Made by a program: the position numbers and the translations under genes | Shown here: positions 1 through 64,000 of the stretch, piece by piece | How positions within the stretch are numbered: position 1 is the first letter of the stretch | How the letters are laid out: each line of letters begins with the position of its first letter | The notes under the pieces: generated by a model | The model's database searches: none | What the model saw: the letters and a program-made list of their open reading frames with translations, nothing else | Told to the model about the DNA's origin: nothing | NCBI GenBank assembly: GCA_965240325.2 | Contig: OZ251233.1 | Location: 372,001-436,000 of the forward strand | Source of the DNA: Rebecca billardiae RCC1528 | Lineage: Eukaryota; Protista; Haptophyta | Length of the DNA: 64,000 nucleotides | Reading direction: 5' to 3'

Positions 1-65
1 ATGCCCAAAGCACACGCCGACGACGCGCACGCGCTCGTGCCGCGTGGCTGCGCGGATGCATGCAC

Positions 66-402
66 TGAGCCGCTGCATCCACGGCGTCGACGGCTCGTCC
101 GTCACCATGCGGGCAGATCCCGAGATGATAATCCCGTCATACGCCTCCGGAGCTGGCAGCTCACCAAGCCACGCGCGGTACTCGTGCCACTCCACTGCTT
201 GTCCACTCGGCGGCGCGAACGCGCGCCGAAAGATCTCCGGGAGGTCGTGCCACTTCTCAGAGTCTGCCACGTTGACGATTGCCCAGCGCAGCGGCGTGGG
301 CGCGAGCCGGAGTCGCCGAGCGGCGCGGGCGGCCCGTGCGATCACGGCGAGTGACACGAGGAGCCCGCCGCCGAGCACGAGCAAGCCGACGCCGTCGCGC
401 AT
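66..402 (-). CDS. Class-I glutamine amidotransferase-like (GATase1/gamma-glutamyl peptidase-like) protein, exon 1; gene runs off the left edge
   Basis: My translation from ATG 402: MRDGVGLLVLGGGLLVSLAVIAR...WHEYRAWLGELPAPEAYDGIIISGSARMVTDEPSTPWMQRL. YDGIIISGS...PW is typical of GATase1, and the N-terminus is a hydrophobic anchor. A GT donor (GTGCAT) follows at 65. Absent from the ORF track. Confidence 0.8.
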
Positions 403-519
403 GCTGATCGCTCGTTGTGACGACGGGCGCAGTCCAGACCGCCACCGGGGCCGCTGCGAGGCGGGCACGCGTCGCGCTCCCACCGGCGAGCGGGCTGCGG
501 GTCGGCTTCGGCGAGCGCC

Positions 520-2241
520 ATGGCCGCCGCGCTCGTCAGCGTCATCGTCGTGTTGCATGCTGGCGAGCCGGCGTCGCGCGCGTCCCAGCTGGCGCTCGGT
601 CGCTGCGACGCCCGACTCGCAGCCCAGCCCATCCTCGCGCGCCCAGCCCGGCGCCGCCGCCTCCTCGCGATGCGCGGCGGGGGAGACGGCGAACCAGCTG
701 CCGACGCGCGCGGCGGCGCGAGGCGGGAGCCGCAGCCCGCCGCCGAGCCGGTCTCCCAGGCCGACGAGGCCATACTCGTGCTCAGGTGCATGCGGATGTG
801 GCAGCCCAGCCTGGCCTTCACCGCGCTGTGCTGGGCGCTCTACCTCGCGCCCGGCTGGGCGCGCGCGCGGCTGCCACTTTTCGCTCAGGCGCGCGGGTTT
901 GGCGCGGCGCGCGCGCTCGGCGCGTGCGCGCCGCGCGCGCAGCAAGGAGAGCCGGCGCTCGTGCCGTCGTCCTTGCACGCCGCCTTTCGCGCCGGTCGGC
1001 TCGCCGAGCGCGCGCGTGCCGCGACGCCGGCACAGCGGGCTGACTTCACCATGCAGCTGCGCGCTCTCTGCCCCAGCGCGCACCCGCTCGCGCGGGGCAG
1101 GGCGAAAGCCGAGGGCGGCGCGCTCTGCATCCGGGCGGAGTCGCAGGACCTGGGCGGCGGTGCCGCCGAGACGGGCGCGCCGTTTGCGGATTTCGACGCG
1201 CTCGAGGAGCGGCTGGCCGCGCTCGACGCGCGCGGCGCGGCGCTGGCGCGCGTGCGCGGCGCGTGCACGGCCGAGCGCGCGCGCGTGTTTGTGGGCGCGC
1301 TGGGCGGCAGCGTGGGGCTGGTGCTGCTGCTGCGCGCCGCGCGCGCGCACGCGCCGCCGGGGCTGCGCGCGCTCGGTCGGCGGGCCGCGGGCTGGATCGC
1401 GCCCGCCGCCTCCGCGCTCCATCGCGTCGGCGTGCTCGAGCTCAGCCTGTGGCTGCTCAGCGCCGCCCTGCTCGCAGATGCCCTGCTGTTTGCGCCGACC
1501 GGCCGGGCGGCCGCGGCGCTCGTGCTGCTCGGCGCGGGGCTGGCGCTTGGCCCCGCGCGCGAGCTGTCGCGCGCGCTGTGGGAGCCGCTGCCGAGCTCGG
1601 GCGGCACGGGCGGCGGCGGCGGCGGCGCGGCGCTGGGCATGCGCCGCGCCGACGCGCTCGGCCTCGCGTGGCGCGCGCTCTCCCTCGCGCCCCTCGCGCT
1701 CGCGCTGCGCTCCGCGCCGCTCGCGCTCGCCGCGCTCGGCTGCGCGTACGCGGCGCTCGGCGTGTGTCCGGTGGCGTCCGCGCTCGTGCGCCGCCTGGGC
1801 GCGGGCGGGGCGGAGGAGGCGGCGGCACGTGCGGCGGTGGCGTCGCTTGGCTTCATCGCCGCCGAGCTGGGCGTGCGCGCGGCGTGCGCGCGCCAGCGCA
1901 CGCCCGCGCGGCGCGGCGTGCGCGCGGCGCGCCTCTTTGCCACGCCCAGCTCGGCCCTGGGCGCCGGCGGGCTGCACGCGGCGACCATCTTCCTCAGCTC
2001 GGCGTGGCGACGGGCCGGCGTGCGCGCGTACGCGCGTGCAAACGCGCTGGCCGTGCTCGCGCTCGGCGGCACGTTCGCCGCCGGCCAGCTCGGTGGCTGG
2101 GCAGACCTCGCGCGCGGCGCGGCCGCGTGCGCCGCGCTCTGGGCCGCGCTCAAGGGCGCAGAGCTGCTCGGCGCGCTCGGCGTGCGCACCGCGGCCGCGT
2201 GCGTCGGGCTGGCGAGCGCGGCGCTGCTGCTGCATGGATGA
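520..2241 (+). CDS. Hypothetical multi-pass membrane protein with signal-like N-terminus
   Basis: 573-aa ORF with hydrophobic start (MAAALVSVIVVL) and many Leu/Ala/Trp-rich TM-like segments. The C-terminus may extend to 2305 through a frameshift (see findings). Confidence 0.65.
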   Translation: MAAALVSVIVVLHAGEPASRASQLALGRCDARLAAQPILARPARRRRLLAMRGGGDGEPAADARGGARREPQPAAEPVSQADEAILVLRCMRMWQPSLAFTALCWALYLAPGWARARLPLFAQARGFGAARALGACAPRAQQGEPALVPSSLHAAFRAGRLAERARAATPAQRADFTMQLRALCPSAHPLARGRAKAEGGALCIRAESQDLGGGAAETGAPFADFDALEERLAALDARGAALARVRGACTAERARVFVGALGGSVGLVLLLRAARAHAPPGLRALGRRAAGWIAPAASALHRVGVLELSLWLLSAALLADALLFAPTGRAAAALVLLGAGLALGPARELSRALWEPLPSSGGTGGGGGGAALGMRRADALGLAWRALSLAPLALALRSAPLALAALGCAYAALGVCPVASALVRRLGAGGAEEAAARAAVASLGFIAAELGVRAACARQRTPARRGVRAARLFATPSSALGAGGLHAATIFLSSAWRRAGVRAYARANALAVLALGGTFAAGQLGGWADLARGAAACAALWAALKGAELLGALGVRTAAACVGLASAALLLHG

Positions 2242-2503
2242 GCTTGCCGAGAAGCTTCAGCGGCTGCGAGGTGGCATCGACAAGCTGCTGACTGAAGACA
2301 GATAGTCAGTAGAGCATCATCGTCGCAGCGTGACTCTGCGTTGTCGTCACAGCGTCACGGCGGATGCATAATACTACGTCGCGTACGCTGCGAAATGCGC
2401 GCCGCGAAATGGCCGGCGGCAAAATAAACCCAATAAAGTATGCGAAACCAAATGACGATTGACCGTTGGCTTCGGAGGGGACTCCCGGTCCCGCCTCCGC
2501 ACG

Positions 2504-3091
2504 ATGGCTGACGCTCCGGGCGGCTCGCCTTTCGGCGCGCTGCGGCCGCGGCTACCGCCACCGCTCGTGCTGCGCCCGTTCGCTGAGGCTGACGTGCCCC
2601 GCGCCTACGAGCTCGAGGTCGCCGCCTTTCCGCCCGCTGAGGTGGCACCTCTCGAGCGGTTGGCGTACCGCGCCAAGTTTGCGCCTGCGTACTTCCATGG
2701 CCTCTATGACGGCGACGAGCTCATCGGCCTCGTTGTGGGCACGTGCGTCGTCGGCGTTGACGTGAAGCTGGATGATGGTGCTATGGCAAAGCATGACGAG
2801 TCTGGCGATGGTCCGCTCACGCTGTGCGTGCACAGCGTGATTGTTGAAGAGTCTCGTAGGCGGCGGGGCGTTGGGCGCGCCATGATGTGCGAGTATGTCG
2901 AGCGCATCGCGCAAGCGCCCGGACCGACGCAGCGCGTCGCGCGCGTACTACTCATTGCAAAGGCCGACAAGATCAGCTTCTACAGGTCTTGCGGCTTCAC
3001 GCTTCTCGGCGCCTCAGATATCGTGCATGGGACTGACAAGTGGTTCGAGATGGAGGTGCACACCATGGCCGTACGAGCTGCGCAAGGCTGA
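2504..3091 (+). CDS. GNAT N-acetyltransferase (Paa1/arylalkylamine NAT-like)
   Basis: LEVAAFPPAE, LCVHSVIV...RRRRGVGRAMM (acetyl-CoA motif A), LLIAK...FYRSCGF...HG..KWFEM. Intronless; ATG at 2504. Confidence 0.9.
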   Translation: MADAPGGSPFGALRPRLPPPLVLRPFAEADVPRAYELEVAAFPPAEVAPLERLAYRAKFAPAYFHGLYDGDELIGLVVGTCVVGVDVKLDDGAMAKHDESGDGPLTLCVHSVIVEESRRRRGVGRAMMCEYVERIAQAPGPTQRVARVLLIAKADKISFYRSCGFTLLGASDIVHGTDKWFEMEVHTMAVRAAQG

Positions 3092-3371
3092 TGAAGACTC
3101 GCGGCATGGCGTGCATCCGGTTATCCGTCTATTCATCCCCGGGGGCCCAGGCGATTGGGCTTACCGCTGGGCCCGCCTGGCGCCGAGCGAACCGTCAGGC
3201 AGGGGCTACTGAGTTGACTCAGGCCGCTGCGCGGGGCTTGACTACTTGAGTCACAGTGATGCAGTGATGAGTACTGTCGGGCTGAGTGGGGAGCCAGAGG
3301 CTTCAGGCTAGCAAGAGTTAGAGAGTAGTCGTGACTGTGAGACTCGCGCGCCGGTCTGTGAGACTCGCGCC

Positions 3372-3856
3372 CGCAATGGCCGCCTCGATGAGGTGCGGCA
3401 ACTACGCGCCCCTGCTCACGTCCCTGCCTGCGCCGGTCTGTTTTCGCAGTTTTCGTTTGGTGTAGTGGCGGTGTCTTTGCTGTGCTGCAGTGTTGGTTGG
3501 ATGGCGAATCACGCATATATAGCTTACCCAAGCAGTGTGCACGTTCGCAATGGCCGCCTCGATGAGGTGCTGCAACGCGCCCCTCACCTGCCTGCGCCGG
3601 TCTGTTTTCGCAGTTTTCGTTTGGTAGTGGCGGTGTCTTTGCTGTGCTGCAGTGTTGGTTGGATGGCGAATCACGCCTATAGCTTACCCAAGCAGTGTGC
3701 ACGTTCGCAATGGCCGCCTCGATGAGGTGCGGCAACGCGCCCCTCACCTGCCTGCGCCGGTCTGTTTTGCGCGGTGTCTGTGTGCAGTCACACTCACAGT
3801 GTTGGTTGGCCGATGGCGAATCACGCCTTACAGTATTACCCATAAGTGTGCACGTT
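3372..3856. repeat. Three tandem copies of a ~150-175-bp unit
   Basis: Unit cgcaatggccgcctcgatgaggtgc...gccggtctgtttt...gatggcgaatcacgc...gtgtgcacgtt starts near 3372, 3547 and 3707. Copies differ by small indels. Confidence 0.9.
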
Positions 3857-4817
3857 ATTAAAACATCATAGTATTATAAACTGTAGTGCCCTGCCGGCGC
3901 GGGAAGCGCGGGCCTCGGCGTGACGCGCATGGCAGGCGGATTCGATGTCCATCGAGCCGCCGCACCTCGTCGCAGCGCGCCGTCGAGAAACGCCAGGAGC
4001 GCAAGGCGGCGCGGCTGGCGGCCTCTCGGCCCGCAGCACCTGCGCCTGCCCCAGCTGCTGCCCCCCACGCGGACCGAACTCGTACATGGACGACGACTCG
4101 GACGACGAGAATGCGCAGCAGTCGGGGGCAAAGCGTACCCTGCACGCCGCAGCAGCGCCAGCCGCCGCCAGCAAGCCAGCTGAGCAGAGTGGCAAGCGCG
4201 CACGCGGCCGCGCAGGGCATACGGGGACGTCTACATCACCGCTGGACCACCCGCCAGGGCCCAGCGGCTGAGACGGCCGTCTGACATCCGGACCTGCACC
4301 CTCGCCCTCGCTCGGGGCACAGCAGGTCCATGCGAGCCGCGCAGCGCCGTTGGATCGCGCTCCAGCAGCTCAAGGCCGCGCTCAAGCCATTCGATCGCGG
4401 TTCAGGAATGAGTCAAGGGCCGCTTGTGCCAGTGCTGTTTATGTTTTAGATAGCTTCGCCATCAGGCATCAGCTCAAAAATCAGACGACGACTATGGCAA
4501 GACTATGGGTACATCCTGACGGATGAATCTGCAATAAGACGTGATGATGATTCGAGCCCGCGTTTGAGCGTGTGCGCGCCAATCCTACCTGTAAATGGCC
4601 GCGCCTGCAGGAGAAGACATCCGAAGACATGCCCCCATACGTCGTCAGCCTAGGATGATGACCGCTGCCTCATCATACCGCCATAGGCATGAGCGCGGGA
4701 TTCTTCGAGAATCGAGAGTCGAGACCCAACTGGAAGTTCCGCCGAAGTGGACCCCGAGCATAGCCAGCAGCCCGCTCGAGCGCGATGTCAACTGCTGGCC
4801 AAGCGCCCGCGCGCGCG

Positions 4818-5827
4818 ATGGAGGCGGGGGGCGCATCGGTCAAGGCCGCCGCTGGCGCGAGCACGGCTCCGAGCAACAGGACCATGGCGATCGTCTCTGT
4901 CCTGAAGGGCAACCTCACGCCATGGTGGTTCTTCGGAACGATCTTTGTGATCTATTTTTTGTGCGCGCTTGGGCTCCCGCGTGTGGAGACGGACGGAGCC
5001 GTCATGGGGACGCACATCCCACTGGCCTTCATGTTCGTGGTTGTGTGCGCATGGAACTTGTACCACACGCCGAGCCACGGGCCGACTTTCCGACAGCTGC
5101 ATAAGATCGTGGGCTGGACCGCCATGGCGGTCGGCTTCTTCTCCATTTTGACAGGATGTGCGCGCGCGCTCAGCGACCCGCTGGGCGGTGCTGCGATGCG
5201 CAGCACCGTGATGCCATGGTCGCGAGCGCCCCAAGCTGTCTACTGAGTGCTAACCCACGCGCGACGCCATCGTGCGATGCCCCGCGTAGACATTTACATT
5301 CTCAACGGCGAGGCCCAGGCGGACCTGGGCACGAAGATCCTGATGATGGCCATCGGGCTGATGCAGCTCGTTTTGCAGCTTCTCGGGATCTGGTACGTCC
5401 GCGGGTACAAGTGGATTGAGATGCACTCGGCGATGATGACCTACATGTTCTACATGTCTGGCGTGCTCATTGCCATGTGCGCGCGCGCCCACACGGCGAC
5501 TCAGCGGCCTGCGTGGGGCGGCGGTGAACTGGGCCGGGCCCGCGCAATGCCTCTCGCACTGCCGCTTACTTACGCGCGCACCGGGCGCCGCCACGCGGCC
5601 CACCCGCGCTCGACGGTGGGTGATGTTCGCGCACCGATGCCTGCCTGCTGCTCACTACACCGGTGATGCGTGATCGCAACATCAGCAACTGGCTGCCGAA
5701 AATGGTCACGGGGAACGCGCTGGTGGGCACCCCAGCCACGAATTGGATGTTTGTGTCCATGCTCTCGGCGCTCTACATCGCGCGGCTTGCCGTGCGCCAC
5801 AACCGCTCGGCCCTTGGCGCCGAATAG
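4818..5827 (+). CDS. DUF2306-like membrane protein (paralog A), 3 exons
   Basis: Introns 5158-5289 and 5477-5685 (GT-AG). Spliced protein ...HIPLAFMF...WNLYHTPSHG...LHKIVGW...WIEMHSAMM...INWLPKM...GAE*, collinear with paralog B at 36310-37334. Family guessed from the His pattern. Confidence 0.8.
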
Positions 5828-6099
5828 AGCCATCGGCGCCATTATTGGTAAGGCCTGCTACTGGCGCTCGGACACTCGGCGCCAAGATGCGCGCCTTTCA
5901 GAATGAGAAAGTGGTCGCCGTCGTACGTATATTGTTCGTCTCAATTATAAAAATTATATACGTCGCATCATCGTACACACACACATCACCGATCATCACA
6001 CGCATATGCCGCCATGGGCATACTATCAATTATTATATTCATCCGCCGAACGACTACACGTACAGCAGTACTTCCCGCGGCCCGGCGGCCGATTCCTTA

Positions 6100-6151
6100 C
6101 AGTTTACTAAGAATAAGAGACGCACACAGCTCAGGCAGGCGAGATTACAGT
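6100..6151 (+). mobile_element. Tc1/mariner (pogo/Tc2-like) terminal fragment, copy 1
   Basis: TA|CAGTTTACTAAGAATAAGAGACGCAC; reverse-complement copies at 57581-57611 and 63364-63417. Confidence 0.6.
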
Positions 6152-6916
6152 ACAGTAAGGACCTTAGCAGCCTATACTCAGCAGGCAATAATAATGTCAG
6201 CTAGCAGATCAGAACAGCAGCACTGTCTCTCTCTGGCTCTCTCTCTCTCGTCTCTCTCTCTCTCTATGATACAGTGATGCCACTCTGTCAGCCGCAGCTG
6301 ACTGGCCGTCTGGCCGGTGTCGGGTGTGCTGGCAATCCGTCTAGTAAGTATCACTATCAGAATTTAGTTTTTAGTCAGCACTCAGCCGTGCGAGGGCTGA
6401 CTCATGTCAGCTGAACTGCCCTGCAGTACCACATACTACGACTACTATATATATATATAGCTATACACACACACACACACAACACCGTTTATCGTCATGC
6501 TAAGTGCACTACACGACAACTATACTTTGACGAGACTACGGCTGATGACGCGTGGCACCGCATTGACATTGTCCGCAAGCCACCAAGCACTGCGGTGGCG
6601 CGCACGCGAACGCGTCGACGCCAGACTGAGACTCAGACTGTGCCCACGTCGGGCTTCCACTCCGGGCGAAGGAGTGACGATGGGCGACTACGAGCTACGA
6701 GGGCGGGGGGGGGAGGGGGGGGGGGGGCGATCCGCTACGGCGTAAGACTGACTCTGACGCCTAGCTAGTAGCTGCTGTGCACCCCTTGAATGCAGCTTCG
6801 TCACCCGAGCTTCGGTCTCAAGTCTCAAGTGGACGACGGTTGGCCCGGCCGCCCGGATCCTGTGCGGCTATGCTTCGTCGAATTGATATTCAAACGGCCG
6901 AGCTTCGCCCCCCAGG

Positions 6917-9900
6917 ATGGAGAACGCGTCGCCCAACGCGCGCGTGCCTGCCTCGTCGGCCAAGCCGCCGCCGTCGATCGCGGCGAGCGTTGCAGGCGGC
7001 GCGTCCGTGCCGACGCCCCAGCGGGGCTACTCGCCCGGTGGCACCGCCTTCACGGCTTACGAGGGCTACGCCGGGGCCGGCGCGGGAGCGCCGCCGGCGC
7101 CGCCGACGCGGCTCGCCACTCCGCGCGCCGTGCTCTCGCCCGCGTTCGCGAGTGCGACGCCCGCGCGCGGTGGCGGCGCGCGCGAGGCAGACGCACCGAC
7201 GCTGCGTGACCACCTGCTCGGCTCGGTGCAGCCGCTGCTCGACACGGTCCACCGGCTGCACGCCGCGGGCGTCGAGGAGCTCGGCATCTCGCTGCCACGG
7301 ATCGTCGTGGTCGGCGAGCAGTCGTCGGGCAAGTCGTCGGTGCTCGAGGCGCTGATCGGGTACGACATCCTGCCCACGGGCTCGGGTATCGTCACGCGCC
7401 GCCCGCTCTGGCTGCGCCTCGTCTCCACCGCCTCGGAGCACGCGCCGGGCACGCGCGCGTTTGCGGCGGACTGCGACGACGACGCGCTGAGCGTGGACAG
7501 CGAGCGGAGTGGCGACGAGGCGGAGGCGGGCGAGGAGGAGGGCGCGCCGCGGCCGCCGCGCCGCGGAGCCGCGACCTCGCGCCCCTCCACCGCCGGCCCG
7601 TCGCGCTCCTCCTCCTCGCTCGCCTCCTCCGCCGCCGGCCAGCCTGAGCCGGAGCCGCGCGCTCGGATTGGGGAGAGCGCCGGCGCGATGCAGCCGGTGC
7701 CCTCGCTCGCGGCGCTCAAGTCGGGTGCGCGCGGCGCGGCGCGAGCCGCGGCTGCTGCGCGCCGCCCGGACCTCCGGGCCCTCCGCTCCGCCTCGCGGCC
7801 TCTCTCTTGCGCGTGCGCGGCTCGTGTCCGCTCGCGCGCGCGCCTGCCTCGGGGTTGGATGCCGATGCCGCGATGGCGCTCGGGCTGATTGTGTGCTCCG
7901 GCGCGCTGTGCGCCGCGCGCGCGCGCGCGCGCAGCCATCGAGCAGATGACGAACCAGGTGGCGGGCGAGCGCGCCGGCATCTGCGCCGCGCCGATCTACG
8001 TCGAGCTCGCCGGCCCCCGCTGCCCGGAGCTCACGCTGGTCGACCTGCCGGGCATCGTGAAGAACCCGCTCCCCGGCTCCGACCAGCCCGCGGACATCGA
8101 GGCGAAGACGCTCGAGCTCGTGCGGCTGTTCGGCGCGTCGCCGTCGGCGATCCTGCTGGCGGTCGTGCCGGCGATCATCGACCCGGTGGGTTGCGCGAGC
8201 GCGCGGAGAGCCGCCGGGCTGCGGCCCGCCGCGACGGGCGCACGCGCGCGCGCGCGCGCCCCTCGCGCCTCAGCCGGCGCGGCGCGCCTCTGTGCCTCTG
8301 CGCTCGCGCGCGCGCCCGCGCTCCGCAGGCGACCTCGGACGCGATTCGCGCGGCGCGCGCGCTCGACCCGACGGGCGAGCGCACGCTCGGCGTGCTGACC
8401 AAGCTCGACCTGCTCGACGGCACCGGCGGCTCCGCCGCGCCCTCGCTCCGCGCCAACCCCTTCCGGTTCGGGCTCGGCGTGGTCGGCACGCGCAACCGCA
8501 CGTGCGCGGATGTGGGCGCGGGCATGTCGGTGGCAGAGGCGCGCGCGCGCGAGCGCGCCTACTTCAAGGCGCACGGCGAGTACCGCTCGCTGCCGCGCTC
8601 GCAGCTCGGCGCTGCCGCGCTCGCCGCGCGGCTCGGGCGCACGCTCGCCGAGCGCGTCGCCGCCGCGCTCCCGGCGATCTGGCGCGCGATCGACGACCGC
8701 GCGCACGCGCTGGGCGAGACACTGGACGCACTCGCCTCGCCCACGCGCGGCCGCGGCCGCGGCGCCGCGGGCGGCGGGCGCGAGGAGGGCGCGGGCGCGC
8801 GCGCGGTGGTGACGGAGAAGGTGTGCGCGTTCAGCACGCACTTCACCGACGCGCTCCTTGGCCGCGCCTCCGCCGCGCTCACGATGCGCGCCTCGCTCGC
8901 GGCGCACGGCGGCACCGCCGACGCTGCGACCGCCGGCGCGGGCGGCGGCTCGGCGGCGGAGGCGGAGCAGAGGTCGAGCGTGGGGCTAGCGCACGTGCTC
9001 GCGCAGTTCCGAGCGTTCGGCGAGCGCGTGAGCAACTACGCCGCGGGCGCCGCGCCCGGCGGCGCGCACGCCGCCGCGCGCCCGGCCGGCGGCGCGGCGG
9101 CCGCGGCGGTCTCGGCGGGCGGGTGCGGCTGGCGCGCGTGTGAGTTTGACGTGGGCGGCGCAATCTCGGACGAGGAGATCGCCGCGACGCTCGCCGCGTC
9201 GCACGGCGCGTCCGTGCCCGGCTTCGACTCGTTCGATGCGTTCCAGACGCTGATCACGCGCCACCACGCGTCGCTGCGCGCGCCCGCGCTCGGCGCGGTC
9301 GAGGCGATCTCCGAGCACCTGCGCGCGCAGCTGCTGCCGCACGCGCTCCGCGCGTCGGGGCTGCACCGCTACCCTCCGCTGGCGGAGGCGGTGGCCGAGG
9401 CGGCGCGCGAGGCGCTCGGCGAGGCGACCGCGGCGGCGCGCGAGGCGGTGCACTGCCTCATCGACCAGCTCGGTGCGCGGCGCGCGCGCGCCGCCGCGCC
9501 GCGCGCCCGGCGGGCAGAGCTGAGCCGAGCCTGGCTGTGCGTGCGCGCGCTCCGCCCGCGCCGCGCCGTCCGCTGCCTGCTGACTGCTGCCGCCGCCGCC
9601 CGTCCCTGCCGCTGCCGCTGCCGCTGCCTGCCGCTGCGGTTGCTGTTGCCTGTCTGACTGCCGCCACCTGTCTGCCTGCCGCCGCCGCAGGCTACACGTA
9701 CACGGCCGACGAGCGCTACGCCGCCGCGGCGCTCGCGGCCGAGCTCGAGCCGGCACACGCCGCGCCCAAGCCCCGCGCGGCGCGCGGCGCGCCCGGCCGC
9801 GCGCCGCACGAGCCGTCGGCCACGGCCGCCATGGGCGCGCGGCGCGTGCAGCAGCTCCGAGCCAAGCTGGGCGCGTACGACGCGCTCGTGCGCGCGCACG

Positions 9901-10818
9901 TGGCGGACGCCGTGCCGCGCGCGATCGGCTGGCACATGCTCAGCCGGCTGCAGGTGCGCGCCTCGCGCGAGCGCCCGCGGCCTGCCCGAGGTGCGCCGCG
10001 CGCTCGCCCCGCGGCCGTGCGCCGGGCACTGAGCGCCGCTGCGGGCTGCGCGCCGCCGCGGGCTGCGCGCACGTGCGCAGGCCTCGTTCCAGGTCTCGCT
10101 GCAGCGCGCGGTGGTCGACGGCAAGGACGAGCTCGAGCTCGACGCGCTGCTCACCGAGCATGAGCAGGTAGCCAAGCTCAAGGTGCGCGCGCCCGTGGCG
10201 ATCGCGGCTCGCCTGCGCCGCGCGCAGCCGGCGCCACGCGCGCCCACGCCCGAGATCGCGCTCTCGAATCGCAATCTCGACTCTCGATGCACGTTGACGG
10301 CGCGTGCGGTGCGACGGCGGTGCCGCGTGCGTGCGCGCGCGCCGACGATGCGGCAGGCCGCCGCATCCCGCGAGCTCGCCATCCTCAACGAGGCCTCCGA
10401 GACGCTGCGCAGGATGCGCGTGCCGCGCGCTGTGCTGAGCGCGGCCGCGCCGCCCGCGTCCGCGGCCAAGGGCGGCGGCGGCGGCGCGGCGATGACGGCC
10501 ACGTTCGCTGCGCTGCCTGCCTCTTTTCCGAGCGTGGCGCTGGGCGGGATGACGGCGAGTCCCGCCGCCGAAGGCGCGCGCGCGGCGGCAGCGCACGGCG
10601 CCGCGCCCGAGCCGGCGCAGCCGCGCGCGCGCAGCCGGCAGGAGGCACGGCGCGACGGCGGCGGCGCGGACGACGGCGGCTGGTGCGGCTCGACGCTGCT
10701 GCGCGCGACCCTCGTCGCCGCCGTCGCCGCCGCGGCGGCGTCGGCGGCGGCGACCGTCGTGCAGCTCACGGCTGTCTACGCGGCGGATGCGTCCGAGGGT
10801 GCGGCCGGCGAGTGGTGA
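6917..10818 (+). CDS. Dynamin-family GTPase, Mx/DRP4-like, 6 exons
   Basis: G1 [13 protein letters not shown]2 TRRPL, G3 LVDLPG, G4 TKLD; stalk [10 protein letters not shown]; GED-like [15 protein letters not shown]. Introns 7725-7934, 8186-8328, 9473-9690, 9954-10080, 10183-10356. Confidence 0.9.
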
Positions 10819-11004
10819 GAGGCAGAGAGCGGGCCGAGGCACGACTCATCAGCCTCAGGCAGGGAGCCGGTCGCGGCGTTGTTGCGGCTCGGAGCTTCAT
10901 TGCGGAGTCGAGCGACATCGAGCGAAGCGGTGCGCCGCGGCTACTGTCTTGATGATACCGCCGTTCGATGCATCAAACCACTCCGATTGGTCTCAGCTGC
11001 ACGA

Positions 11005-11446
11005 GTGAAATACAGGCGCCTCGCTGCCAGGGCCAGTGGCCCAGACCCCTGCCCAGCTACTGGGCTCGATGACAGTCCCCTCAGCTCCCTTCCCCGCGCA
11101 GGGATCGGCTAGTGGCTGGCCCTCTGCCCACACTGGGGCACCCTAGGGGGTGCCCCTGCTGCCGACTCGGCTCAAACTCGATGATCTTGAATTGCAAGGC
11201 CGTACACTGCTTGTACCTGGGACCACCCCACAGTGTTGGGCTCGTATGCTGTTGGCAATGGCATACCCCCGCCCCCTCTGGAGGCGGGCTGTCCACAGTG
11301 GAGTGGTGTCAAGACACTAGGTGTCTCGGTCAGTGGTTTGAGGTTGGGTGAGGGTGGTGGTTGGTTGGGGGCTGGCCAGGGTAGGGCTGGAGGCTTCGGC
11401 CGCCAGCCTGATCACCCGGAGCCCGTTATAAAGGGGAATTTAAAAA
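11005..11446 (+). mobile_element. Non-LTR retroelement (LINE/SINE) 3' end with A-tail, longer copy
   Basis: 11345-11446 appears identical to 57365-57466 and ends aaaggggaatttaaaaa. The 5' boundary is approximate. Confidence 0.6.
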
Positions 11447-11819
11447 TTACCTGTCTATATTTGGACGGCTCCCGATTGGATCATTGACCCGGAAGTGGCG
11501 ATTAGCTCATATATGTCAAGACCAAACGTCCTCCCGTTGCACACCAACTCGTCCTAATTATATATATATAAAGTAGTCGGTCTCGGGCAGAAGCGGGTTT
11601 AACCAAGGCCGCCCTCTTGGGCCGCTATTCATTTCATTCGGGGTACAGGTATCTTGACGTACCCGCACCGCATGAGGCGTGACACTTTTCCTGTAAGTGC
11701 GCCGCCGCTTTGTCTCGCGGCGGATCGTAACGGGCTCGGACATGTCGTTAGGCCGCGGTTGAAGTGCAGGGGTTGCGAAGTTCGCACCCCTGCCCCGGCC
11801 TGGCGCGGGCGCGGCGGGC

Positions 11820-14800
11820 ATGCAGCTCATGTTGCGCGCCGACGACCGGCAGCCACTGCGCGGCTCGCGTGAGTCCGCCGCGCCGGGGTCACACCCGCGG
11901 GCGAGCAACCCGCAGGCATCACCCTTGTCGCCCCTCGCCGACCGGCTCGCGAGCGCCGTGCGCACGGCGCATGCGCTGCGGCGCGCGGCGCTCCCGTCGC
12001 CTCCCTCGCTGATGCTCATCACCGATCCGGGTCCCGATCCGGACGACGTGAAGGTGCGCGCATCGGCCGCATGCGCGAGGCAGCGCTGCGCGTGCGCCAC
12101 CAGCCCGCGGTGCGCGCTCACGATTGTCGCGCGCGACCTGCCCCGCCCGCCGCAGGCGTTGCTGATCGCGGCGACGATGCATCGGCGCCGCCGCCTCACA
12201 CTCCGCGCGGTCGTGTGCAATGGCGGGCATCAGGCGCGCGAGCGCGCGAGGCTCGCGCGCTGCATCCTCGACCACCTCGGCGAGCACGACATCCCCGTTG
12301 GCCACGGCAGCGAGGGCAAGCCGTATGCGCCTCAGCCGCACGAGGTGTGGCGCGCGAGCGCCGCGACGCGCATGCGCGAGCGTGCGCGGACAGCGTGCAA
12401 TGGCCTGTGCGCTGCGCTGCGGGGTGCGAGCTGGGCATGCACCGGCCGCGTACCGCTCGCGAGCACGGCTGTAGCACACGCCCGACCCCGTGCCTCAGCT
12501 CACCCACTCTGCGCCGCGGCGTCGCTGCGCGCCCCACCGCTCACCTTGCCGGCCGCGCGCCGCGCGCTGCCGCCCCGCACACGGCGCGCACAGTACGCGA
12601 TCGAGGGGTTCGCCGACGTGCCGGACTCGCGGCTGGCGCCGGGTGGCCCGCTGATCCTGCGCACGCTCCGCGCCGCCGCGCCGGGAAGCCTCACCGTCGT
12701 GTGCATCTCCAGCCTGCGCGATCTGGCGGACGCGATGGCGGCTGAGCCCGAGCTCGTGCTCAGCCGCGTGGCGCAGGTGGCGGTGCAGGGCGGGCTGGTG
12801 TGGGCGGAGGGCGCGGAGGGCGGCGGGCGGTGGGTGCCGGACACGAGCGTGAACAACGGTGCGCGCGGCGCGCGCCGAGAGCGCACGCGCGCGCCACTGC
12901 GCCGCGCGGCGGGCGACTCGGCCCGGCGCCCACCGCACTGAGCGGCGCCGGCCCCCCGCGCGCGCCGCGCATGCGCGCGCGCGCATGCGCGCGCGCGCGT
13001 CCGCGTCCGCGCCGCGCCTCGCCCCACCGGTGGCGGCGGTGGCGCAGAGTTTGACCCGGAGGCGGCAGCCGCCGTGTACGACTTTTGCTTTGAGCGCGGC
13101 CTCCCCATGACCGTGACGAGCCGGAACGCAGTGCCGCTCCTGCCGATGCAGGCACGCGCGAGCGCGCGCGCGCGCGCGTGCGGCCCACTCGCGGCGGCGG
13201 CGCAGCCGGCGCCGCGCGCGCACCCGCCGCGGCGCCAGCCGACGCTCGCGCGCGCCGCGTGTGCCGGGAGGCATGCGCGCGTGCCGCAGACGCGCGTCCC
13301 ACATGACACCTCGTGCACCCCGCCCCTCCCCCGCCGCTCGCCGCCCCGCCCCCCGCCCTCCGCACCGCGTGCGCGCGCGTCCTGACCTCCGGAGCAGCTC
13401 GCCAACTCGTTTGCGCAGCGCACGGCGTGCCCGGTGCTGGCGTACCTGGCGGCATCGCAGGCGCTCGGGCTGGAGGGGCTGTGGCGCAAGCTGTGCGCGG
13501 GCGGGCTGCCCGCGCGCTGCACCAAGCAGTGGTACTTTGAGACCTTCTGCGGCGTCGACGCCGACGCCTTCCGCCGCGCACAGCTCGACGCCCTCGGCGC
13601 GGACGCGCGCATCTCTGCGCACCTCAACGGGTGCGCGCGGCCGCGCGGCGGTTACAACGGCCGTTACGGGCCAAGCGGCGGTTACAACGGCCGTTACGGG
13701 CCGAGCCGCGCAAGCCGTCGCCGGGCTCGCGCCGCGCGTGAGCGCGCGCGCTCACGGCGCCGCGCGCGGGGGCGGCGTGGATGCGCGGAGGGCGGCTGCC
13801 CCGCACTCCTGCAGCGCTCCTCCTGCAGCGCTCCTCCTGCAGCGCTAGCGCTGGGTGCAACAAGGGGCTGCAAGAGCAACCAAGCACCGCGGCCCCGGCC
13901 GTGCGGTGGCAGAGCCGGGCCCGCAGCCCAAGGCCCCGCCCTTCCTCGCGCGGCCGGCCGGCCCTGACTCCGCGTGCCCTCCCCCGCCCCGCGCCCCGCC
14001 GGCCCCACGCCCCGCCCGGCCGCGTGCTCCCTGCCCGCGCGCGCGCTCGGCCGCCTTGCGCGCGCCTGCACCGCCTTGCGCGCGCATGCACCATGCAGGT
14101 TCGTCAAGCCGTACGACGTGGTGGCGCTGATGACGGTGCTGCCGGGCACGGCGGAGCAGCTCTTCACCGCGGCGGCGGCGACGAGCGTGCGCGGCACGCG
14201 GCACCTGCTGCTGCTCGAGGCCGAGCACTGCGTGCACGTGGGCGGCGTGCTCAACTTGCTGCGCGACACGTACCACCTGGTCGCGCTGCGCACGGCAGAG
14301 CTGGGCGGCGGGGCACAGCACTCAGGGAGCGAGGCGGAGGAGGCGGAGGAGGCGGCGGACGTGGCGGACGTGGAGGCTGGCGGCGGGCCCGGGCCGCGGC
14401 CGGCGCGCGCGCCAAGCGCCGCGGGCGCGGGCGCGGGCGTCGGCGCGGGCGCCGACGTGGGCGGCGGCGGGGGCGGCGGTCTCGGCGCGCGGCTTGCCCT
14501 TGGCTGGTTGCGCCCGGCTGGCCGCTGGCTGGCGCGCACGCGGCGCGGCACGGCGGATGGCGGCGGCAGCTGGCGCAGCAGCCGGGGCAGCGGCCGCGGC
14601 ATCGGTCCGAGCGCGCCCCACTCACCCTCGCGCTCCTTCGGCGGCGGCGTGCAGCGCGGCCCCCGCCGCTCCGGGCAGCGCGCGCCTCGGCTCTCCAGTC
14701 GCTCGCACTCGCCCGCCGCGCGCAGCCGGCGCGGCAGCCGCGGCCGCGGCGCGGCTGCGCTGGGCGCGGCCGCCGGGCCGACGGCGGACGGCGGCGCGTC

Positions 14801-16335
14801 GGGGCGCGGGCGCGGGCTCCGGCAGCGCTCCCGCCAGCTCTCAGAGCGCGAGTTCGGGGCGCACATCGGCGTGCGCCGGCTGAGCCCGCTGGTGCAGCGA
14901 CGCTTTGCGCACGCGCCGCGCACGCCGGCGCCGGCCGAGGCGGCCGCGCCGGCGGCGGACGCGGGGCCCGGCGGCGGCACGGGCGCTGCCGGCGGCGATG
15001 GCGGCGGCGCGGCCGACGCGCGCCGAGCCGCCGACGCCGCGCCGCGCGCGCCGGCCGAGAGCGGCGCTTCCGACGCGCGCGCGCCGACCGCCGTCGAGAT
15101 GGCGGCGCACGCGAGCGCGGCGTCGGCGCGCGTCGCGCCTGTGCTGCAGCCCATGACCGACGCCGAGCTGTGCGCGCTGCTGGAGGCGGCGCTCGCCTCC
15201 GCGCGCGCGCTCAACCAGCGCATCGCCCTCGCGGTGCTGCTCGGCTGCGCCGCGCTCTGCGCCTTTGCCCTCACGTACGCGTTTCTGTCCAGCTTCGCCG
15301 GCTGGGCGCCGCTCGGCGCCGCGCCGCGCGGGGAAGGCGGCAGCGGCCTGGCTCGGTCCGGCTTGGTGCGCGCTGCCGAGGAGCTTCTGGTGCTGCTAGC
15401 GTATGCGCTGCTGGGCGCGGTGCTGCTCGTGCTGCACCCCTCCGACGCCGAGCGCGTGCGCATCCGCGCGGCCGCGGGCGCGATCGGAGTGCTGATCGCG
15501 ACGGTCGCGGCCTTCCAGGCCGCCATGGCCGCCTCGATGCTCGCCGGCACCGCCCCGCCGGCGGTGGACGCGTACTGGGGTGCGCGCGCCTCGGCCGAGC
15601 GCCAGCTGCTCGCGTTTGCCGTGCCGTGCGCGCTGCGGCTGTGCGTGAGCGCCGCCCTCTTTGCCAGGCTGGGTGTGCACTGGCGGCGGCCGGACGCCGT
15701 GCTGCGGGCGGCGTGGCTGGCCGTGGGCTGCGTCACGCTGCTGTCCGCGTGCAGCAAGCTGGACCACGCCGTCGCCATCCTCGCCGCCGCGACGCACGCG
15801 CGCACGGCGCAGCGGCTGCCGCCGCCGCCGCACCTCCTCGTCGGCTTCAGCTGCGCGCTGGTGTGCGCGTACGGCTGCCTCGCGCTGGCCGTGCTCCACG
15901 AGCCCACGCGCGCGCGGCTGCAGGCGCGGCTGGCCGTGCTCATCGGCGCGTCCAGCGGCGCGGCGCCGCTCGCGCCCTTCGTCGGGTACGGCTCGCTCGG
16001 CGGGCCGCGCCTCCCGTCCGAGCTCGTGCGCGCGGCCGGCGCGACGTTTGAGGCCGTCGTGCTCGACGCGCGCGCGCTCGCTGCCGCCGAGGAGGAGGCG
16101 GAGGCGGAGGAGGCGTGCGGGCGCGCCGGTGGGTTGGGGGACGGGCGCGGGCTGTTCGGCCACACGCGCCTCTCCCCGCAGGCGACGGTCGCCGCCGCCG
16201 CGGCGGTGTGCGCGGCGTGCCAAGTCGATGCCGGCGCGCGCCGCGCCGCGAGCGGCGGCGCGGGCGGCGGCGCGCTCGGCCGCCCCGCCGCCCTGGTGCC
16301 GTCGTGCGTGGGGCTCTTCCTGCCGGGGTCGGCGC

Positions 16336-16366
<31 letters not shown>

Positions 16367-17561
16367 GCGCGCCGCAGCCACGGCGCGCAAGGCCAGCAGC
16401 CGCGCGAGCTCCACAGCCACCGCCGCCACCGACCTCTCCTCCTCCGCCGCCACGTCACGCCGCTGCTCGGACGCGCCCTCGCGACGCGCCTCCTCGCGGC
16501 TGCCGAGCGCGGGCCGCTCACGCCGGCGGAGCGCGGAGGCGGACGGCGGCGCCGAGGGCGGCGGAGGCGAGGGCGCCGAGGCGGAGGCGGAGCGCGGCTC
16601 GGCGGCGGCCTGCGCGGCGTGGTCGGAGGAGGAGGGGTCGCCAGCCCATCCGCGCGCGGCCGCGGACGGCGCGCACGCCGAGGCAGGGGCGGCGGCGCCG
16701 GCCTCCGCGCCGAGCGCCGAGCCGCCGACGCCGCGCGCCGACGCATTCGTCCTCCACGCGCCCGGCGGCTCGTCGCGCGCCAAGCTGCGCGCGCTGCGCG
16801 TGTGGGCGTGCGCGCACGCGCGCACGCGCGACGCGCCGCCGCGCGTGCTCATCGACCAGCTGTGCGCGCAGCCGACGCCGAGCGCGGCGCACGAGCGGCT
16901 GCAGCACGCGCTGCCGCACCTCGCGCGCTGCGAGCGGCTGCTCGTGCTCGCCGCGCCCGGGCTGATGGAGGAGCTGTGGTGCTCGAGCGTGCTCTTCCTC
17001 TGGCTCGCGCTCGGCGGCCGGCTGGACGACGTGGACGTGGTCTACGCGTGCTGCGCGGACGGCGAGGAGGACGAGGACGACGACGCGGACGCCGACGGCG
17101 GCGCAGAGGCGAGTGCCGCGCGCGCCGACGGCGGCGCGCACGCTGCGCCCGCCTCGGCCGCGCGGCCGCGCCACCGCCGCGCCGTGCAGGACGTGATCGC
17201 CGCTGTCGACTCGTTCCACGTGATGCACACAGAGCACGGCGCCGCGCACGCCAACCCCGCCAGCGTCGGCGCGACGCTGATGCACGCCGTCGAGCTGGCT
17301 GGCGTGAGCCGGTACAACCACACGGTGCGCGAGTTCCTGCCTCTCATCGCCCGCGCCGGCCAGCACGCGCTCGAGGCCTCGGCGCAGCCGCCGGCGCGCA
17401 CTGCCGGGCCGCCGCCGACGGGGCGAGGACACGGCGAGGCCGGGGCCGCTTTGGACCAGACGAGCGGTGGCAGCCCGCCCGATGGTGATGGCGGCGGCGC
17501 GTCGTCTGGGATTCAGCTCGCCGTGCCGGCTGGCCGGCACGCTGCTCACCAGTGGCAGTAG
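11820..17561 (+). CDS. Fusion protein: nucleoside-hydrolase-like domain + low-complexity linker + ~6 TM helices + TIR-like domain; 6 exons
   Basis: NH-like motifs LITDPGPDPDD, VCISSLRDLA, SVNNEFDPEAA, KPYDVVA. TM block at ~15220-15900. C-terminal ADAFVLH...AKLRALRVW...PRVLIDQLC...LARCERLLVLA...ELWCSSVLF. Introns 12054-12155, 12345-12593, 12859-13047, 13152-13397 (GC-AG), 13631-14098. Confidence 0.8.
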
Positions 17562-18003
17562 TGCCACACCGCAGGCCGCCAGCAAGACCGGAAGACCGCG
17601 CGCCACGTCAGACTCGTCAGTACCAGATGCTGGTGAAGATTGTAGATGGCCGCGCGTGCCGTCGTGGCGCAGCACTCCTGCGCTGCTGATGATGCCGTCG
17701 CGCATCGTCCGATTCTCGGTAGCAGGTCTACGATTGCGGAGATGCTGCGCGCTGAGAGGGCCGGCCGAGCGCCACCTGCTAGAGCTAGCACTCGTACCGC
17801 AGTAGCGACTAGGCAGCGGCGTCGACGACGCAGCAGCGCAGGCTTCGTCCGGCCGCGGCGCCTCGCGCGCCCGCGCATAGTAGAGCTATAGTGCGCTCAC
17901 GGCTCATTCATCCACCCCGTCGTCGTGCCTCGTGCTGACTCGGAACTCATCTATAATATAATCGTCTCGTTCCGAGTCAGCGCAAGGCCTCCGTGAGATG
18001 TCG

Positions 18004-19119
18004 TCATGAGAGATGTTCCGACCACGTGAACCATCGCAGCCATTTGGACGCCGGGAAGACGTACGTGTAGCGCCTCAAGCCGAGCAGGTCGAGCACGTAG
18101 TTGACAGACAGCTGCTCCCTCCTGCTCAAGACGGTGATCTCGGTGTGCCAGGCGCACTCGAGCGCTGCGATCGCCAAGCGCGGCTCCAGCAGCGGGCAGC
18201 CGCTGAACGGGTAGGTGGGCGGCGTGCGCACCGTGACGAGCATGGCCGTGTCGATAAGCCCGGGCCAGCCGTTGTACGCCTGCTCCTCGCTGTACCGCGC
18301 GTACAGCGCGTCGATGTCCGCGAGGTCCTGCTGCAGGCCGGGCCGGCGCTGCCCCCGCACGTGCCTCTTCGTGTGGCCCACCTCGTTCCATTTGTCGTGC
18401 GGAGGCCCGCGCGAGAGGTAGTGCGCGAACGAGATGTACGGCAGCTTCGTCTGCTTGCGTATCTGCTTGAGCAGCGCGCTCACGCTCATGCCCTTCAGGT
18501 GCATCTTCCCGTCGAGCCAGAGCGTGAACTGTGCGTGCGGGAAGAGCTGCATGCTCGCCGTCTTGAGCGACACGCTCGTGCGCGCGGCCGACTGAAAGAT
18601 GGGCGGCCGTGGCAGCTCGATCACGTTCCATCTGGCAGCCGCGGCTTGGCCAGTGGGGCGCTGGGGCGATGGCGCCGCGCGCTCAGGCATGTCGGTGAAG
18701 AGCACCGCGCATTTGTACGTGTCGCTCGCTGCGGAGGTGAACACTGGCGGAGGTGCGACCGGATCCGTCCCGCCCACGATGGCGGAGAACAGGACTATAC
18801 TGCAGTTTCCAGTCTCGGCGTGCACGCGGGCGAGCCATGCCCGCGCGGCGGCGGAGCGGAAGCCACAGTGCGCGCGTGCTGGCCTCTCCGCGGCCCGATC
18901 GGTGTCGCCGTGAGGAAGGAGCGCGTTCATGCAATCGTCGCGCACGCCTGCCGGCGCGCAGTGTGCGCTGCATCGCTGCGCGAGGGCGAGCGTGCTGTTG
19001 CGTAGGGCCTCTGTGACGCACCCGTGGAACTGGCTCGTGCACGGGCTCGGAGCCCCCGTCGATGTTTCCACGATGGCGAGGAAGACGCGCACGACGAAGA
19101 GCCAGCGAGCATCAGCCAT
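18004..19119 (-). CDS. DUF616 / TOD1-MUCI70 glycosyltransferase-like protein
   Basis: Signal-anchor N-terminus; VLFSAIVGGTD, CAVLFTD, W..IEL, LK...QLFP..QFTLWLDGK, IDTAML, REQLSVNYVL. Intronless. Confidence 0.8.
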   Translation of the reverse strand: MADARWLFVVRVFLAIVETSTGAPSPCTSQFHGCVTEALRNSTLALAQRCSAHCAPAGVRDDCMNALLPHGDTDRAAERPARAHCGFRSAAARAWLARVHAETGNCSIVLFSAIVGGTDPVAPPPVFTSAASDTYKCAVLFTDMPERAAPSPQRPTGQAAAARWNVIELPRPPIFQSAARTSVSLKTASMQLFPHAQFTLWLDGKMHLKGMSVSALLKQIRKQTKLPYISFAHYLSRGPPHDKWNEVGHTKRHVRGQRRPGLQQDLADIDALYARYSEEQAYNGWPGLIDTAMLVTVRTPPTYPFSGCPLLEPRLAIAALECAWHTEITVLSRREQLSVNYVLDLLGLRRYTYVFPASKWLRWFTWSEHLS

Positions 19120-19382
19120 GCTGATGATGAATAACAGCGCCAAAATTTAATCTCAAATCTTTGCCAAGCCGCCGAGTCCGGCGGCCAGCAGCTCGTCTGG
19201 AGATCGGCTGATGGGGAAAGACGTCCTAGGTCTCCGATAACCAGGATGATGTCAGAATCAAGCTCGGATGAAAATGTATGACTGTGACGACAACGCCCTC
19301 CGCCGCCGCCTCCACCCGCAAGCTCGCCGTCGCAGCCGCGACTGTACGTCCTCGGGAGCGACACTGGACTGTCGGTCCAACC

Positions 19383-20992
19383 ATGGCGTCGGTGCGCGGC
19401 CTGATTGGGGCCGCGACGGGCGTGCTCATGTTTGGGACGAACTACATTGTACGTGCGCCGGCCCGCCTCGCCCGCCCTCCGCGCCGCATGGCTCTCGTTG
19501 GCGATGGGGCGCGTTGCGCGTCGTGCCTCATGCCTGTGCCCATCCATCGCGCGCGCCGCTGCAGCCGGTGCGTCGGTACGAGACTTACGACGGCGCCATG
19601 TTCCAGTGGATGATGTCAAACGGCATCCTCGGCTTCGGGCTGCTCGTCCGAGCCTTCTTCGGCGGCAGCGTGCAAAGGTACGGCCTCCTCGGCGGCGCGC
19701 TGTGGGCGGTGTCCAACTTCCTCGTCCTGCCGGTCGTCAAATTGCTTGGCCTCGGCGTGGGCTTCGCGCTGTACCACGTGGTCAACCTGATGGTCGGGTA
19801 CATGGTGGGCCGCCTCGGCCTCTTCGGCGCGCCGCGCGACGAGGCCTCGATCCCGCTGCTGCGCGACGCGAGCGTGCTGATGCTCGCGCTGTCGTTTGTC
19901 TTCATGCTGCGGGTCGAGCCTCACATGAGCGACGGCGCCGCCGACGCCGGCGAGGACGCGCACTCGCAGATGTTCTCGGCGGAATCCGAGCCCGCGTCGT
20001 CCGTCGACCTGCGCGACATGCTGGGGCACCTCGACACCGTGAGCCCCGAGAGACAACAACAACACCGGGGCGCCGCCGGCCGCGACCCGTATCGCGCGGA
20101 GCTGCTGGACGAGCAGCAGCGCGCGCGTGCACGGCAGGCGGACACCGAGGCGTGCGCGAGCTCGGAGGGCACGGTGGGCTCGCGCAGAGGGACGCAGAGC
20201 ACGCCCGCCCTCTCCACCGTGTCCAACGCGGCCGTCGGCATCGCCGGCTCCGCCTCCGCCGCGCTGCTCTCGATCGGCCAGGGCGTCGCCGTCGGCATCA
20301 ACGCGGACGTGCGCCGCCGCCCCGTCTACTACCTCAACATGCAGCGGCACGTGCGGACGACGGGGGTGCTGGTGAGCTCGCCCATCTTGAGCCAGGGCGT
20401 GGGCAGGTCGCGGACGGCGCCAGGGCTCTCGGTCGGTGCCGCCGAGGCCGCGCCCGAGGCCGCGCCCTCGCTGCACGCCAGCGCGTGCCGCACGATTGCG
20501 ACGGTCGTCGCCGGCGTGGGCGCGCGCGGCCTCGGCGTGATGCTCGCCGTGCTCGCCGGCGCGACGACGGGGCTGAACGCGGTGCCGTTCGACATCTGGA
20601 ACGCGACGGTGCGCCCGCCGGGCGTCTCGACGCTCACCTTCGTCTTCTCCTCGACGGTTGGCGTGTACACCGCCTCGACCGTCATGTACCTCCTGTACGG
20701 CGCGGCCGCGGCGATGCGCCACCCTGCGCTCACGATGAAGCACTCGCCCGTGCGGCCGGCGTACCTCTCGGGCTTCATGTGGGCGGTCGGCTCCGCGGGG
20801 CAGATGGTGGCGATCGAGGAGCTGGGGATGGCCGAGGCATACGTCATCTGCGCCATCGGGCCGGTGATGGTCTCCGCGCTCGTCTCTGCGCTCGTGTTCG
20901 GCGAGATCCAGGGCCGCGCCAACGTGATTGCCTTCTGCGCCGCGCTCGGCATGCAGTTCACGGGCGTGGCCATGCTCGCCCTCGGCTCATGA
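19383..20992 (+). CDS. TMEM144-family (DMT superfamily) transporter, 2 exons
   Basis: Intron 19449-19564 gives FGTNYIPVRRYETYDGAMFQWMM; also GGALWAVSN...LGLGVG...GRLGLFG, PAYLSGFMW, GPVMVSAL...FGEIQG. Confidence 0.85.
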
Positions 20993-21044
20993 GCACTCGT
21001 CGCCCGAGGGTCGCGCATACGAAGTCCTCTTAAGACGACGGATG

Positions 21045-21087
<43 letters not shown>

Positions 21088-21135
21088 CTACAGCAGAGCG
21101 CGCAGCGTAATGATGTATTATATATATATATATAT

Positions 21136-23058
21136 GACCGCGTTCCGCGGTCCTTCCGTAGAACCAACGTAGTTAGGGGCCCGCGGTGCACCCTCCGTCG
21201 GCTGCTGTCTCAGTCTGGTCAACATGGCGGGCCGATGAGGACTGTCGCCGCGGGCCCGCGCGAAGAACTCAGAAGTACGGACGGCGGCCGGGGCAGCGGC
21301 GCGCGCGCGCAGGGCGAGCCTGCCTTGAGGTGCTCGCGCTGCGCCACGCGCTCGACGACGGGCCGCTGGTCGCTCAGCCGGCGCGCCTCGTGCCGGCAGA
21401 GCGAGAGCGCGCACCACTCTGCTGGCCCCACCCCCAGCGGCCCCAGCCTGCGCTCACGGCGCTGCGCAGCCGCGCACCGAGAGGCGAGACCGAGCGGAGC
21501 TCGGGGTGGAACGAGGCGAGCGGCGGGTCGCGCCTGCCGCCCGCGCGTGCGCGCCTGCTCCACCGCGCCACCGTGCTCGCCCGCCGCCTCCTCCGCCGCG
21601 TCGGCCTCGAAGCCACGGCGGCGGCCAGCCAGCCTCCGACCGAGGCGGAGCCCGTGCGTGCTCACTCACCCGGCGCGGTGGCGCCCTCGAGTCGACGGCC
21701 GTCTACTCCACAGCTGGCTGCTCGAGCTGCTGCACGGGGCGTCGCGACGAGGGCGCCGCGCGCGCCCAGCGCGTCCGTCGCCGCGTCGCGCAGCGCGTCG
21801 AGCTCGGCGCCGCGCTTCGCCAGCTCGGCGCCCAGCGACTCCGTGCGCACTCGTGCTCATTCGATTGTCGTCATCGCGCTCGTCGGCTCCGTGGCGAGCC
21901 CGCGGGGCGGACGAGCGGACTACTGCGCGCCGCAGCAGGAGCAGCGCGCGGCGCGCAGCGCTCCGCGCGCAGCAGGGCCGTCTCCTCATCCACCGAGTGC
22001 ACGGCCTGCGCGGCGGGCGACGGCGGCGCGCGCCGCCGCGGGGGGACGCACGCGCTGCGGGCCGAGATGAGTCCGGCCGCCGAGCCGCGGTGGCGGCGTC
22101 GGCGTGCGCGCCGGGCGAGGTGGGCGAGCTCACGCGGCCCGGGCTCAGCACGCCCGTGCACAGCGCCGGCCGCGGTGGCGAGCGCGCACCGCTCGGCCGC
22201 GGTGGCAACCGGCTGAGCGGTTGATGTTTGAAGCCGCGAGGTCAGCGACGTCTCCGATGACTCGGCCATGATTGTGGTCCTCCTTCGCCCACGGGTGCTT
22301 TGTCGACCATCCGCTGGAGGCGCGCCAACGTCGGTACGGACAGCGCCTGCTTGAGCGTCGTGATGTGCATCAGCTCGATCGAGCCGGCCGAAGATGGGCC
22401 CGCCGACGGCGATGATCATGATGTGCGCGCTTGCCGCTTGGGCACCCGTCCTCGTCGCGAGACGCTGGCGGGCGGGTAACCCGTTTTTCTTTTGACATTG
22501 TGGCAAAGGAGGTTCATCCATCGAGGCAGGCGGGTAACTTGGTTTAACCAGCGCTATTCAAAACAATCCCTTCATTATGACACAGGTCGGTTCATCCATC
22601 GAGGCAGACGGGTAACTTGGTTGGACAAGCGCTATTGAAAAGAATCTCTTTTAATATGACGAGGCGGTTCATTCATCGAGGCAGGCGGGTAACGTATTTG
22701 AACAAGCATTATTTAAAAGAATCTGGCCTCATAGCTGTTTTCGACCCAAAACAATCAAACGTCGCTCGGCAAACTCGTACTTCAGCATACAAGAGGGGTA
22801 GGAATACTCACTTGTTTCACCCCGGGGTATCTGATCCCACGTCCGTCCATAGTAGATACAAGAATTGCAGCGGGCGCGGCCTTTTAAGCTGTGATGGACA
22901 GCATACCCCCCCTCAAAAAGTCGAAAACTCACCCTCCAACAGCCCTCAAAATCGTCCCCCATCCCCTTTTCTTTGATCAAAAGATCTTTTTGACAACGTA
23001 GTGAGGGCCCCCGGCGGGGCTCCACGCTACGCGCTCCGCCCTTCACCGCGGGCCATAA

Positions 23059-23062
<4 letters not shown>
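21136..23062. mobile_element. Putative unclassified element bounded by (TA)n on both sides
   Basis: 5' hairpin gaccgcg-ttc-cgcggtc. Subterminal inverted 11-mer ggcccgcggtg (21178-21188) / caccgcgggcc (23044-23054). Direct repeat caacgtagt (21165, 22994). Broken minus-strand ORFs and internal tandem repeats. Confidence 0.45.
22511..22728. repeat. Three diverged ~78-bp AT-richer tandem units
   Basis: ggttcatccatcgaggcag(g/a)cgggtaac... at about 22511, 22589 and 22666. Confidence 0.85.

Positions 23063-23141
<79 letters not shown>
23063..23141. repeat. (TA)n microsatellite, ~39 units
   Basis: Directly visible. Confidence 0.98.
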
Positions 23142-23144
<3 letters not shown>

Positions 23145-26100
23145 AGCAACGACTTCTTTTTTAAAGCGGCCGTTAGCGTGTCCAGCGGCCAGATTAATTT
23201 TCGAAAAATTACTATGCGCTGCGCGCGCGCCCCTAGGGGGCGGCGCGCGCGCGCGGCTGGTCCCCCCTGCATGCCCGCACCGTCAGCTGCCTGATTGCCG
23301 CTACCCAGCCCCGCTACCGTCGCGCGCGACATCCGCGCCGTAAATCACCGTCACCGAGCGGTCCGGCGAGCGCGCCGCCATCAATTTGCTCCTGAGTGCC
23401 GAAAACTCCTTCTCCGGAAGCCCAGCCTCCTCGCGCAGGAGCTTGCGCGCCGTCATGCACTCCGCGATCAGGTCGATCGCGTCGGTCTCCGCCCTGCGCT
23501 GCCATTCGCGCTGCCGCTTGGCGTACTTCTTCAGCCAGAGCCGCCGCACCTTGTCGCCGAACTCCTCTGCCCACGTCGCAAGCGACACGCGGCGCACGAG
23601 CTGCGCGACCGTCGAGATGTGCGGCTCCGCCGTCGACTTCTTCCCCTCGGCGTACTCGCGGACGAATGAGTCGAGTGACTTGCGCGCGTGCACGAGCGGC
23701 ATCGCACGCTTGGTCACCTGCACGAAATGCCCCTGCACCTGCTCGTCCGCGAGCTGCACGAGGCGCCCCCGCCGCCTGAGGCGAGACGCCGTCTGCGCCC
23801 GCCTCCGTGACCGCCCAGACGTTGAAGCGGAGCGGTGGGACGTTGTGCGAGCCCTGGCCGGCGAGGCTGGCGAGGCTGACGTAAGCGCCGGTGCACGCCA
23901 CGATGGCCTTCTGCTCCTCCGCGTAGTCGGCCGCCTCGGCGCCGCCGCCAAAACCGCCGCCGGCCGCGCTGCCGCCTGCCGAGGCAGTGCTGCCACCGAG
24001 GCCGCGCTGCTGCGCGCCGCCGCCGGCCGCGCCGCCGCCGGCCGCGCCGCCACCAGCCGCACCACCACCCGCACTGTCAGCCGCGCGGCTGGCCGCGCCA
24101 CATGCCGCGCCACCGGCCACGCGGACGCCAGCACCGGCTGTGCCGCTAGCCACGCCGCTGCCACTGCCGGCCGCGCCGCCCACGCCGCCGCCCGCGCCCG
24201 CGCCCGCGCCCACGTTGCCAGCCGCGCCCCCGGCCGCGCCCCCGGCCGCGCCGCCGGCCGCGCCACCGGCCGCGCGGACGCCAGCGCCAGCGGTGCCGCC
24301 AGCCACGCAGCTGCCGCTGCTGCTGCCACCAGTGCTGCTGCTGCCGCCCGCACCGGCCGCGCCGCCGCCGGCCGCGCCACCGCCGGCCGCGCCGCCGCCG
24401 GCCGCGCCGCCGCCGGCCGCGCGATCGCGAGCGCTGTCAGCCGCGCCGCTGTCCGCGCCGCCGGCCGCACCTCCGGCCGCGCCTCCAGCCGCGCGGACGC
24501 CAACGCCAGCTGTGCCGCCAGCCACGCCACTGCAGCTGCCGCCCGCGCCGCCCGCGCCGCCGCCAGCACCCGCGCCCGCGTTGCCAGCCGCGCCGCCGGC
24601 CGCGTCCGGCCGCGTCGCCGGGCGCACCGCCGCCTGGCGCGCAGTTGTCGGGCGTGCCGCCGTCGGGCGCGCCGCCACCGGGCCCGCCATCGCCCGCGCT
24701 GTCAGCCGCGCCGCCGGCCGCGCCGCAGGCCGCGCCACCGGCCGCGCGGACGCCAACGCCGGCTGTGTCGCCAGTCACGCCGCTGTCGCTGCAGCTGCCG
24801 CCGCTGCTGCCGGCCGCGCCGGCCGCGCGCGGCCGCGCCGCCGGCCGCGCCGCCGCCGGCAGTGCCGCCGCCGGCCGCGCCACCGCCCGCGCTGTCAGCC
24901 GCGCCGCTGGCCGCGCCGCCGGCCGCGCCACCGGCCGCACGGACGCCAGCGCCGACTGTGCCGCCAGCCACGCCGCTGCCGCTGCCGCTCGCGCCGGCCG
25001 CGCCGCCGCCCGTGCCCGCGGACGCGCCCGCGTTGCCAGCCGCGCCGCCCGCCGCGCCGCCGGCCGCGCCGCCGACCGCGCAACCGGCCGCGCGGACTCC
25101 AGCGCCGGCGGCACCGCCAGCTACGCCGCTACCGCTGCCGCTGCCGCCGCTGCCGCCGGCCGCGCCGCCGGCCGCGTCGCCGGCCGCGCCGCCTGCAGCG
25201 CCGCCAGCCGCGCCGCCCTGCCGCGCTGGCCACGTGCAGCGGCGGCAGCTGGCGGCGCCGGTCGCGGTGGGAGCCGGCCGCTCCGGATCACGTCATTGAT
25301 CCCGTCGGCGTCCGCACTCCATAGCTCGGGCATGTCCGAGTCCGGCCGCTCCGAGATGGCGATCGCCTCCGACGACGCGAGCGCAACACCCTCATAGTTG
25401 CGCACGATGGCGATCGTGGCCGCGCGCGAGTGCGCTGCGTTTGGCCCGTGTCCGCCGAGAGGAGGAGGACATGCGGCTGCCCGCGCGGGCGCGCGGACTT
25501 GCCGTAGTGCTCCAAGCGATCCAGCACGGCGCCCACGGCCTGCGCCCACGGCCGCGCCGCCGACTCGCTGCCGATCATCATCACGCCCGCGCCCGCGTGC
25601 TCGCGATTGCGCACCGCGCTCTCACGTGAGCCAGCCACCGGCGGCGGGATCGGGTGGCGCATGCCCAGGTTGAGCCACGTCGAGAACTCTCGGGCTGGCG
25701 CGAGCCCACGATGCTCAGTGTGCGGTCCTTCTCGCGCGCCTAGTGCACGACGCCCTCGTCGTCGAGCGAGGTGAAGGCATGCAAGACGAGCGCGTCTCAC
25801 GAGAAGAGCCGCAGCTTGGCTACACGCAGCAGGTTGTTCTTCTTCCGCTGGGCCTTGATGGCGACGAGGCTGTTGACGCTGCGCTTGACCTCCGCCAGGT
25901 AGTTCTCGTTCGGCATGATCGAGTGGTCCACCTCGCTCGCGGCCTCGCGCGCGCGCAGCTTGAGCATCTCGTGCGGCTGAGCGCCGCGGCCATGCGCAGC
26001 CATGCAGATGCGGCAGAGACGTGGCGCCCGATGCTTTAGGCACCTTTGCGATGCAGCTTGGGCTTCCTAGGCTTCGCGCAGGAACGCTTGCCCTTGCCCA

Positions 26101-26676
26101 CGGTGAGCACAGCCGTCGCCATTGCTGCGCGCGGCGAGCGCGGTCCCGCGCGGCCGTGCCCGGCGCAGCCGCAGCAAGTTAGTCTGATGCAAATTCCCGG
26201 TCACCCATGCAAAAGTAAGCGTTCCCGCTGCGCATGTGCGTGCATCACGAGTAACCCGCCGCCTGAATAACAACTCCGCGCCCCTCCATACACTTCCTGC
26301 ATCCCCGCGCGCAGCGGCGTGCGGGCGGGCGCGAATTCGCACCGTGTTACGAACAGACCTAGCAAAGTAGATCGGTGTGGCGCGTCGGGACGCGGAGCGG
26401 GTGCGGGGCAGGCGGGGGATAGGTTGGGGAACACCCGCGATTAGAGCACCGGTGGCGCAGCGGCGACGTGGACGCCGCCACACGCGCACGCACGGCGCGC
26501 GCTCGCACCGCGAGTCGAACGTCCGCTCGCCAAGCCCTGCGACGGCGTCCGTGCGACGCCGAGCGACGAACGCTCTCGGGATTTGGCCCGGACCACCAGA
26601 TTCAGCCGTTAACGGCCGAAAATTCATTTGTTGGAGTTTCCTTAACGGCCGCTTTAAAAAAGAAATCGTTGCTGTG
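23142..26676. mobile_element. 3.5-kb TIR DNA transposon with CACAG...CTGTG ends (CMC/EnSpm-Mirage- or Transib-like), probably non-autonomous
   Basis: 34-bp TIRs with one mismatch: cacagcaacgacttcttttttaaagcggccgtta (23142-23175) vs 26643-26676. AT flanks both ends (possible 2-bp TSD). Confidence 0.85.
23301..26003 (-). pseudogene. Frameshifted coding remnant inside the CACAG element, with a Gly/Ala (GGAA)n repeat block
   Basis: Protein-like segments in different frames (EVKRSVNSLVAIKAQRKK; LDRLEHYGK...HVLLLSADTG; IVRNYEGVAL; LDSFVREYAEGKK...WLKKYAKRQREW) flank a ~23940-25220 GCC-rich repeat. No transposase motif recognised. Confidence 0.5.
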
Positions 26677-27026
26677 ATCATCGAATATCGATGATGAGTC
26701 ATCATCGCTTGACGTCATGACGATGTCAATATTTGTCATCGCGTCAGCAGTAGTCGTCTGCGAGGGGACCGAGGTCGACTCAGACTCTATGAGACTGAGG
26801 CTCGGCCCTGGGCCGTGGGCGGGCGTCCACGCGCGTCGCCGCTATTAGTGTACTACTATTACCCATCACCTACCGTGATGAGTCGAAACCCGCTGCCGCG
26901 CCGTCCGGTCGTCCGGGACAGTCTCGTGATGCGCTCTGAGTCGTCTGGCCCTGCGGTGGTGCGGGCAGGTTCTGTGCGAGCCTGCCCGTGAGGCTGCGCT
27001 GCACGTCGTGACACTCCCAACTCCAA

Positions 27027-28214
27027 CTAAGAGTCGGACGGCGTGCTGGCCGCTTCCTCGTTGCCCGCAGAGGTTGCCGCGGGCGTGCGGCGCACAGCAA
27101 ACATGCCGCCGATGCCGCTGGCCTTGCCGCCGTCCTTGAGCCCGCCCTTCTCGCCCGTGTACCGCTCGAGGATCGCCAGCAGGTTGGGCTTGATGATCTT
27201 GTCGCTGTACTTGTCCAGCGGCAGGTCGTTGAACTCGTGGCCGAACGGCTGCTCGATCTCGATCGAGATTGTCTCGATGCCGATCAGCAGGTACGCGATC
27301 AGCACGCAGACGAGCACGCCGCCCCAGCCGACGAAGCCCGGCGTGACGAAGGGCAGCACGAGCAGCCAGAGCGAGAGCAGCGTGCGCAGCTGCACCACGT
27401 ACGCGAACGGCATCTTCGTCGTGAGGATGCGCTCGCACCGGCCGAGCGTCTCCTCGAGCGTCGAGAGGTTGCGGTCGAGCGACATCGCCGTGAACTCGCC
27501 GATGCACCCCGCACGCAGCGCGGCGGCGAGCTCGAGCGCGATGAGCTCGAGGATGAAGACGACCATGTGCTGCGCCTCGATGATGGCCTTGCGCTCCTCG
27601 GGCGTGAGCACGTCCGCCAGCTCCACTAGCTCCTTCTCTCCGCGCAGGTGGCGCTTGAGCACGACCGGGAACGCGATCACTAGCTTCACAAACCGCTGCG
27701 CGCGCTCGCGCTCGCGGATGTACGAGGTGGCCTGGCGGGCGAGGTCGCGCGAGGTGAAGGTGACCATGCCCCAGATGATCCGCCCCTCCCACCACCGCTG
27801 GTACGAGAGGTTGGTGCGGAAGACGAGAAGGAAGAAGAGCGCGGTGCCGATCACGCCGATCACCCACGGGTTGAGCGCAAACACAAACTCGGCCTCGGTC
27901 TCGGCGTCGAGCGTGGTGATGAGCACGCCGTCGAGCCGGCGCACACACATGGCGAGCGCATGCACGCCGATCACCCACAGCACGTACAGCAGGAACGTCA
28001 GCCACGGCATCCGCGGCCGCCCATCGACCGACGTGAAGGACTCGTGCCAGTAGCCGTATTTTGCGCGGTTCATCAGCTCAACGCCTTCGCCGCCCTTGTA
28101 CACGAGGCCTTTGGCCTGCGCCGCCTCCTTGGACATGTCCACACTTGTCTGCATCTGCCGCAGCATGCTGGGCCGCCGGATCTCCGCGGACGGCGTCGTC
28201 TTGGTGTTGCTCAT
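27027..28214 (-). CDS. Bestrophin-like (UPF0187/VCCN/BST type) anion channel
   Basis: FLLVFRTNLSYQRWWEGRIIWG, CERILTTKMPFAY, GIETISIEIEQPFG...NDLPLD. Intronless; likely ATG at 28214. Confidence 0.93.
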   Translation of the reverse strand: MSNTKTTPSAEIRRPSMLRQMQTSVDMSKEAAQAKGLVYKGGEGVELMNRAKYGYWHESFTSVDGRPRMPWLTFLLYVLWVIGVHALAMCVRRLDGVLITTLDAETEAEFVFALNPWVIGVIGTALFFLLVFRTNLSYQRWWEGRIIWGMVTFTSRDLARQATSYIRERERAQRFVKLVIAFPVVLKRHLRGEKELVELADVLTPEERKAIIEAQHMVVFILELIALELAAALRAGCIGEFTAMSLDRNLSTLEETLGRCERILTTKMPFAYVVQLRTLLSLWLLVLPFVTPGFVGWGGVLVCVLIAYLLIGIETISIEIEQPFGHEFNDLPLDKYSDKIIKPNLLAILERYTGEKGGLKDGGKASGIGGMFAVRRTPAATSAGNEEAASTPSDS

Positions 28215-28614
28215 CGCGAGGACGTACCAGGGAGATGCGATCGACTGGGAGTCCTGGCGGTGGGGCCGGCCGGCCAGCGGAGAATCTGCGCTCACGATCA
28301 TCAGGCTCTTGATCAGGCAGTTAATTAAGGGCGGACGATACCAGAGAGGCAGAGATTCCTGGTTCGTCCGCCGCTGAGAACTTTCGTCGAAGTTCTGATC
28401 CCGGAGCGCTCACGGCGGGAAGCACGCAGGCGCGGTCGAGGACGCCACGGGCTCGGCCCACCAGCCGCCTCCCACCAGCCGCGGACACGCACCGCGCCTC
28501 CTCATCGCACGCTGCGATCGCGTCGTCACAGCCAAGAGCCGATCAGCAAGCAGAGTCGTCGAGGCACGGACGGCGTCGGACGAGCCTCCGCGGGGAGCCC
28601 AGCAGGCGCTGGCG

Positions 28615-29315
28615 CTAGCTGCGGCCCGCGCTGGCGGCGCCGTCCGCCGCCTCGAGCCTGCTCGCGAGCTCGTCGATCACCGCGCGCGCCGCGGTCGGGA
28701 TGCGCGTGCCTGGCACAAAGATGGCCGCCACGCCCGCCTCGTACAGCGCGGGGTGGTCCACCTCAGGGATGACGCCGCCCGCGACGACCATCGTCTGCGG
28801 CACGCCCGCCTTCGCGAGCTCGCCCACCAGCTGCGGCATGAGCGCGCGGTGGCCCGCCGCCTGCGTCGACACGCCGACCACGTGCACGTCCGCGTCGACC
28901 GCCTGCCGCGCCACCTCGGCCGGCGTCTGGAAGAGCGGCCCGACATCCACGTCGAAGCCGAGGTCGGCGAACGCGGAGGCGATCACGCGCGCGCCGCGGT
29001 CGTGCCCGTCCTGCCCCATCTTCGCGACGAGGATGCGCGGCCGCCGGCCGAAGCGCTCGGCGAACGCGGCGGCGGAGGCGCGCGTGGCCGCCATCTCGTC
29101 CGCCTCCTCCTCGCCGCACGCGCCGCCCGCGCCGCCGTCGGCGCCGCCGCCGCCGGCCGCGACGCCGCGGTACTCGTTGAGGTAGATGCCGGACTGCAGG
29201 CGCACGTCGGGCGTGTACCGCCCCCACGCGGCCTCGAGCGCGTCGCTGATCTCGCCCACCGTGCACTCGGCGCGCGCCGCGTCGATGGCGAGGGCGAGCA
29301 GGTTGCGCCCGGCCG

Positions 29316-29347
<32 letters not shown>

Positions 29348-31722
29348 GTGGCCGCGCTCGCGGTGCCGCGCTCGGAGACGGCGGCGGCGGTGAGCGCGTC
29401 GAGCGCCGCCTTGACGCGCGCGCCGTCGCGCCGCGCGCGCACCGCCTCGAGCCGTCGCAGCTGCGCCGCGCGCACGCTGTCCGCGTCGATCACCCGGACG
29501 TCCGCGGGCGAGCCGGGTGCCGCGCCGCCGGCGCGATCGGCGCCGCCCGCGGGTGCGGGCGTGTCGGCGTAGCGGTTGACGCCGACGATCACGTCGCGCC
29601 CCGCGTCGATGCGCGCCTGCTTGCGCGCGGCGCTCTCCTCGATCCGTGCCTTGGGCACGCCCGACGCGACCGCCTTGGCCATGCCGCCTGCGCGCGCCGC
29701 GCGCAGGCGAGGAGGGGGAGGCGGCGGGCCGGCGGCGGCGGTCGGGCGCGCGAGCGCGCGGCCGGCGCGCCTCGCGCGCCGGGCGCGCGGACAGACGCGC
29801 AGCGCACGGCCTCGCGCCGAAAGCGCCGCCGCACGCGGCCGGCGCGCGCACCGAGACCCTCCACCTCGGCGATCAGCTCGCGCGCGCCCTGCGCCAGCTG
29901 CGCCGTGAGCGTCTCGACGTAGTACGAGCCCCCCAGCGGGTCCGCCACCTCGGGCAACCCCGACTCCTGAGCGGAGGCGGGGCGCGCGGGGAGGGCGAAG
30001 GGGCGGGCGGTCGCGGCGTGCGCGCGCGCGCGGGCACTGCCGGCGGTGCGCACGGCGGCGCCCCGCGGCTCCGCGCGTGTCGCAGGCGCATGCACGCGGC
30101 CGCATGCGGCGCGCCCGTGCGCGCGTGCTTGCTTGCGTGTGTGTCCGCGTCCGCGCACGCGCACACGCACACACACGCGGCGCACGCGCGCACACGCGCA
30201 CGCACGCGCACACACGCGCACGCGCACTCGCGCACGCACGCGCACGCACGCGCACACACGCACGCACACGCGCACACACGCGCACGCACGCGCACACGTA
30301 CGTGCAGCAGGATGAGCTGAGTGTTGCGCGCCACCTGCGCGGACAGCTCCGTGGGCAGCCCGACCGCCTCGTCGAACGAGTTTGTGTGCAGCGATTGCGT
30401 GCCGCCCAGCACGGCCGCCATCGCCTCCACCGTCGTGCGCACCACGTTGTTGAGCGGCTGCACGCGCGCGCGCGGAACGGGCCGGTCGGGGGCCGGGGCT
30501 GAGGTGCGCGCCGCGCGCGGCTCTCCGCCGCCACGCGTGCGGTCGGCCCGTCGGCCCGCACCGCCCGTGTGCCCTGCCGCAGCCGAGGGCGCGCGCGCCG
30601 CACGCGTGGCGGCGCGGCGCGCGCGCCCGCACCTGCGCCTCCGTGAGCGACCAGCCCGACGTCTGGCAGTGCGTGCGCAGCAGCAGCGAGCGCGGGTTGG
30701 CGGGCTCAAAGTGCTGCTGCATCAGCTCGGCCCACAGCTGGCGCGCGGCGCGCAGCTTCGCCTACGCGGCGGCACGGCGGGGGCGAGCGGCGGGAGCTGG
30801 CCCGGTGAGAGAGACACCAACCAACGCGCTCGCACGCGCGCAAGGAGGTGTGGGCGCCGCCCGGCCGTGGCGGCCAGCGACCAACCGCTGGCTGCGAGCA
30901 GGGCGCGTGCCAGCGCCGGCGCGCTGCGCGCGCGCGCCGTTGCTGCACCCGCGCCGGCCCCCGCCCGAGGGCACGCCTCGGCGCGCCCTCGCGCCCGCCT
31001 CGCGCCCCCACCGCGCGCACGCACGCACGCACCACCTCGACAAAAAAGTGCATGCCGATCCCGAAGAAGAAGGAGATCCGAGGCGCGATCTTGTCGACGC
31101 AGATGCCGCGCGAGGTGGCGGCGCGCACGTACTCGAGCCCGTCCGCGAGCGTGTACGCCAGCTCGAGCTTCGCGTCGGCGCCGGCCTCCTGCATGTGGTA
31201 GCCTGGCGGCGGCGAGGTAGGGCGGGCGCGCGGCGGCGGCGGCGCGGCGGAGGAGCGCAGCGCAACCGTGGCGGTGTGAGCGCGTGGCAACGGAGCGATG
31301 GCGGGCGGGGGCGCGGCGCACCCGAGACCGAGATCGAGTTGAACTTGGGCATGTGCTCGGCCGTGTGCGCCATGATGTCGGCCACCACGCGCATGGACGG
31401 CTCTGGCGGGTAGATGAACGTGTTGCGCACCTGCGGCGCGCAGGGGGCGGGCGGGCGGTGAGAGCGCCGCTCCGCGCGCTCTGCGCCTCGGCTCCGCGGG
31501 GGCCGCCGCTTCGCAGCGACGCGCCGCCGTGCTGCCCCAGCGCACGCCCCTCCACTGCGCACCCCGCGCCTCTTCCCCTCTCGCCGCCTTGCACCCACGC
31601 GCTGCGCAGCCTTCACGCCGCGCACGCGTGTAAGCAGCGCACGTGAGCAGCAGCAGCAGCAGCAGCACACACGCACGCACACACACACGCACACGCACAC
31701 ACCATGAACTCCTTGAGGATGT

Positions 31723-31754
<32 letters not shown>

Positions 31755-32541
31755 CACACGCACCATGAACTCCTTGAGGATGTCGTTCTGGATCGTCCCA
31801 GACAGCTGCGCGGCGGGCACGCCCTGCCGCTCGGCGGCGACGATGTACATGGCGAGGACGGGCAGGACGGCGCCGTTCATCGTCATCGAGACGCTCACCT
31901 CGCCCAGCGGGATCCCGTCGAACAGGATCTGCATGTCCTCCACCGTGTCCACCGCCACGCCCGCCATCCCGACGTCGCCGCTCACGCGCGCGTGGTCTGA
32001 GTCGTACCCGCGGTGCGTGGGCAGGTCGAACGCGACGGAGAGGCCGGTCTGCCCCTTTGCCAGGTTGGCGCGGTAGAACGCGTTCGACTCCTCCGCCGTG
32101 CTGAACCCCGCGTACTGCCGCACCGTCCACGGCCGCCCCGTGTACATGGACGCGTACGGGCCGCGCGTGTACGGGAAGGTTCCGGGAACTTGCGGCAGCG
32201 CCGAGGCGCCGCCGAGGGTGGCGAGGTCGTCGGCGGTGTAGAGCGGCTTTCTGCGCCGACGCGAGCGACACGAATACGCGCACGCGCGCGGTGCGCAGCC
32301 GCCAGGCCGCGGCACGCTCAGCGCGACACCGCATCGCACACGCGCGCGCGCGCGCGCGCGCGGCGCATCGCGGCGCGCACATGGTGATGCCCTCACTCGT
32401 GTGCGTCGAGAGCTGGGCGAGCGGGTCATCCATCTTGAGCTCTTTCTTCGCGAGCTTCTCCCACGCCGCCAGGTGCGAGCACAGCCGCGCGGAGCCGTAC
32501 GCGCGCGCGCGGACGCCGCCAATGCGGCGGGCGGCCAGCAT
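28615..32541 (-). CDS. MMUT: Methylmalonyl-CoA mutase (adenosylcobalamin-dependent), mitochondrial, 8 exons
   Basis: Arg-rich presequence; [61 protein letters not shown] and B12-binding GQDGHDRG. Seven GT-AG introns (e.g. 32251-32380, 31431-31763). Confidence 0.97.
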
Positions 32542-32735
32542 TTTGCGATTCGTCCGCGCCGGCCAGGTTTCGTCGGCGAAAAGAGCCGACGAGCTCGCCG
32601 GACTCGTCGGGTCCTGGATGCCGCTGTCGCGCGCTTGCGGCAGGCGGCAGGCCAGGACTCCCGGCTGGTGGGCAGCGGAGATCAAACCGCCTTCGCGGCT
32701 CAGCGGACGAAAGTGCGACGCGGGCGGGCGGCGCG

Positions 32736-34720
32736 ATGGCGGCGAGCGGCGCGCGCGCCCTCGCGTCCTTGCACAAGCCGGAGCAGCGCTTGGTGGCGTA
32801 CATGTTCGAGTACTGCCTCGAGCAGGGCCTCGCCCACCTCGCACAAGCGCTGACCAATGATGTGAAGGATATTCACAATCAGCTTTCGGACATCGGCGTG
32901 ACGCCCAACCTCGAGGAGAAGCAGTTCATGTACGCGCTCCAGACGCTGGAAGCGAGCGTACTTGAGGCTGAGACCCTCGACGACCTCCTCGGCGTCTACC
33001 TCCAAATGCTGCGCGATGACTTTGGCGCCGACCCGGCCGAGGTGCGCCGGCTCGAGCTCGCAATGCGCGCACACGCGGTCGTGCGCGCGTTCGAGACGTG
33101 CTTCGACGAGGACAAGGGCGAGTGGGCGGACTGGGTGCAAGCAAAGAAGGCGCTCGGCTCGGCCTTCCCCAAGCTCGGCGCGCCCGGGCACAACCCGGGC
33201 AAGGCGCCCGCGCCGAGCCAGGCACAGGCGCAGCCGCCGCCCTCGCACGAGCAAGCGTACCGCGCCGATTACGAGGAGCTGCGCCGCAGGCTGTGCCGCA
33301 TGATCGAGGACAGCGTGCAGAAGGCCGAGCCCGTGCGCGATCGCATGCGCCAGCTCGTCGACGAGTACCCGCCGAGCGCGCTCACCTCCGTCTTCCGCGA
33401 GGTCGTGCTGCACACGCGCGCGCGCTGGCTGCGCGCGCCATCGCACCGCAGCGCGCTCAGTAACTACCTGCTGCGGCAGCGGGCGCGCGCCGGCGGGGAC
33501 GCGGCGGCGGGCGCGGAGGAGAGCGGGGGTGAGGATGCGGAGGAGGCCCCCGCCACCGCCACGGAGGCGGACGCGGCGGCTGCGCCCGCGCAGCCGCCGC
33601 CGCCGCAGCAGCAGGGGGGGGCAGAGGCGGAGGCGGAGGACGAGGCGGAGGAGGGCGAACTGACCGCACGGCGCGCGGCTGCCGCGGCGGCAGCGAAGAA
33701 AGACCGCGGCGTCGACCACGGTGGCAGCTCCGCCACGGGCAAGCGGAAGGCGGGCGCGGCGAGCGCGCACGCGCCCACCGCCGCCGTCGCCGCGGATGGC
33801 TCGGCCGCGGAGATGCCGCCGCCGCCGCAGCGGCAGAAGCCCGCGGCGGGCAAGCGGCCCGCGCACCGGGGTGGCTCGCGCATCGCCGTTGTGCAGGACT
33901 CGATGGAGCTCGACGACTCCGTCGAGCCCGACGCCGTCGAGGAGGACGACGGCGAGGAGGAGGAGGAGGAGACGGCCGCGCTGGCTGCGCAGGCAGCGAA
34001 GCGCGGGCGCGGCGCGGGCAGGACCGCCGCCGGAGCCTCGCGGCGCGTGGACGCAGACAGCTCACTCGAGGAGCTGTCGAGTGCGGCCGGCAGCGAGGCG
34101 GCGGCCGGCAGCGAGGCGCCGCCGCGCCCGCCGCGGCAGGACGTCTCGCGCAACCCGCTCGCGCCCACCGGCCGGCCTTCCAAGACGGCGCGCGTGCCGG
34201 CACCCCAGCTGGCCATCTCGGGCGCGGCGGGGAAGGTCGTGCGCCCGCCCACGACCGGCGCCGCGCGCAAGCGCATCGCCTGGACGCACGACGAGGTGCG
34301 CGCGCGCGCGGTGCCGCGCGCGGGCCGCCCCCTGCGCCGCGCGCCGCCCGCCCGCCGCTCACCGCCTGGCTCCACTTGCGGTGCGCGCGCGCGCGCGCGC
34401 GCACAGACCAAGGCGCTGCTCGACGCTCGGCAGGATCTCATCAACCGGCACGACACGACGAACATGTGGGCCAAGATCCTCGCCCAGATCAAGCCCGATC
34501 TCATCAGTGCGCGCCGCGCGCGCCCGCCCCGCCGTGCGCCTCGCGGCGGTGCCGCCATCGGACCGTCGGGCCGACACGCTTCCGCCGCCCCGCGCGCGCC
34601 GCCCTGGCCCCGCCGCGCCGCCGCGCCGCCGCAGCCGATCGCACCAACATCGACCTCAAGGATCGGTTCCGCCAGGTGAAGAACAAGTTGGACGAGTACG
34701 GCTCGCACTACACGCTGTGA
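32736..34720 (+). CDS. TRF-like telomere-repeat-binding protein (C-terminal telobox Myb), 3 exons
   Basis: Introns 34296-34406 and 34507-34634 give [15 protein letters not shown]...MWAKIL...[14 protein letters not shown]-terminal helical domain and acidic/low-complexity linker. Confidence 0.75.
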
Positions 34721-35400
34721 GGCGGCGTGGCCGCAGGCTGCTGATGGAGGCACCCCCCTCTTCCCGGCCGGCTGGGCGTGGCCAACGTGGGCCTGAACGA
34801 GTCGCCAATGAGACGTGCTCATCTCCGCCCCGCGCAGAATGACTCACACACGTGTCAAACATCGTCGCGCGCCGTCTATCACTATACGGCTCATCGTGAC
34901 GGCGGTGACTAAGCTACTGACTGGTAACTACTATTCGCCGTCCGTGCGACGGCCTGCGGCATCTTGCCGGCATCTTGCTGTTAATGCAGTGCCCTTAGGC
35001 CTTAGTAGCCGCCGGGCAGCCTGCTACTGACCCACGGCGTGGCAGACTGAGACTGGCAGTGGCATCAGTCGGCTGGCAGCCAGTACAGTGTCAGTAGAGT
35101 CGTCATCACTTCTGTAGTAACTAAGCAGTAAGCAGTGCCAGATACGGATATTACGGGCGCGATAGTATAATAACGGTGCCGCGGCGCGCCGAGCCTCTCC
35201 TAAGATCGAACTACGGTACCGCGCGGCCCGGCGCCGCGACCGCCCGTCCGCCGGGCCCCGGCCCCGGGCCGGGGCCCGGCGAGCGGCCCGCGGCGCCGGC
35301 ATCGCCGAGTGCTGATGACTCATGACTCATATGATGCTTCGGATATGATGATAGCAGCAGTACCACGTCCGCCGTCAGACGGTCGTCAGCACTGACAGCA

Positions 35401-35922
35401 GGCTCCGGCTCCGGTCCACCCCCCCCCCCCCAGCTCCGTTACGTCTTGGCCCCGAGCCGAAGTCAACCAAGCGGACCATGCAGCAGAGTCCCTTCCGACC
35501 CCCCACTCACTCACCCCCGATTGATGACTTCAACGAGAAATTGTCGCATCCGACCACCTCCCAATAGGTTCAGACTCTATTTTACTATGTAATTACCCGT
35601 CCCTTACTCAGATTTCAGCACAGCCCGGGAGCGTTGCCGTTCCGGACACCTATATACATTTGCGAAAGTGTCACCCGGGCTGGGTATTTAGTTATAGAAA
35701 ATAGAGTCTGAACCTATTGGAGGTCGGGCTGATGTAATCTGATATCTGGCCGTACAGTACTAAGTATATATATCGATCGTCCAAGGGACCGCCTGGCGGG
35801 TGGTCTAGGAGCTAGCAGTGTATTATATATAGATGATCAGAAGCAGCGATCCCGCCGATTGCAGTGTCAAGATGTAACGCTCCAGTGACCGGACTGTAGG
35901 GGGGTGGACCGAAGCCGGAGCC
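35401..35922. mobile_element. 522-bp MITE with ~24-bp TIRs, AGCA TSD and an internal inverted repeat
   Basis: agca|ggctccggctccggtccacccccc ... ggggggtggaccgaagccggagcc|agca. Inner inverted repeat ccaataggttcagactctatttt (~35562) vs aaaatagagtctgaacctattgg (~35698-35720). Confidence 0.85.
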
Positions 35923-36309
35923 AGCAGCAACAGTGGCCTGCATGCCGCCGCGTAATATCTAGACGAGTGACGAGCCGTCAGTGTGGCGGCGGCGCCGGCG
36001 CGGAGGTCGTCCCGCGGGCAGCAGTCACTGTCTCAACGGTCTAGGCAGCATTAGCTGCCGCGCCGTACCATTGACGGCTCAGGGGCTACTGTCACTATAG
36101 TACTAGTCGTATAGAGTTACTGCTAGTGTTAGGGACCTAGGCCCTGGTAGGCCTATTGCTGTGTCTGTACAGTTACAGTAGCGGGCTACGGGCCTAGTAG
36201 GCCGGTCCGGACCCGACGACCGGCTGACGGCCGCGGTCCCGGGCGGCGGTCCGCTGATCGGCTGATCCGAGGACGACGGCCGCCCGCCGAATCATCCGCC
36301 ACATTCCGA

Positions 36310-37334
36310 TCACTTGATGCGAAGGTCGGTCTCCCAGAGCTTATACCTGGTCGCCTTCATCGCCTTGTACGCAATGTACATCGAGGAGAGCATGCTGACA
36401 AACATCCAGTTGGCGGCGTCCTTGCCGGCGGGCGCGTTGCCCGTCGCCATTTTTGGCAACCAGTTGCTGCGGTGGGCGGAGTCGGGGCGCGGGGTGGGTG
36501 GGCGAGCGATGCGAGCATCGTCAGCGCGCGGGCCGCAGACTTGTGCCAGGCCCGCGGCGCCCTCGCGCCCGCCTCGCGGTGGGGCGGTCGCACGCGCGCA
36601 CATGGCGATGAGCACGCCGGACATGTAGAAGAGGTACGTCATCATCTGCATGTGCATGTCGATCCAGCTGATGGGCGGTGGGGGCAGCAGTCGAGCAGGG
36701 GGCGGCGGCGGAGCGGTGGGGGGTGCGCGTGGAGGGAGGGCGGCGGGATCAACGTGAGCAGGGTGCGGGCAAGCGAGCGTCAACCAGCCACGGCAAGGCT
36801 GGCGGAGGCGCGGTCGACTGCGTTGCGCGTGCGCCCTCGCGCGTGCTGCGCGCACCGATAGCCCTTCACATACCACACGCCCAGGCACTGTAGCACGAGC
36901 TGGATCAGCCCAATCGCCATCATCAGGATCTTTGTGCCCAGGCCAGCATGGGAACCGCCGCCGAGGATGTACGCATATCCGGTGGACACCGAGCAGAAGC
37001 CGACAATCATGGCTGCCCAGCCGACGATCTTGTGGAGCCTGCGGTAGAGGTCGCCGTGCGACGGCGTGTGGTACAGGTTCCATACGCAGCACACGACGAA
37101 CAGGAAGGCCATCGGGATGTGCGTGTCCATCACGGCGCCATCGTTGCCCACGTGCGGGAAACCGAGCGTGGCCAAGAAGTAGATCACATAGATGGAGCTG
37201 AACAGCCAGAAGGGCGTGAGGTTGCCGCGAAGGAAGCGCACGACGGGGTGATATTGCCGCGTCGGCCGCACCGCCAGCTCACCCGCCTCCAGGGCTGTCG
37301 GCGTCGCGCCCTTGGTGGGGGTACCACTCTCCAT
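36310..37334 (-). CDS. DUF2306-like membrane protein (paralog B), 3 exons
   Basis: Introns 36668-36855 and 36467-36601. Shares GNLTP, WNLYHTPSHG, LHKIVGW, LGTKILMMAIGL, NWLPKM and NWMFVSMLS with paralog A. Confidence 0.85.
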
Positions 37335-37734
37335 CGGTTGGGGAGGGGGGCGGGCAAGATTTCGCCGCGGTCGTCGAACGGACGCGGGCCGAATTACCGT
37401 GAAGAACTCTATGGGTAAAACTCCATAGCCAACATAGTCATCAAGCGGTGTTAACCTTCGCTGAGAAGCCGAGCGCTCGGTCAACGATTATCGACGAACC
37501 TCTCCCGCTTGAAAATCTGAAGTTTCAGCTTGCGCAAATGAGTGAAATGACTATCACCTGGCTCTTGACGAAAAAACGCTCTGCGCCTCTGCCCATCATT
37601 TGGAAATTCTGAGGCTCGGTCGGTTGCAAGAGAGATGCTATCTCGGCCCGCACCCGCCAGGCCGCGGCGGTCCGGGAGCCACCCACCTCCCGGCTGCTCC
37701 GGACAGGCCGCATCCGTTTTTCCGGTGGTAGGAC

Positions 37735-39670
37735 CAAAGGAATCAAGGGGGTAGGACGGAAACGAGACTCCCGGACCCCCCAGCCGCTGGGGGGCCGTGT
37801 TTCGATCCGGTGCTGAGGTTGGAGCGCCCGGCGTCTCGAAGGCGCCCACCTGGCGCCCCTCCCCGAACCGACCCCCGCCGCCCGGCGGCGTCCTGCTGGG
37901 CGCACGAGCGCGAGCTGGCCGCTGGCGTGAAGCCGAGGTGGAGCCAACTCGTCCTTCAGCTCGCAGGCGGCCCGGCTCCTGCGACCGACCGCCCTGCGCG
38001 CGCATCCGCCTGCCTGCTTTGGTGCGGAGGCAAACCCGCACGACCCAGCCCGCCGCCGCCACGCGGCAGCCAGTCGGGGTGTCGTGTCGCGATTTGCGGG
38101 TGCGCACCCCGCGGGGCAGGTGGCACTGCCCCGCCCGGTCGCTTCTGATCAACGAAATTCCCTCGCAAGCGCCCGCGAACGTGGATCCTCGCCGCGGGCT
38201 CGCCAGGGCCCATGTGCGCGCCCGGGTGCCCCGGTCGAGCCAGTCTGGTGCGAGCACCGAACGATGGTGCGGGCCGGAAGGCGTGGTGCGCGACGTCACC
38301 GAGGCTGCGGGCCAGCTAGGCACCGCTTGCGCGCCTACCAGTAGCCTGTGGGCCGACCACGCGTTCAACCGTGCACCCGATGGCAGTCACGGTGCTCTGC
38401 GGCTGGAGCGCGCTGTGCGCTCAGGCGCGAGCGGCCGCCAAGTTGCCGGGTAGACGCGGTGCGCACGCTATGGCAGCTGCGGATCAGCGTCGCGCGAAGC
38501 TCTGCTGCCCCCACCTGAATGCTCGCAGCACCCACCACACGGCCAGCCGGCCGCGCGCGCCGCGCGGCCACCTCACCCGACGACTGCGAGCCTTGGGATA
38601 TTGTACTGTGTGCTCAACGTGAGACTCGAAGTCACGGCGCGAGAAAGCGCCGTAACATCTGCGCACTCTCGAGCTCTTTTTCATAGCCACACCACGTCCG
38701 GGAGACCGGAGAGGGAACGGACGAACAAGCTCAAGTCGATGATGATCTACCGCGCGCTAGAAGGCTACGTGTTGTCGGTTGTACGGCCGGCTGTGACGCC
38801 TCTGAATGAAGCTGATCCTGTGCGCGAATGAGGTGGCCACGCGGCGCGCGCGGCCGGCTGGCCGTGTGGTGGGTGCTGCGAGCATTCAGGTGGGGGCAGC
38901 AGAGCTTCGCGCGACGCTGATCCGCAGCTGCCATAGCGTGCGCACCGCGTCTACCCGGCAACTTGGCGGCCGCTCGCGCCTGAGCGCACAGCGCGCTCCA
39001 GCCGCAGAGCACCGTGACTGCCATCGGGTGCACGGTTGAACGCGTGGTCGGCCCACAGGCTACTGGTAGGCGCGCAAGCGGTGCCTAGCTGGCCCGCAGC
39101 CTCGGTGACGTCGCGCACCACGCCTTCCGGCCCGCACCATCGTTCGGTGCTCGCACCAGACTGGCTCGACCGGGGCACCCGGGCGCGCACATGGGCCCTG
39201 GCGAGCCCGCGGCGAGGATCCACGTTCGCGGGCGCTTGCGAGGGAATTTCGTTGATCAGAAGCGACCGGGCGGGGCAGTGCCACCTGCCCCGCGGGGTGC
39301 GCACCCGCAAATCGCGACACGACACCCCGACTGGCTGCCGCGTGGCGGCGGCGGGCTGGGTCGTGCGGGTTTGCCTCCGCACCAAAGCAGGCAGGCGGAT
39401 GCGCGCGCAGGGCGGTCGGTCGCAGGAGCCGGGCCGCCTGCGAGCTGAAGGACGAGTTGGCTCCACCTCGGCTTCACGCCAGCGGCCAGCTCACGCTCGT
39501 GCGCCCAGCAGGACGCCGCCGGGCGGCGGGGGTCGGTTCGGGGAGGGGCGCCAGGTGGGCGCCTTCGAGACGCCGGGCGCTCCAACCTCAGCACCGGATC
39601 GAAACACGGCCCCCCAGCGGCTGGGGGAGTCCGGGAGTCTCGTTTCCGTCCTACCCCCTTGATTCCTTTG
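37735..39670. mobile_element. Foldback non-autonomous P-superfamily (Galileo-like) element
   Basis: Near-identical inverted arms 37735-38575 and 38829-39670 with a 253-bp spacer. Termini CAAAGG...CCTTTG; 7-bp TSD GTAGGAC at 37728-37734 and 39671-39677. Confidence 0.9.
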
Positions 39671-39708
39671 GTAGGACTGGTGCGAATACAAAAAGCTGGC
39701 CATCAGCG

Positions 39709-42700
39709 ATGGCGGGGCAGACTGTGAGGCCCAGCCAAACCGCCGGCGAAGCGGAGGAGCCCGCAGAGGAGGCCTGGCTCGCCGATGCCGCCGGCGAGGT
39801 GGCCTCCCCGCCAGGCGTGGCCTCGGGCCGCCCGTCCCACCCCGACAGTTCGCACGACGCGCCGGTCGAGGAGGACGCCGCGCTGCAGGCGATGCTGCGC
39901 GCAGACGAGCAGCAGGCGGCGCAGGCGCACAGCCGCAGCGCGCGCTCGCCGAGGGCGGCGCCCGTCGAGGAGGAGGTGATGCCCGGCGCGTCCCCGCGCG
40001 CAGACGGACCGGCTGCAGGCGCCGCCGCGCTCGCCGCCCCGCAGGACCCCCTGGGCCCAGCCGCGCGCGCGTCGTCGCATTCGCTCCTCGGCGCGGCGGC
40101 GACGGTTGCCGCCGACAGGGTGGCCGAGGCGTCCTTCGGCGGCTGGGGCGAGGAGGGCGAGCAGGACGGGCTGGTCGAGGCGGCACAACTCGCCGCGAGC
40201 GCCGCCGCGGCCGACGCCGCCGCGCAGCTGCAGCCCCCTCGCCAGGGCGCGGGCGGCGCGAGCACGCAGCGCACCTCGCCGCTCAAGCCGTCGCCGCGCG
40301 CCCGCGCGGCTGCCGCCACGACTGCCGCGGCGCAGCCGGGCGGCGGGCCGAGCGCGAGTGGCGCCGGCGCTGGGCCGGCGCGCCGTGCCGGCGCGCAGCC
40401 GGCCCCGACCGAGCAGCGCCAGCCGGCCAAGCCCAGCGCCGCGCGCCCCGGTCGCTTGCCCGCGCAGCCGGCGGCCGGCGGCGCGCAGCAGCCGGGCGCA
40501 GCCGGCGGCGCGCCGGCGGAGGCGCGCGCGGCGCCGGCACGGGCCGAGCCAGCCGCGGCGGCGGGCGCGGGCGCGCGCGCTGCCAGCGCACTCGCCGCCG
40601 CGGAGCGCTCTCGACCCGGCTCCAGCCGCACGCCGCCGAGCGCCAGCGCCACCGCTACCGCCGCCGCCGCCGCCGCCGCTCCTCCCGCCGAGGCGACGAC
40701 GGCGGCCGACGCCCGCGGCACGCGCGCCGTGCCGACGGCCGCTGCGGCGGGCGGCGCGGCGGAGGCGGCGCGTCCGGCCGGCGCGGCCGGCGTGGGCGCG
40801 GCCGGCGCGGCGGCGGAGGCCCAGCCGCAGCCGGCTCCGCGGGCTGAGCCCCCGTCCGAGCCTGCGTCGGTCCTGCCCGCGCGCGCCGCACCGTTGGGCT
40901 CGGCGGCAGCGAGCGCAGGGCACGCGCCCGCGCGGCCTGGCGGCAGCGACGGGCCTGCTGCGGCGGCGGCGGCCGCGGCGGCAGCGGCGGCGGCGGAGGG
41001 CGACACGCCGCCGGCCGCCGCCGCGCCGCCGAAGAGGAAGGGCAAGGCCGGTGCCGCGGGCAAGGGTGCGCGCCACGCCGAGCATTGCGCCCGCCGCGCC
41101 CGCCGCGCCCGCCGCGCCCGCCGCCGCGCGGCGCGCGGCGCGCGCACTCCGCGGCGCGCGCCGCTCATCGCCGCCACGCCCGCTCCCGCCGCGCGCGCGC
41201 GCCGCTCGGTCGCGCGCAGGCGGCGCTCGGTCGCGCGGCCGACGGCGCGTCTCGCCCGAGGCGGAGCCGCCGTTTGCGCACGTGCCGCCGGGCGCACGCG
41301 TCGACGAGTACGGCGCCGCGTGGGCGGAGCAGGAGGCGCGCGAGCGCGCCAAAAAGGCCTCGGCGAAGAAGCGCGTCTCGTCGCGGCTGCGGAACGAATC
41401 CGCTTCGGCCGCGCTCGCCGAGTACGTCGCGCGGCGCGAGCAGGCGCGGATGCGCGCGCACTGGCCGAGGCGGCACCGCGCGGCCGCGGTCGCCGCGTAC
41501 AACGCTGCGCTCGGCGAGGCGGCCGCGGCGGGCGGCGACGGCAGCGCCGCGTCACGCTCGGAGCACGGCGGCGCGGCGGTGTCTGGGATGATCCGGCTGG
41601 ACGGCTCGCCGCCGCAGCCGCGCGCGGGCGGCGGGGCGGCGGGCCTGCCGCCGCTGCGCGCGGGCGCGGGCGCGGCGGGGAGCGGCGCGGCAGTGGCGCG
41701 CGCGCGCCGCGCCGCGCGCGGCCTCGGCGGCGCGCCCGGCCGCGCCACCTTCGCCGTGGCGAGCGAGCTGCCCGAGCGCTCGCCGCCGCTCGGCCTGCCG
41801 CCGTCGCCGTCCGCGCGCTCCAACCCGACCGGCCGCACGCCGCACACCGGCCCGCGCGCGCGGCGCGGCCGGGCCGCGGCCGGCGGCGCGCGCGGCGGCG
41901 CGGAGGGCGGCAGCGGCGGCAGCTCGCCCGTGCGGCTGCCCGCGCTCGGCGCCGCCGGCCCGGGCTCGCCCGGCCAGCAGCAGCACGCGCTCGCGCGCAC
42001 GGCGTGGCGACCGGACGATCTGTCCACCTCGCCCGTCGGCGCGCCGCGTCAGCCCGGCGGCGCTGGCTCGGGGCTTGACGCGCGCGCGGAGGCGCACGCG
42101 CGCGCGCGCGCCGAGCTGCTGCAGGCGCGGCTCGAGCGCCTCGCCGCCGCGCGCGAGGCGTCGATCTCGCGCGCGCGGCACGTCGTCACCGACTTCATCG
42201 ACGCGGAGGAGCGGCTGGAGGCATTGCGGCCCACCGCCAACGCGCGCACCGAGCAACTGCGCTACGCGCGCGAGCTCGGCCGCGCCAAGCGCGCGCTCGC
42301 GACACAGCTGGGCTTCATCCGCGCGCAGGGCGTCGAGCTGGCCGAGGCCGCGGCCGAGCTGCGCCTCGTGCTGCTCCGCCGCCCGCGGCCGGGCGCGGAC
42401 GGGCCGGGCTCGGGCGCGCGCGCCCGCCCCAAGCCCCTCTCCGCGAGCGCCGCGGCCGAGGCGTCGGCGGCGGTGCTTGCAGCCGCCGCGCCCGACGGCT
42501 CGCAGGCGGAGGAGGCGACCGCGCCGCCCTTCGAGTGGGAGGGGGAGGCGTACGTGGCGCGGATGCTCGCCGACCTCGGCTTCCTCGCCTCGACCGACGC
42601 GCTCGGCCGCTGGCTCACGCCGCCCGCGCAGCTCGAGGCGGCGGTCAGCGCGGCGCTCGACGAGATCGCGATCTCGGGCAAGGCGGAGCCCGACCCACTC

Positions 42701-45700
42701 GCCCGATCAGACGCGGAGCGCGCGGCGGCGCGCGGCGCGGCGGAGGCGGCGGTGAGCGCGCTCGGGCCGTTCCTCCTCCCGCCGGCCGACGCGGACCACG
42801 CGCCCGCCGGCGGCGGCGGCCGCGCCGCGCTGTTCCGGCAGCGCCGCGTGGCCGGCGCCGCGGCGGACGCGTCGGGCGCGGGCGGCACGCTCCACTACGC
42901 GCCGGCGCTGAGCGCGGCCGAGCGGCTGCGCGCGGAGGCGGCGCACGCGTTCGTGCTGGCGGAGGCGGCGCGCGCGGCGCAGCGCGTGGTCGCCGCCACC
43001 TCCGCCGCGCGCGCCGCGCACGAGGACGCGGCGCACGAGGCGCAGCTCTCCGCGCTCGCGCTGTCGCAGCTCTCGCCCGCGCGCCAGATCCAGCCGCCGC
43101 GCGCGCGCGCTGCACACGAGGCGTCGCCGTCTGAGACGGAGACGGGCGTGCTCGGTGCGCGCGCGGTGGAGGGCGGGGGTGCGAGGGGCGGCGCCGAGCT
43201 GCCCGCGCTCGGGGGCCGCGCGAAGCCCGCGCCCAGGCCTGAGCACGCCGCGCAGCCCACGCACAGCACCCACGGCCTCCCCCTCACCACCACGCTCTCG
43301 GGGCCGGCGGCGCGCGCCAAGCACGGCGGCGCTAAGCGCGGCGGCGCGCCGAGTGAGACGCGTGGCGGTGGCGGCGGCGCACCCGAGGGCGTCGCTGGCA
43401 CGCCGCCGCCCGCCGTGCCCGCCAGCATCCGCGCGCCCGACGACGAGCCGCCGGCCGCGCGGCGCGCGGCGGGCGCGGCTCTCGGCCTGCGCGCGCACGA
43501 CTCGCCGGCAGCGGGCGGCACCTCACAGGCGGATGACGACGAGGAGGAGGAGGAGGTGGGCATTGATGGGCGGTTTGCAAACGCGCGCTCGCCGGCCGTC
43601 CTGCGCGGGCGGCTGCACGGCGCCGAGTCGGCGGAGGCCGACCTGGACGGCGAGATGGCGTCTCCCGAGCCCGCGTCGCAGCGGGAGGGGGTCGTCGCCT
43701 TCGCGCCGTCCGCCACCGTGCCGACGGGCGCGGCTGGCGCTGAGCGCTCGCCGCCGCGCGTGCCAGCGCCGGCCGCCGACGCCGACGCGGCCGCCGAGCC
43801 CGACGCCGCCGACGACGACATGGGCTCGGACGCGGGGCCCGCGCTCGAGCCGCACGCGCGCGATGCGGACGACTACGACCCGCTCGCGAGCGCGCAGCAC
43901 GGCGCGGGCGCGGCGCCAGCGGCTGCCGCAGCGGACGGCGCGGGCGAGGCGAGCGCGCGCGTGCACGCGCACGCGCCCAGCGGCGCGCCCGGCGCCGCAG
44001 CACTCGGCGCGCCCCACGACGCGGAGGACGAGGAGGACGAGCTCGCGCCGTTCGCCGCGATCGAGCAGGGCACGCCCACCGTCGGCCGTGACGCGCGCGG
44101 CGAGTTCGTCGGCACGCAGTCGATGCGGTGGAAGCGGCCGCCCGCCGAAGCCGAGGACTCGGCCGGCGGCGAGGCCTCGCCGTTCGGCTTCGCCAGCGAC
44201 ATCTTCGACTCGCCCACCAAGCTCGGCCGCTCGCGCTCGTCCAACTCGGCGTCGGTGCGCGGCTCGGCGGACTCGCCGCTGCCGCCCGCCATGCGGCTGC
44301 CGCCGCCGCCGGACGCGGCGTCCTTCTTCGACGAGGACGACGAGCGCGCGACCGCCGAGCGGCGCGCGGCGGACGCGGCGGCGGATGCGCACGCGTTCGA
44401 GCTCGGCCTGCTCTCCGACCTCGCCTTCGCGCAGATGCAGCCGCCGCAGCCGGCGGACGCGCACGGCGGCGCCGAGCTGCTCGATGAGCACGGCCAGCCG
44501 CTCGTGCCGGCCGAGGACGGCATGGGCGGGCTGAGCGAGGACGAGCTGCGCGCCGCGCTCTACTACCTGGGCGGGGCGGCCGCGTACATCCAGGCGCACG
44601 CGCGCGGGATGGTCGACCGGCGGCGCGTGGCGGCGCACGTGGCGGCGGCGCGCCGAGGGCCGCGGCGCGAGGATGCGCCAAGCCCTGCCGCGCCCGCGCC
44701 CGACGCCAAGCCCGACACCGCGGCAGGTGTGCCCGCTGCGGACGTCGGTGCCGCCGCACACGCAGAGGGTGCGCCTGCCGCCGCGCCCGCGGACGCACTC
44801 GCGGCGGGCGCTGCCGACGAGGGAGCGCACACCGCCGCCGCACCGGCTGTCGGAGCCGGAGCGAGCAAGGGCGGCTCGGACGACGCGCCGTGGCGCGCGG
44901 ATGGGGCGGCCGCCGCGCCCGCGGATGCGGAGCTGGCCGGTATGGCGGACGACTTGCAGCAGCAGGCGGCTCGCATCCAAGCAGCAGCGCGCGGGCGGCA
45001 GACGCGGCGAGCACTTGCCGGCGACGCCGACGACGCGGCCGCCGCGCCCGCGGATGCGGAGCTGGCCGGTATGGCGGACGACTTGCAGCAGCAGGCGGCT
45101 CGCATCCAAGCAGCAGCGCGCGGGCGGCAGACGCGGCGAGCACTCGCCGGCGGTGCTGACGACGCGGCTGACGCGGCCGCCGCGCCCGCGGATGCGGAGC
45201 TGGCCGGTATGGCGGACGACTTGCAGCAGCAGGCGGCTCGCATCCAAGCAGCAGCGCGCGGCCGGCAGACGCGGCGAGCACTCGCCGACGGTTCTGACGA
45301 CGCGGCAGACGCGGCCGCCGCGCCCGCGGATGCGGAGCTGGCCGGTATGGCGGACGACTTGCAGCAGCAGGCGGCTCGCATCCAGGCAGCAGCGCGCGGG
45401 CGGCAGACGCGGCGAGCACTCGCGGACGGTGCTGACGACGCGGCCGACGCGGCAGATGCGCCCGCGGATGCGGAGCTGGCCGGTATGGCGGACGACTTGC
45501 AGCAGCAGGCGGCTCGCATCCAAGCAGCAGCGCGCGGGCGGCAGACGCGGCGAGCACTCGCCGGCGGTGCTGACGACGCGGCTGACGCAGCCGCCGCGCC
45601 CGCGGATGCGGAGCTGGCCGGTATGGCGGACGACTTGCAGCAGCAGGCGGCTCGCATCCAAGCAGCAGCGCGCGGGCGGCAGACGCGGCGAGCACTCGCC

Positions 45701-48700
45701 GACGGTTCTGACGACGCGGCCGCCGCGCCCGCGGATGCGGAGCTGGCCGGTATGGCGGACGACTTGCAGCAGCAGGCGGCTCGCATCCAAGCAGCAGCGC
45801 GCGGGCGGCAGACGCGGCGAGCACTCGCCGGCGGTGCTGACGACGCGGCTGACGCGGCCGCCGCGCCCGCGGATGCGGAGCTGGCCGGTATGGCGGACGA
45901 CTTGCAGCAGCAGGCGGCTCGCATCCAAGCAGCAGCGCGCGGGCGGCAGACGCGGCGAGCACTCGCCGGCGGTGCTGACGACGCGGCTGACGCGGCCGCC
46001 GCGCCCGCGGATGCGGAGCTGGCCGGTATGGCGGACGACTTGCAGCAGCAGGCGGCTCGCATCCAAGCAGCAGCGCGCGGCCGGCAGACGCGGCGAGCAC
46101 TCGCCGGCGGTGCTGACGACGCGGCAGACGCGGCCGCCGCGCCCGCGGATGCGGAGCTGGCCGGTATGGCGGACGACTTGCAGCAGCAGGCGGCTCGCAT
46201 CCAGGCAGCAGCGCGCGGGCGGCAGACGCGGCGAGCACTCGCTGACGGTGCCGACGACGCGGCTGACGCGCCCGCGGATGCGGAGCTGGCCGGTATGGCG
46301 GACGACTTGCAGCAGCAGGCGGCTCGCATCCAAGCAGCAGCGCGCGGGCGGCAGACGCGGCGAGCACTCGCCGGCGAAGCCGACAACGCGGCTGACGCGG
46401 CCGCCGCGCCCGCGGATGCGGAGCTGGCCGGTATGGCGGACGACTTGCAGCAGCAGGCGGCTCGCATCCAAGCAGCAGCGCGCGGGCGGCAGACGCGGCG
46501 AGCACTCGCCGGCGGTGCTGACGACGCGGCTGACGCGGCCGCCGCGCCCGCGGATGCGGAGCTGGCCGGTATGGCGGACGACTTGCAGCAGCAGGCGGCT
46601 CGCATCCAAGCAGCAGCGCGCGGGCGGCAGACGCGGCGAGCACTCGCCGGCGGTGCTGACGACGCGGCTGACGCGGCCGCCGCGCCCGCGGATGCGGAGC
46701 TGGCCGGTATGGCGGACGACTTGCAGCAGCAGGCGGCTCGCATCCAAGCAGCAGCGCGCGGCCGGCAGACGCGGCGAGCACTCGCCGGCGGTGCTGACGA
46801 CGCGGCAGACGCGGCCGCCGCGCCCGCGGATGCGGAGCTGGCCGGTATGGCGGACGACTTGCAGCAGCAGGCGGCTCGCATCCAGGCAGCAGCGCGCGGG
46901 CGGCAGACGCGGCGAGCACTCGCTGACGGTGCCGACGACGCGGCTGACGCGCCCGCGGATGCAGAGCTGGCCGGTATGGCGGACGACTTGCAGCAGCAGG
47001 CGGCTCGCATCCAAGCAGCAGCGCGCGGGCGGCAGACGCGGCGAGCACTCGCCGGCGAAGCCGACAACGCGGCTGACGCGGCCGCCGCGCCCGCGGATGC
47101 GGAGCTGGCCGGTATGGCGGACGACTTGCAGCAGCAGGCGGCTCGCATCCAGGCAGCAGCGCGCGGGCGGCAGACGCGGCGAGCACTCGCTGACGGTGCT
47201 GACGACGCGGCCGACGCGGCAGATGCGCCCGCGGATGCGGAGCTGGCCGGTATGGCGGACGACTTGCAGCAGCAGGCGGCTCGCATCCAAGCAGCAGCGC
47301 GCGGGCGGCAGACGCGGCGAGCACTCGCTGACGGTGCTGACGACGCGGCCGACGCGGCAGATGCGCCCGCGGATGCGGAGCTGGCCGGTATGGCGGACGA
47401 CTTGCAGCAGCAGGCGGCTCGCATCCAAGCAGCAGCGCGGGGGCGGCAGACGCGGCGAGCACTCGCCGGCGGTGCTGACGACGCGGCTGACGCAGCCGCC
47501 GCGCCCGCGGATGCGGAGCTGGCCGGTATGGCGGACGACTTGCAGCAGCAGGCGGCTCGCATCCAGGCAGCAGCGCGCGGGCGGCAGACGCGGCGAGCAC
47601 TCGCTGACGGTGCCGACGACGCGGCTGACGCGCCCGCGGATGCAGAGCTGGCCGGTATGGCGGACGACTTGCAGCAGCAGGCGGCTCGCATCCAGGCAGC
47701 AGCGCGCGGGCGGCAGACGCGGCGAGCACTCGCTGACGGTGCCGACGACGCGGCTGACGCGCCCGCGGATGCAGAGCTGGCCGGTATGGCGGACGACTTG
47801 CAGCAGCAGGCGGCTCGCATCCAGGCAGCAGCGCGCGGGCGGCAGACGCGGCGAGCACTCGCGGACGGTGCTGACGACGCGGCCGACGCGGCAGATGCGC
47901 CCGCGGATGCGGAGCTGGCCGGTATGGCGGACGACTTGCAGCAGCAGGCGGCTCGCATCCAGGCAGCAGCGCGCGGGCGGCAGACGCGGCGAGCACTCGC
48001 TGACGGTGCCGACGACGCGGCTGACGCGCCCGCGGATGCAGAGCTGGCCGGTATGGCGGACGACTTGCAGCAGCAGGCGGCTCGCATCCAAGCAGCAGCG
48101 CGGGGGCGGCAGACGCGGCGAGCACTCGCCGGCGGTGCTGACGACGCGGCTGACGCAGCCGCCGCGCCCGCGGATGCGGAGCTGGCCGGTATGGCGGACG
48201 ACTTGCAGCAGCAGGCGGCTCGCATCCAGGCAGCAGCGCGCGGGCGGCAGACGCGGCGAGCACTCGCTGACGGTGCCGACGACGCGGCTGACGCGCCCGC
48301 GGATGCAGAGCTGGCCGGTATGGCGGACGACTTGCAGCAGCAGGCGGCTCGCATCCAGGCAGCAGCGCGCGGGCGGCAGACGCGGCGAGCACTCGCTGAC
48401 GGTGCTGACGACGCGGCCGACGCGGCAGATGCGCCCGCGGATGCGGAGCTGGCCGGTATGGCGGACGACTTGCAGCAGCAGGCGGCTCGCATCCAGGCAG
48501 CAGCGCGCGGGCGGCAGACGCGGCGAGCACTCGCTGACGGTTCTGACGACGCGGCCGCCGCGCCCGCGGATGCAGAGCTGGCCGGTATGGCGGACGACTT
48601 GCAGCAGCAGGCGGCTCGCATCCAGGCAGCAGCGCGCGGGCGGCAGACGCGGCGAGCACTCGCCGGCGGTGCTGACGACGCGGCTGACGCGGCCGCCGCG

Positions 48701-51700
48701 CCCGCGGATGCGGAGCTGGCCGGTATGGCGGACGACTTGCAGCAGCAGGCGGCTCGCATCCAGGCAGCAGCGCGCGGGCGGCAGACGCGGCGAGCACTCG
48801 CGGACGGCGCGGCCGACGCGGCCGCCGCGCCCGCGGATGCGGAGCTGGCCGGTATGGCGGACGACTTGCAGCAGCAGGCGGCTCGCATCCAAGCAGCAGC
48901 GCGCGGGCGGCAGACGCGGCGAGCACTCGCCGGCGAAGCCGACAACGCGGCTGACGCGGCCGCCGCGCCCGCGGATGCGGAGCTGGCCGGTATGGCGGAC
49001 GACTTGCAGCAGCAGGCGGCTCGCATCCAGGCAGCAGCGCGCGGGCGGCAGACGCGGCGAGCACTCGCGGACGGTGCTGACGACGCGGCCGACGCGGCCG
49101 ACGCGCCCGCGGATGCGGAGCTTGCCGGTATGGCGGACGACTTGCAGCAGCAGGCGGCTCGCATCCAAGCAGCAGCGCGCGGGCGGCAGACGCGGCGAGC
49201 ACTCGCCGGCGAAGCCGACAACGCGGCTGACGCGGCCGCCGCGCCCGCGGATGCGGAGCTGGCCGGTATGGCGGACGACTTGCAGCAGCAGGCGGCTCGC
49301 ATCCAAGCAGCAGCGCGCGGGCGGCAGACGCGGCGAGCACTCGCCGGCGGTGCTGACGACGCGGCTGACGCAGCCGCCGCGCCCGCGGATGCGGAGCTGG
49401 CCGGTATGGCGGACGACTTGCAGCAGCAGGCGGCTCGCATCCAAGCAGCAGTGCGCGGGCGGCAGACGCGGCGAGCACTCGCCGACGGTTCTGACGACGC
49501 GGCCGCCGCGCCCGCGGATGCGGAGCTGGCCGGTATGGCGGACGACTTGCAGCAGCAAGCGGCTCGCATCCAAGCAGCAGCGCGCGGGCGGCAGACGCGG
49601 CGAGCACTCGCCGGCGGTGCTGACGACGCGGCTGACGCAGCCGCCGCGCCCGCGGATGCGGAGCTTGCCGGTATGGCGGACGACTTGCAGCAGCAGGCGG
49701 CTCGCATCCAAGCAGCAGCGCGCGGGCGGCAGACGCGGCGAGCACTCGCCGACGGTTCTGACGACGCGGCCGCCGCGCCCGCGGATGCGGAGCTGGCCGG
49801 TATGGCGGACGACTTGCAGCAGCAAGCGGCTCGCATCCAAGCAGCAGCGCGCGGGCGGCAGACGCGGCGAGCACTCGCCGGCGGTGCTGACGACGCGGCT
49901 GACGCAGCCGCCGCGCCCGCGGATGCGGAGCTTGCCGGTATGGCGGACGACTTGCAGCAGCAGGCGGCTCGCATCCAAGCAGCAGCGCGCGGGCGGCAGA
50001 CGCGGCGAGCACTCGCCGGCGGTGCTGACGACGCGGCTGACGCAGCCGCCGCGCCCGCGGATGCGGAGCTGGCCGGTATGGCGGACGACTTGCAGCAGCA
50101 AGCGGCTCGCATCCAAGCAGCAGCGCGCGGGCGGCAGACGCGGCGAGCACTCGCCGGCGGTGCTGACGACGCGGCTGACGCAGCCGCCGCGCCCGCGGAT
50201 GCGGAGCTTGCCGGTATGGCGGACGACTTGCAGCAGCAGGCGGCTCGCATCCAAGCAGCAGCGCGCGGGCGGCAGACGCGGCGAGCACTCGCCGGCGGTG
50301 CTGACGACGCGGCTGACGCAGCCGCCGCGCCCGCGGATGCGGAGCTGGCCGGTATGGCGGACGACTTGCAGCAGCAGGCGGCTCGCATCCAAGCAGCAGT
50401 GCGCGGGCGGCAGACGCGGCGAGCACTCGCCGACGGTTCTGACGACGCGGCCGCCGCGCCCGCGGATGCGGAGCTGGCCGGTATGGCGGACGACTTGCAG
50501 CAGCAAGCGGCTCGCATCCAAGCAGCAGCGCGCGGGCGGCAGACGCGGCGAGCACTCGCCGGCGGTGCTGACGACGCGGCTGACGCAGCCGCCGCGCCCG
50601 CGGATGCGGAGCTTGCCGGTATGGCGGACGACTTGCAGCAGCAGGCGGCTCGCATCCAAGCAGCAGCGCGCGGGCGGCAGACGCGGCGAGCACTCGCCGA
50701 CGGTTCTGACGACGCGGCCGCCGCGCCCGCGGATGCGGAGCTGGCCGGTATGGCGGACGACTTGCAGCAGCAAGCGGCTCGCATCCAAGCAGCAGCGCGC
50801 GGGCGGCAGACGCGGCGAGCACTCGCCGGCGGTGCTGACGACGCGGCTGACGCAGCCGCCGCGCCCGCGGATGCGGAGCTTGCCGGTATGGCGGACGACT
50901 TGCAGCAGCAGGCGGCTCGCATCCAAGCAGCAGCGCGCGGGCGGCAGACGCGGCGAGCACTCGCCGGCGGTGCTGACGACGCGGCTGACGCAGCCGCCGC
51001 GCCCGCGGATGCGGAGCTGGCCGGTATGGCGGACGACTTGCAGCAGCAAGCGGCTCGCATCCAAGCAGCAGCGCGCGGGCGGCAGACGCGGCGAGCACTC
51101 GCCGGCGGTGCTGACGACGCGGCTGACGCAGCCGCCGCGCCCGCGGATGCGGAGCTTGCCGGTATGGCGGACGACTTGCAGCAGCAGGCGGCTCGCATCC
51201 AAGCAGCAGCGCGCGGGCGGCAGACGCGGCGAGCACTCGCCGGCGGTGCTGACGACGCGGCTGACGCAGCCGCCGCGCCCGCGGATGCGGAGCTGGCCGG
51301 TATGGCGGACGACTTGCAGCAGCAGGCGGCTCGCATCCAAGCAGCAGTGCGCGGGCGGCAGACGCGGCGAGCACTCGCCGACGGTTCTGACGACGCGGCC
51401 GCCGCGCCCGCGGATGCGGAGCTGGCCGGTATGGCGGACGACTTGCAGCAGCAAGCGGCTCGCATCCAAGCAGCAGCGCGCGGGCGGCAGACGCGGCGAG
51501 CACTCGCCGGCGGTGCTGACGACGCGGCTGACGCAGCCGCCGCGCCCGCGGATGCGGAGCTGGCCGGTATGGCGGACGACTTGCAGCAGCAGGCGGCTCG
51601 CATCCAAGCAGCAGCGCGCGGGCGGCAGACGCGGCGAGCACTCGCCGGCGGTGCTGACGACGCGGCTGACGCAGCCGCCGCGCCCGCGGATGCGGAGCTG

Positions 51701-53512
51701 GCCGGTATGGCGGACGACTTGCAGCAGCAGGCGGCTCGCATCCAAGCAGCAGCGCGCGGGCGGCAGACGCGGCGAGCACTCGCCGGCGGTGCTGACGACG
51801 CGGCTGACGCAGCCGCCGCGCCCGCGGATGCGGAGCTGGCCGGTATGGCGGACGACTTGCAGCAGCAGGCGGCTCGCATCCAAGCAGCAGCGCGCGGGCG
51901 GCAGACGCGGCGAGCACTCGCCGGCGGTGCTGACGACGCGGCTGACGCAGCCGCCGCGCCCGCGGATGCGGAGCTGGCCGGTATGGCGGACGACTTGCAG
52001 CAGCAGGCGGCTCGCATCCAGGCAGCAGCGCGCGGGCGGCAGACGCGGCGAGCACTCGCCGACGGTTCTGACGACGCGGCCGCCGCGCCCGCGGATGCGG
52101 AGCTGGCCGGTATGGCGGACGACTTGCAGCAGCAGGCGGCTCGCATCCAAGCAGCAGCGCGCGGGCGGCAGACGCGGCGAGCACTCGCCGGCGGTGCTGA
52201 CGACGCGGCTGACGCAGCCGCCGCGCCCGCGGATGCGGAGCTGGCCGGTATGGCGGACGACTTGCAGCAGCAGGCGGCTCGCATCCAAGCAGCAGCGCGC
52301 GGGCGGCAGACGCGGCGAGCACTCGCCGGCGGTGCTGACGACGCGGCTGACGCAGCCGCCGCGCCCGCGGATGCGGAGCTGGCCGGTATGGCGGACGACT
52401 TGCAGCAGCAGGCGGCTCGCATCCAGGCAGCAGCGCGCGGGCGGCAGACGCGGCGAGCACTCGCCGACGGTGCTGACGACGCGGCCGCCGCGCCCGCGGA
52501 TGCGGAGCTGGCCGGTATGGCGGACGACTTGCAGCAGCAGGCGGCTCGCATCCAGGCAGCAGCGCGCGGGCGGCAGACGCGGCGAGCACTCGCCGGCGGT
52601 GCTGACGACGCGGCTGACGCAGCCGCCGCGCCTGCGGATGCGGAGCTGGCCGGTATGGCGGACGACTTGCAGCAGCAGGCGGCTCGCATCCAAGCAGCAG
52701 CGCGCGGGCGGCAGACGCGGCGAGCGCTCATGGGCCCCGGTGGTTCTGCTGCGGCTTCAGCACTGGGCGAGGAGGGCATTCGTTCTCCTGTTTTTGCAGC
52801 CGCCGCTGCGCCTGCCGTGCTCTCGGCGCCAGTGGATCTGTCCCTCGCGCTGGACTCAGCGCCCTCAGCAGACCCTCCGCCGGCGGTACCAGCCCCTGCC
52901 GCATCAGAGTCTACCCACGCGGATGCGCTCGAGGCTTCGCACTCGTCGCATGAGCACGCGGCTGGTGATGGAGGTGATGCGCCAGCGGAAGCTTCCGCTG
53001 ATGGTGGCATTGCTGGGCCTCCCGCGCACTCGGATCCGGTCGAGGCAGGCCCAGCTACGGCTGCCCCTGCGCCTGCAGGCTCGCCCGCCCACGAGGTGAC
53101 AGCGCTGGCTGAGGGCGGAGCAGCACACGCCCCCGAGGCGGCCCACGTCTCGGCATCCGCCACGCCAGCTGCTGCGGGTGACGCGGCGGAGGAGGGAGCA
53201 GGTAACTTCGAGAAGGTGCCGCCGCCACTACCTGTCTCTGCTGCTGCAGTTGACGGCAGTGCGGGCTTGGCCGAGCCCGCGCATGCAGACGATGCAGGCG
53301 CGGGCATCGCCCCCGAATCACCGCGACTCGCGCCACCTGCGGCTGCTGAGCACGGGGGAGTGTCGCCACAGCAGGCAGGCGATGGCAGCGGCGGCATCAC
53401 ATCGCCGCGAGGCGGCGCAGTTGCTGCCCCTGTGATGTTTGGAGACGAGCACCACGCTGGCATCGTGGACTCGAATGTCGATGGCAGCAGCCAAGGCCAG
53501 TCCCCCAGCTAG
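39709..53512 (+). CDS. Giant (~4,549 aa) IQ-motif array protein, 2 exons
   Basis: ATG at 39709; intron 41066-41219 joins it to the 4468-aa track frame. Contains 58 tandem AARIQAA(A/V)RGRQTRR motifs plus one divergent IQ (YIQAHARGMVDRR). Confidence 0.85.
44905..52730 (+). repeat. Coding tandem array of 129/138-bp units (58 IQ repeats) with higher-order structure
   Basis: First repeat ATG at 44942, last at 52655: 17x129 + 40x138 = 7713 bp. A Val variant recurs at 49451, 50399 and 51347 (948-bp period). Confidence 0.97.
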
Positions 53513-53690
53513 GGGCGGCGGATGATCGGCGTCAATATTTATAAGTGATACCAGGCCGCCCGGCGATGCATCATCACGTTGGCGCCGCAGCTAAGACAAT
53601 CACATTTTCATCAGCATCATATATATATATATATGCGCATGGTACATATTCAGCGCCGGTCGCCTGGCGCAGCGTGATTGGATCAGTCGG

Positions 53691-56600
53691 TCACATCGCG
53701 GGAGTCACCCTGCGTCCGATGAGGCGGTCGGCGGGAGTCGCATGCAAGCTCAGTACGGGTTGGACGGGAGACGAGTCATCTCGCGACGACTGCTGGCCCT
53801 GAGTGCTGGCTCGGGGCGGCGAGGCAGGCGTCGACGATGATGAGCGTGAAGAGCAGCTGCCGTCACTCGGGGCATCGTCGGGCAGGAAGAACATCGATGT
53901 CGTGCGCGGGCGGAAGCGCACGGTGTCATCCTCGCCGTGGTAGTCCTGCAGCGCGACGGCATCGAGGGTGTGGACACGCCGCCGGTGGCCGCTCGCATTC
54001 TGGCTCGGCCCGCGCACTTGGCGCGCGAGGACAGCCGTCACGCGCTGCCGCTGCTCGTCGGGCCCTTCGTCCTCGTCAGCGGCGGTAGACGGTGCAGCGG
54101 AGCCCTCGCCGCAATGAAGTGACTGCGACCTCCGCTTTGCCCGACCGCCGACGAGCCTTGGCGCGGACATGGATGGGGCGAGGTCCTGCACGCGCGCCTC
54201 AGCCTCGGCGGCAGCCGCGTCGCCGAGCGCGGCCGCCGACGGCTGCATGAAGCTCTCGAGCACCCGGACCACGCCTTTCACGCCCTTCTCGTCCTTGTCC
54301 AGGCTCAGGTCGAGGCCGGCGCTCTCAAACTCGTCGCGCTCTGGGCAGCCGACCGGGTCGCCCGTCATGCCGATGATCATGCCGGTGAAGCCGGCCTCGC
54401 GCAGCTTGCGAGTCGCGACTGTTCCGCTCATGTGAGGCATCTGCGCCCGCCGCGAAGGGGTGTGCACGCGATGGCAGCGGGCACAAGAGGCACAGTGAGC
54501 GGCAAGAGCGCTGGCGCCCCCTCGCCCGCGCCCGCCCGCCCGCGCCTGCCGCCTCCCTGCGCGCGCGCGCGCGCGCACCTGGTTGTCCATCACGATCACA
54601 TCGTACTGCGGCCCGTTCTGGAGGAGAACCTTCTCCACCGCCTCGGCGCCATGCCACGCGCAGTCGTACTCGGCGCCGAGGCGCTCGAAGACGCGGCGGG
54701 GGAAGGTGCGGTGCAGGATGCGGTCGTCGTCCACGTAGAGGCAGCGGAACGAGGGTGGAAACTCGAAGCCCTCGAGCTCGGGCCGGCGCTTTGGCCCCTT
54801 GGTGGGGCGAGCCAGGCCGGGCGCGTCGGTGGGCTGCGGCTGAGCCGTTAGAGCAGCAGTAGCCGCCGCCGTCGCCGCCACCGGCTGCAGTGAATGCTCA
54901 GCTTTGGCAGTCGACGCCGAGGGTGCTGCTGGCGGCTTCCGCGCGCTGGAGTGGTCGCTGCTCGCGAAGTCTTGCTGCTGCGCGCTCTCGCAGATGCCAC
55001 GCCGATCCTCGGACGGTGTCGCGCTCAGGCGGCTCACCGCGAGTCGAGTGTGCAGCGTGGGCGTCGACTTGCCGCTCGAACTGCGGCCCGAAGCCACCGC
55101 GGCCTGATCCGCAAGCCACAAGTTGAGCCGCAGTTCGAAGGTGGTGCCCTGCCCCGGGCCAGCCGAGTCGAGATGCAGCGCGGAGTCGTCGTGCAGCTGG
55201 AGCAGCTGGCGCGTGATGCTCAGCCCAAGCCCCGTGCCCCCGTTGCCCTCCATCTGCCCCTTGCCCACCTGCGAGAAGGGCTCGCCCTTGCGCAGCTGCT
55301 CGAGCTCGTCCGCGCCCAAGCCGATGCCGTTGTCCTTGATGGCGATCACGACGGTCCGCATCTCGGGCATCGCCGCGGGATGGCGCGCGCACGGGCCACT
55401 CGAATCGTTGTCGGCCTGGAGTGGACGGAGCTGGCCTCGCTTGCCCTCCGTGCGCGCGCTGAGCGTGATGGTGCCCCCGCTCTTTGTGAACTTGAGCTGC
55501 GCGCGGGACAGAGGCGTGCGCTTGTCGAGTCAGTGGGGGGAAAGCGCAAGACGCCTCCGCACGTGCGCGCGTGCGCACCGCGGGGCGGGGCGCGGCAGCG
55601 CGGAGGCACAACGCAGCGGCGGGGCAGCGTGGATTGCGCGCGCGCGGCGCGCACCGCGTTCGAGAGGCCGTTGTTCATGCACTGCTGCAGCCGGCGTGCG
55701 TCCGCGATGAAGGGCGTGTTGGCGAGCTCGTGCGTGATCGGCGCGTGGTGGATCGCCACGCCCTTGGCCTCGGCGAGGCCCTTGAACGTCGTGCTGACGG
55801 CGTCGATCAGATGCGATATGATGAACGGCACGGGCACGAGCACCAGCCGGCCGCTGTCAATCCGCTCAAAGTCGAGCATGTCCGAGACGATGTGCTGCAT
55901 GAGCGTGGACATCTTGCCCATCGTCGCCACCAGGTCGATCACCACGGAGCTGCCGACCGGCATGGACGCGTCCAGCTCGTCGAGCATGGAGACGACGTTC
56001 GAGACGGCGAGCAGCGGCGTGCGAAGATCGTGCATCACCATACGGATGAGACGGCTGCGAGCCTGCTTGCCCGCCCGACTCGCCTCGAGCTGCAGCCGCT
56101 GCGCTGCCTCGACTCTCTCGAGCCCTTGTGCGGTTCTCATCGCGCTGCTCGCATCAGCAGAGACACGTGCGGCGGTGTGCTCAAAGTGAAAGTTCGAGCG
56201 GTGGGAGACGACGAGCGAGAGCCTACCCATGAGCATCGCCAGTACAACGAGCACGAAGATGGCGGTTGTCTCGACCGCCTGGCGCACTCCGTATACGGCG
56301 AGCTCGTCGCCTGGCGCGGCCTTGGCCATCGCGAGCGCACGCCGGAGGTTGAGCGCCGCGAGAATGCCCTGCTGGAGCACCAAGTACGCGCTCAGGGTGC
56401 ACGCAGCGACCGCCTGCAGCGGGAGGAACATGGCGGCAAAGGCGGGGATCACGATCAGGTGCGCCGTCGCCCCTCGAAACGCAAACCACCGGGTGGGCGA
56501 CCCAGCATCATCATCGAGCTGGGGTTGGGCGAGCAGCGTCGCGGTCCCGGGCGCCAGGGCAAACGCGGCCAGAACTGCGAGTCCAACGAGTGAGGCAGTC

Positions 56601-57049
56601 GTGAGCACGTCGATGCTGGCAACGGTGAAACTGTGTGCGCTCTGCACCGCAGCGCCGAGAGCCACCAAGCCGAGGGAGACGAGCACGGCGAGCACACCCA
56701 ACCAGCACGTCGTATTGGCGGCGACGGCCTCGTTGGCAACGAAGTTCATCATGGTAAACTCCGCAGCGGTCACCACCGCGAAGAAGAGGGCGAAGAGGAC
56801 ACCGGATAGCATCAGGCGTCGTGCGTACAGTGCACGCAGCTCTGTGCTGTATGCGCGCTCGTCCTGCTCATCGGCAAAGCTGAGCGTGCGCGTGAACTTG
56901 GGCGCGGGCACATCGAACGTCGGGAGCGTGTCTGGCATGGACTGCTTGGTACTCGACGACGAGGTGCTGGCATCAGGAGTGTGAGCGGCGCCGACGGCGC
57001 ACTCGACGTCACATAGTTGGCCTTGCGGATGCACCTCCGCCGAGCGCAT
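53691..57049 (-). CDS. Membrane-bound hybrid histidine kinase (TM sensor-HisKA-HATPase-receiver), 3 exons
   Basis: H-box MHDLRTPL; N-box NNGLSNA|LKFT; G1 DNGIG; G2 GGTGLGL; receiver CLYVDDD...VMDNQ|MPHMSG...MTG...K. Introns 55497-55654 and 54441-54578. Confidence 0.93.
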
Positions 57050-57364
57050 GCCCAGAAGCCGTCGGAGCGTGCCGTTCGCGAGCTGGTCGAGGAAGGTGCG
57101 AAGGTCTGCACCGGGACGTGGGGTGTCGCGAAATTCTCAGGCCTTCGATGGAGAACCGCACGCGTGGGTGGAGAATGCATCGCCGAGTCACGGGGAGTCG
57201 GTAATACCGATTCACACATTCAAACTACCCCCCGTAGGTACAGTATTCAATAGGCACCCAAACGTTTGATAAGTGTAAATGGGGGAATCATAGTATATAT
57301 ATGGCGTGATTCTTCGGATCATTCTCCATTGAATATGATCGACGTTAACCAACATGATTGCTGG

Positions 57365-57471
57365 TGGGTGAGGGTGGTGGTTGGTTGGGGGCTGGCCAGG
57401 GTAGGGCTGGAGGCTTCGGCCGCCAGCCTGATCACCCGGAGCCCGTTATAAAGGGGAATTTAAAAAAAAAA
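57365..57471 (+). mobile_element. 5'-truncated non-LTR retroelement 3' end with poly(A)
   Basis: Matches 11345-11446 and ends in A10. Confidence 0.7.
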
Positions 57472-57580
57472 CATTACCCCTCTACCCAGTAGTACCCCAG
57501 GGCCATCAAGGGCCCTTGGGGCCATATCCCTACCCGACGATTTTACCCGAGCCAGCCTGGCGAGCGGTGGGGACTACTGT

Positions 57581-57611
57581 GCTGTGTGCGTCTCTTATTC
57601 TTAGTAAACTG
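57581..57611 (-). mobile_element. Tc1/pogo-like terminal fragment, copy 2
   Basis: gctgtgtgcgtctcttattcttagtaaactg|TA. Confidence 0.55.
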
Positions 57612-58658
57612 TATCATAGTCATCCTGCTGAGCAAACGGGCTGGTCAAGTTTTGACGATGTTGAGAATCATCTAGCTATCGGGATTCTCCTCCGACTGTG
57701 ATTCCCTACTTTAACTTCTCATGCATGCGTATCGCAACCGACCGTGGCGCCACTTGGTCGCCTCGGACTGACCCCCTCGGTCGGACTACCGACTGCCCGT
57801 CAGCCCGTGCTCGGACGGGCCTGAGCCCGAGGCCCGGCAGAGGCCGCTGAGAGGCAAGACGACCGGAGCGCGCGACGAGTCGTTGGCTGTCAGAGTCAGT
57901 GACGAACCCGGTGGCAGGTTGGCGTGGTCACACGCCGGGCCGCGGTCACGCCTCCGACGATTCACGGGCTCAGGGAGTCAGGCATCGTCAGGCATCGCGC
58001 CCGATCGCGGCCTGCCGGAATAAAGTATAAGCTATCAGTCACGAAGTCTGAGTCATCCGAAGGCTCAGAGCCAGTTACAGGCGTCAGCCTCAGACACAGG
58101 CGTCAGACCTAGGTGGCCGGTGCCCGGGTGGCCGGTGCGGCCGCAAGCGGCCGACCGGTGCCACACGACTGCGCTTAATTCTGCTCGCGGTCGGTCGAAG
58201 ACCAGTTGTAGCGCCAGGACCCACTATGCTGAGACTGGTACACTCACAGCCAGCCAGCCCACAGCCTGCTGAGGGGGTAAACTTCCATCCCTGCCAGGCC
58301 AGCCTGCCTGCCATCGTGGACCGTGGTGACTAACAGTCCAGCACCACCTCGCTGCACCTGTCAGGCAATTGCGCACCTGCACTCATTGACTCAATTTCTC
58401 TGACTGCGAGTCAGCCCACACACCTGCCTAGCTCATACCCACCTGGTCTGTAAGGGCGATACGCAGTGTCTGGGCTGGGGTACAGCCAAACACAACTCAC
58501 AAGTACTGTAGGTTATTGCCAATTGTTCAGAGGGGGCTGTACATAGCCATATATATAGGACTGATAGGAGGGCGACAGGCGCAGTCATGATGCAGTTTAC
58601 TATGTTTTGACGTGTGATTGACGCCATCCAACACTGCACAAAGACACCGGTAGCTAAC

Positions 58659-58812
58659 GCCGGTCTGTGGCCGAGTGGGAGTACTGGCGTGCTCTTGCGT
58701 CTGAGGTCGTGGGTTCAAAACCAGTTTCCAGGTCTCTCTTCGGAGAGCGTGCGATGAAGGATGGCGCGGCAACCTGCCACCGTGAGCCTTACGCACGTTA
58801 AAACAAATAAAC
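58659..58812 (+). mobile_element. tRNA-derived SINE-like element or Pol III ncRNA
   Basis: A box TGGCCGAGTGG (58668-58678), B box GGTTCAAAACC (58712-58722), C(UUCG)G hairpin at 58734-58747, long stem cgtgcg...cgcacg, A-rich tail. No intact cloverleaf. Confidence 0.6.
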
Positions 58813-59101
58813 TGTACTACTTATTATTATTGTCGGCCATTACCATTCCTAGGCAGATCAGTGCTGACTGACTCGGCTAGTATTCATCAAATATGTCATC
58901 ATCAGAGTCATGACGTCAGTCGCCGACAAGAGCGGGTTAGGATGACAGACAGACTGAGACTCTGTGGCAATCGTGATCGTCCGCCGTTGCCACGATGAAC
59001 CTGCTGCAAGTCTTCGCTCGTCAGTCTGTCAGTCTGGTCGGGACGACAGCGTCATAGTTAGTTCACCATATGTTCACCCAAAGACTCAACTACAGTAGAC
59101 T

Positions 59102-59644
59102 CTAGAGTGAGCAGAGTGAGGCCATGGTTTCTGACATGCTGTCGGTCAGAGGCGCGAGCTCATTGCCATCGGCGATAGCGCGCCGGCGGACTGTTGGGAA
59201 CTCCGCACGACGTATGTGCTCCAGCCGACGCTCGAGATCCGTCAGCCTGTCTTCCCACTGCTGGTGATACGCAGGCACGTCCGCCGGGTCAGTACATACC
59301 AGCGGACCGACGCCGAGGGGATGCTTGTGAGCAAACGCGTCTTCGAGGTCGATGAGCCGCCTGTCTTTCAGAGTGTACTCCTTCCGAAGAGCTTCCCCAC
59401 TCATCGCCCATCCATTGCACTGGCTGAAGATTTGGTGAAACAGCTTGTTCACGCGCCGGAGAGCCAACACCGCCGCCAAGTCAAAGGCCTCGTCCTCCGC
59501 CTCCTTAGTATCGCAAGGCTCGTAGCGGAGCATCACAGTCCACAGCGCTTGGCATAGGTCCTCTCGGTGCTGAAATGGCGCCTCGGGCTCTGCGGTAGGA
59601 GGGCTGGCGACGCTGAGATCGGCGAGCTTTCGCGACACGTCCAT
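59102..59644 (-). CDS. Hypothetical protein with a weak F-box-like segment
   Basis: 180-aa intronless ORF with natural composition; LAAVLALRRVNKLF resembles the end of an F-box. Confidence 0.55.
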   Translation of the reverse strand: MDVSRKLADLSVASPPTAEPEAPFQHREDLCQALWTVMLRYEPCDTKEAEDEAFDLAAVLALRRVNKLFHQIFSQCNGWAMSGEALRKEYTLKDRRLIDLEDAFAHKHPLGVGPLVCTDPADVPAYHQQWEDRLTDLERRLEHIRRAEFPTVRRRAIADGNELAPLTDSMSETMASLCSL

Positions 59645-59886
59645 GCTCGTCGCGGGGAGGAGGTTGAGCGGCGAAATGCGCTTTCAGCGATGACAGCAGC
59701 GTGCGTGTTCAACACGCGCAAAGTGCTTGCACTGCAGGTGAACGAACGGAAGCGCAGAGGTTCAGTCCTGTACATCTGTCCGGATGTTCATCGCCTTGCG
59801 CAATTGATGGGCTTTGGTTGATTGAGACGGCAAAGGAATCAAGGGACGGCCTGGAGACGGCCCCGTTCCCGCCCTTTTCGTCCGAC

Positions 59887-60387
59887 ATGCTGCTGCGTAC
59901 TCTCGCGCCCCTCTGCGTCTCCTCGCGCCTCTCGAGGTGCCGCACAACTGCTCCACGCGCGTACCTCGCAGTGGAGGCGTGCAGCAAGGCGCGTTTCAAG
60001 CAGCTCATGCCCGAAGCCTCGGCTTTCCTCAACTCCATCCCGCCGTGGGGCTCCCCGGACACAAGGCACATTGCTTGGTACGAAAGCGAGAATGGAGCAG
60101 GGCTGGTGGTCGAGGCGTCGCACGACGAGCTCAAGTACTACTGGATGGTGCTGGGCAAGCCCAAGCAGTTTCCAATCATGTCCTGGGCCGAGAGCGAGGA
60201 CGGCGAGCGCCGGCTTAGCGCGGAGGTGGGCGACTGCGGCGAGGACGAGGAGCGCGCCCACAGGCTCGTGCAGGAGCGGCTGAGTGCGTACGAGCGCACC
60301 GGGCTGCCGCATGTGGACTTCCATCCCGGCGCGCTGGTTCAGGTAAGGCAGGTGCTTGTGGAGCCACCACGAACGTCGCCACAATAG
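59887..60387 (+). CDS. Hypothetical protein with an organelle-transit-like N-terminus
   Basis: MLLRTLAPLCVSSRLSRCR... followed by globular-looking sequence. A possible GTAAG donor near 60343 leaves the 3' end uncertain. Confidence 0.55.
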   Translation: MLLRTLAPLCVSSRLSRCRTTAPRAYLAVEACSKARFKQLMPEASAFLNSIPPWGSPDTRHIAWYESENGAGLVVEASHDELKYYWMVLGKPKQFPIMSWAESEDGERRLSAEVGDCGEDEERAHRLVQERLSAYERTGLPHVDFHPGALVQVRQVLVEPPRTSPQ

Positions 60388-60762
60388 CATACCCATGGGC
60401 GTGCTGCATCTGCTGCATCGAGTGCGGCCGGATTGGCGGGCGCCCGGATTCGGTCACGACCGCCTGGCACTTCGACCGATTGGCGATACGGCGGATTCCG
60501 GCCCCGGGGCGTGCACGTCATAACAATATATATGATATTATTCGTCAGCAGATGATAGCGCTCAGCGCAGTCGACTACAATCAGGCCGGACGACGACGCG
60601 AGATGATAAATGCGCATGCCAGAATTGCTCTGCTGGCTCTCAGCTCGGATCCGCGACCGCGTGATCGGGCAGGCGACGGCGCCGCGCCCGCTGGCAGTCA
60701 GCTAGATGAGACTCACGGCGGACACCGCCAGCCTCGGAGCCGGGCAGGCGGAGACGGCGCGG

Positions 60763-62457
60763 CTACTCGGAGTCGCTGTTGCCGTCGAAGCTGCCGCCGT
60801 CGTACGGTCCGTACATGCTGGACACGTCCTCGCCACAGCTGCCGCACCACACGCCCTCTGCCGTGCTGCCCGAGACGATGAGAAGCCCGCCGCAGCTGGG
60901 GCACTGCTCGTCCTCGTCCAAGTCGGTGTCCTCATCGTCCTCGTGCTCCACAGCGCCGCCGCCGCCGGCGGCGGCCCAGGGGGGCGCGGCGACCTGCGGG
61001 GGCGGGTAGAGCCCCGCAGCGTGCCCCGCCTCGTCCGTCCACTCGGCCCCGCGAAGCTCGCCATACTGCTCAAGGAAATGCGCTTCCAACACGAGCCTCA
61101 TCACGTCGAGAGTGGGCTCGTGCAGCGGCTCACGGCCGACGGTCTGGGTCGCGAGGTCCTCGATCGCGCCCCGGTGCTCGTGCAGCGCGAGGGCGCGCAC
61201 CCCGGCGAGGAGCTTGCGGTCTTCGGCGCGCTGGGCGCTCAGTTCCCACGGCGCGCGCATGGCGTCGGTGCGCGCAAGCGGAGCCAGCGCGCAGAGCACC
61301 GCGTGGCACCCAAGCGCACGCTCGGGGTCGGCCGCGGCGCTGTCGAGCACGAGGTGGCGGAGGATGGGGTTCACGGCGTCGAGGAAGCGCGTCGCCCTCG
61401 CCCAGCGCTCCTTCCGCCCGAACCTGTCCTGCCGCTCACTGATGCTCGAGGCCAGCGTGACGCACGCGATGATGGCGCGCGCCGCCCAGCCGCGAAGCGC
61501 GCGCCGGTGCGGCTTCAGCGTGTGTGGCGGCTTGGCGAAGAAATGGCGCACCGCGCGGCTCACAAAGGCCACGGCCGAGGCTGGCGTGTGCGTCGAGAGC
61601 GCGCCGAGCGCGCACATCGCCGAGCCCACCACCGGCGTGCACCGCTCCGCCTGCACCACCGCCTGCAGCGCGCGGCGCGCGCGCTCGTGCGCGCCGTGGC
61701 TGCCCGCCGCCGCGCCGAGCAGCAGCAGCGCCTCGAGCGAGCCGTGCCCGGGTCCGTTCGGCCGGCCAGCGGGGGAGGGCGGGCGCTGGAGGCGCTGGGT
61801 CACGGCGACGGAGAGGAGGAGCGCCTGCTTCGTCACGTGCGCGCGCGCGTGCTCGAGCGCGGACGCATCCGCCTCCGTCGCCGTGGCCGCCACGCCCAGC
61901 TGGGCGGAGAGGCGCTCGCACGCGCTGCGCACCACCGCCAGCCGCGCGTCCCAGCGGAAGGCGGTGCGCTCGCGGCGCGACGAGGATCCGCCCGGCGCGG
62001 GTTGCACCGACGCCGTGTCCGCGAGGCAGTCCATCCGCGCGGGCATGGGTGGCGGCGCGGGCGGCGCCGGCCTCTTCATCCGAGTGAGCACACACTTGTT
62101 GTGCACGTTCTCGAGCAGCTCCACGGGCCACGGCGCGCGGCTGCACGCGCGATTGACGCACGCGAGCCGGAGGAAGAAGCGCATGTCGATGGCCGTCTTC
62201 TCGCCGATGGCGGAGCGCACGTACTGCGCGCCGATCGCGCTGATGAGGTCGGCGTCTGCAAAGAGCTCATCCCAGCTCGTCACCGCTGGCGCGGTCGCAG
62301 CGCGCGCCGCGGGGTCGGTGGTGACCGAGAGTGTGGCGCGCCGTGCGGCCGAGGGCCTCGCGCGCAGGTCGGCATTCTGATGCCCGAGCACGTCGGTGAG
62401 CACGTAGGGCGTCGGCCCGGCCGCCTTGCGGAGCTGCACGCCCTTTGTCGTCGCCAT
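60763..62457 (-). CDS. Hypothetical protein: F-box-like segment, helical body, C-terminal CxxC-x13-CxxC zinc ribbon and acidic tail
   Basis: LFADADLISAI...FLRLACVNRAC; CPSCGG...WCGSCG. Intronless. Confidence 0.65.
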   Translation of the reverse strand: MATTKGVQLRKAAGPTPYVLTDVLGHQNADLRARPSAARRATLSVTTDPAARAATAPAVTSWDELFADADLISAIGAQYVRSAIGEKTAIDMRFFLRLACVNRACSRAPWPVELLENVHNKCVLTRMKRPAPPAPPPMPARMDCLADTASVQPAPGGSSSRRERTAFRWDARLAVVRSACERLSAQLGVAATATEADASALEHARAHVTKQALLLSVAVTQRLQRPPSPAGRPNGPGHGSLEALLLLGAAAGSHGAHERARRALQAVVQAERCTPVVGSAMCALGALSTHTPASAVAFVSRAVRHFFAKPPHTLKPHRRALRGWAARAIIACVTLASSISERQDRFGRKERWARATRFLDAVNPILRHLVLDSAAADPERALGCHAVLCALAPLARTDAMRAPWELSAQRAEDRKLLAGVRALALHEHRGAIEDLATQTVGREPLHEPTLDVMRLVLEAHFLEQYGELRGAEWTDEAGHAAGLYPPPQVAAPPWAAAGGGGAVEHEDDEDTDLDEDEQCPSCGGLLIVSGSTAEGVWCGSCGEDVSSMYGPYDGGSFDGNSDSE

Positions 62458-62571
62458 TCGAACGAGAGCGGCGTGCCTTGGTCTTGGTGATGGCCGATTG
62501 GCCGGTGTCGCAAGTGGGTCCGGGAGCCACCGCAAAGCCGGACGCAGGCACCGTCCCGGTGCGTCACTGGC

Positions 62572-63068
62572 ATGGATGCGCCCGCGCGCAAGGCCGGAGC
62601 AGGTGGCAACATGTCGAAAGCTGAGCGGCAGGCACTCCTTGGATCGGTCGACCTGGAGAAGCGCACGCCGTCTGACCGGCTGAAGCAGGCGCAGCGCGTC
62701 GTCGCGGACACAGAGGACATCGGTGCGTGGGGTGCGCGCGCGGCGTGGACGCCTCCGCGCCAGCGCTCACACAGGTGCCCCGCGGTGTGCCACGCGGCGC
62801 CGCAGGCTCGGGCATTCTCAGCGATCTGCGCGCGCAGCGTGAGGTTCTGGCGCGCTCAAAAGCCGCGCTGGACACCTCCGACGTGGACCTCGACCGTGGC
62901 CGCCGCCTCCTGCGCTCGATGGCGCACCGCGCACAAGCGCACCGCGCAGCCACCACCGGCATCTGCGTGGCAGTGGTCGTCTTCTTCGCGTTCCTGATGT
63001 TCTGGCAGGGCGGCGGGGCGAGCGAAGAGACGAGCGGGGCTGCAGACTCGGCCACCGCGCCCCCGTGA
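62572..63068 (+). CDS. Vti1-like Qb-SNARE, short form, 2 exons
   Basis: Intron 62723-62805 gives DRLKQAQRVVADTEDIGSGILSDLRAQREVL...LDRGRRLLRSMAHR followed by a TM (GICVAVVVFFAFLMFW). Confidence 0.85.
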
Positions 63069-63363
63069 GGCGAATGCCCCCCCGCTCCGCAACAGCAGGC
63101 TCCGCCGTCGGTGACCGGCTCCTGAACAAGCCGGTGGGCAGGGCCAGCGTGCGCACGCGGATTGGCTGTGCGCAGTGATCGTGCCGATGCTCGTCGCGCG
63201 CGCATCTCGCCCGGAGAGCGCCCGCGCCCTGCCGGGCCTTGCTGGCATACAACCGTGGCCCGCCCGAGCCGTCACGGAAGTCCGCAAAGTCGCGCGCTCT
63301 GGCTGACATCAGCAGTCGCTCTCCGAGACTCACATCAATCACGTCGGTCCGTGTGACACTGCC

Positions 63364-63417
63364 ACTGTGATCTCGCCTGCCTGAGCTAGGTGTGCGTCTC
63401 GTATTCTTAGTAAACTG
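63364..63417 (-). mobile_element. Tc1/pogo-like terminal fragment, copy 3
   Basis: Reverse complement of 6100-6151 with small indels/substitutions. Confidence 0.55.
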
Positions 63418-64000
63418 GCACTGGCTCGCGGGCTCTGACGCCCGTCTTGGTCCGCGTGCGGGGCCCCCACCCTCTGGCCTGAGGCTGAGAGGCTGAGGCT
63501 GACACAGTCTGGGCCTTCATGATGAGTATGATCATCAGGCCGTGGTGTCTCAATCCGCCTAAGGTCATGGCTCATGCGCCAGTCACCTCATCCGAGTCAC
63601 AGTCGTCAGGATGATGCTGAGTAACTTACTGCATGTGTCGCTACCTGCTGCGGACCGGAGCCCGCGGGCGGAGGGGCCGGGCCGTCACCGGGGTCCGGTG
63701 AGTGCAACCGCATTACCGCAACGCAGCGGCCGCCGGCGGTTGTGCAGAGGCTGATCTCGGCGGATCTCGGGCTGAACTCTGCTCGGTCGTCATTGGCGTC
63801 AGCACGTGACTGTATGATCGAAGCAACACGGCTACTGTCTTCTGATGATAGCCTATGGTAGTAGTAGCAGTATAGTATGTATTCAGCCGTACCCGGTTTG
63901 TGGCTCGCCTGAGATACTTATCTGCCGCCAGCCCGCACGCGGGGGCACATCAACGCACATGGTGTAGCTACCACCCCCAAACCGTGACGGCCGACTGATG

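Follow-up and report, generated by a model that had tools for sequence, protein, structure and literature searches.

A Pavlovales gene family predicted to join a HopQ1/XopQ-like domain, six membrane helices and a remotely TIR-like domain

Introduction

A locus on contig OZ251233.1 of the haptophyte Rebecca billardiae RCC1528 raises the question of whether a nucleoside-hydrolase-like domain, a set of membrane helices and a TIR-like domain are joined in one protein, and what such a protein would do. A first-pass annotation of the window (the whole stretch of 64,000 nucleotides that was analysed) had proposed this fusion, and had suggested that it would be a membrane receptor coupling two N-glycosidase folds. 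Here, the gene model, the three modules and the possible functions are considered in turn.

Results

Gene model

The gene lies on the + strand at positions 11820-17561 of the window and has six exons and five introns, encoding up to 1495 aa (Table 1). The putative start codon at 11820 is merely the first ATG of the frame, and exon 1 begins with an extension of about 60 aa rich in Arg, Ser and Ala. GC at third codon positions (GC3) is 0.90 in exon 1 against a GC2 of 0.65, and codon-position GC is flat in intron 1, which is found in none of the relatives. The hydrolase exons match relatives at E 1e-20 to 1e-31, with identities of 54-62% in exon 3 and 60-67% in exon 5. Four introns have GTG(C/T)G donors with CAG acceptors, and the remaining one, intron 4, is of the GC-AG type. 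Its boundary was placed by the family consensus, and the closest GT donor (13178) would break the frame. Short tandem repeats occur in intron 5. Removal of the five introns leaves one open reading frame, as had been proposed: the boundaries fit, and the family consensus is restored at all junctions (DPDDVKALL, PHEY, SVNN.FD, LPMQLA.SFA and LNGFVKPYD). The motifs quoted at first fall in this single + strand frame, with TDPGPDPDD at 12018-12044, NN/EFDPEAA spanning intron 3, PYD at 14108-14116, DAFVLH from 16740, and LWC within LWCSSVLFLW.

Table 1. Features of the predicted gene (positions in the window)
Feature	Position	Strand	Description
Exon 1	11820-12053	+	N-terminal extension, strand 1 and Asp cluster LITDPGPDPDDVK of XopQ-like domain
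Intron 1	12054-12155	+	102 nt, GTGCGC...CAG, phase 0
Exon 2	12156-12344	+	XopQ-like domain; match to relatives
Intron 2	12345-12593	+	249 nt, GTGTGG...CAG, phase 0
Exon 3	12594-12858	+	XopQ-like domain; DTSVNN at end, ribose-binding Asn pair
Intron 3	12859-13047	+	189 nt, GTGCGC...CAG, phase 1; in-frame stop at 12939
Exon 4	13048-13151	+	EFDPEAAAAVYDFCFERGLPMTVTSRNAVPLLPMQ; XopQ-like domain; match to relatives
Intron 4	13152-13397	+	246 nt, GC-AG, CAG/GCACGC...CAG, phase 0
Exon 5	13398-13630	+	Equivalents of XopQ L342, L345, W361, F366 (ADP-ribose contacts)
Intron 5	13631-14098	+	468 nt, GTGCGC...CAG, phase 2; in-frame stop at 13965
Exon 6, start	14099-14315	+	End of XopQ-like domain (FVKPYD...LLRDTYHLVAL)
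Linker 1	14316-15140	+	About 275 codons, Ala/Gly/Arg/Ser-rich, presumably disordered
Membrane domain	15141-16100	+	Six long helices, then conserved segment (ARL...G..A.LAP..G.GS...P..L)
Linker 2	16101-16730	+	About 210 codons, Ala/Gly/Ser-rich
TIR-like domain	16731-17381	+	338 relatives; alignment; structure model
C-terminal tail	17382-17561	+	Low-complexity; stop codon 17559-17561

One gene or two

Between 11958 and 17417, relatives align collinearly with the locus in a single frame. All three modules, hydrolase, membrane and TIR-like, stand in the same order in 50 fetched proteins (at least 50 in the databases), and 8 further proteins keep this order with a divergent membrane part. Complete MMETSP transcripts (for instance Pavlova gyrans P0152/P0271) are among the three-module relatives, as are gene models of both Diacronema lutheri and Pavlovales sp. 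CCMP2436, and environmental contigs of 3-4 kb without introns. Continuity through the linkers was judged from the frame, codon-position GC and relatives. Since about 22% of shuffled sequences of each of the two linkers are also stop-free, an open frame alone is no evidence. The linker GC3 of 0.92-0.95 (0.92-0.93 in linker 1) is at the exon level and above most introns, and the counterpart of linker 1 in relatives measures 35-290 aa.

It can be argued that a gene for a soluble XopQ-like hydrolase (about 11820-14320) and one for the membrane and TIR-like parts (about 15150-17561) share a frame by accident in very GC-rich DNA. Such accidents do occur, as the shuffled linkers illustrate; a 1052-aa ORF is present on the opposite strand, an ATG at 15153 lies upstream of the membrane domain, and some transcripts encode a XopQ-like domain alone, at about 370 aa (P0180). 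However, this arrangement is very improbable in view of the three conserved blocks in one frame, the exon-like GC3 of the linkers, the similar low-complexity linkers in relatives, and above all the relatives that carry the three modules in one product, complete transcripts among them. Judged from the sequence, all three modules are encoded by a single gene, in agreement with the original proposal. This Pavlovales-type haptophyte gene is intact and has introns, and it belongs to a multi-copy family of predicted membrane proteins whose modules are arranged in a fixed order; at least nine paralogues are present in D. lutheri and at least ten in CCMP2436.

The N-terminal XopQ-like domain

The N-terminal domain had been described as nucleoside-hydrolase-like. 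The fold stands, but the domain is not a generic hydrolase: by profile comparison it is a member of the HopQ1/XopQ-like (HLP) clan. The family profile matches the XopQ structures 4KL0, 4P5F and 7JLU at E 1.6e-37 to 3e-37, whereas classical hydrolases are matched at E 2e-9 or weaker. With Pfam PF01156, the window ORF before splicing scores 28 bits and relatives score 27-56 bits, and the NCBIfam XopQ model is the sole match on two pieces of the window, with a score far under its cut-off. The nearest named family is XopQ of Xanthomonas, with about 30-33% identity across 88% of the domain.

The calcium-type Asp motif LITDPGPDPDD aligns with LFTDPNKDPDD of XopQ (D116, D120, D122 and D123). Among the full-length relatives, a script could read the motif in 17, and in 15 of these it is TDPGPDPDD. 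Besides these Asp residues, equivalents of XopQ N280, N281, L342, L345, W361 and F366 are retained in the window copy. Among the residues listed as ADP-ribose contacts of XopQ (Tyr279, Leu342, Leu345, Trp361 and Phe366; PMC11185476), four of five are identical and family-invariant, and Tyr279 is replaced by Val in the window copy and most relatives. Because of this replacement, the substrate may differ from 2'cADPR, a TIR-made immune signal, which XopQ converts into ADP-ribose with high specificity (10.64898/2026.06.15.732069). Bacterial members of the clan cut the O-glycosidic bond between the two riboses of 2'cADPR rather than N-ribosidic bonds, and this hydrolysis has been demonstrated for bacterial XopQ proteins only (10.64898/2026.06.15.732069). 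The cleavage of N-ribosidic bonds that was first assumed thus finds no counterpart in these bacterial enzymes.

Algal HLPs were previously recognised as a clade (PMC6019455). The domain shares with the type III effectors XopQ, HopQ1 and RipB of plant-pathogenic bacteria the fold and clan, the non-canonical calcium motif TDP..DPDD (not D.D...DD), the Asn pair, four of the five ADP-ribose contacts, and a Tyr-Asp where classical hydrolases have His-Asp. The bacterial proteins are secreted effectors, while the algal version is encoded by a cellular gene with introns and, unlike them, shares its chain with membrane helices and a TIR-like domain.

The membrane domain

Prediction gives six hydrophobic helices (about 15220-15890), as many as had been counted before, and the membrane domain is homologous in 60 of the 150 fetched relatives. 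Its AlphaFold2 model (pLDDT 84) has no match at E<0.5 among solved structures (best E 0.56), and no Pfam family was found for it. The label 'receptor' is not supported; the membrane domain has no recognisable relative among solved structures or in Pfam. The protein lacks a signal peptide and has six helices, which would place both soluble domains on the cytosolic side, the orientation already suggested in the first-pass annotation.

The C-terminal TIR-like domain

The C-terminal domain has 338 protein matches at E<=1e-3, and carries an acidic low-complexity insertion (about 17061-17180) without counterpart in relatives. With its structure model (pLDDT 87), the top 20 solved-structure matches by Foldseek are mostly TIR domains, the best being RUN1, MAL, IL-1RAcP, MyD88, TRAM, AbTir, RPS4 and SARM1, at probabilities of 0.97-0.99 but E values of 0.015-0.2. 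Superposition on TIR domains reaches a TM-score of at most 0.52 over about 105-110 aligned residues, with deoxyribosyltransferase folds close behind; structures of deoxyribosyltransferases and DNPH1 score E 0.065-0.15 and are foremost among the viral library matches. By sequence, the family profile weakly matches TIR domains of TLR and SIGIRR, and the alignments fall on the first strand and the WC..E helix. Curated TIR models (Pfam PF01582, PF13676 and related, and PADLOC ThsB-type) gave no match on the window domain. Pfam TIR_2 matched 3 of 59 members at E >=0.053, none significantly, and five further relatives scanned with TIR models gave no match, including the D. lutheri paralogues P0014 and P0264, which UniProt labels 'TIR domain-containing protein'. 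The TIR-like character of the C-terminus survives as a remote match at the level of the modelled fold, for which no curated profile is significant.

The family consensus is ADxYVVHSxxD ... LWCxxELYxW. Glu is present in 35 of 59 members; of the 17 full-length members that were parsed, 12 have the Asp motif as well as the Glu. A typical member has a box-1-type motif and a WC..E helix with its Glu, but the window copy does not have the full set. There, the sequence reads DAFVLHAPGG ... LWCSSVLFLW, with Val for Glu and Gly for the family-invariant Asp, so that the DAFxSH...WCxxE pattern cited at first is incomplete. Because Val replaces the Glu of the TIR catalytic type, the window domain probably has no NADase activity.

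The NAD+-cleaving TIR enzymes, such as the plant receptors RUN1 and RPS4, SARM1, and the bacterial AbTir and Thoeris ThsB, have in common with the algal family the predicted fold of the first four strands and helices, a box-1-like motif and, in the members with Glu, the WC..E helix. The algal domain differs in its C-terminal third, where an additional bundle of helices carries invariant D.FH and N...R motifs.

Discussion

No description of a XopQ-like, membrane and TIR-like fusion was found in the literature searched, as the annotation had supposed for this architecture. Comparable haptophyte proteins are the multi-pass membrane TIR proteins of Gephyrocapsa huxleyi, which are expressed during virus infection and likewise have membrane helices N-terminal to a cytosolic TIR domain (PMC12489294). 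Compared by description, these are detected by Pfam TIR models and keep the Glu, and a XopQ-like domain is not reported for them (PMC12489294).

We give a probability of about 0.4 to the reading that the family serves TIR-type signalling by ADP-ribose nucleotides, as a module anchored in the membrane and facing the cytosol, in which the XopQ-like domain degrades the signal. The chain would run from a cytosolic HopQ1/XopQ-type calcium-dependent glycohydrolase through a disordered linker, the six-helix membrane domain and a second disordered linker to a cytosolic TIR-like domain. In typical members, the Glu-bearing TIR-like domain would, on assembly, convert NAD+ into an ADP-ribose-derived cyclic signal. 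The tethered XopQ-like domain, which has the necessary residues, would bind this signal and cleave its ribosyl bond, and would thereby confine it in space or time, or yield ADP-ribose. Because the Glu and the family-invariant Asp are lost from its TIR-like domain, the window copy would be mainly a membrane-tethered subunit that degrades or regulates the signal, with the TIR-like domain kept for assembly, perhaps with catalytically complete paralogues.

A similar maker and breaker logic for cyclic ADP-ribose is known from dSarm, a TIR enzyme making cADPR, and Raw/OLRN-1, a TIR-fold cADPR hydrolase (PMC13455253). These are separate proteins, however, whereas the algal protein is one chain with a breaker of the nucleoside-hydrolase fold. 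To have maker and breaker of one signal in a single chain is an unusual design, and this counts against the signalling reading. A TIR clade with haptophyte members groups with a 3'cADPR-producing TIR of Chlamydomonas (10.64898/2026.04.20.719644). 3'cADPR is not cut by XopQ, which also counts against it.

Two other functions have to be weighed against signal degradation. The XopQ-like domain may be mainly a receptor for an ADP-ribose-type nucleotide, whose binding alters the six-helix domain, which might, for instance, open a pore or perturb the membrane, with the TIR-like domain providing or passing on the signal. There are known parallels: channels gated via an ADP-ribose-binding domain of enzyme origin, and defence effectors of bacteria in which a nucleotide sensor is paired with membrane helices. 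The invariant residues of the ADP-ribose pocket and the apparently non-catalytic TIR-like domain of the window copy agree with sensing, and a conserved membrane unit of about 300 aa, in which the segment following helix 6 is strongly conserved, exceeds the need of a simple anchor. We nevertheless consider it unlikely, as the invariant catalytic Asp cluster and Asn pair argue for an enzyme and not a mere binder, and neither solved structures nor Pfam link the membrane model to a channel, transporter or pore.

It is a little less likely again that the C-terminus is functionally no TIR domain at all, but a member of the same broad fold group (nucleoside 2'-deoxyribosyltransferase/DNPH1-like) or purely structural. 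The protein would then be a nucleoside or nucleotide salvage enzyme tethered to the membrane, with no part in signalling. The near-equal deoxyribosyltransferase and DNPH1 scores, their place in the viral library and the failure of all curated TIR models to reach significance speak for it. Against it stand the predominance of TIR structures in the top ranks and the motifs (A)D.Y/FVVHS..D and LWC..ELY.W, which match TIR box 1 and the WC..E helix. In addition, the bacterial XopQ clan has no activity on ordinary nucleosides, and large, variable paralogue families suit conflict or signalling genes more than salvage.

Signal degradation at the membrane is thus the preferred reading; that Pavlovales possess a family of membrane proteins fusing TIR-type signal-making with XopQ-type signal-destroying domains is a more doubtful proposition. 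If it is true, XopQ-type enzymes would be more than weapons of pathogens: they would be of ancient origin in cells, as regulators of ribose-linked cyclic ADP-ribose signals made by TIR domains. Haptophytes would then use signals of the cyclic ADP-ribose type, probably for antiviral defence, and the fusion would independently support, from genome data, the substrate recently reported for XopQ.

Gene structure and genomic neighborhood

The gene is located in very GC-rich, eukaryotic DNA (58-85% GC in 2-kb steps across the window). Its conserved peptide blocks lie in one forward frame together with the motifs of the first-pass annotation, and the blocks are separated by stretches absent from relatives. 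Five introns were placed (see table), with GTGCGC or GTGTGG donors in four of the five and CAG acceptors in all. At every splice junction, the consensus of an eleven-relative alignment is restored (DPDDVKALL, PHEY, SVNN.FD, LPMQLA.SFA, and LNGFVKPYD). Exons show the codon-position signature typical for this genome (GC3 0.86-0.99, GC2 0.44-0.58), and introns are flat. A GT donor at 13178 was also considered for intron 4 and rejected, since both the frame and the family consensus are broken by it. From 14099, the frame stays open up to a stop at 17559-17561, and the predicted product has at most 1495 aa. Its hydrolase-fold domain is joined by a linker of 275 codons (Ala, Gly, Arg, and Ser) to six membrane helices; a further linker of 210 codons leads to a conserved domain of 165 aa, in which there is a local acidic insertion, and a tail follows. 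This is an intact gene of an alga rather than a broken copy of an effector gene; neither a virus nor a provirus is involved, and the sequence is not human.

Positions of introns and neighboring features in the window
Feature	Position	Strand	Description
Intron 1	12054-12155	+	102 nt; GTG(C/T)G donor, CAG acceptor; no in-frame stop
Intron 2	12345-12593	+	249 nt; GTG(C/T)G donor, CAG acceptor; no in-frame stop
Intron 3	12859-13047	+	189 nt; GTG(C/T)G donor, CAG acceptor
Intron 4	13152-13397	+	246 nt; GC donor (CAG/GCACGC, slash at the splice site), CAG acceptor
Intron 5	13631-14098	+	468 nt; GTG(C/T)G donor, CAG acceptor
Dynamin central region	7100-10000	+	Coding block, ordinary
TOD1/MUCI70-type glycosyltransferase	18010-18669	-	Coding block, ordinary
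TMEM144-type transporter	19502-20161	+	Coding block, ordinary
Bestrophin	27039-28388	-	Coding block, ordinary
Tandem repeats	44291-52720	-	About 8 kb; period about 132 bp; strong AT skew; codon-like periodicity

All five intron lengths are multiples of three, so that the six exons share one genomic frame. The chance of this in five-intron genes is about 1/243, and it may be fortuitous, or reading from sequence alone may favor the detection of such genes. The first 60 residues (11820-11999) are rich in Arg, Ser, Ala, and Pro, contain no hydrophobic stretch, and have no counterpart in relatives, which begin 3-20 residues ahead of the Asp motif. This extension may be a targeting presequence, or the start codon may be wrong.

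No second family member was found in the 64-kb window, and the neighboring coding blocks include no cluster of related or defence-type genes. The tandem repeats, read in one frame, give a unit of about 44 aa (LDASRLLLQVVRHTGQLRIRGRGGRV...ECSPRLPPARCC), for which Pfam matches are weak and repeat-driven. They are either a giant repetitive gene or a satellite.

One gene or two

The first-pass annotation had read the hydrolase-like, transmembrane, and TIR-like parts as one ORF. Alternatively, the hydrolase could be encoded by one gene, and the membrane and TIR-like parts by another. The open frame alone is little evidence on this point because shuffling either linker also leaves it stop-free in about 22% of cases and the opposite strand also has an ORF of 1052 aa; frame length was therefore rejected as an argument for one gene. 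Within the window, support for a single gene is indirect: the three conserved blocks sit in one frame, and GC3 of the linkers (0.92-0.95) is the same as that of the exons.

Comparison with relatives strongly supports a single gene at the sequence level. The C-terminal domain, used as query in an exhaustive search, returned 338 proteins at E<=1e-3, and many of the long matches also matched the hydrolase exons of the window in collinear order. When profiles of the three modules were run over 288 fetched proteins, 50 proteins were found to have all three, arranged as hydrolase, membrane domain, C-terminal domain; eight more have the same order with a divergent membrane part. Complete MMETSP transcripts carry the three-module fusion (related proteins P0152 and P0271 of Pavlova gyrans, P0155, P0272, and P0032), as do gene models of Diacronema lutheri and Pavlovales sp. 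CCMP2436, and environmental contigs of 3-4 kb that are each occupied by one intron-free ORF. Thus, the fusion is on a single transcript in relatives, and all named relatives are Pavlovales. The single-ORF claim is borne out by these relatives and by the fit of the five introns, and the same architecture, which the annotation proposed to seek in other proteomes, does occur there. The two-gene reading is accordingly less likely. A database search for the product of the window gene itself yielded no transcript of it; the sole near-identical record (P0255, 99.7% identity) comes from a Logan genomic contig of run ERR14847151, where the ORF was called without splicing. In contig 577 of that run, genomic DNA at 1895-3007 is 99.7% identical to 11829-12938 of the window, and an unspliced ORF of 370 aa was called; public reads therefore exist for the source alga or a strain close to it.

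N-terminal XopQ-like domain

Pfam gives only a weak IU-nucleoside-hydrolase match for the N-terminal domain, and PF01156 is the sole match when Pfam, NCBIfam, and PADLOC are applied to the C-terminal domain, the membrane domain, and full-length relatives. Against solved structures, the family profile matches Xanthomonas XopQ (4KL0, 4P5F, and 7JLU) at E ~1e-37, whereas for classical hydrolases E is 2e-9 at best. Among the named families of the protein database, too, Xanthomonas XopQ is nearest (30-33% identical over 88% of the domain). The domain is therefore a member of the HopQ1-like clan; of the earlier nucleoside-hydrolase assignment the fold is retained, but the relationship is closer to XopQ than to classical hydrolases. 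This clan is already known to take in algal proteins, with no mention of a fusion (PMC6019455). When each window exon was aligned to X. oryzae XopQ, the calcium/catalytic cluster (D116, D120, D122, and D123) was identical, as were N280 and N281. Of the five residues given as ADP-ribose contacts of XopQ (PMC11185476), the window copy keeps four (L342, L345, W361, and F366) and has Val in place of the fifth, Tyr279.

Membrane domain and topology

The membrane domain is homologous throughout the family. Its model comprises six long helices and a conserved cytosolic segment (pLDDT 84). There is no Pfam family for it, and the fold search against solved structures gave no match (best E 0.56). LTC4 synthase, ESX components, and GPCRs ranked top at E >=0.56 and are read as generic helix bundles, so that channel, transporter, and GPCR identities were dropped. 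The domain has a confident model and is an orphan fold. The hydrolase-fold and TIR-like domains would both be cytosolic because the protein lacks a signal peptide, has a large soluble domain at its N terminus, and has an even number of helices, six; loop charges agree weakly with this placement.

C-terminal TIR-like domain

The 59 aligned members share the consensus ADxYVVHSxxD ... VWLD ... LLLLAGP.L...LWC..ELY.W..GG ... FDAFHVMY ... FN..VR. An AlphaFold2 model of the domain (pLDDT 87, pTM 0.83) was compared with solved structures, as the first-pass annotation had suggested, and the best matches are almost all TIR domains (RUN1, MAL, IL-1RAcP, MyD88, TRAM, SIGIRR, AbTir, RPS4, and SARM1). The claimed TIR fold is thus favored by rank and by probability (0.97-0.99), but E-values are weak (0.015-0.2), TM-scores reach 0.52 at most over about 105-110 aligned residues, and nucleoside 2'-deoxyribosyltransferase and DNPH1 score just behind. 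In a viral library, deoxyribosyltransferase-like proteins are on top, and an algal-virus TIR/WD40 protein is also present. In sequence and profile searches against solved structures, the only TIR matches, which stood among designed helical proteins, were sub-threshold (E 0.05-0.7); these TIR domains belong to TLR and SIGIRR proteins, and the alignments fall on the first strand and the WC..E helix. Pfam TIR_2 touches 3 of the 59 members, PADLOC found nothing in the domain, and in UniProt, 'TIR domain-containing protein' is the name of two paralogues from D. lutheri. We read the domain as TIR-like at the level of fold and motif, and it would represent a remote, distinct family.

The helix Glu, which by our reading of the profile alignment is at the TIR catalytic Glu position, is present in 35 of the 59 members and replaced by Val in the window copy. 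An Asp kept in 56 members is Gly in the window copy, the sole member with Gly there. Of 17 parsable full-length members, 12 have the Asp motif as well as the Glu.

The intact site varies among paralogues: the related protein P0077 has altered hydrolase Asp residues and keeps the TIR-type Glu, and the opposite is seen in P0055 and the window copy. Two other relatives have a TIR-like part followed by a hydrolase (P0169) or two TIR-like domains (P0005). They look like merged neighboring genes, so paralogues may lie in tandem in some genomes.

Possible function and significance

To our knowledge, XopQ/HopQ1 had been for two decades an enzyme without a substrate. According to a June 2026 preprint, XopQ proteins cut 2'cADPR, a TIR product, at the ribose-ribose bond, and the efficiency is close to the diffusion limit; nucleosides, cADPR, 3'cADPR, and pRib-AMP are not substrates (10.64898/2026.06.15.732069). 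Family members may both make and break an ADP-ribose-derived cyclic signal at a membrane, and the chief role of the window copy would be to break or regulate that signal. A salvage enzyme is less likely. The main rival uses the same parts and has the membrane domain controlled by the XopQ-like domain, acting as a sensor. The kept ADP-ribose contacts could serve a sensor as well, and the kept catalytic cluster is what a signal-breaking enzyme would have. The Pavlovales genomes of D. lutheri and CCMP2436 have at least 9 and at least 10 paralogues, respectively.

The single pieces are already known, namely the HopQ1-like protein clan, TIR enzymes, multi-pass membrane TIR proteins in another haptophyte (PMC12489294), and a paired cADPR maker and breaker. 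In animals these are separate enzymes (PMC13455253), whereas the Pavlovales family would have a signal maker and a signal breaker in one chain. In full-text literature searches, no account of a fusion between XopQ-type and TIR-like domains came up, and relatives are labeled in databases as 'hypothetical', 'IU-nucleoside hydrolase domain-containing', or 'TIR domain-containing'. This natural fusion, in dozens of algal proteins of a lineage distant from plants and plant pathogens, is the sort of gene-fusion evidence by which two activities are tied to one pathway. Haptophytes are major primary producers in the ocean and are under heavy viral pressure. If the link is true, the known range of TIR-type nucleotide signaling would come to include them, and the family would reveal how cells themselves turn off TIR-type signals and offer a tractable domain pair for finding the algal signal molecule.

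Follow-up and report, generated by a model that had tools for sequence, protein, structure and literature searches.

In the neck of myosins, consecutive IQ helices each carry a calmodulin-family light chain and are spaced ∼23 to 25 aa apart, with adjacent light chains in contact. ASPM (abnormal spindle) likewise packs its IQ motifs tightly and bears calponin-homology (CH) and ASH domains. Complete IQ motifs usually prefer Ca2+-free calmodulin, and in PEP-19 the acidic stretch and the IQ motif act as one functional unit, in which the acidic stretch tunes the Ca2+ exchange of calmodulin. Neuromodulin (GAP-43), neurogranin, and PEP-19 (PCP4) share an IQ motif that is basic and complete and lies in an acidic context of low hydrophobicity, and the first two have a higher affinity for apo-calmodulin than for Ca2+-calmodulin (PMC3589724). 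In the axoneme, IQ motifs of DRC9 to DRC11 are occupied by calmodulin or the calmodulin-like DRC8 (PMC10266980), and human ASPM is given 81 IQ motifs in, for example, PMC2988714. The repeats of Sfi1 follow the consensus AX7LLX3F/LX2WK/R, with a conserved Trp (PMC2173958).

Here, we describe a locus of Rebecca billardiae that, like ASPM, combines very many IQ motifs in one polypeptide. With moderate confidence, we regard it as a real coding gene, probably of two exons, whose product of ∼4,549 aa would be a giant cytosolic scaffold carrying 58 acidic-plus-IQ modules and, ahead of them, one older, divergent IQ motif. The predicted protein showed no signal peptide, transmembrane segment, or known anchoring domain.

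Architecture of the repeat array

The locus lies within a window of 64 kb, the whole stretch of DNA that was analyzed, with a hybrid histidine kinase gene downstream, and comprises the following features.

39709-41065, plus strand: candidate exon 1, 452 codons from an ATG, translation beginning with M
41066-41219, plus strand: candidate GT-AG intron of 154 nt, linking the frame of 39709 with that of the array
41220-44917, plus strand: unique part of exon 2, ∼1,230 aa, mostly with few hydrophobic residues
42074-42376, plus strand: predicted helical hairpin or coiled coil (AlphaFold2 of aa 656-994)
44588-44629, plus strand: divergent IQ motif IQAHARGMVDRRRV, found by regular expression 129 aa ahead of the first array IQ
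44918-52729, plus strand: 58 tandem units, each 43 or 46 aa long, 2,604 aa in total (regular expression, TRF, and DNA pattern)
49262-51561, plus strand: higher-order repeat, a 7-unit block (948 nt) in ∼2.4 exact copies (self-match)
52730-53512, plus strand: C-terminal tail of 260 aa plus stop codon, open for 261 codons

The assembly contains an array of 58 units, which makes up the C-terminal 60% of the protein. TRF reported a period of 138 with 56.8 copies and 93% matches, and a degenerate DNA pattern of the core hit 58 sites, all on the plus strand and inside 44975-52725 (0 expected). In the translation of 40106-53512 (+), the expression [FILV]Qxxx[RK]Gxxx[RK]xx[FILVWY] bore out the 59 IQ motifs (58 near-identical and one divergent) counted in the initial annotation: IQAAARGRQTRRAL occurred 55 times, IQAAVRGRQTRRAL three times, and IQAHARGMVDRRRV once. 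Successive motifs were 46 aa apart in 40 cases, 43 aa in 17, and 129 aa in one; the 43/46-aa period is, as claimed at the outset, about twice the spacing in the myosin neck.

In each unit, an acidic helix half (ADAELAGMADDL, charge -4) is followed by a basic half with the IQ motif (RIQAAARGRQTRRAL, charge +5) and a linker of Asp, Ala, and Gly. The description of the spacers as acidic was correct, since the 32 aa between cores have a net charge of -6, and the whole unit of -2. The 33-aa core PADAELAGMADDLQQQAARIQAAARGRQTRRAL was unchanged across the array except for A-to-V replacements in 3 units, and the remaining protein variation was confined to the linkers of 10 or 13 aa (30 or 39 nt). Altogether, 30 distinct units were present at the DNA level and 11 at the protein level. 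Phe, Trp, and Tyr were absent throughout the 2,604 aa.

Within the higher-order repeat, 49262-50613 matched 50210-51561 exactly over 1,352 nt at an offset of 948, and the units followed the string FBIBEBE FBIBEBE FB. Copy number is least certain within this exact-repeat part (49262-51561). The array may have grown recently through unequal crossing-over, including duplication of the 7-unit block, and its homogeneity would have been maintained.

Relationship of the unit to known IQ motifs

Chance matches to the regular expression were rare: shuffling one unit 200,000 times gave 5 matching sequences (2.5e-5), and shuffling the 1,232-aa unique region 20,000 times gave 13 that contained a match. 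All 59 motifs fit the expression, so that the initial claim of a perfect IQ consensus held at this level but not for Pfam, where a single array unit reached 10.2 bits (E = 0.72) against a gathering cutoff of 20.3 bits for the IQ family (PF00612). Three units scored 9.3 bits, and a search of a 400-aa array stretch reported no IQ row. The unit falls below the threshold because the usual aromatic and hydrophobic positions are missing; at +4, it carries Ala in place of the aromatic or bulky side chain of most IQ motifs. With Ala at this position and no F/W/Y, the unit might bind calmodulin weakly or have a different EF-hand protein as its partner. The divergent motif IQAHARGMVDRRRV scored higher, though below the same cutoff (18.0 bits, E = 0.0024), and showed no similarity to the array unit in pairwise comparison (E = 30).

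We compared both with profile A1, which comprises 101 units from database proteins of the same acidic-IQ layout. The array unit matched it with an hhalign probability of 96.8% (E = 2.3e-10), and the divergent motif with 84% (E = 7.5e-6). Profile A1 in turn matched the IQ motifs in the calmodulin-neuromodulin and calmodulin-neurogranin structures 4e53 and 4e50, which supports the likeness to neuromodulin/GAP-43 (a basic IQ after an acidic stretch) proposed initially. It also matched CFAP91, RSP23, Sp17, and the AAA-type core domain protein of entry 8glv, which we take to be DRC11/IQCA1-like. By profile comparison, the array unit was shown to belong to the IQ subtype of neuromodulin, neurogranin, Sp17, RSP23, and CFAP91.

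The likeness to these proteins does not extend to their overall design. Neuromodulin, neurogranin, and PEP-19 are small, with one IQ motif and no array, so that their match with the R. billardiae protein is at the motif level only; the Pfam neuromodulin and neurogranin families had no match in it. CFAP91/FAP91, RSP23, Sp17 (SPA17), and the 8glv protein share the IQ subtype in copies often 40 to 110 aa apart, but such axonemal proteins have 1 to 10 IQ motifs, compared with 58 in the array, and their defining domains (CFAP91, NDK, RIIa, and AAA) are absent here. Membership in the CFAP91, Sp17-like (RIIa), or CCDC96/113 families was rejected, the CFAP91, RIIa, and CCDC113/96 domains being absent from the protein. 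ASPM was rejected because Pfam detected no ASH or calponin-homology domain and the spacing is 43/46 aa versus about 23 to 27 aa; an ASPM-like match, P0043, has 48 to 50 IQ motifs at 23 aa. Myosin was rejected for want of a Pfam motor domain upstream of the array.

In our preferred reading, each unit would be a docking site for a single EF-hand protein, either calmodulin or a calmodulin-like one, with a preference for the Ca2+-free state. With one EF-hand protein per unit, up to ∼59 light chains would be bound to one polypeptide, and at 43 to 46 aa per site, about twice the myosin-neck spacing, adjacent calmodulins would not touch.

A competing view, unlikely but the strongest of the alternatives, is that the array is translated as an IQ-like, Ala-rich, charge-patterned helix serving as a spacer or self-associating through electrostatic or heptad-like contacts between units, the IQ motif being a relic of the founder unit. 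AlphaFold2 modeled four units as an almost continuous helix (pLDDT 87.6, pTM 0.58) with dips or short breaks at the linkers, so that the notion of disordered spacers found no support; this is weak evidence, since it is a single-sequence model of an Ala-rich sequence. The 4-unit model gave only generic long-helix matches to the PDB with Foldseek (E ≥ 0.2), and phmmer with 4 units found nothing meaningful among PDB sequences. Besides these long helices, the low Pfam IQ scores and the lack of any aromatic residue favor a nondocking helix; the -4 and +5 halves could pair, and L/M/L/I at -14, -11, -7, and 0, read from the sequence, have heptad-like spacing. In contrast, the IQ half is conserved as strictly as the remaining core, with one conservative A-to-V change, and A at +2, QT at +8/+9, R at -1, and L at +13 fit the IQ subtype. 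IQAAARG variants are moreover present in the CFAP91 orthologue P0036, and a second, independent IQ motif lies just upstream (44588).

Coding status and gene model

Because the array is open in five of six frames, ORF length proves nothing and was dropped as proof of coding. The IQ frame, however, is the sole frame open through the unique flank plus the array, and codon usage across the array was best in it. Length changes were all multiples of three, without a frameshift over 7.8 kb, and of the 10 sites that vary in the 99-nt core, 9 were synonymous third positions (27% expected; binomial P ∼1.4e-4). Since an antisense ORF (44563-53463) overlaps the array and has wobble positions in common with it, the synonymous pattern alone cannot fix the strand. 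As judged from the sequence, the array most likely codes for protein in the IQ frame, and its pattern of variation showed purifying selection on the IQ-frame protein to act in the 33-aa core, with the linkers free to vary.

The continuous ORF with all 59 IQ matches spans 40106-53512 (+). The initial annotation had started the protein at the ATG at 39709, whose frame differs from that of the array. GC3 phase and the codon-usage score favored the frame of 39709 from that position to ∼41100, and the frame switch was located by codon usage between ∼41060 and ∼41240. The candidate intron at 41066-41219, with boundaries AGG/GTGCGC (5′) and GCGCGCAG/GCG (3′), has a length of 1 mod 3 and leaves the joined frame without a stop. 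It would join both frames into a protein of 4,549 aa; the ∼4,550 aa annotated initially are thus reached, but only by way of an intron or frame change near 41066-41219. Candidate exon 1 would supply a low-complexity N terminus rich in Ala, Pro, Gly, and Glu. In the unique part of exon 2, GC3 in the array frame was 0.91 to 0.98, and the codon-usage score was the best among the six frames. AlphaFold2 of aa 656-994 placed helices at 2-52 and 59-102 with pLDDT 77 to 91 and the remainder below 50; the predicted hairpin at 42074-42376 is the sole confidently modeled piece of the unique region. The C-terminal tail is rich in Ala, Gly, Pro, and Ser (net charge -29), and its GC3 of ∼0.6 and codon-usage score near zero make its coding status weaker than elsewhere. 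The GC content of the whole window was 71.8%; for Diacronema lutheri, 73.25% has been published (PMC8379373).

We consider it improbable that the array is mis-assembled (a coding-derived minisatellite with inflated or collapsed copy number) or unexpressed, whether as an intron or as part of a decaying gene. The exact 1,352-nt internal repeat, the five open frames, the weak coding statistics of the tail, and the absence of the gene's product from the searched protein collections are in keeping with such an origin. Against it, the 30 distinct DNA units, nonperiodic over the 5′ 60% of the array, would be hard to obtain by mis-assembly, variation is biased toward synonymous sites with zero frameshifts, and the array frame runs on from a 3.7-kb unique coding region upstream.

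Acidic-IQ arrays in other eukaryotes and possible roles

A search of 1.84 billion proteins revealed ∼36 proteins with 3 to 26 strict IQ motifs on acidic spacers, at median IQ spacings of 38 to 67 aa and with 13 to 40% Asp/Glu in the spacers. As here, an acidic stretch and an AAxKIQAxxRGxQTRK unit are repeated in tandem. Examples are Tk03051 of the copepod Tigriopus (P0002) and XP_040569707 of Lepeophtheirus (P0004), besides many marine metagenome or metatranscriptome proteins (P0001-P0049) that are unannotated or automatically named. The layout thus recurs outside R. billardiae and is not unique to its protein, and the arrays of P0009 and P0005 are nearly homogeneous too. The closest Ala-rich matches, P0013 and P0036, are on environmental contigs.

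The R. billardiae protein differs from these arrays in its number of motifs (58 + 1 versus 3 to 26) and in residue +4, which is F/Y/V in most of them but Ala in its own unit. Several are flanked by the ciliary domains RIIa (P0002 and P0009), CFAP91 (P0036), or CCDC113/96 (P0042), or by GST, none of which occurs in the R. billardiae protein. The likeness is limited to the repeats and may reflect homology or convergence, because repeat-versus-repeat E values are inflated; E values from the repeat query were not taken at face value, since false-positive WD40 proteins reach 1e-15.

Searches were run with each exon separately. Among the 1.84 billion proteins, we found none related to the unique part and none with an orthologous array. 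Word-index searches with the unique region (as a 1,228-aa piece, within the whole ORF, and as its 339-aa most structured piece) and an exhaustive search with aa 1000-1600 yielded no relative of it. Neither the array nor aa 1199-1600 yielded a relative in two metagenome scans, ESM Atlas feature searches with 10 units and with aa 656-994 gave no usable match, and Pfam found no domain in 40106-45040, exon 1, or the C-terminal tail. For genome annotation, the locus illustrates clearly how a giant repeat gene can apparently escape the protein collections. Limited literature searches did not find long-period acidic-IQ arrays described as a class. By these sequence comparisons, the gene is an orphan that carries to an extreme a repeat layout present, though unnamed, in many other marine eukaryotes.

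A centrin-binding contractile fiber protein like Sfi1 or the ciliate giant centrin-binding proteins, which corresponds to the Ca2+-switchable elastic filament suggested initially, is highly improbable: the very long predicted helical array of candidate EF-hand docking sites (∼390 nm if fully helical, at 0.15 nm per residue over 2,604 aa) would suit it, but the Sfi1 consensus needs W and F/L positions (PMC2173958), the array, having no W or F, was rejected as a Sfi1 or centrin-binding repeat, and profile A1 picked up IQ sites of the calmodulin type rather than Sfi1.

In the favored reading of a calmodulin-family scaffold, the product would resemble flexible beads on a string that store or concentrate calmodulin, not a rigid lever. 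The initial annotation likewise suggested a calmodulin/centrin reservoir, conceivably for flagellar roots or the haptonema; the predicted protein carries no localization domain. By analogy with PEP-19, the acidic half might adjust how the calmodulin bound to each unit exchanges Ca2+. A broader proposal, which we put forward tentatively and regard as doubtful, is that acidic-IQ bead strings form a widespread class, so far undescribed, of which this protein is the largest known member. They would serve as high-capacity, Ca2+-releasable local stores or rulers for the calmodulin family, with an ancestral link to the flagellar apparatus. In R. billardiae, the module would then have lost its tie to any axonemal anchor domain and multiplied to 58 sites, and ∼59 calmodulins might be buffered per molecule.

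Long-period acidic-IQ arrays recur across marine eukaryotes, often adjoining ciliary domains. If expressed and calmodulin binding, the R. billardiae protein would offer ∼59 docking sites at a spacing that precludes light-chain contacts. Such a protein would then work in a physical regime unlike that of ASPM or the myosin neck and would offer a natural setting in which to test how calmodulin is stored or positioned.

The repeat array and its coding status

The locus (75-85% GC; 71.8% for the whole window) holds an open reading frame of 4,468 codons (40106-53512, + strand). A pattern search of its translation, applying the IQ consensus [FILV]Qxxx[RK]Gxxx[RK]xx[FILVWY], revealed 59 matches:

44588, + strand: divergent IQ motif IQAHARGMVDRRRV
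44975 to 52688, + strand: 58 array IQ motifs, IQAA[A/V]RGRQTRRAL

Motif-to-motif distances in the array (44918-52729) were 46 aa (40 cases) or 43 aa (17 cases). A degenerate core pattern run against the DNA recovered the same 58 sites and none elsewhere in the window (0 expected by chance), and TRF reported a period of 138 with 56.8 copies and 93% matches. Motif counts, spacings, DNA pattern and TRF thus bear out the repeats described in the initial annotation. Chance IQ matches were rare, with 5 in 200,000 shuffled units and 13 in 20,000 shuffles of the unique region ahead of the array (41220-44917), and the array is real as assembled. Unit variants were mixed and non-periodic in its 5' 60%. 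The 3' part contains ∼2.4 copies of a 7-unit (948-nt) block that are exactly identical over 1,352 nt, which points to recent unequal crossing-over having shaped this part. Of the whole array, these exact repeats are where the assembled number of copies is least certain.

Since the array is free of stops in five of six frames, ORF length was dropped as proof of coding. When the array was cut into 58 units, each beginning at PADAEL, 30 distinct units were found by DNA, but only 11 by protein. The 33-aa core was invariant except for A-to-V changes in three units. Of 10 variable sites in the 99-nt core, 9 were third positions in the frame of the ORF (the IQ frame), all nine synonymous, while random changes would give a synonymous share of 27% (binomial P ∼1.4e-4). 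All linkers measured either 30 or 39 nt, and no frameshift occurred in 7.8 kb. The array is very probably coding. An antisense ORF (44563-53463, - strand; 2,966 codons) mirrors the IQ frame with common wobble positions, and 8 of 9 sites are synonymous in it too; synonymous bias alone therefore cannot pick the strand, a warning for coding tests on GC-rich repeats. Codon usage, continuity with the unique region and the improbable IQ match fix the strand: with a codon-usage table trained on four Pfam-supported genes within the window, the IQ frame ranked first in exon 1, unique region and array, and it runs on from the 3.7-kb unique region with a GC3 of 0.91-0.98.

Gene model, predicted product and neighbors

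The proposed start at ATG 39709 lies in a frame different from that of the array. Judged by GC3 phase together with a sliding score of codon usage, this frame has coding character as far as ∼41100, and the ORF frame has it from ∼41200 on. The two could be joined as follows:

39709-41065, + strand: candidate exon 1
41066-41219, + strand: candidate intron of 154 nt (GT-AG, required length class, no stop in joined frame)

The resulting product of a predicted 4,549 aa agrees with the claimed length of ∼4,550 aa, but only if this intron joins the two frames. The segment 40300-41200, including the poly-Ala end of exon 1 immediately before the candidate intron, is ∼88% GC, lacks codon-position periodicity and is rich in GCC/GCG-type microsatellites. 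At the other end, the C-terminal tail (52730-53512, + strand) is open for 261 codons. Its coding status is weaker, since GC3 is ∼0.6 (0.81-0.98 in other window genes) and the codon-usage score near zero; the gene may in reality end elsewhere.

Searches were run on the two exons one by one. Hydrophobic residues are scarce in exon 1 and in much the greater part of the unique region, and a Pfam search of both gave no match. A helical hairpin (42074-42376) was the only confident AF2 element of the modeled unique-region piece. Within each unit, the acidic half carries a net charge of -4, the basic IQ half +5 and the acidic Asp/Ala/Gly linker -3, totaling -2, consistent with the acidic spacers originally proposed. 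F, W and Y are absent from the entire array. The spacers had also been considered disordered; AF2 instead modeled four units as almost uninterrupted helix (pLDDT 87.6), with dips or brief interruptions where the linkers lie, which, although weak evidence (a single-sequence model on Ala-rich input), does not support simple disorder. If fully helical, the array would be ∼390 nm long.

The following genes flank the giant gene:

27030-28301, - strand: Bestrophin_2-family protein
30709-32844, - strand: ORF with methylmalonyl-CoA mutase match
53691-57049, - strand: hybrid histidine kinase, convergent, downstream of the giant gene's 3' end
53694-55370, - strand: ORF within the kinase, HATPase_c and weak Response_reg match
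55349-57049, - strand: ORF within the kinase, HisKA

The bestrophin gene (E 7e-67) and the mutase fragment, whose match is short (profile positions 204-262 only), lie upstream. Neither these nor the kinase suggested a functional link to the giant gene.

Relatives and IQ subtype

Word searches with two length classes and the structured piece of the unique region found no relative, nor did the ESM Atlas or a metagenome scan. An exhaustive HMMER search likewise found none for the unique part within aa 1000-1600. Neither a self-hit nor any protein above 43% identity came out of this exhaustive search; therefore, the product seems absent from protein collections, which also contain no orthologous array. 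All 49 proteins returned (P0001-P0049) align to the array part only. About 36 likewise carry IQ motifs in tandem, with 3-26 strict motifs each, median spacings of 38-67 aa and spacers of 13-40% Asp/Glu; the rough consensus unit is EEEIDIDLxDPEVExAATKIQAGFRGHQTRKELK. Sources included the copepods Tigriopus (Tk03051) and Lepeophtheirus (XP_040569707) and many marine metagenome or metatranscriptome contigs. Some of the 49 are WD40 proteins or have another repeat that recurs every ∼42 aa, and such proteins (including P0010 and P0022) reached E-values between 1e-8 and 1e-15 with the query, whose own period is 43/46 aa. Repeat-versus-repeat phmmer E-values are therefore inflated and untrustworthy, and common descent of the database arrays and the Rebecca array is not proven. 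The flanking domains seen in several array proteins were RIIa (P0002, P0009), CFAP91 (P0036), CCDC113/CCDC96 (P0042) and GST/GDAP1-like (P0001, P0002). In P0001, P0002 and P0009, from copepod or marine contigs, the layout is RIIa, 11-25 acidic-IQ units, and a GST/GDAP1-like domain, an architecture for which the literature searched held no description.

A profile built from 101 units of the database arrays (A1) was searched against PDB sequences. It matched Chlamydomonas CFAP91 (7ju4) and RSP23 (7jrj), Sp17 (8j07, 9fqr), SPATA17, the IQ fusions calmodulin-neuromodulin and calmodulin-neurogranin (4e53, 4e50), and an entry listed by domain name only as an AAA-type core domain protein (8glv), which we take to be DRC11-like. 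The array unit aligned to A1 over 29 columns (hhalign probability 96.8%, E 2.3e-10), in line with the suggested neuromodulin-like IQ. The divergent upstream IQ also matched A1 (84%, E 7.5e-6), and a pairwise comparison showed no similarity between it and the array unit; the protein thus carries two independent IQ occurrences. With the generic Pfam IQ model, the array unit scored 10.2 bits, below the threshold of 20.3, and the divergent IQ 18.0 bits. By profile, the array is of IQ type. Its unit has Ala at +4, where the acidic-IQ class usually has F/Y/V, but the same IQAAARG variants occur in the CFAP91 orthologue P0036.

Proposed function

Neuromodulin and neurogranin have a higher affinity for apo-calmodulin than for Ca2+-calmodulin (PMC3589724), and IQ motifs of axonemal DRC9-11 are occupied by calmodulin or calmodulin-like DRC8 (PMC10266980). 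Each Rebecca unit may dock a single protein of the calmodulin family, probably when no Ca2+ is bound to it. At 43-46 aa per site, bound proteins would not contact each other, so the product would not be a lever arm but a flexible string with a high capacity for calmodulin. A role as calmodulin reservoir is plausible. A contractile, Sfi1-like protein is disfavored, as the array lacks the Trp-containing Sfi1 consensus (PMC2173958). For the flagellar roots and haptonema initially suggested as settings, the sole pointer is an indirect one towards flagella: the array's IQ subtype is common in axonemal proteins, a hint only, and every anchoring domain of those proteins is missing from the Rebecca protein. 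ASPM has more IQ motifs (81), but they are closely spaced. Judged from its sequence, the Rebecca array is an extreme orphan variant of the long-period acidic-IQ layout, with 58 homogenized copies and no anchoring domain. This layout is widespread and essentially undescribed, and the Rebecca protein is not one of a kind.
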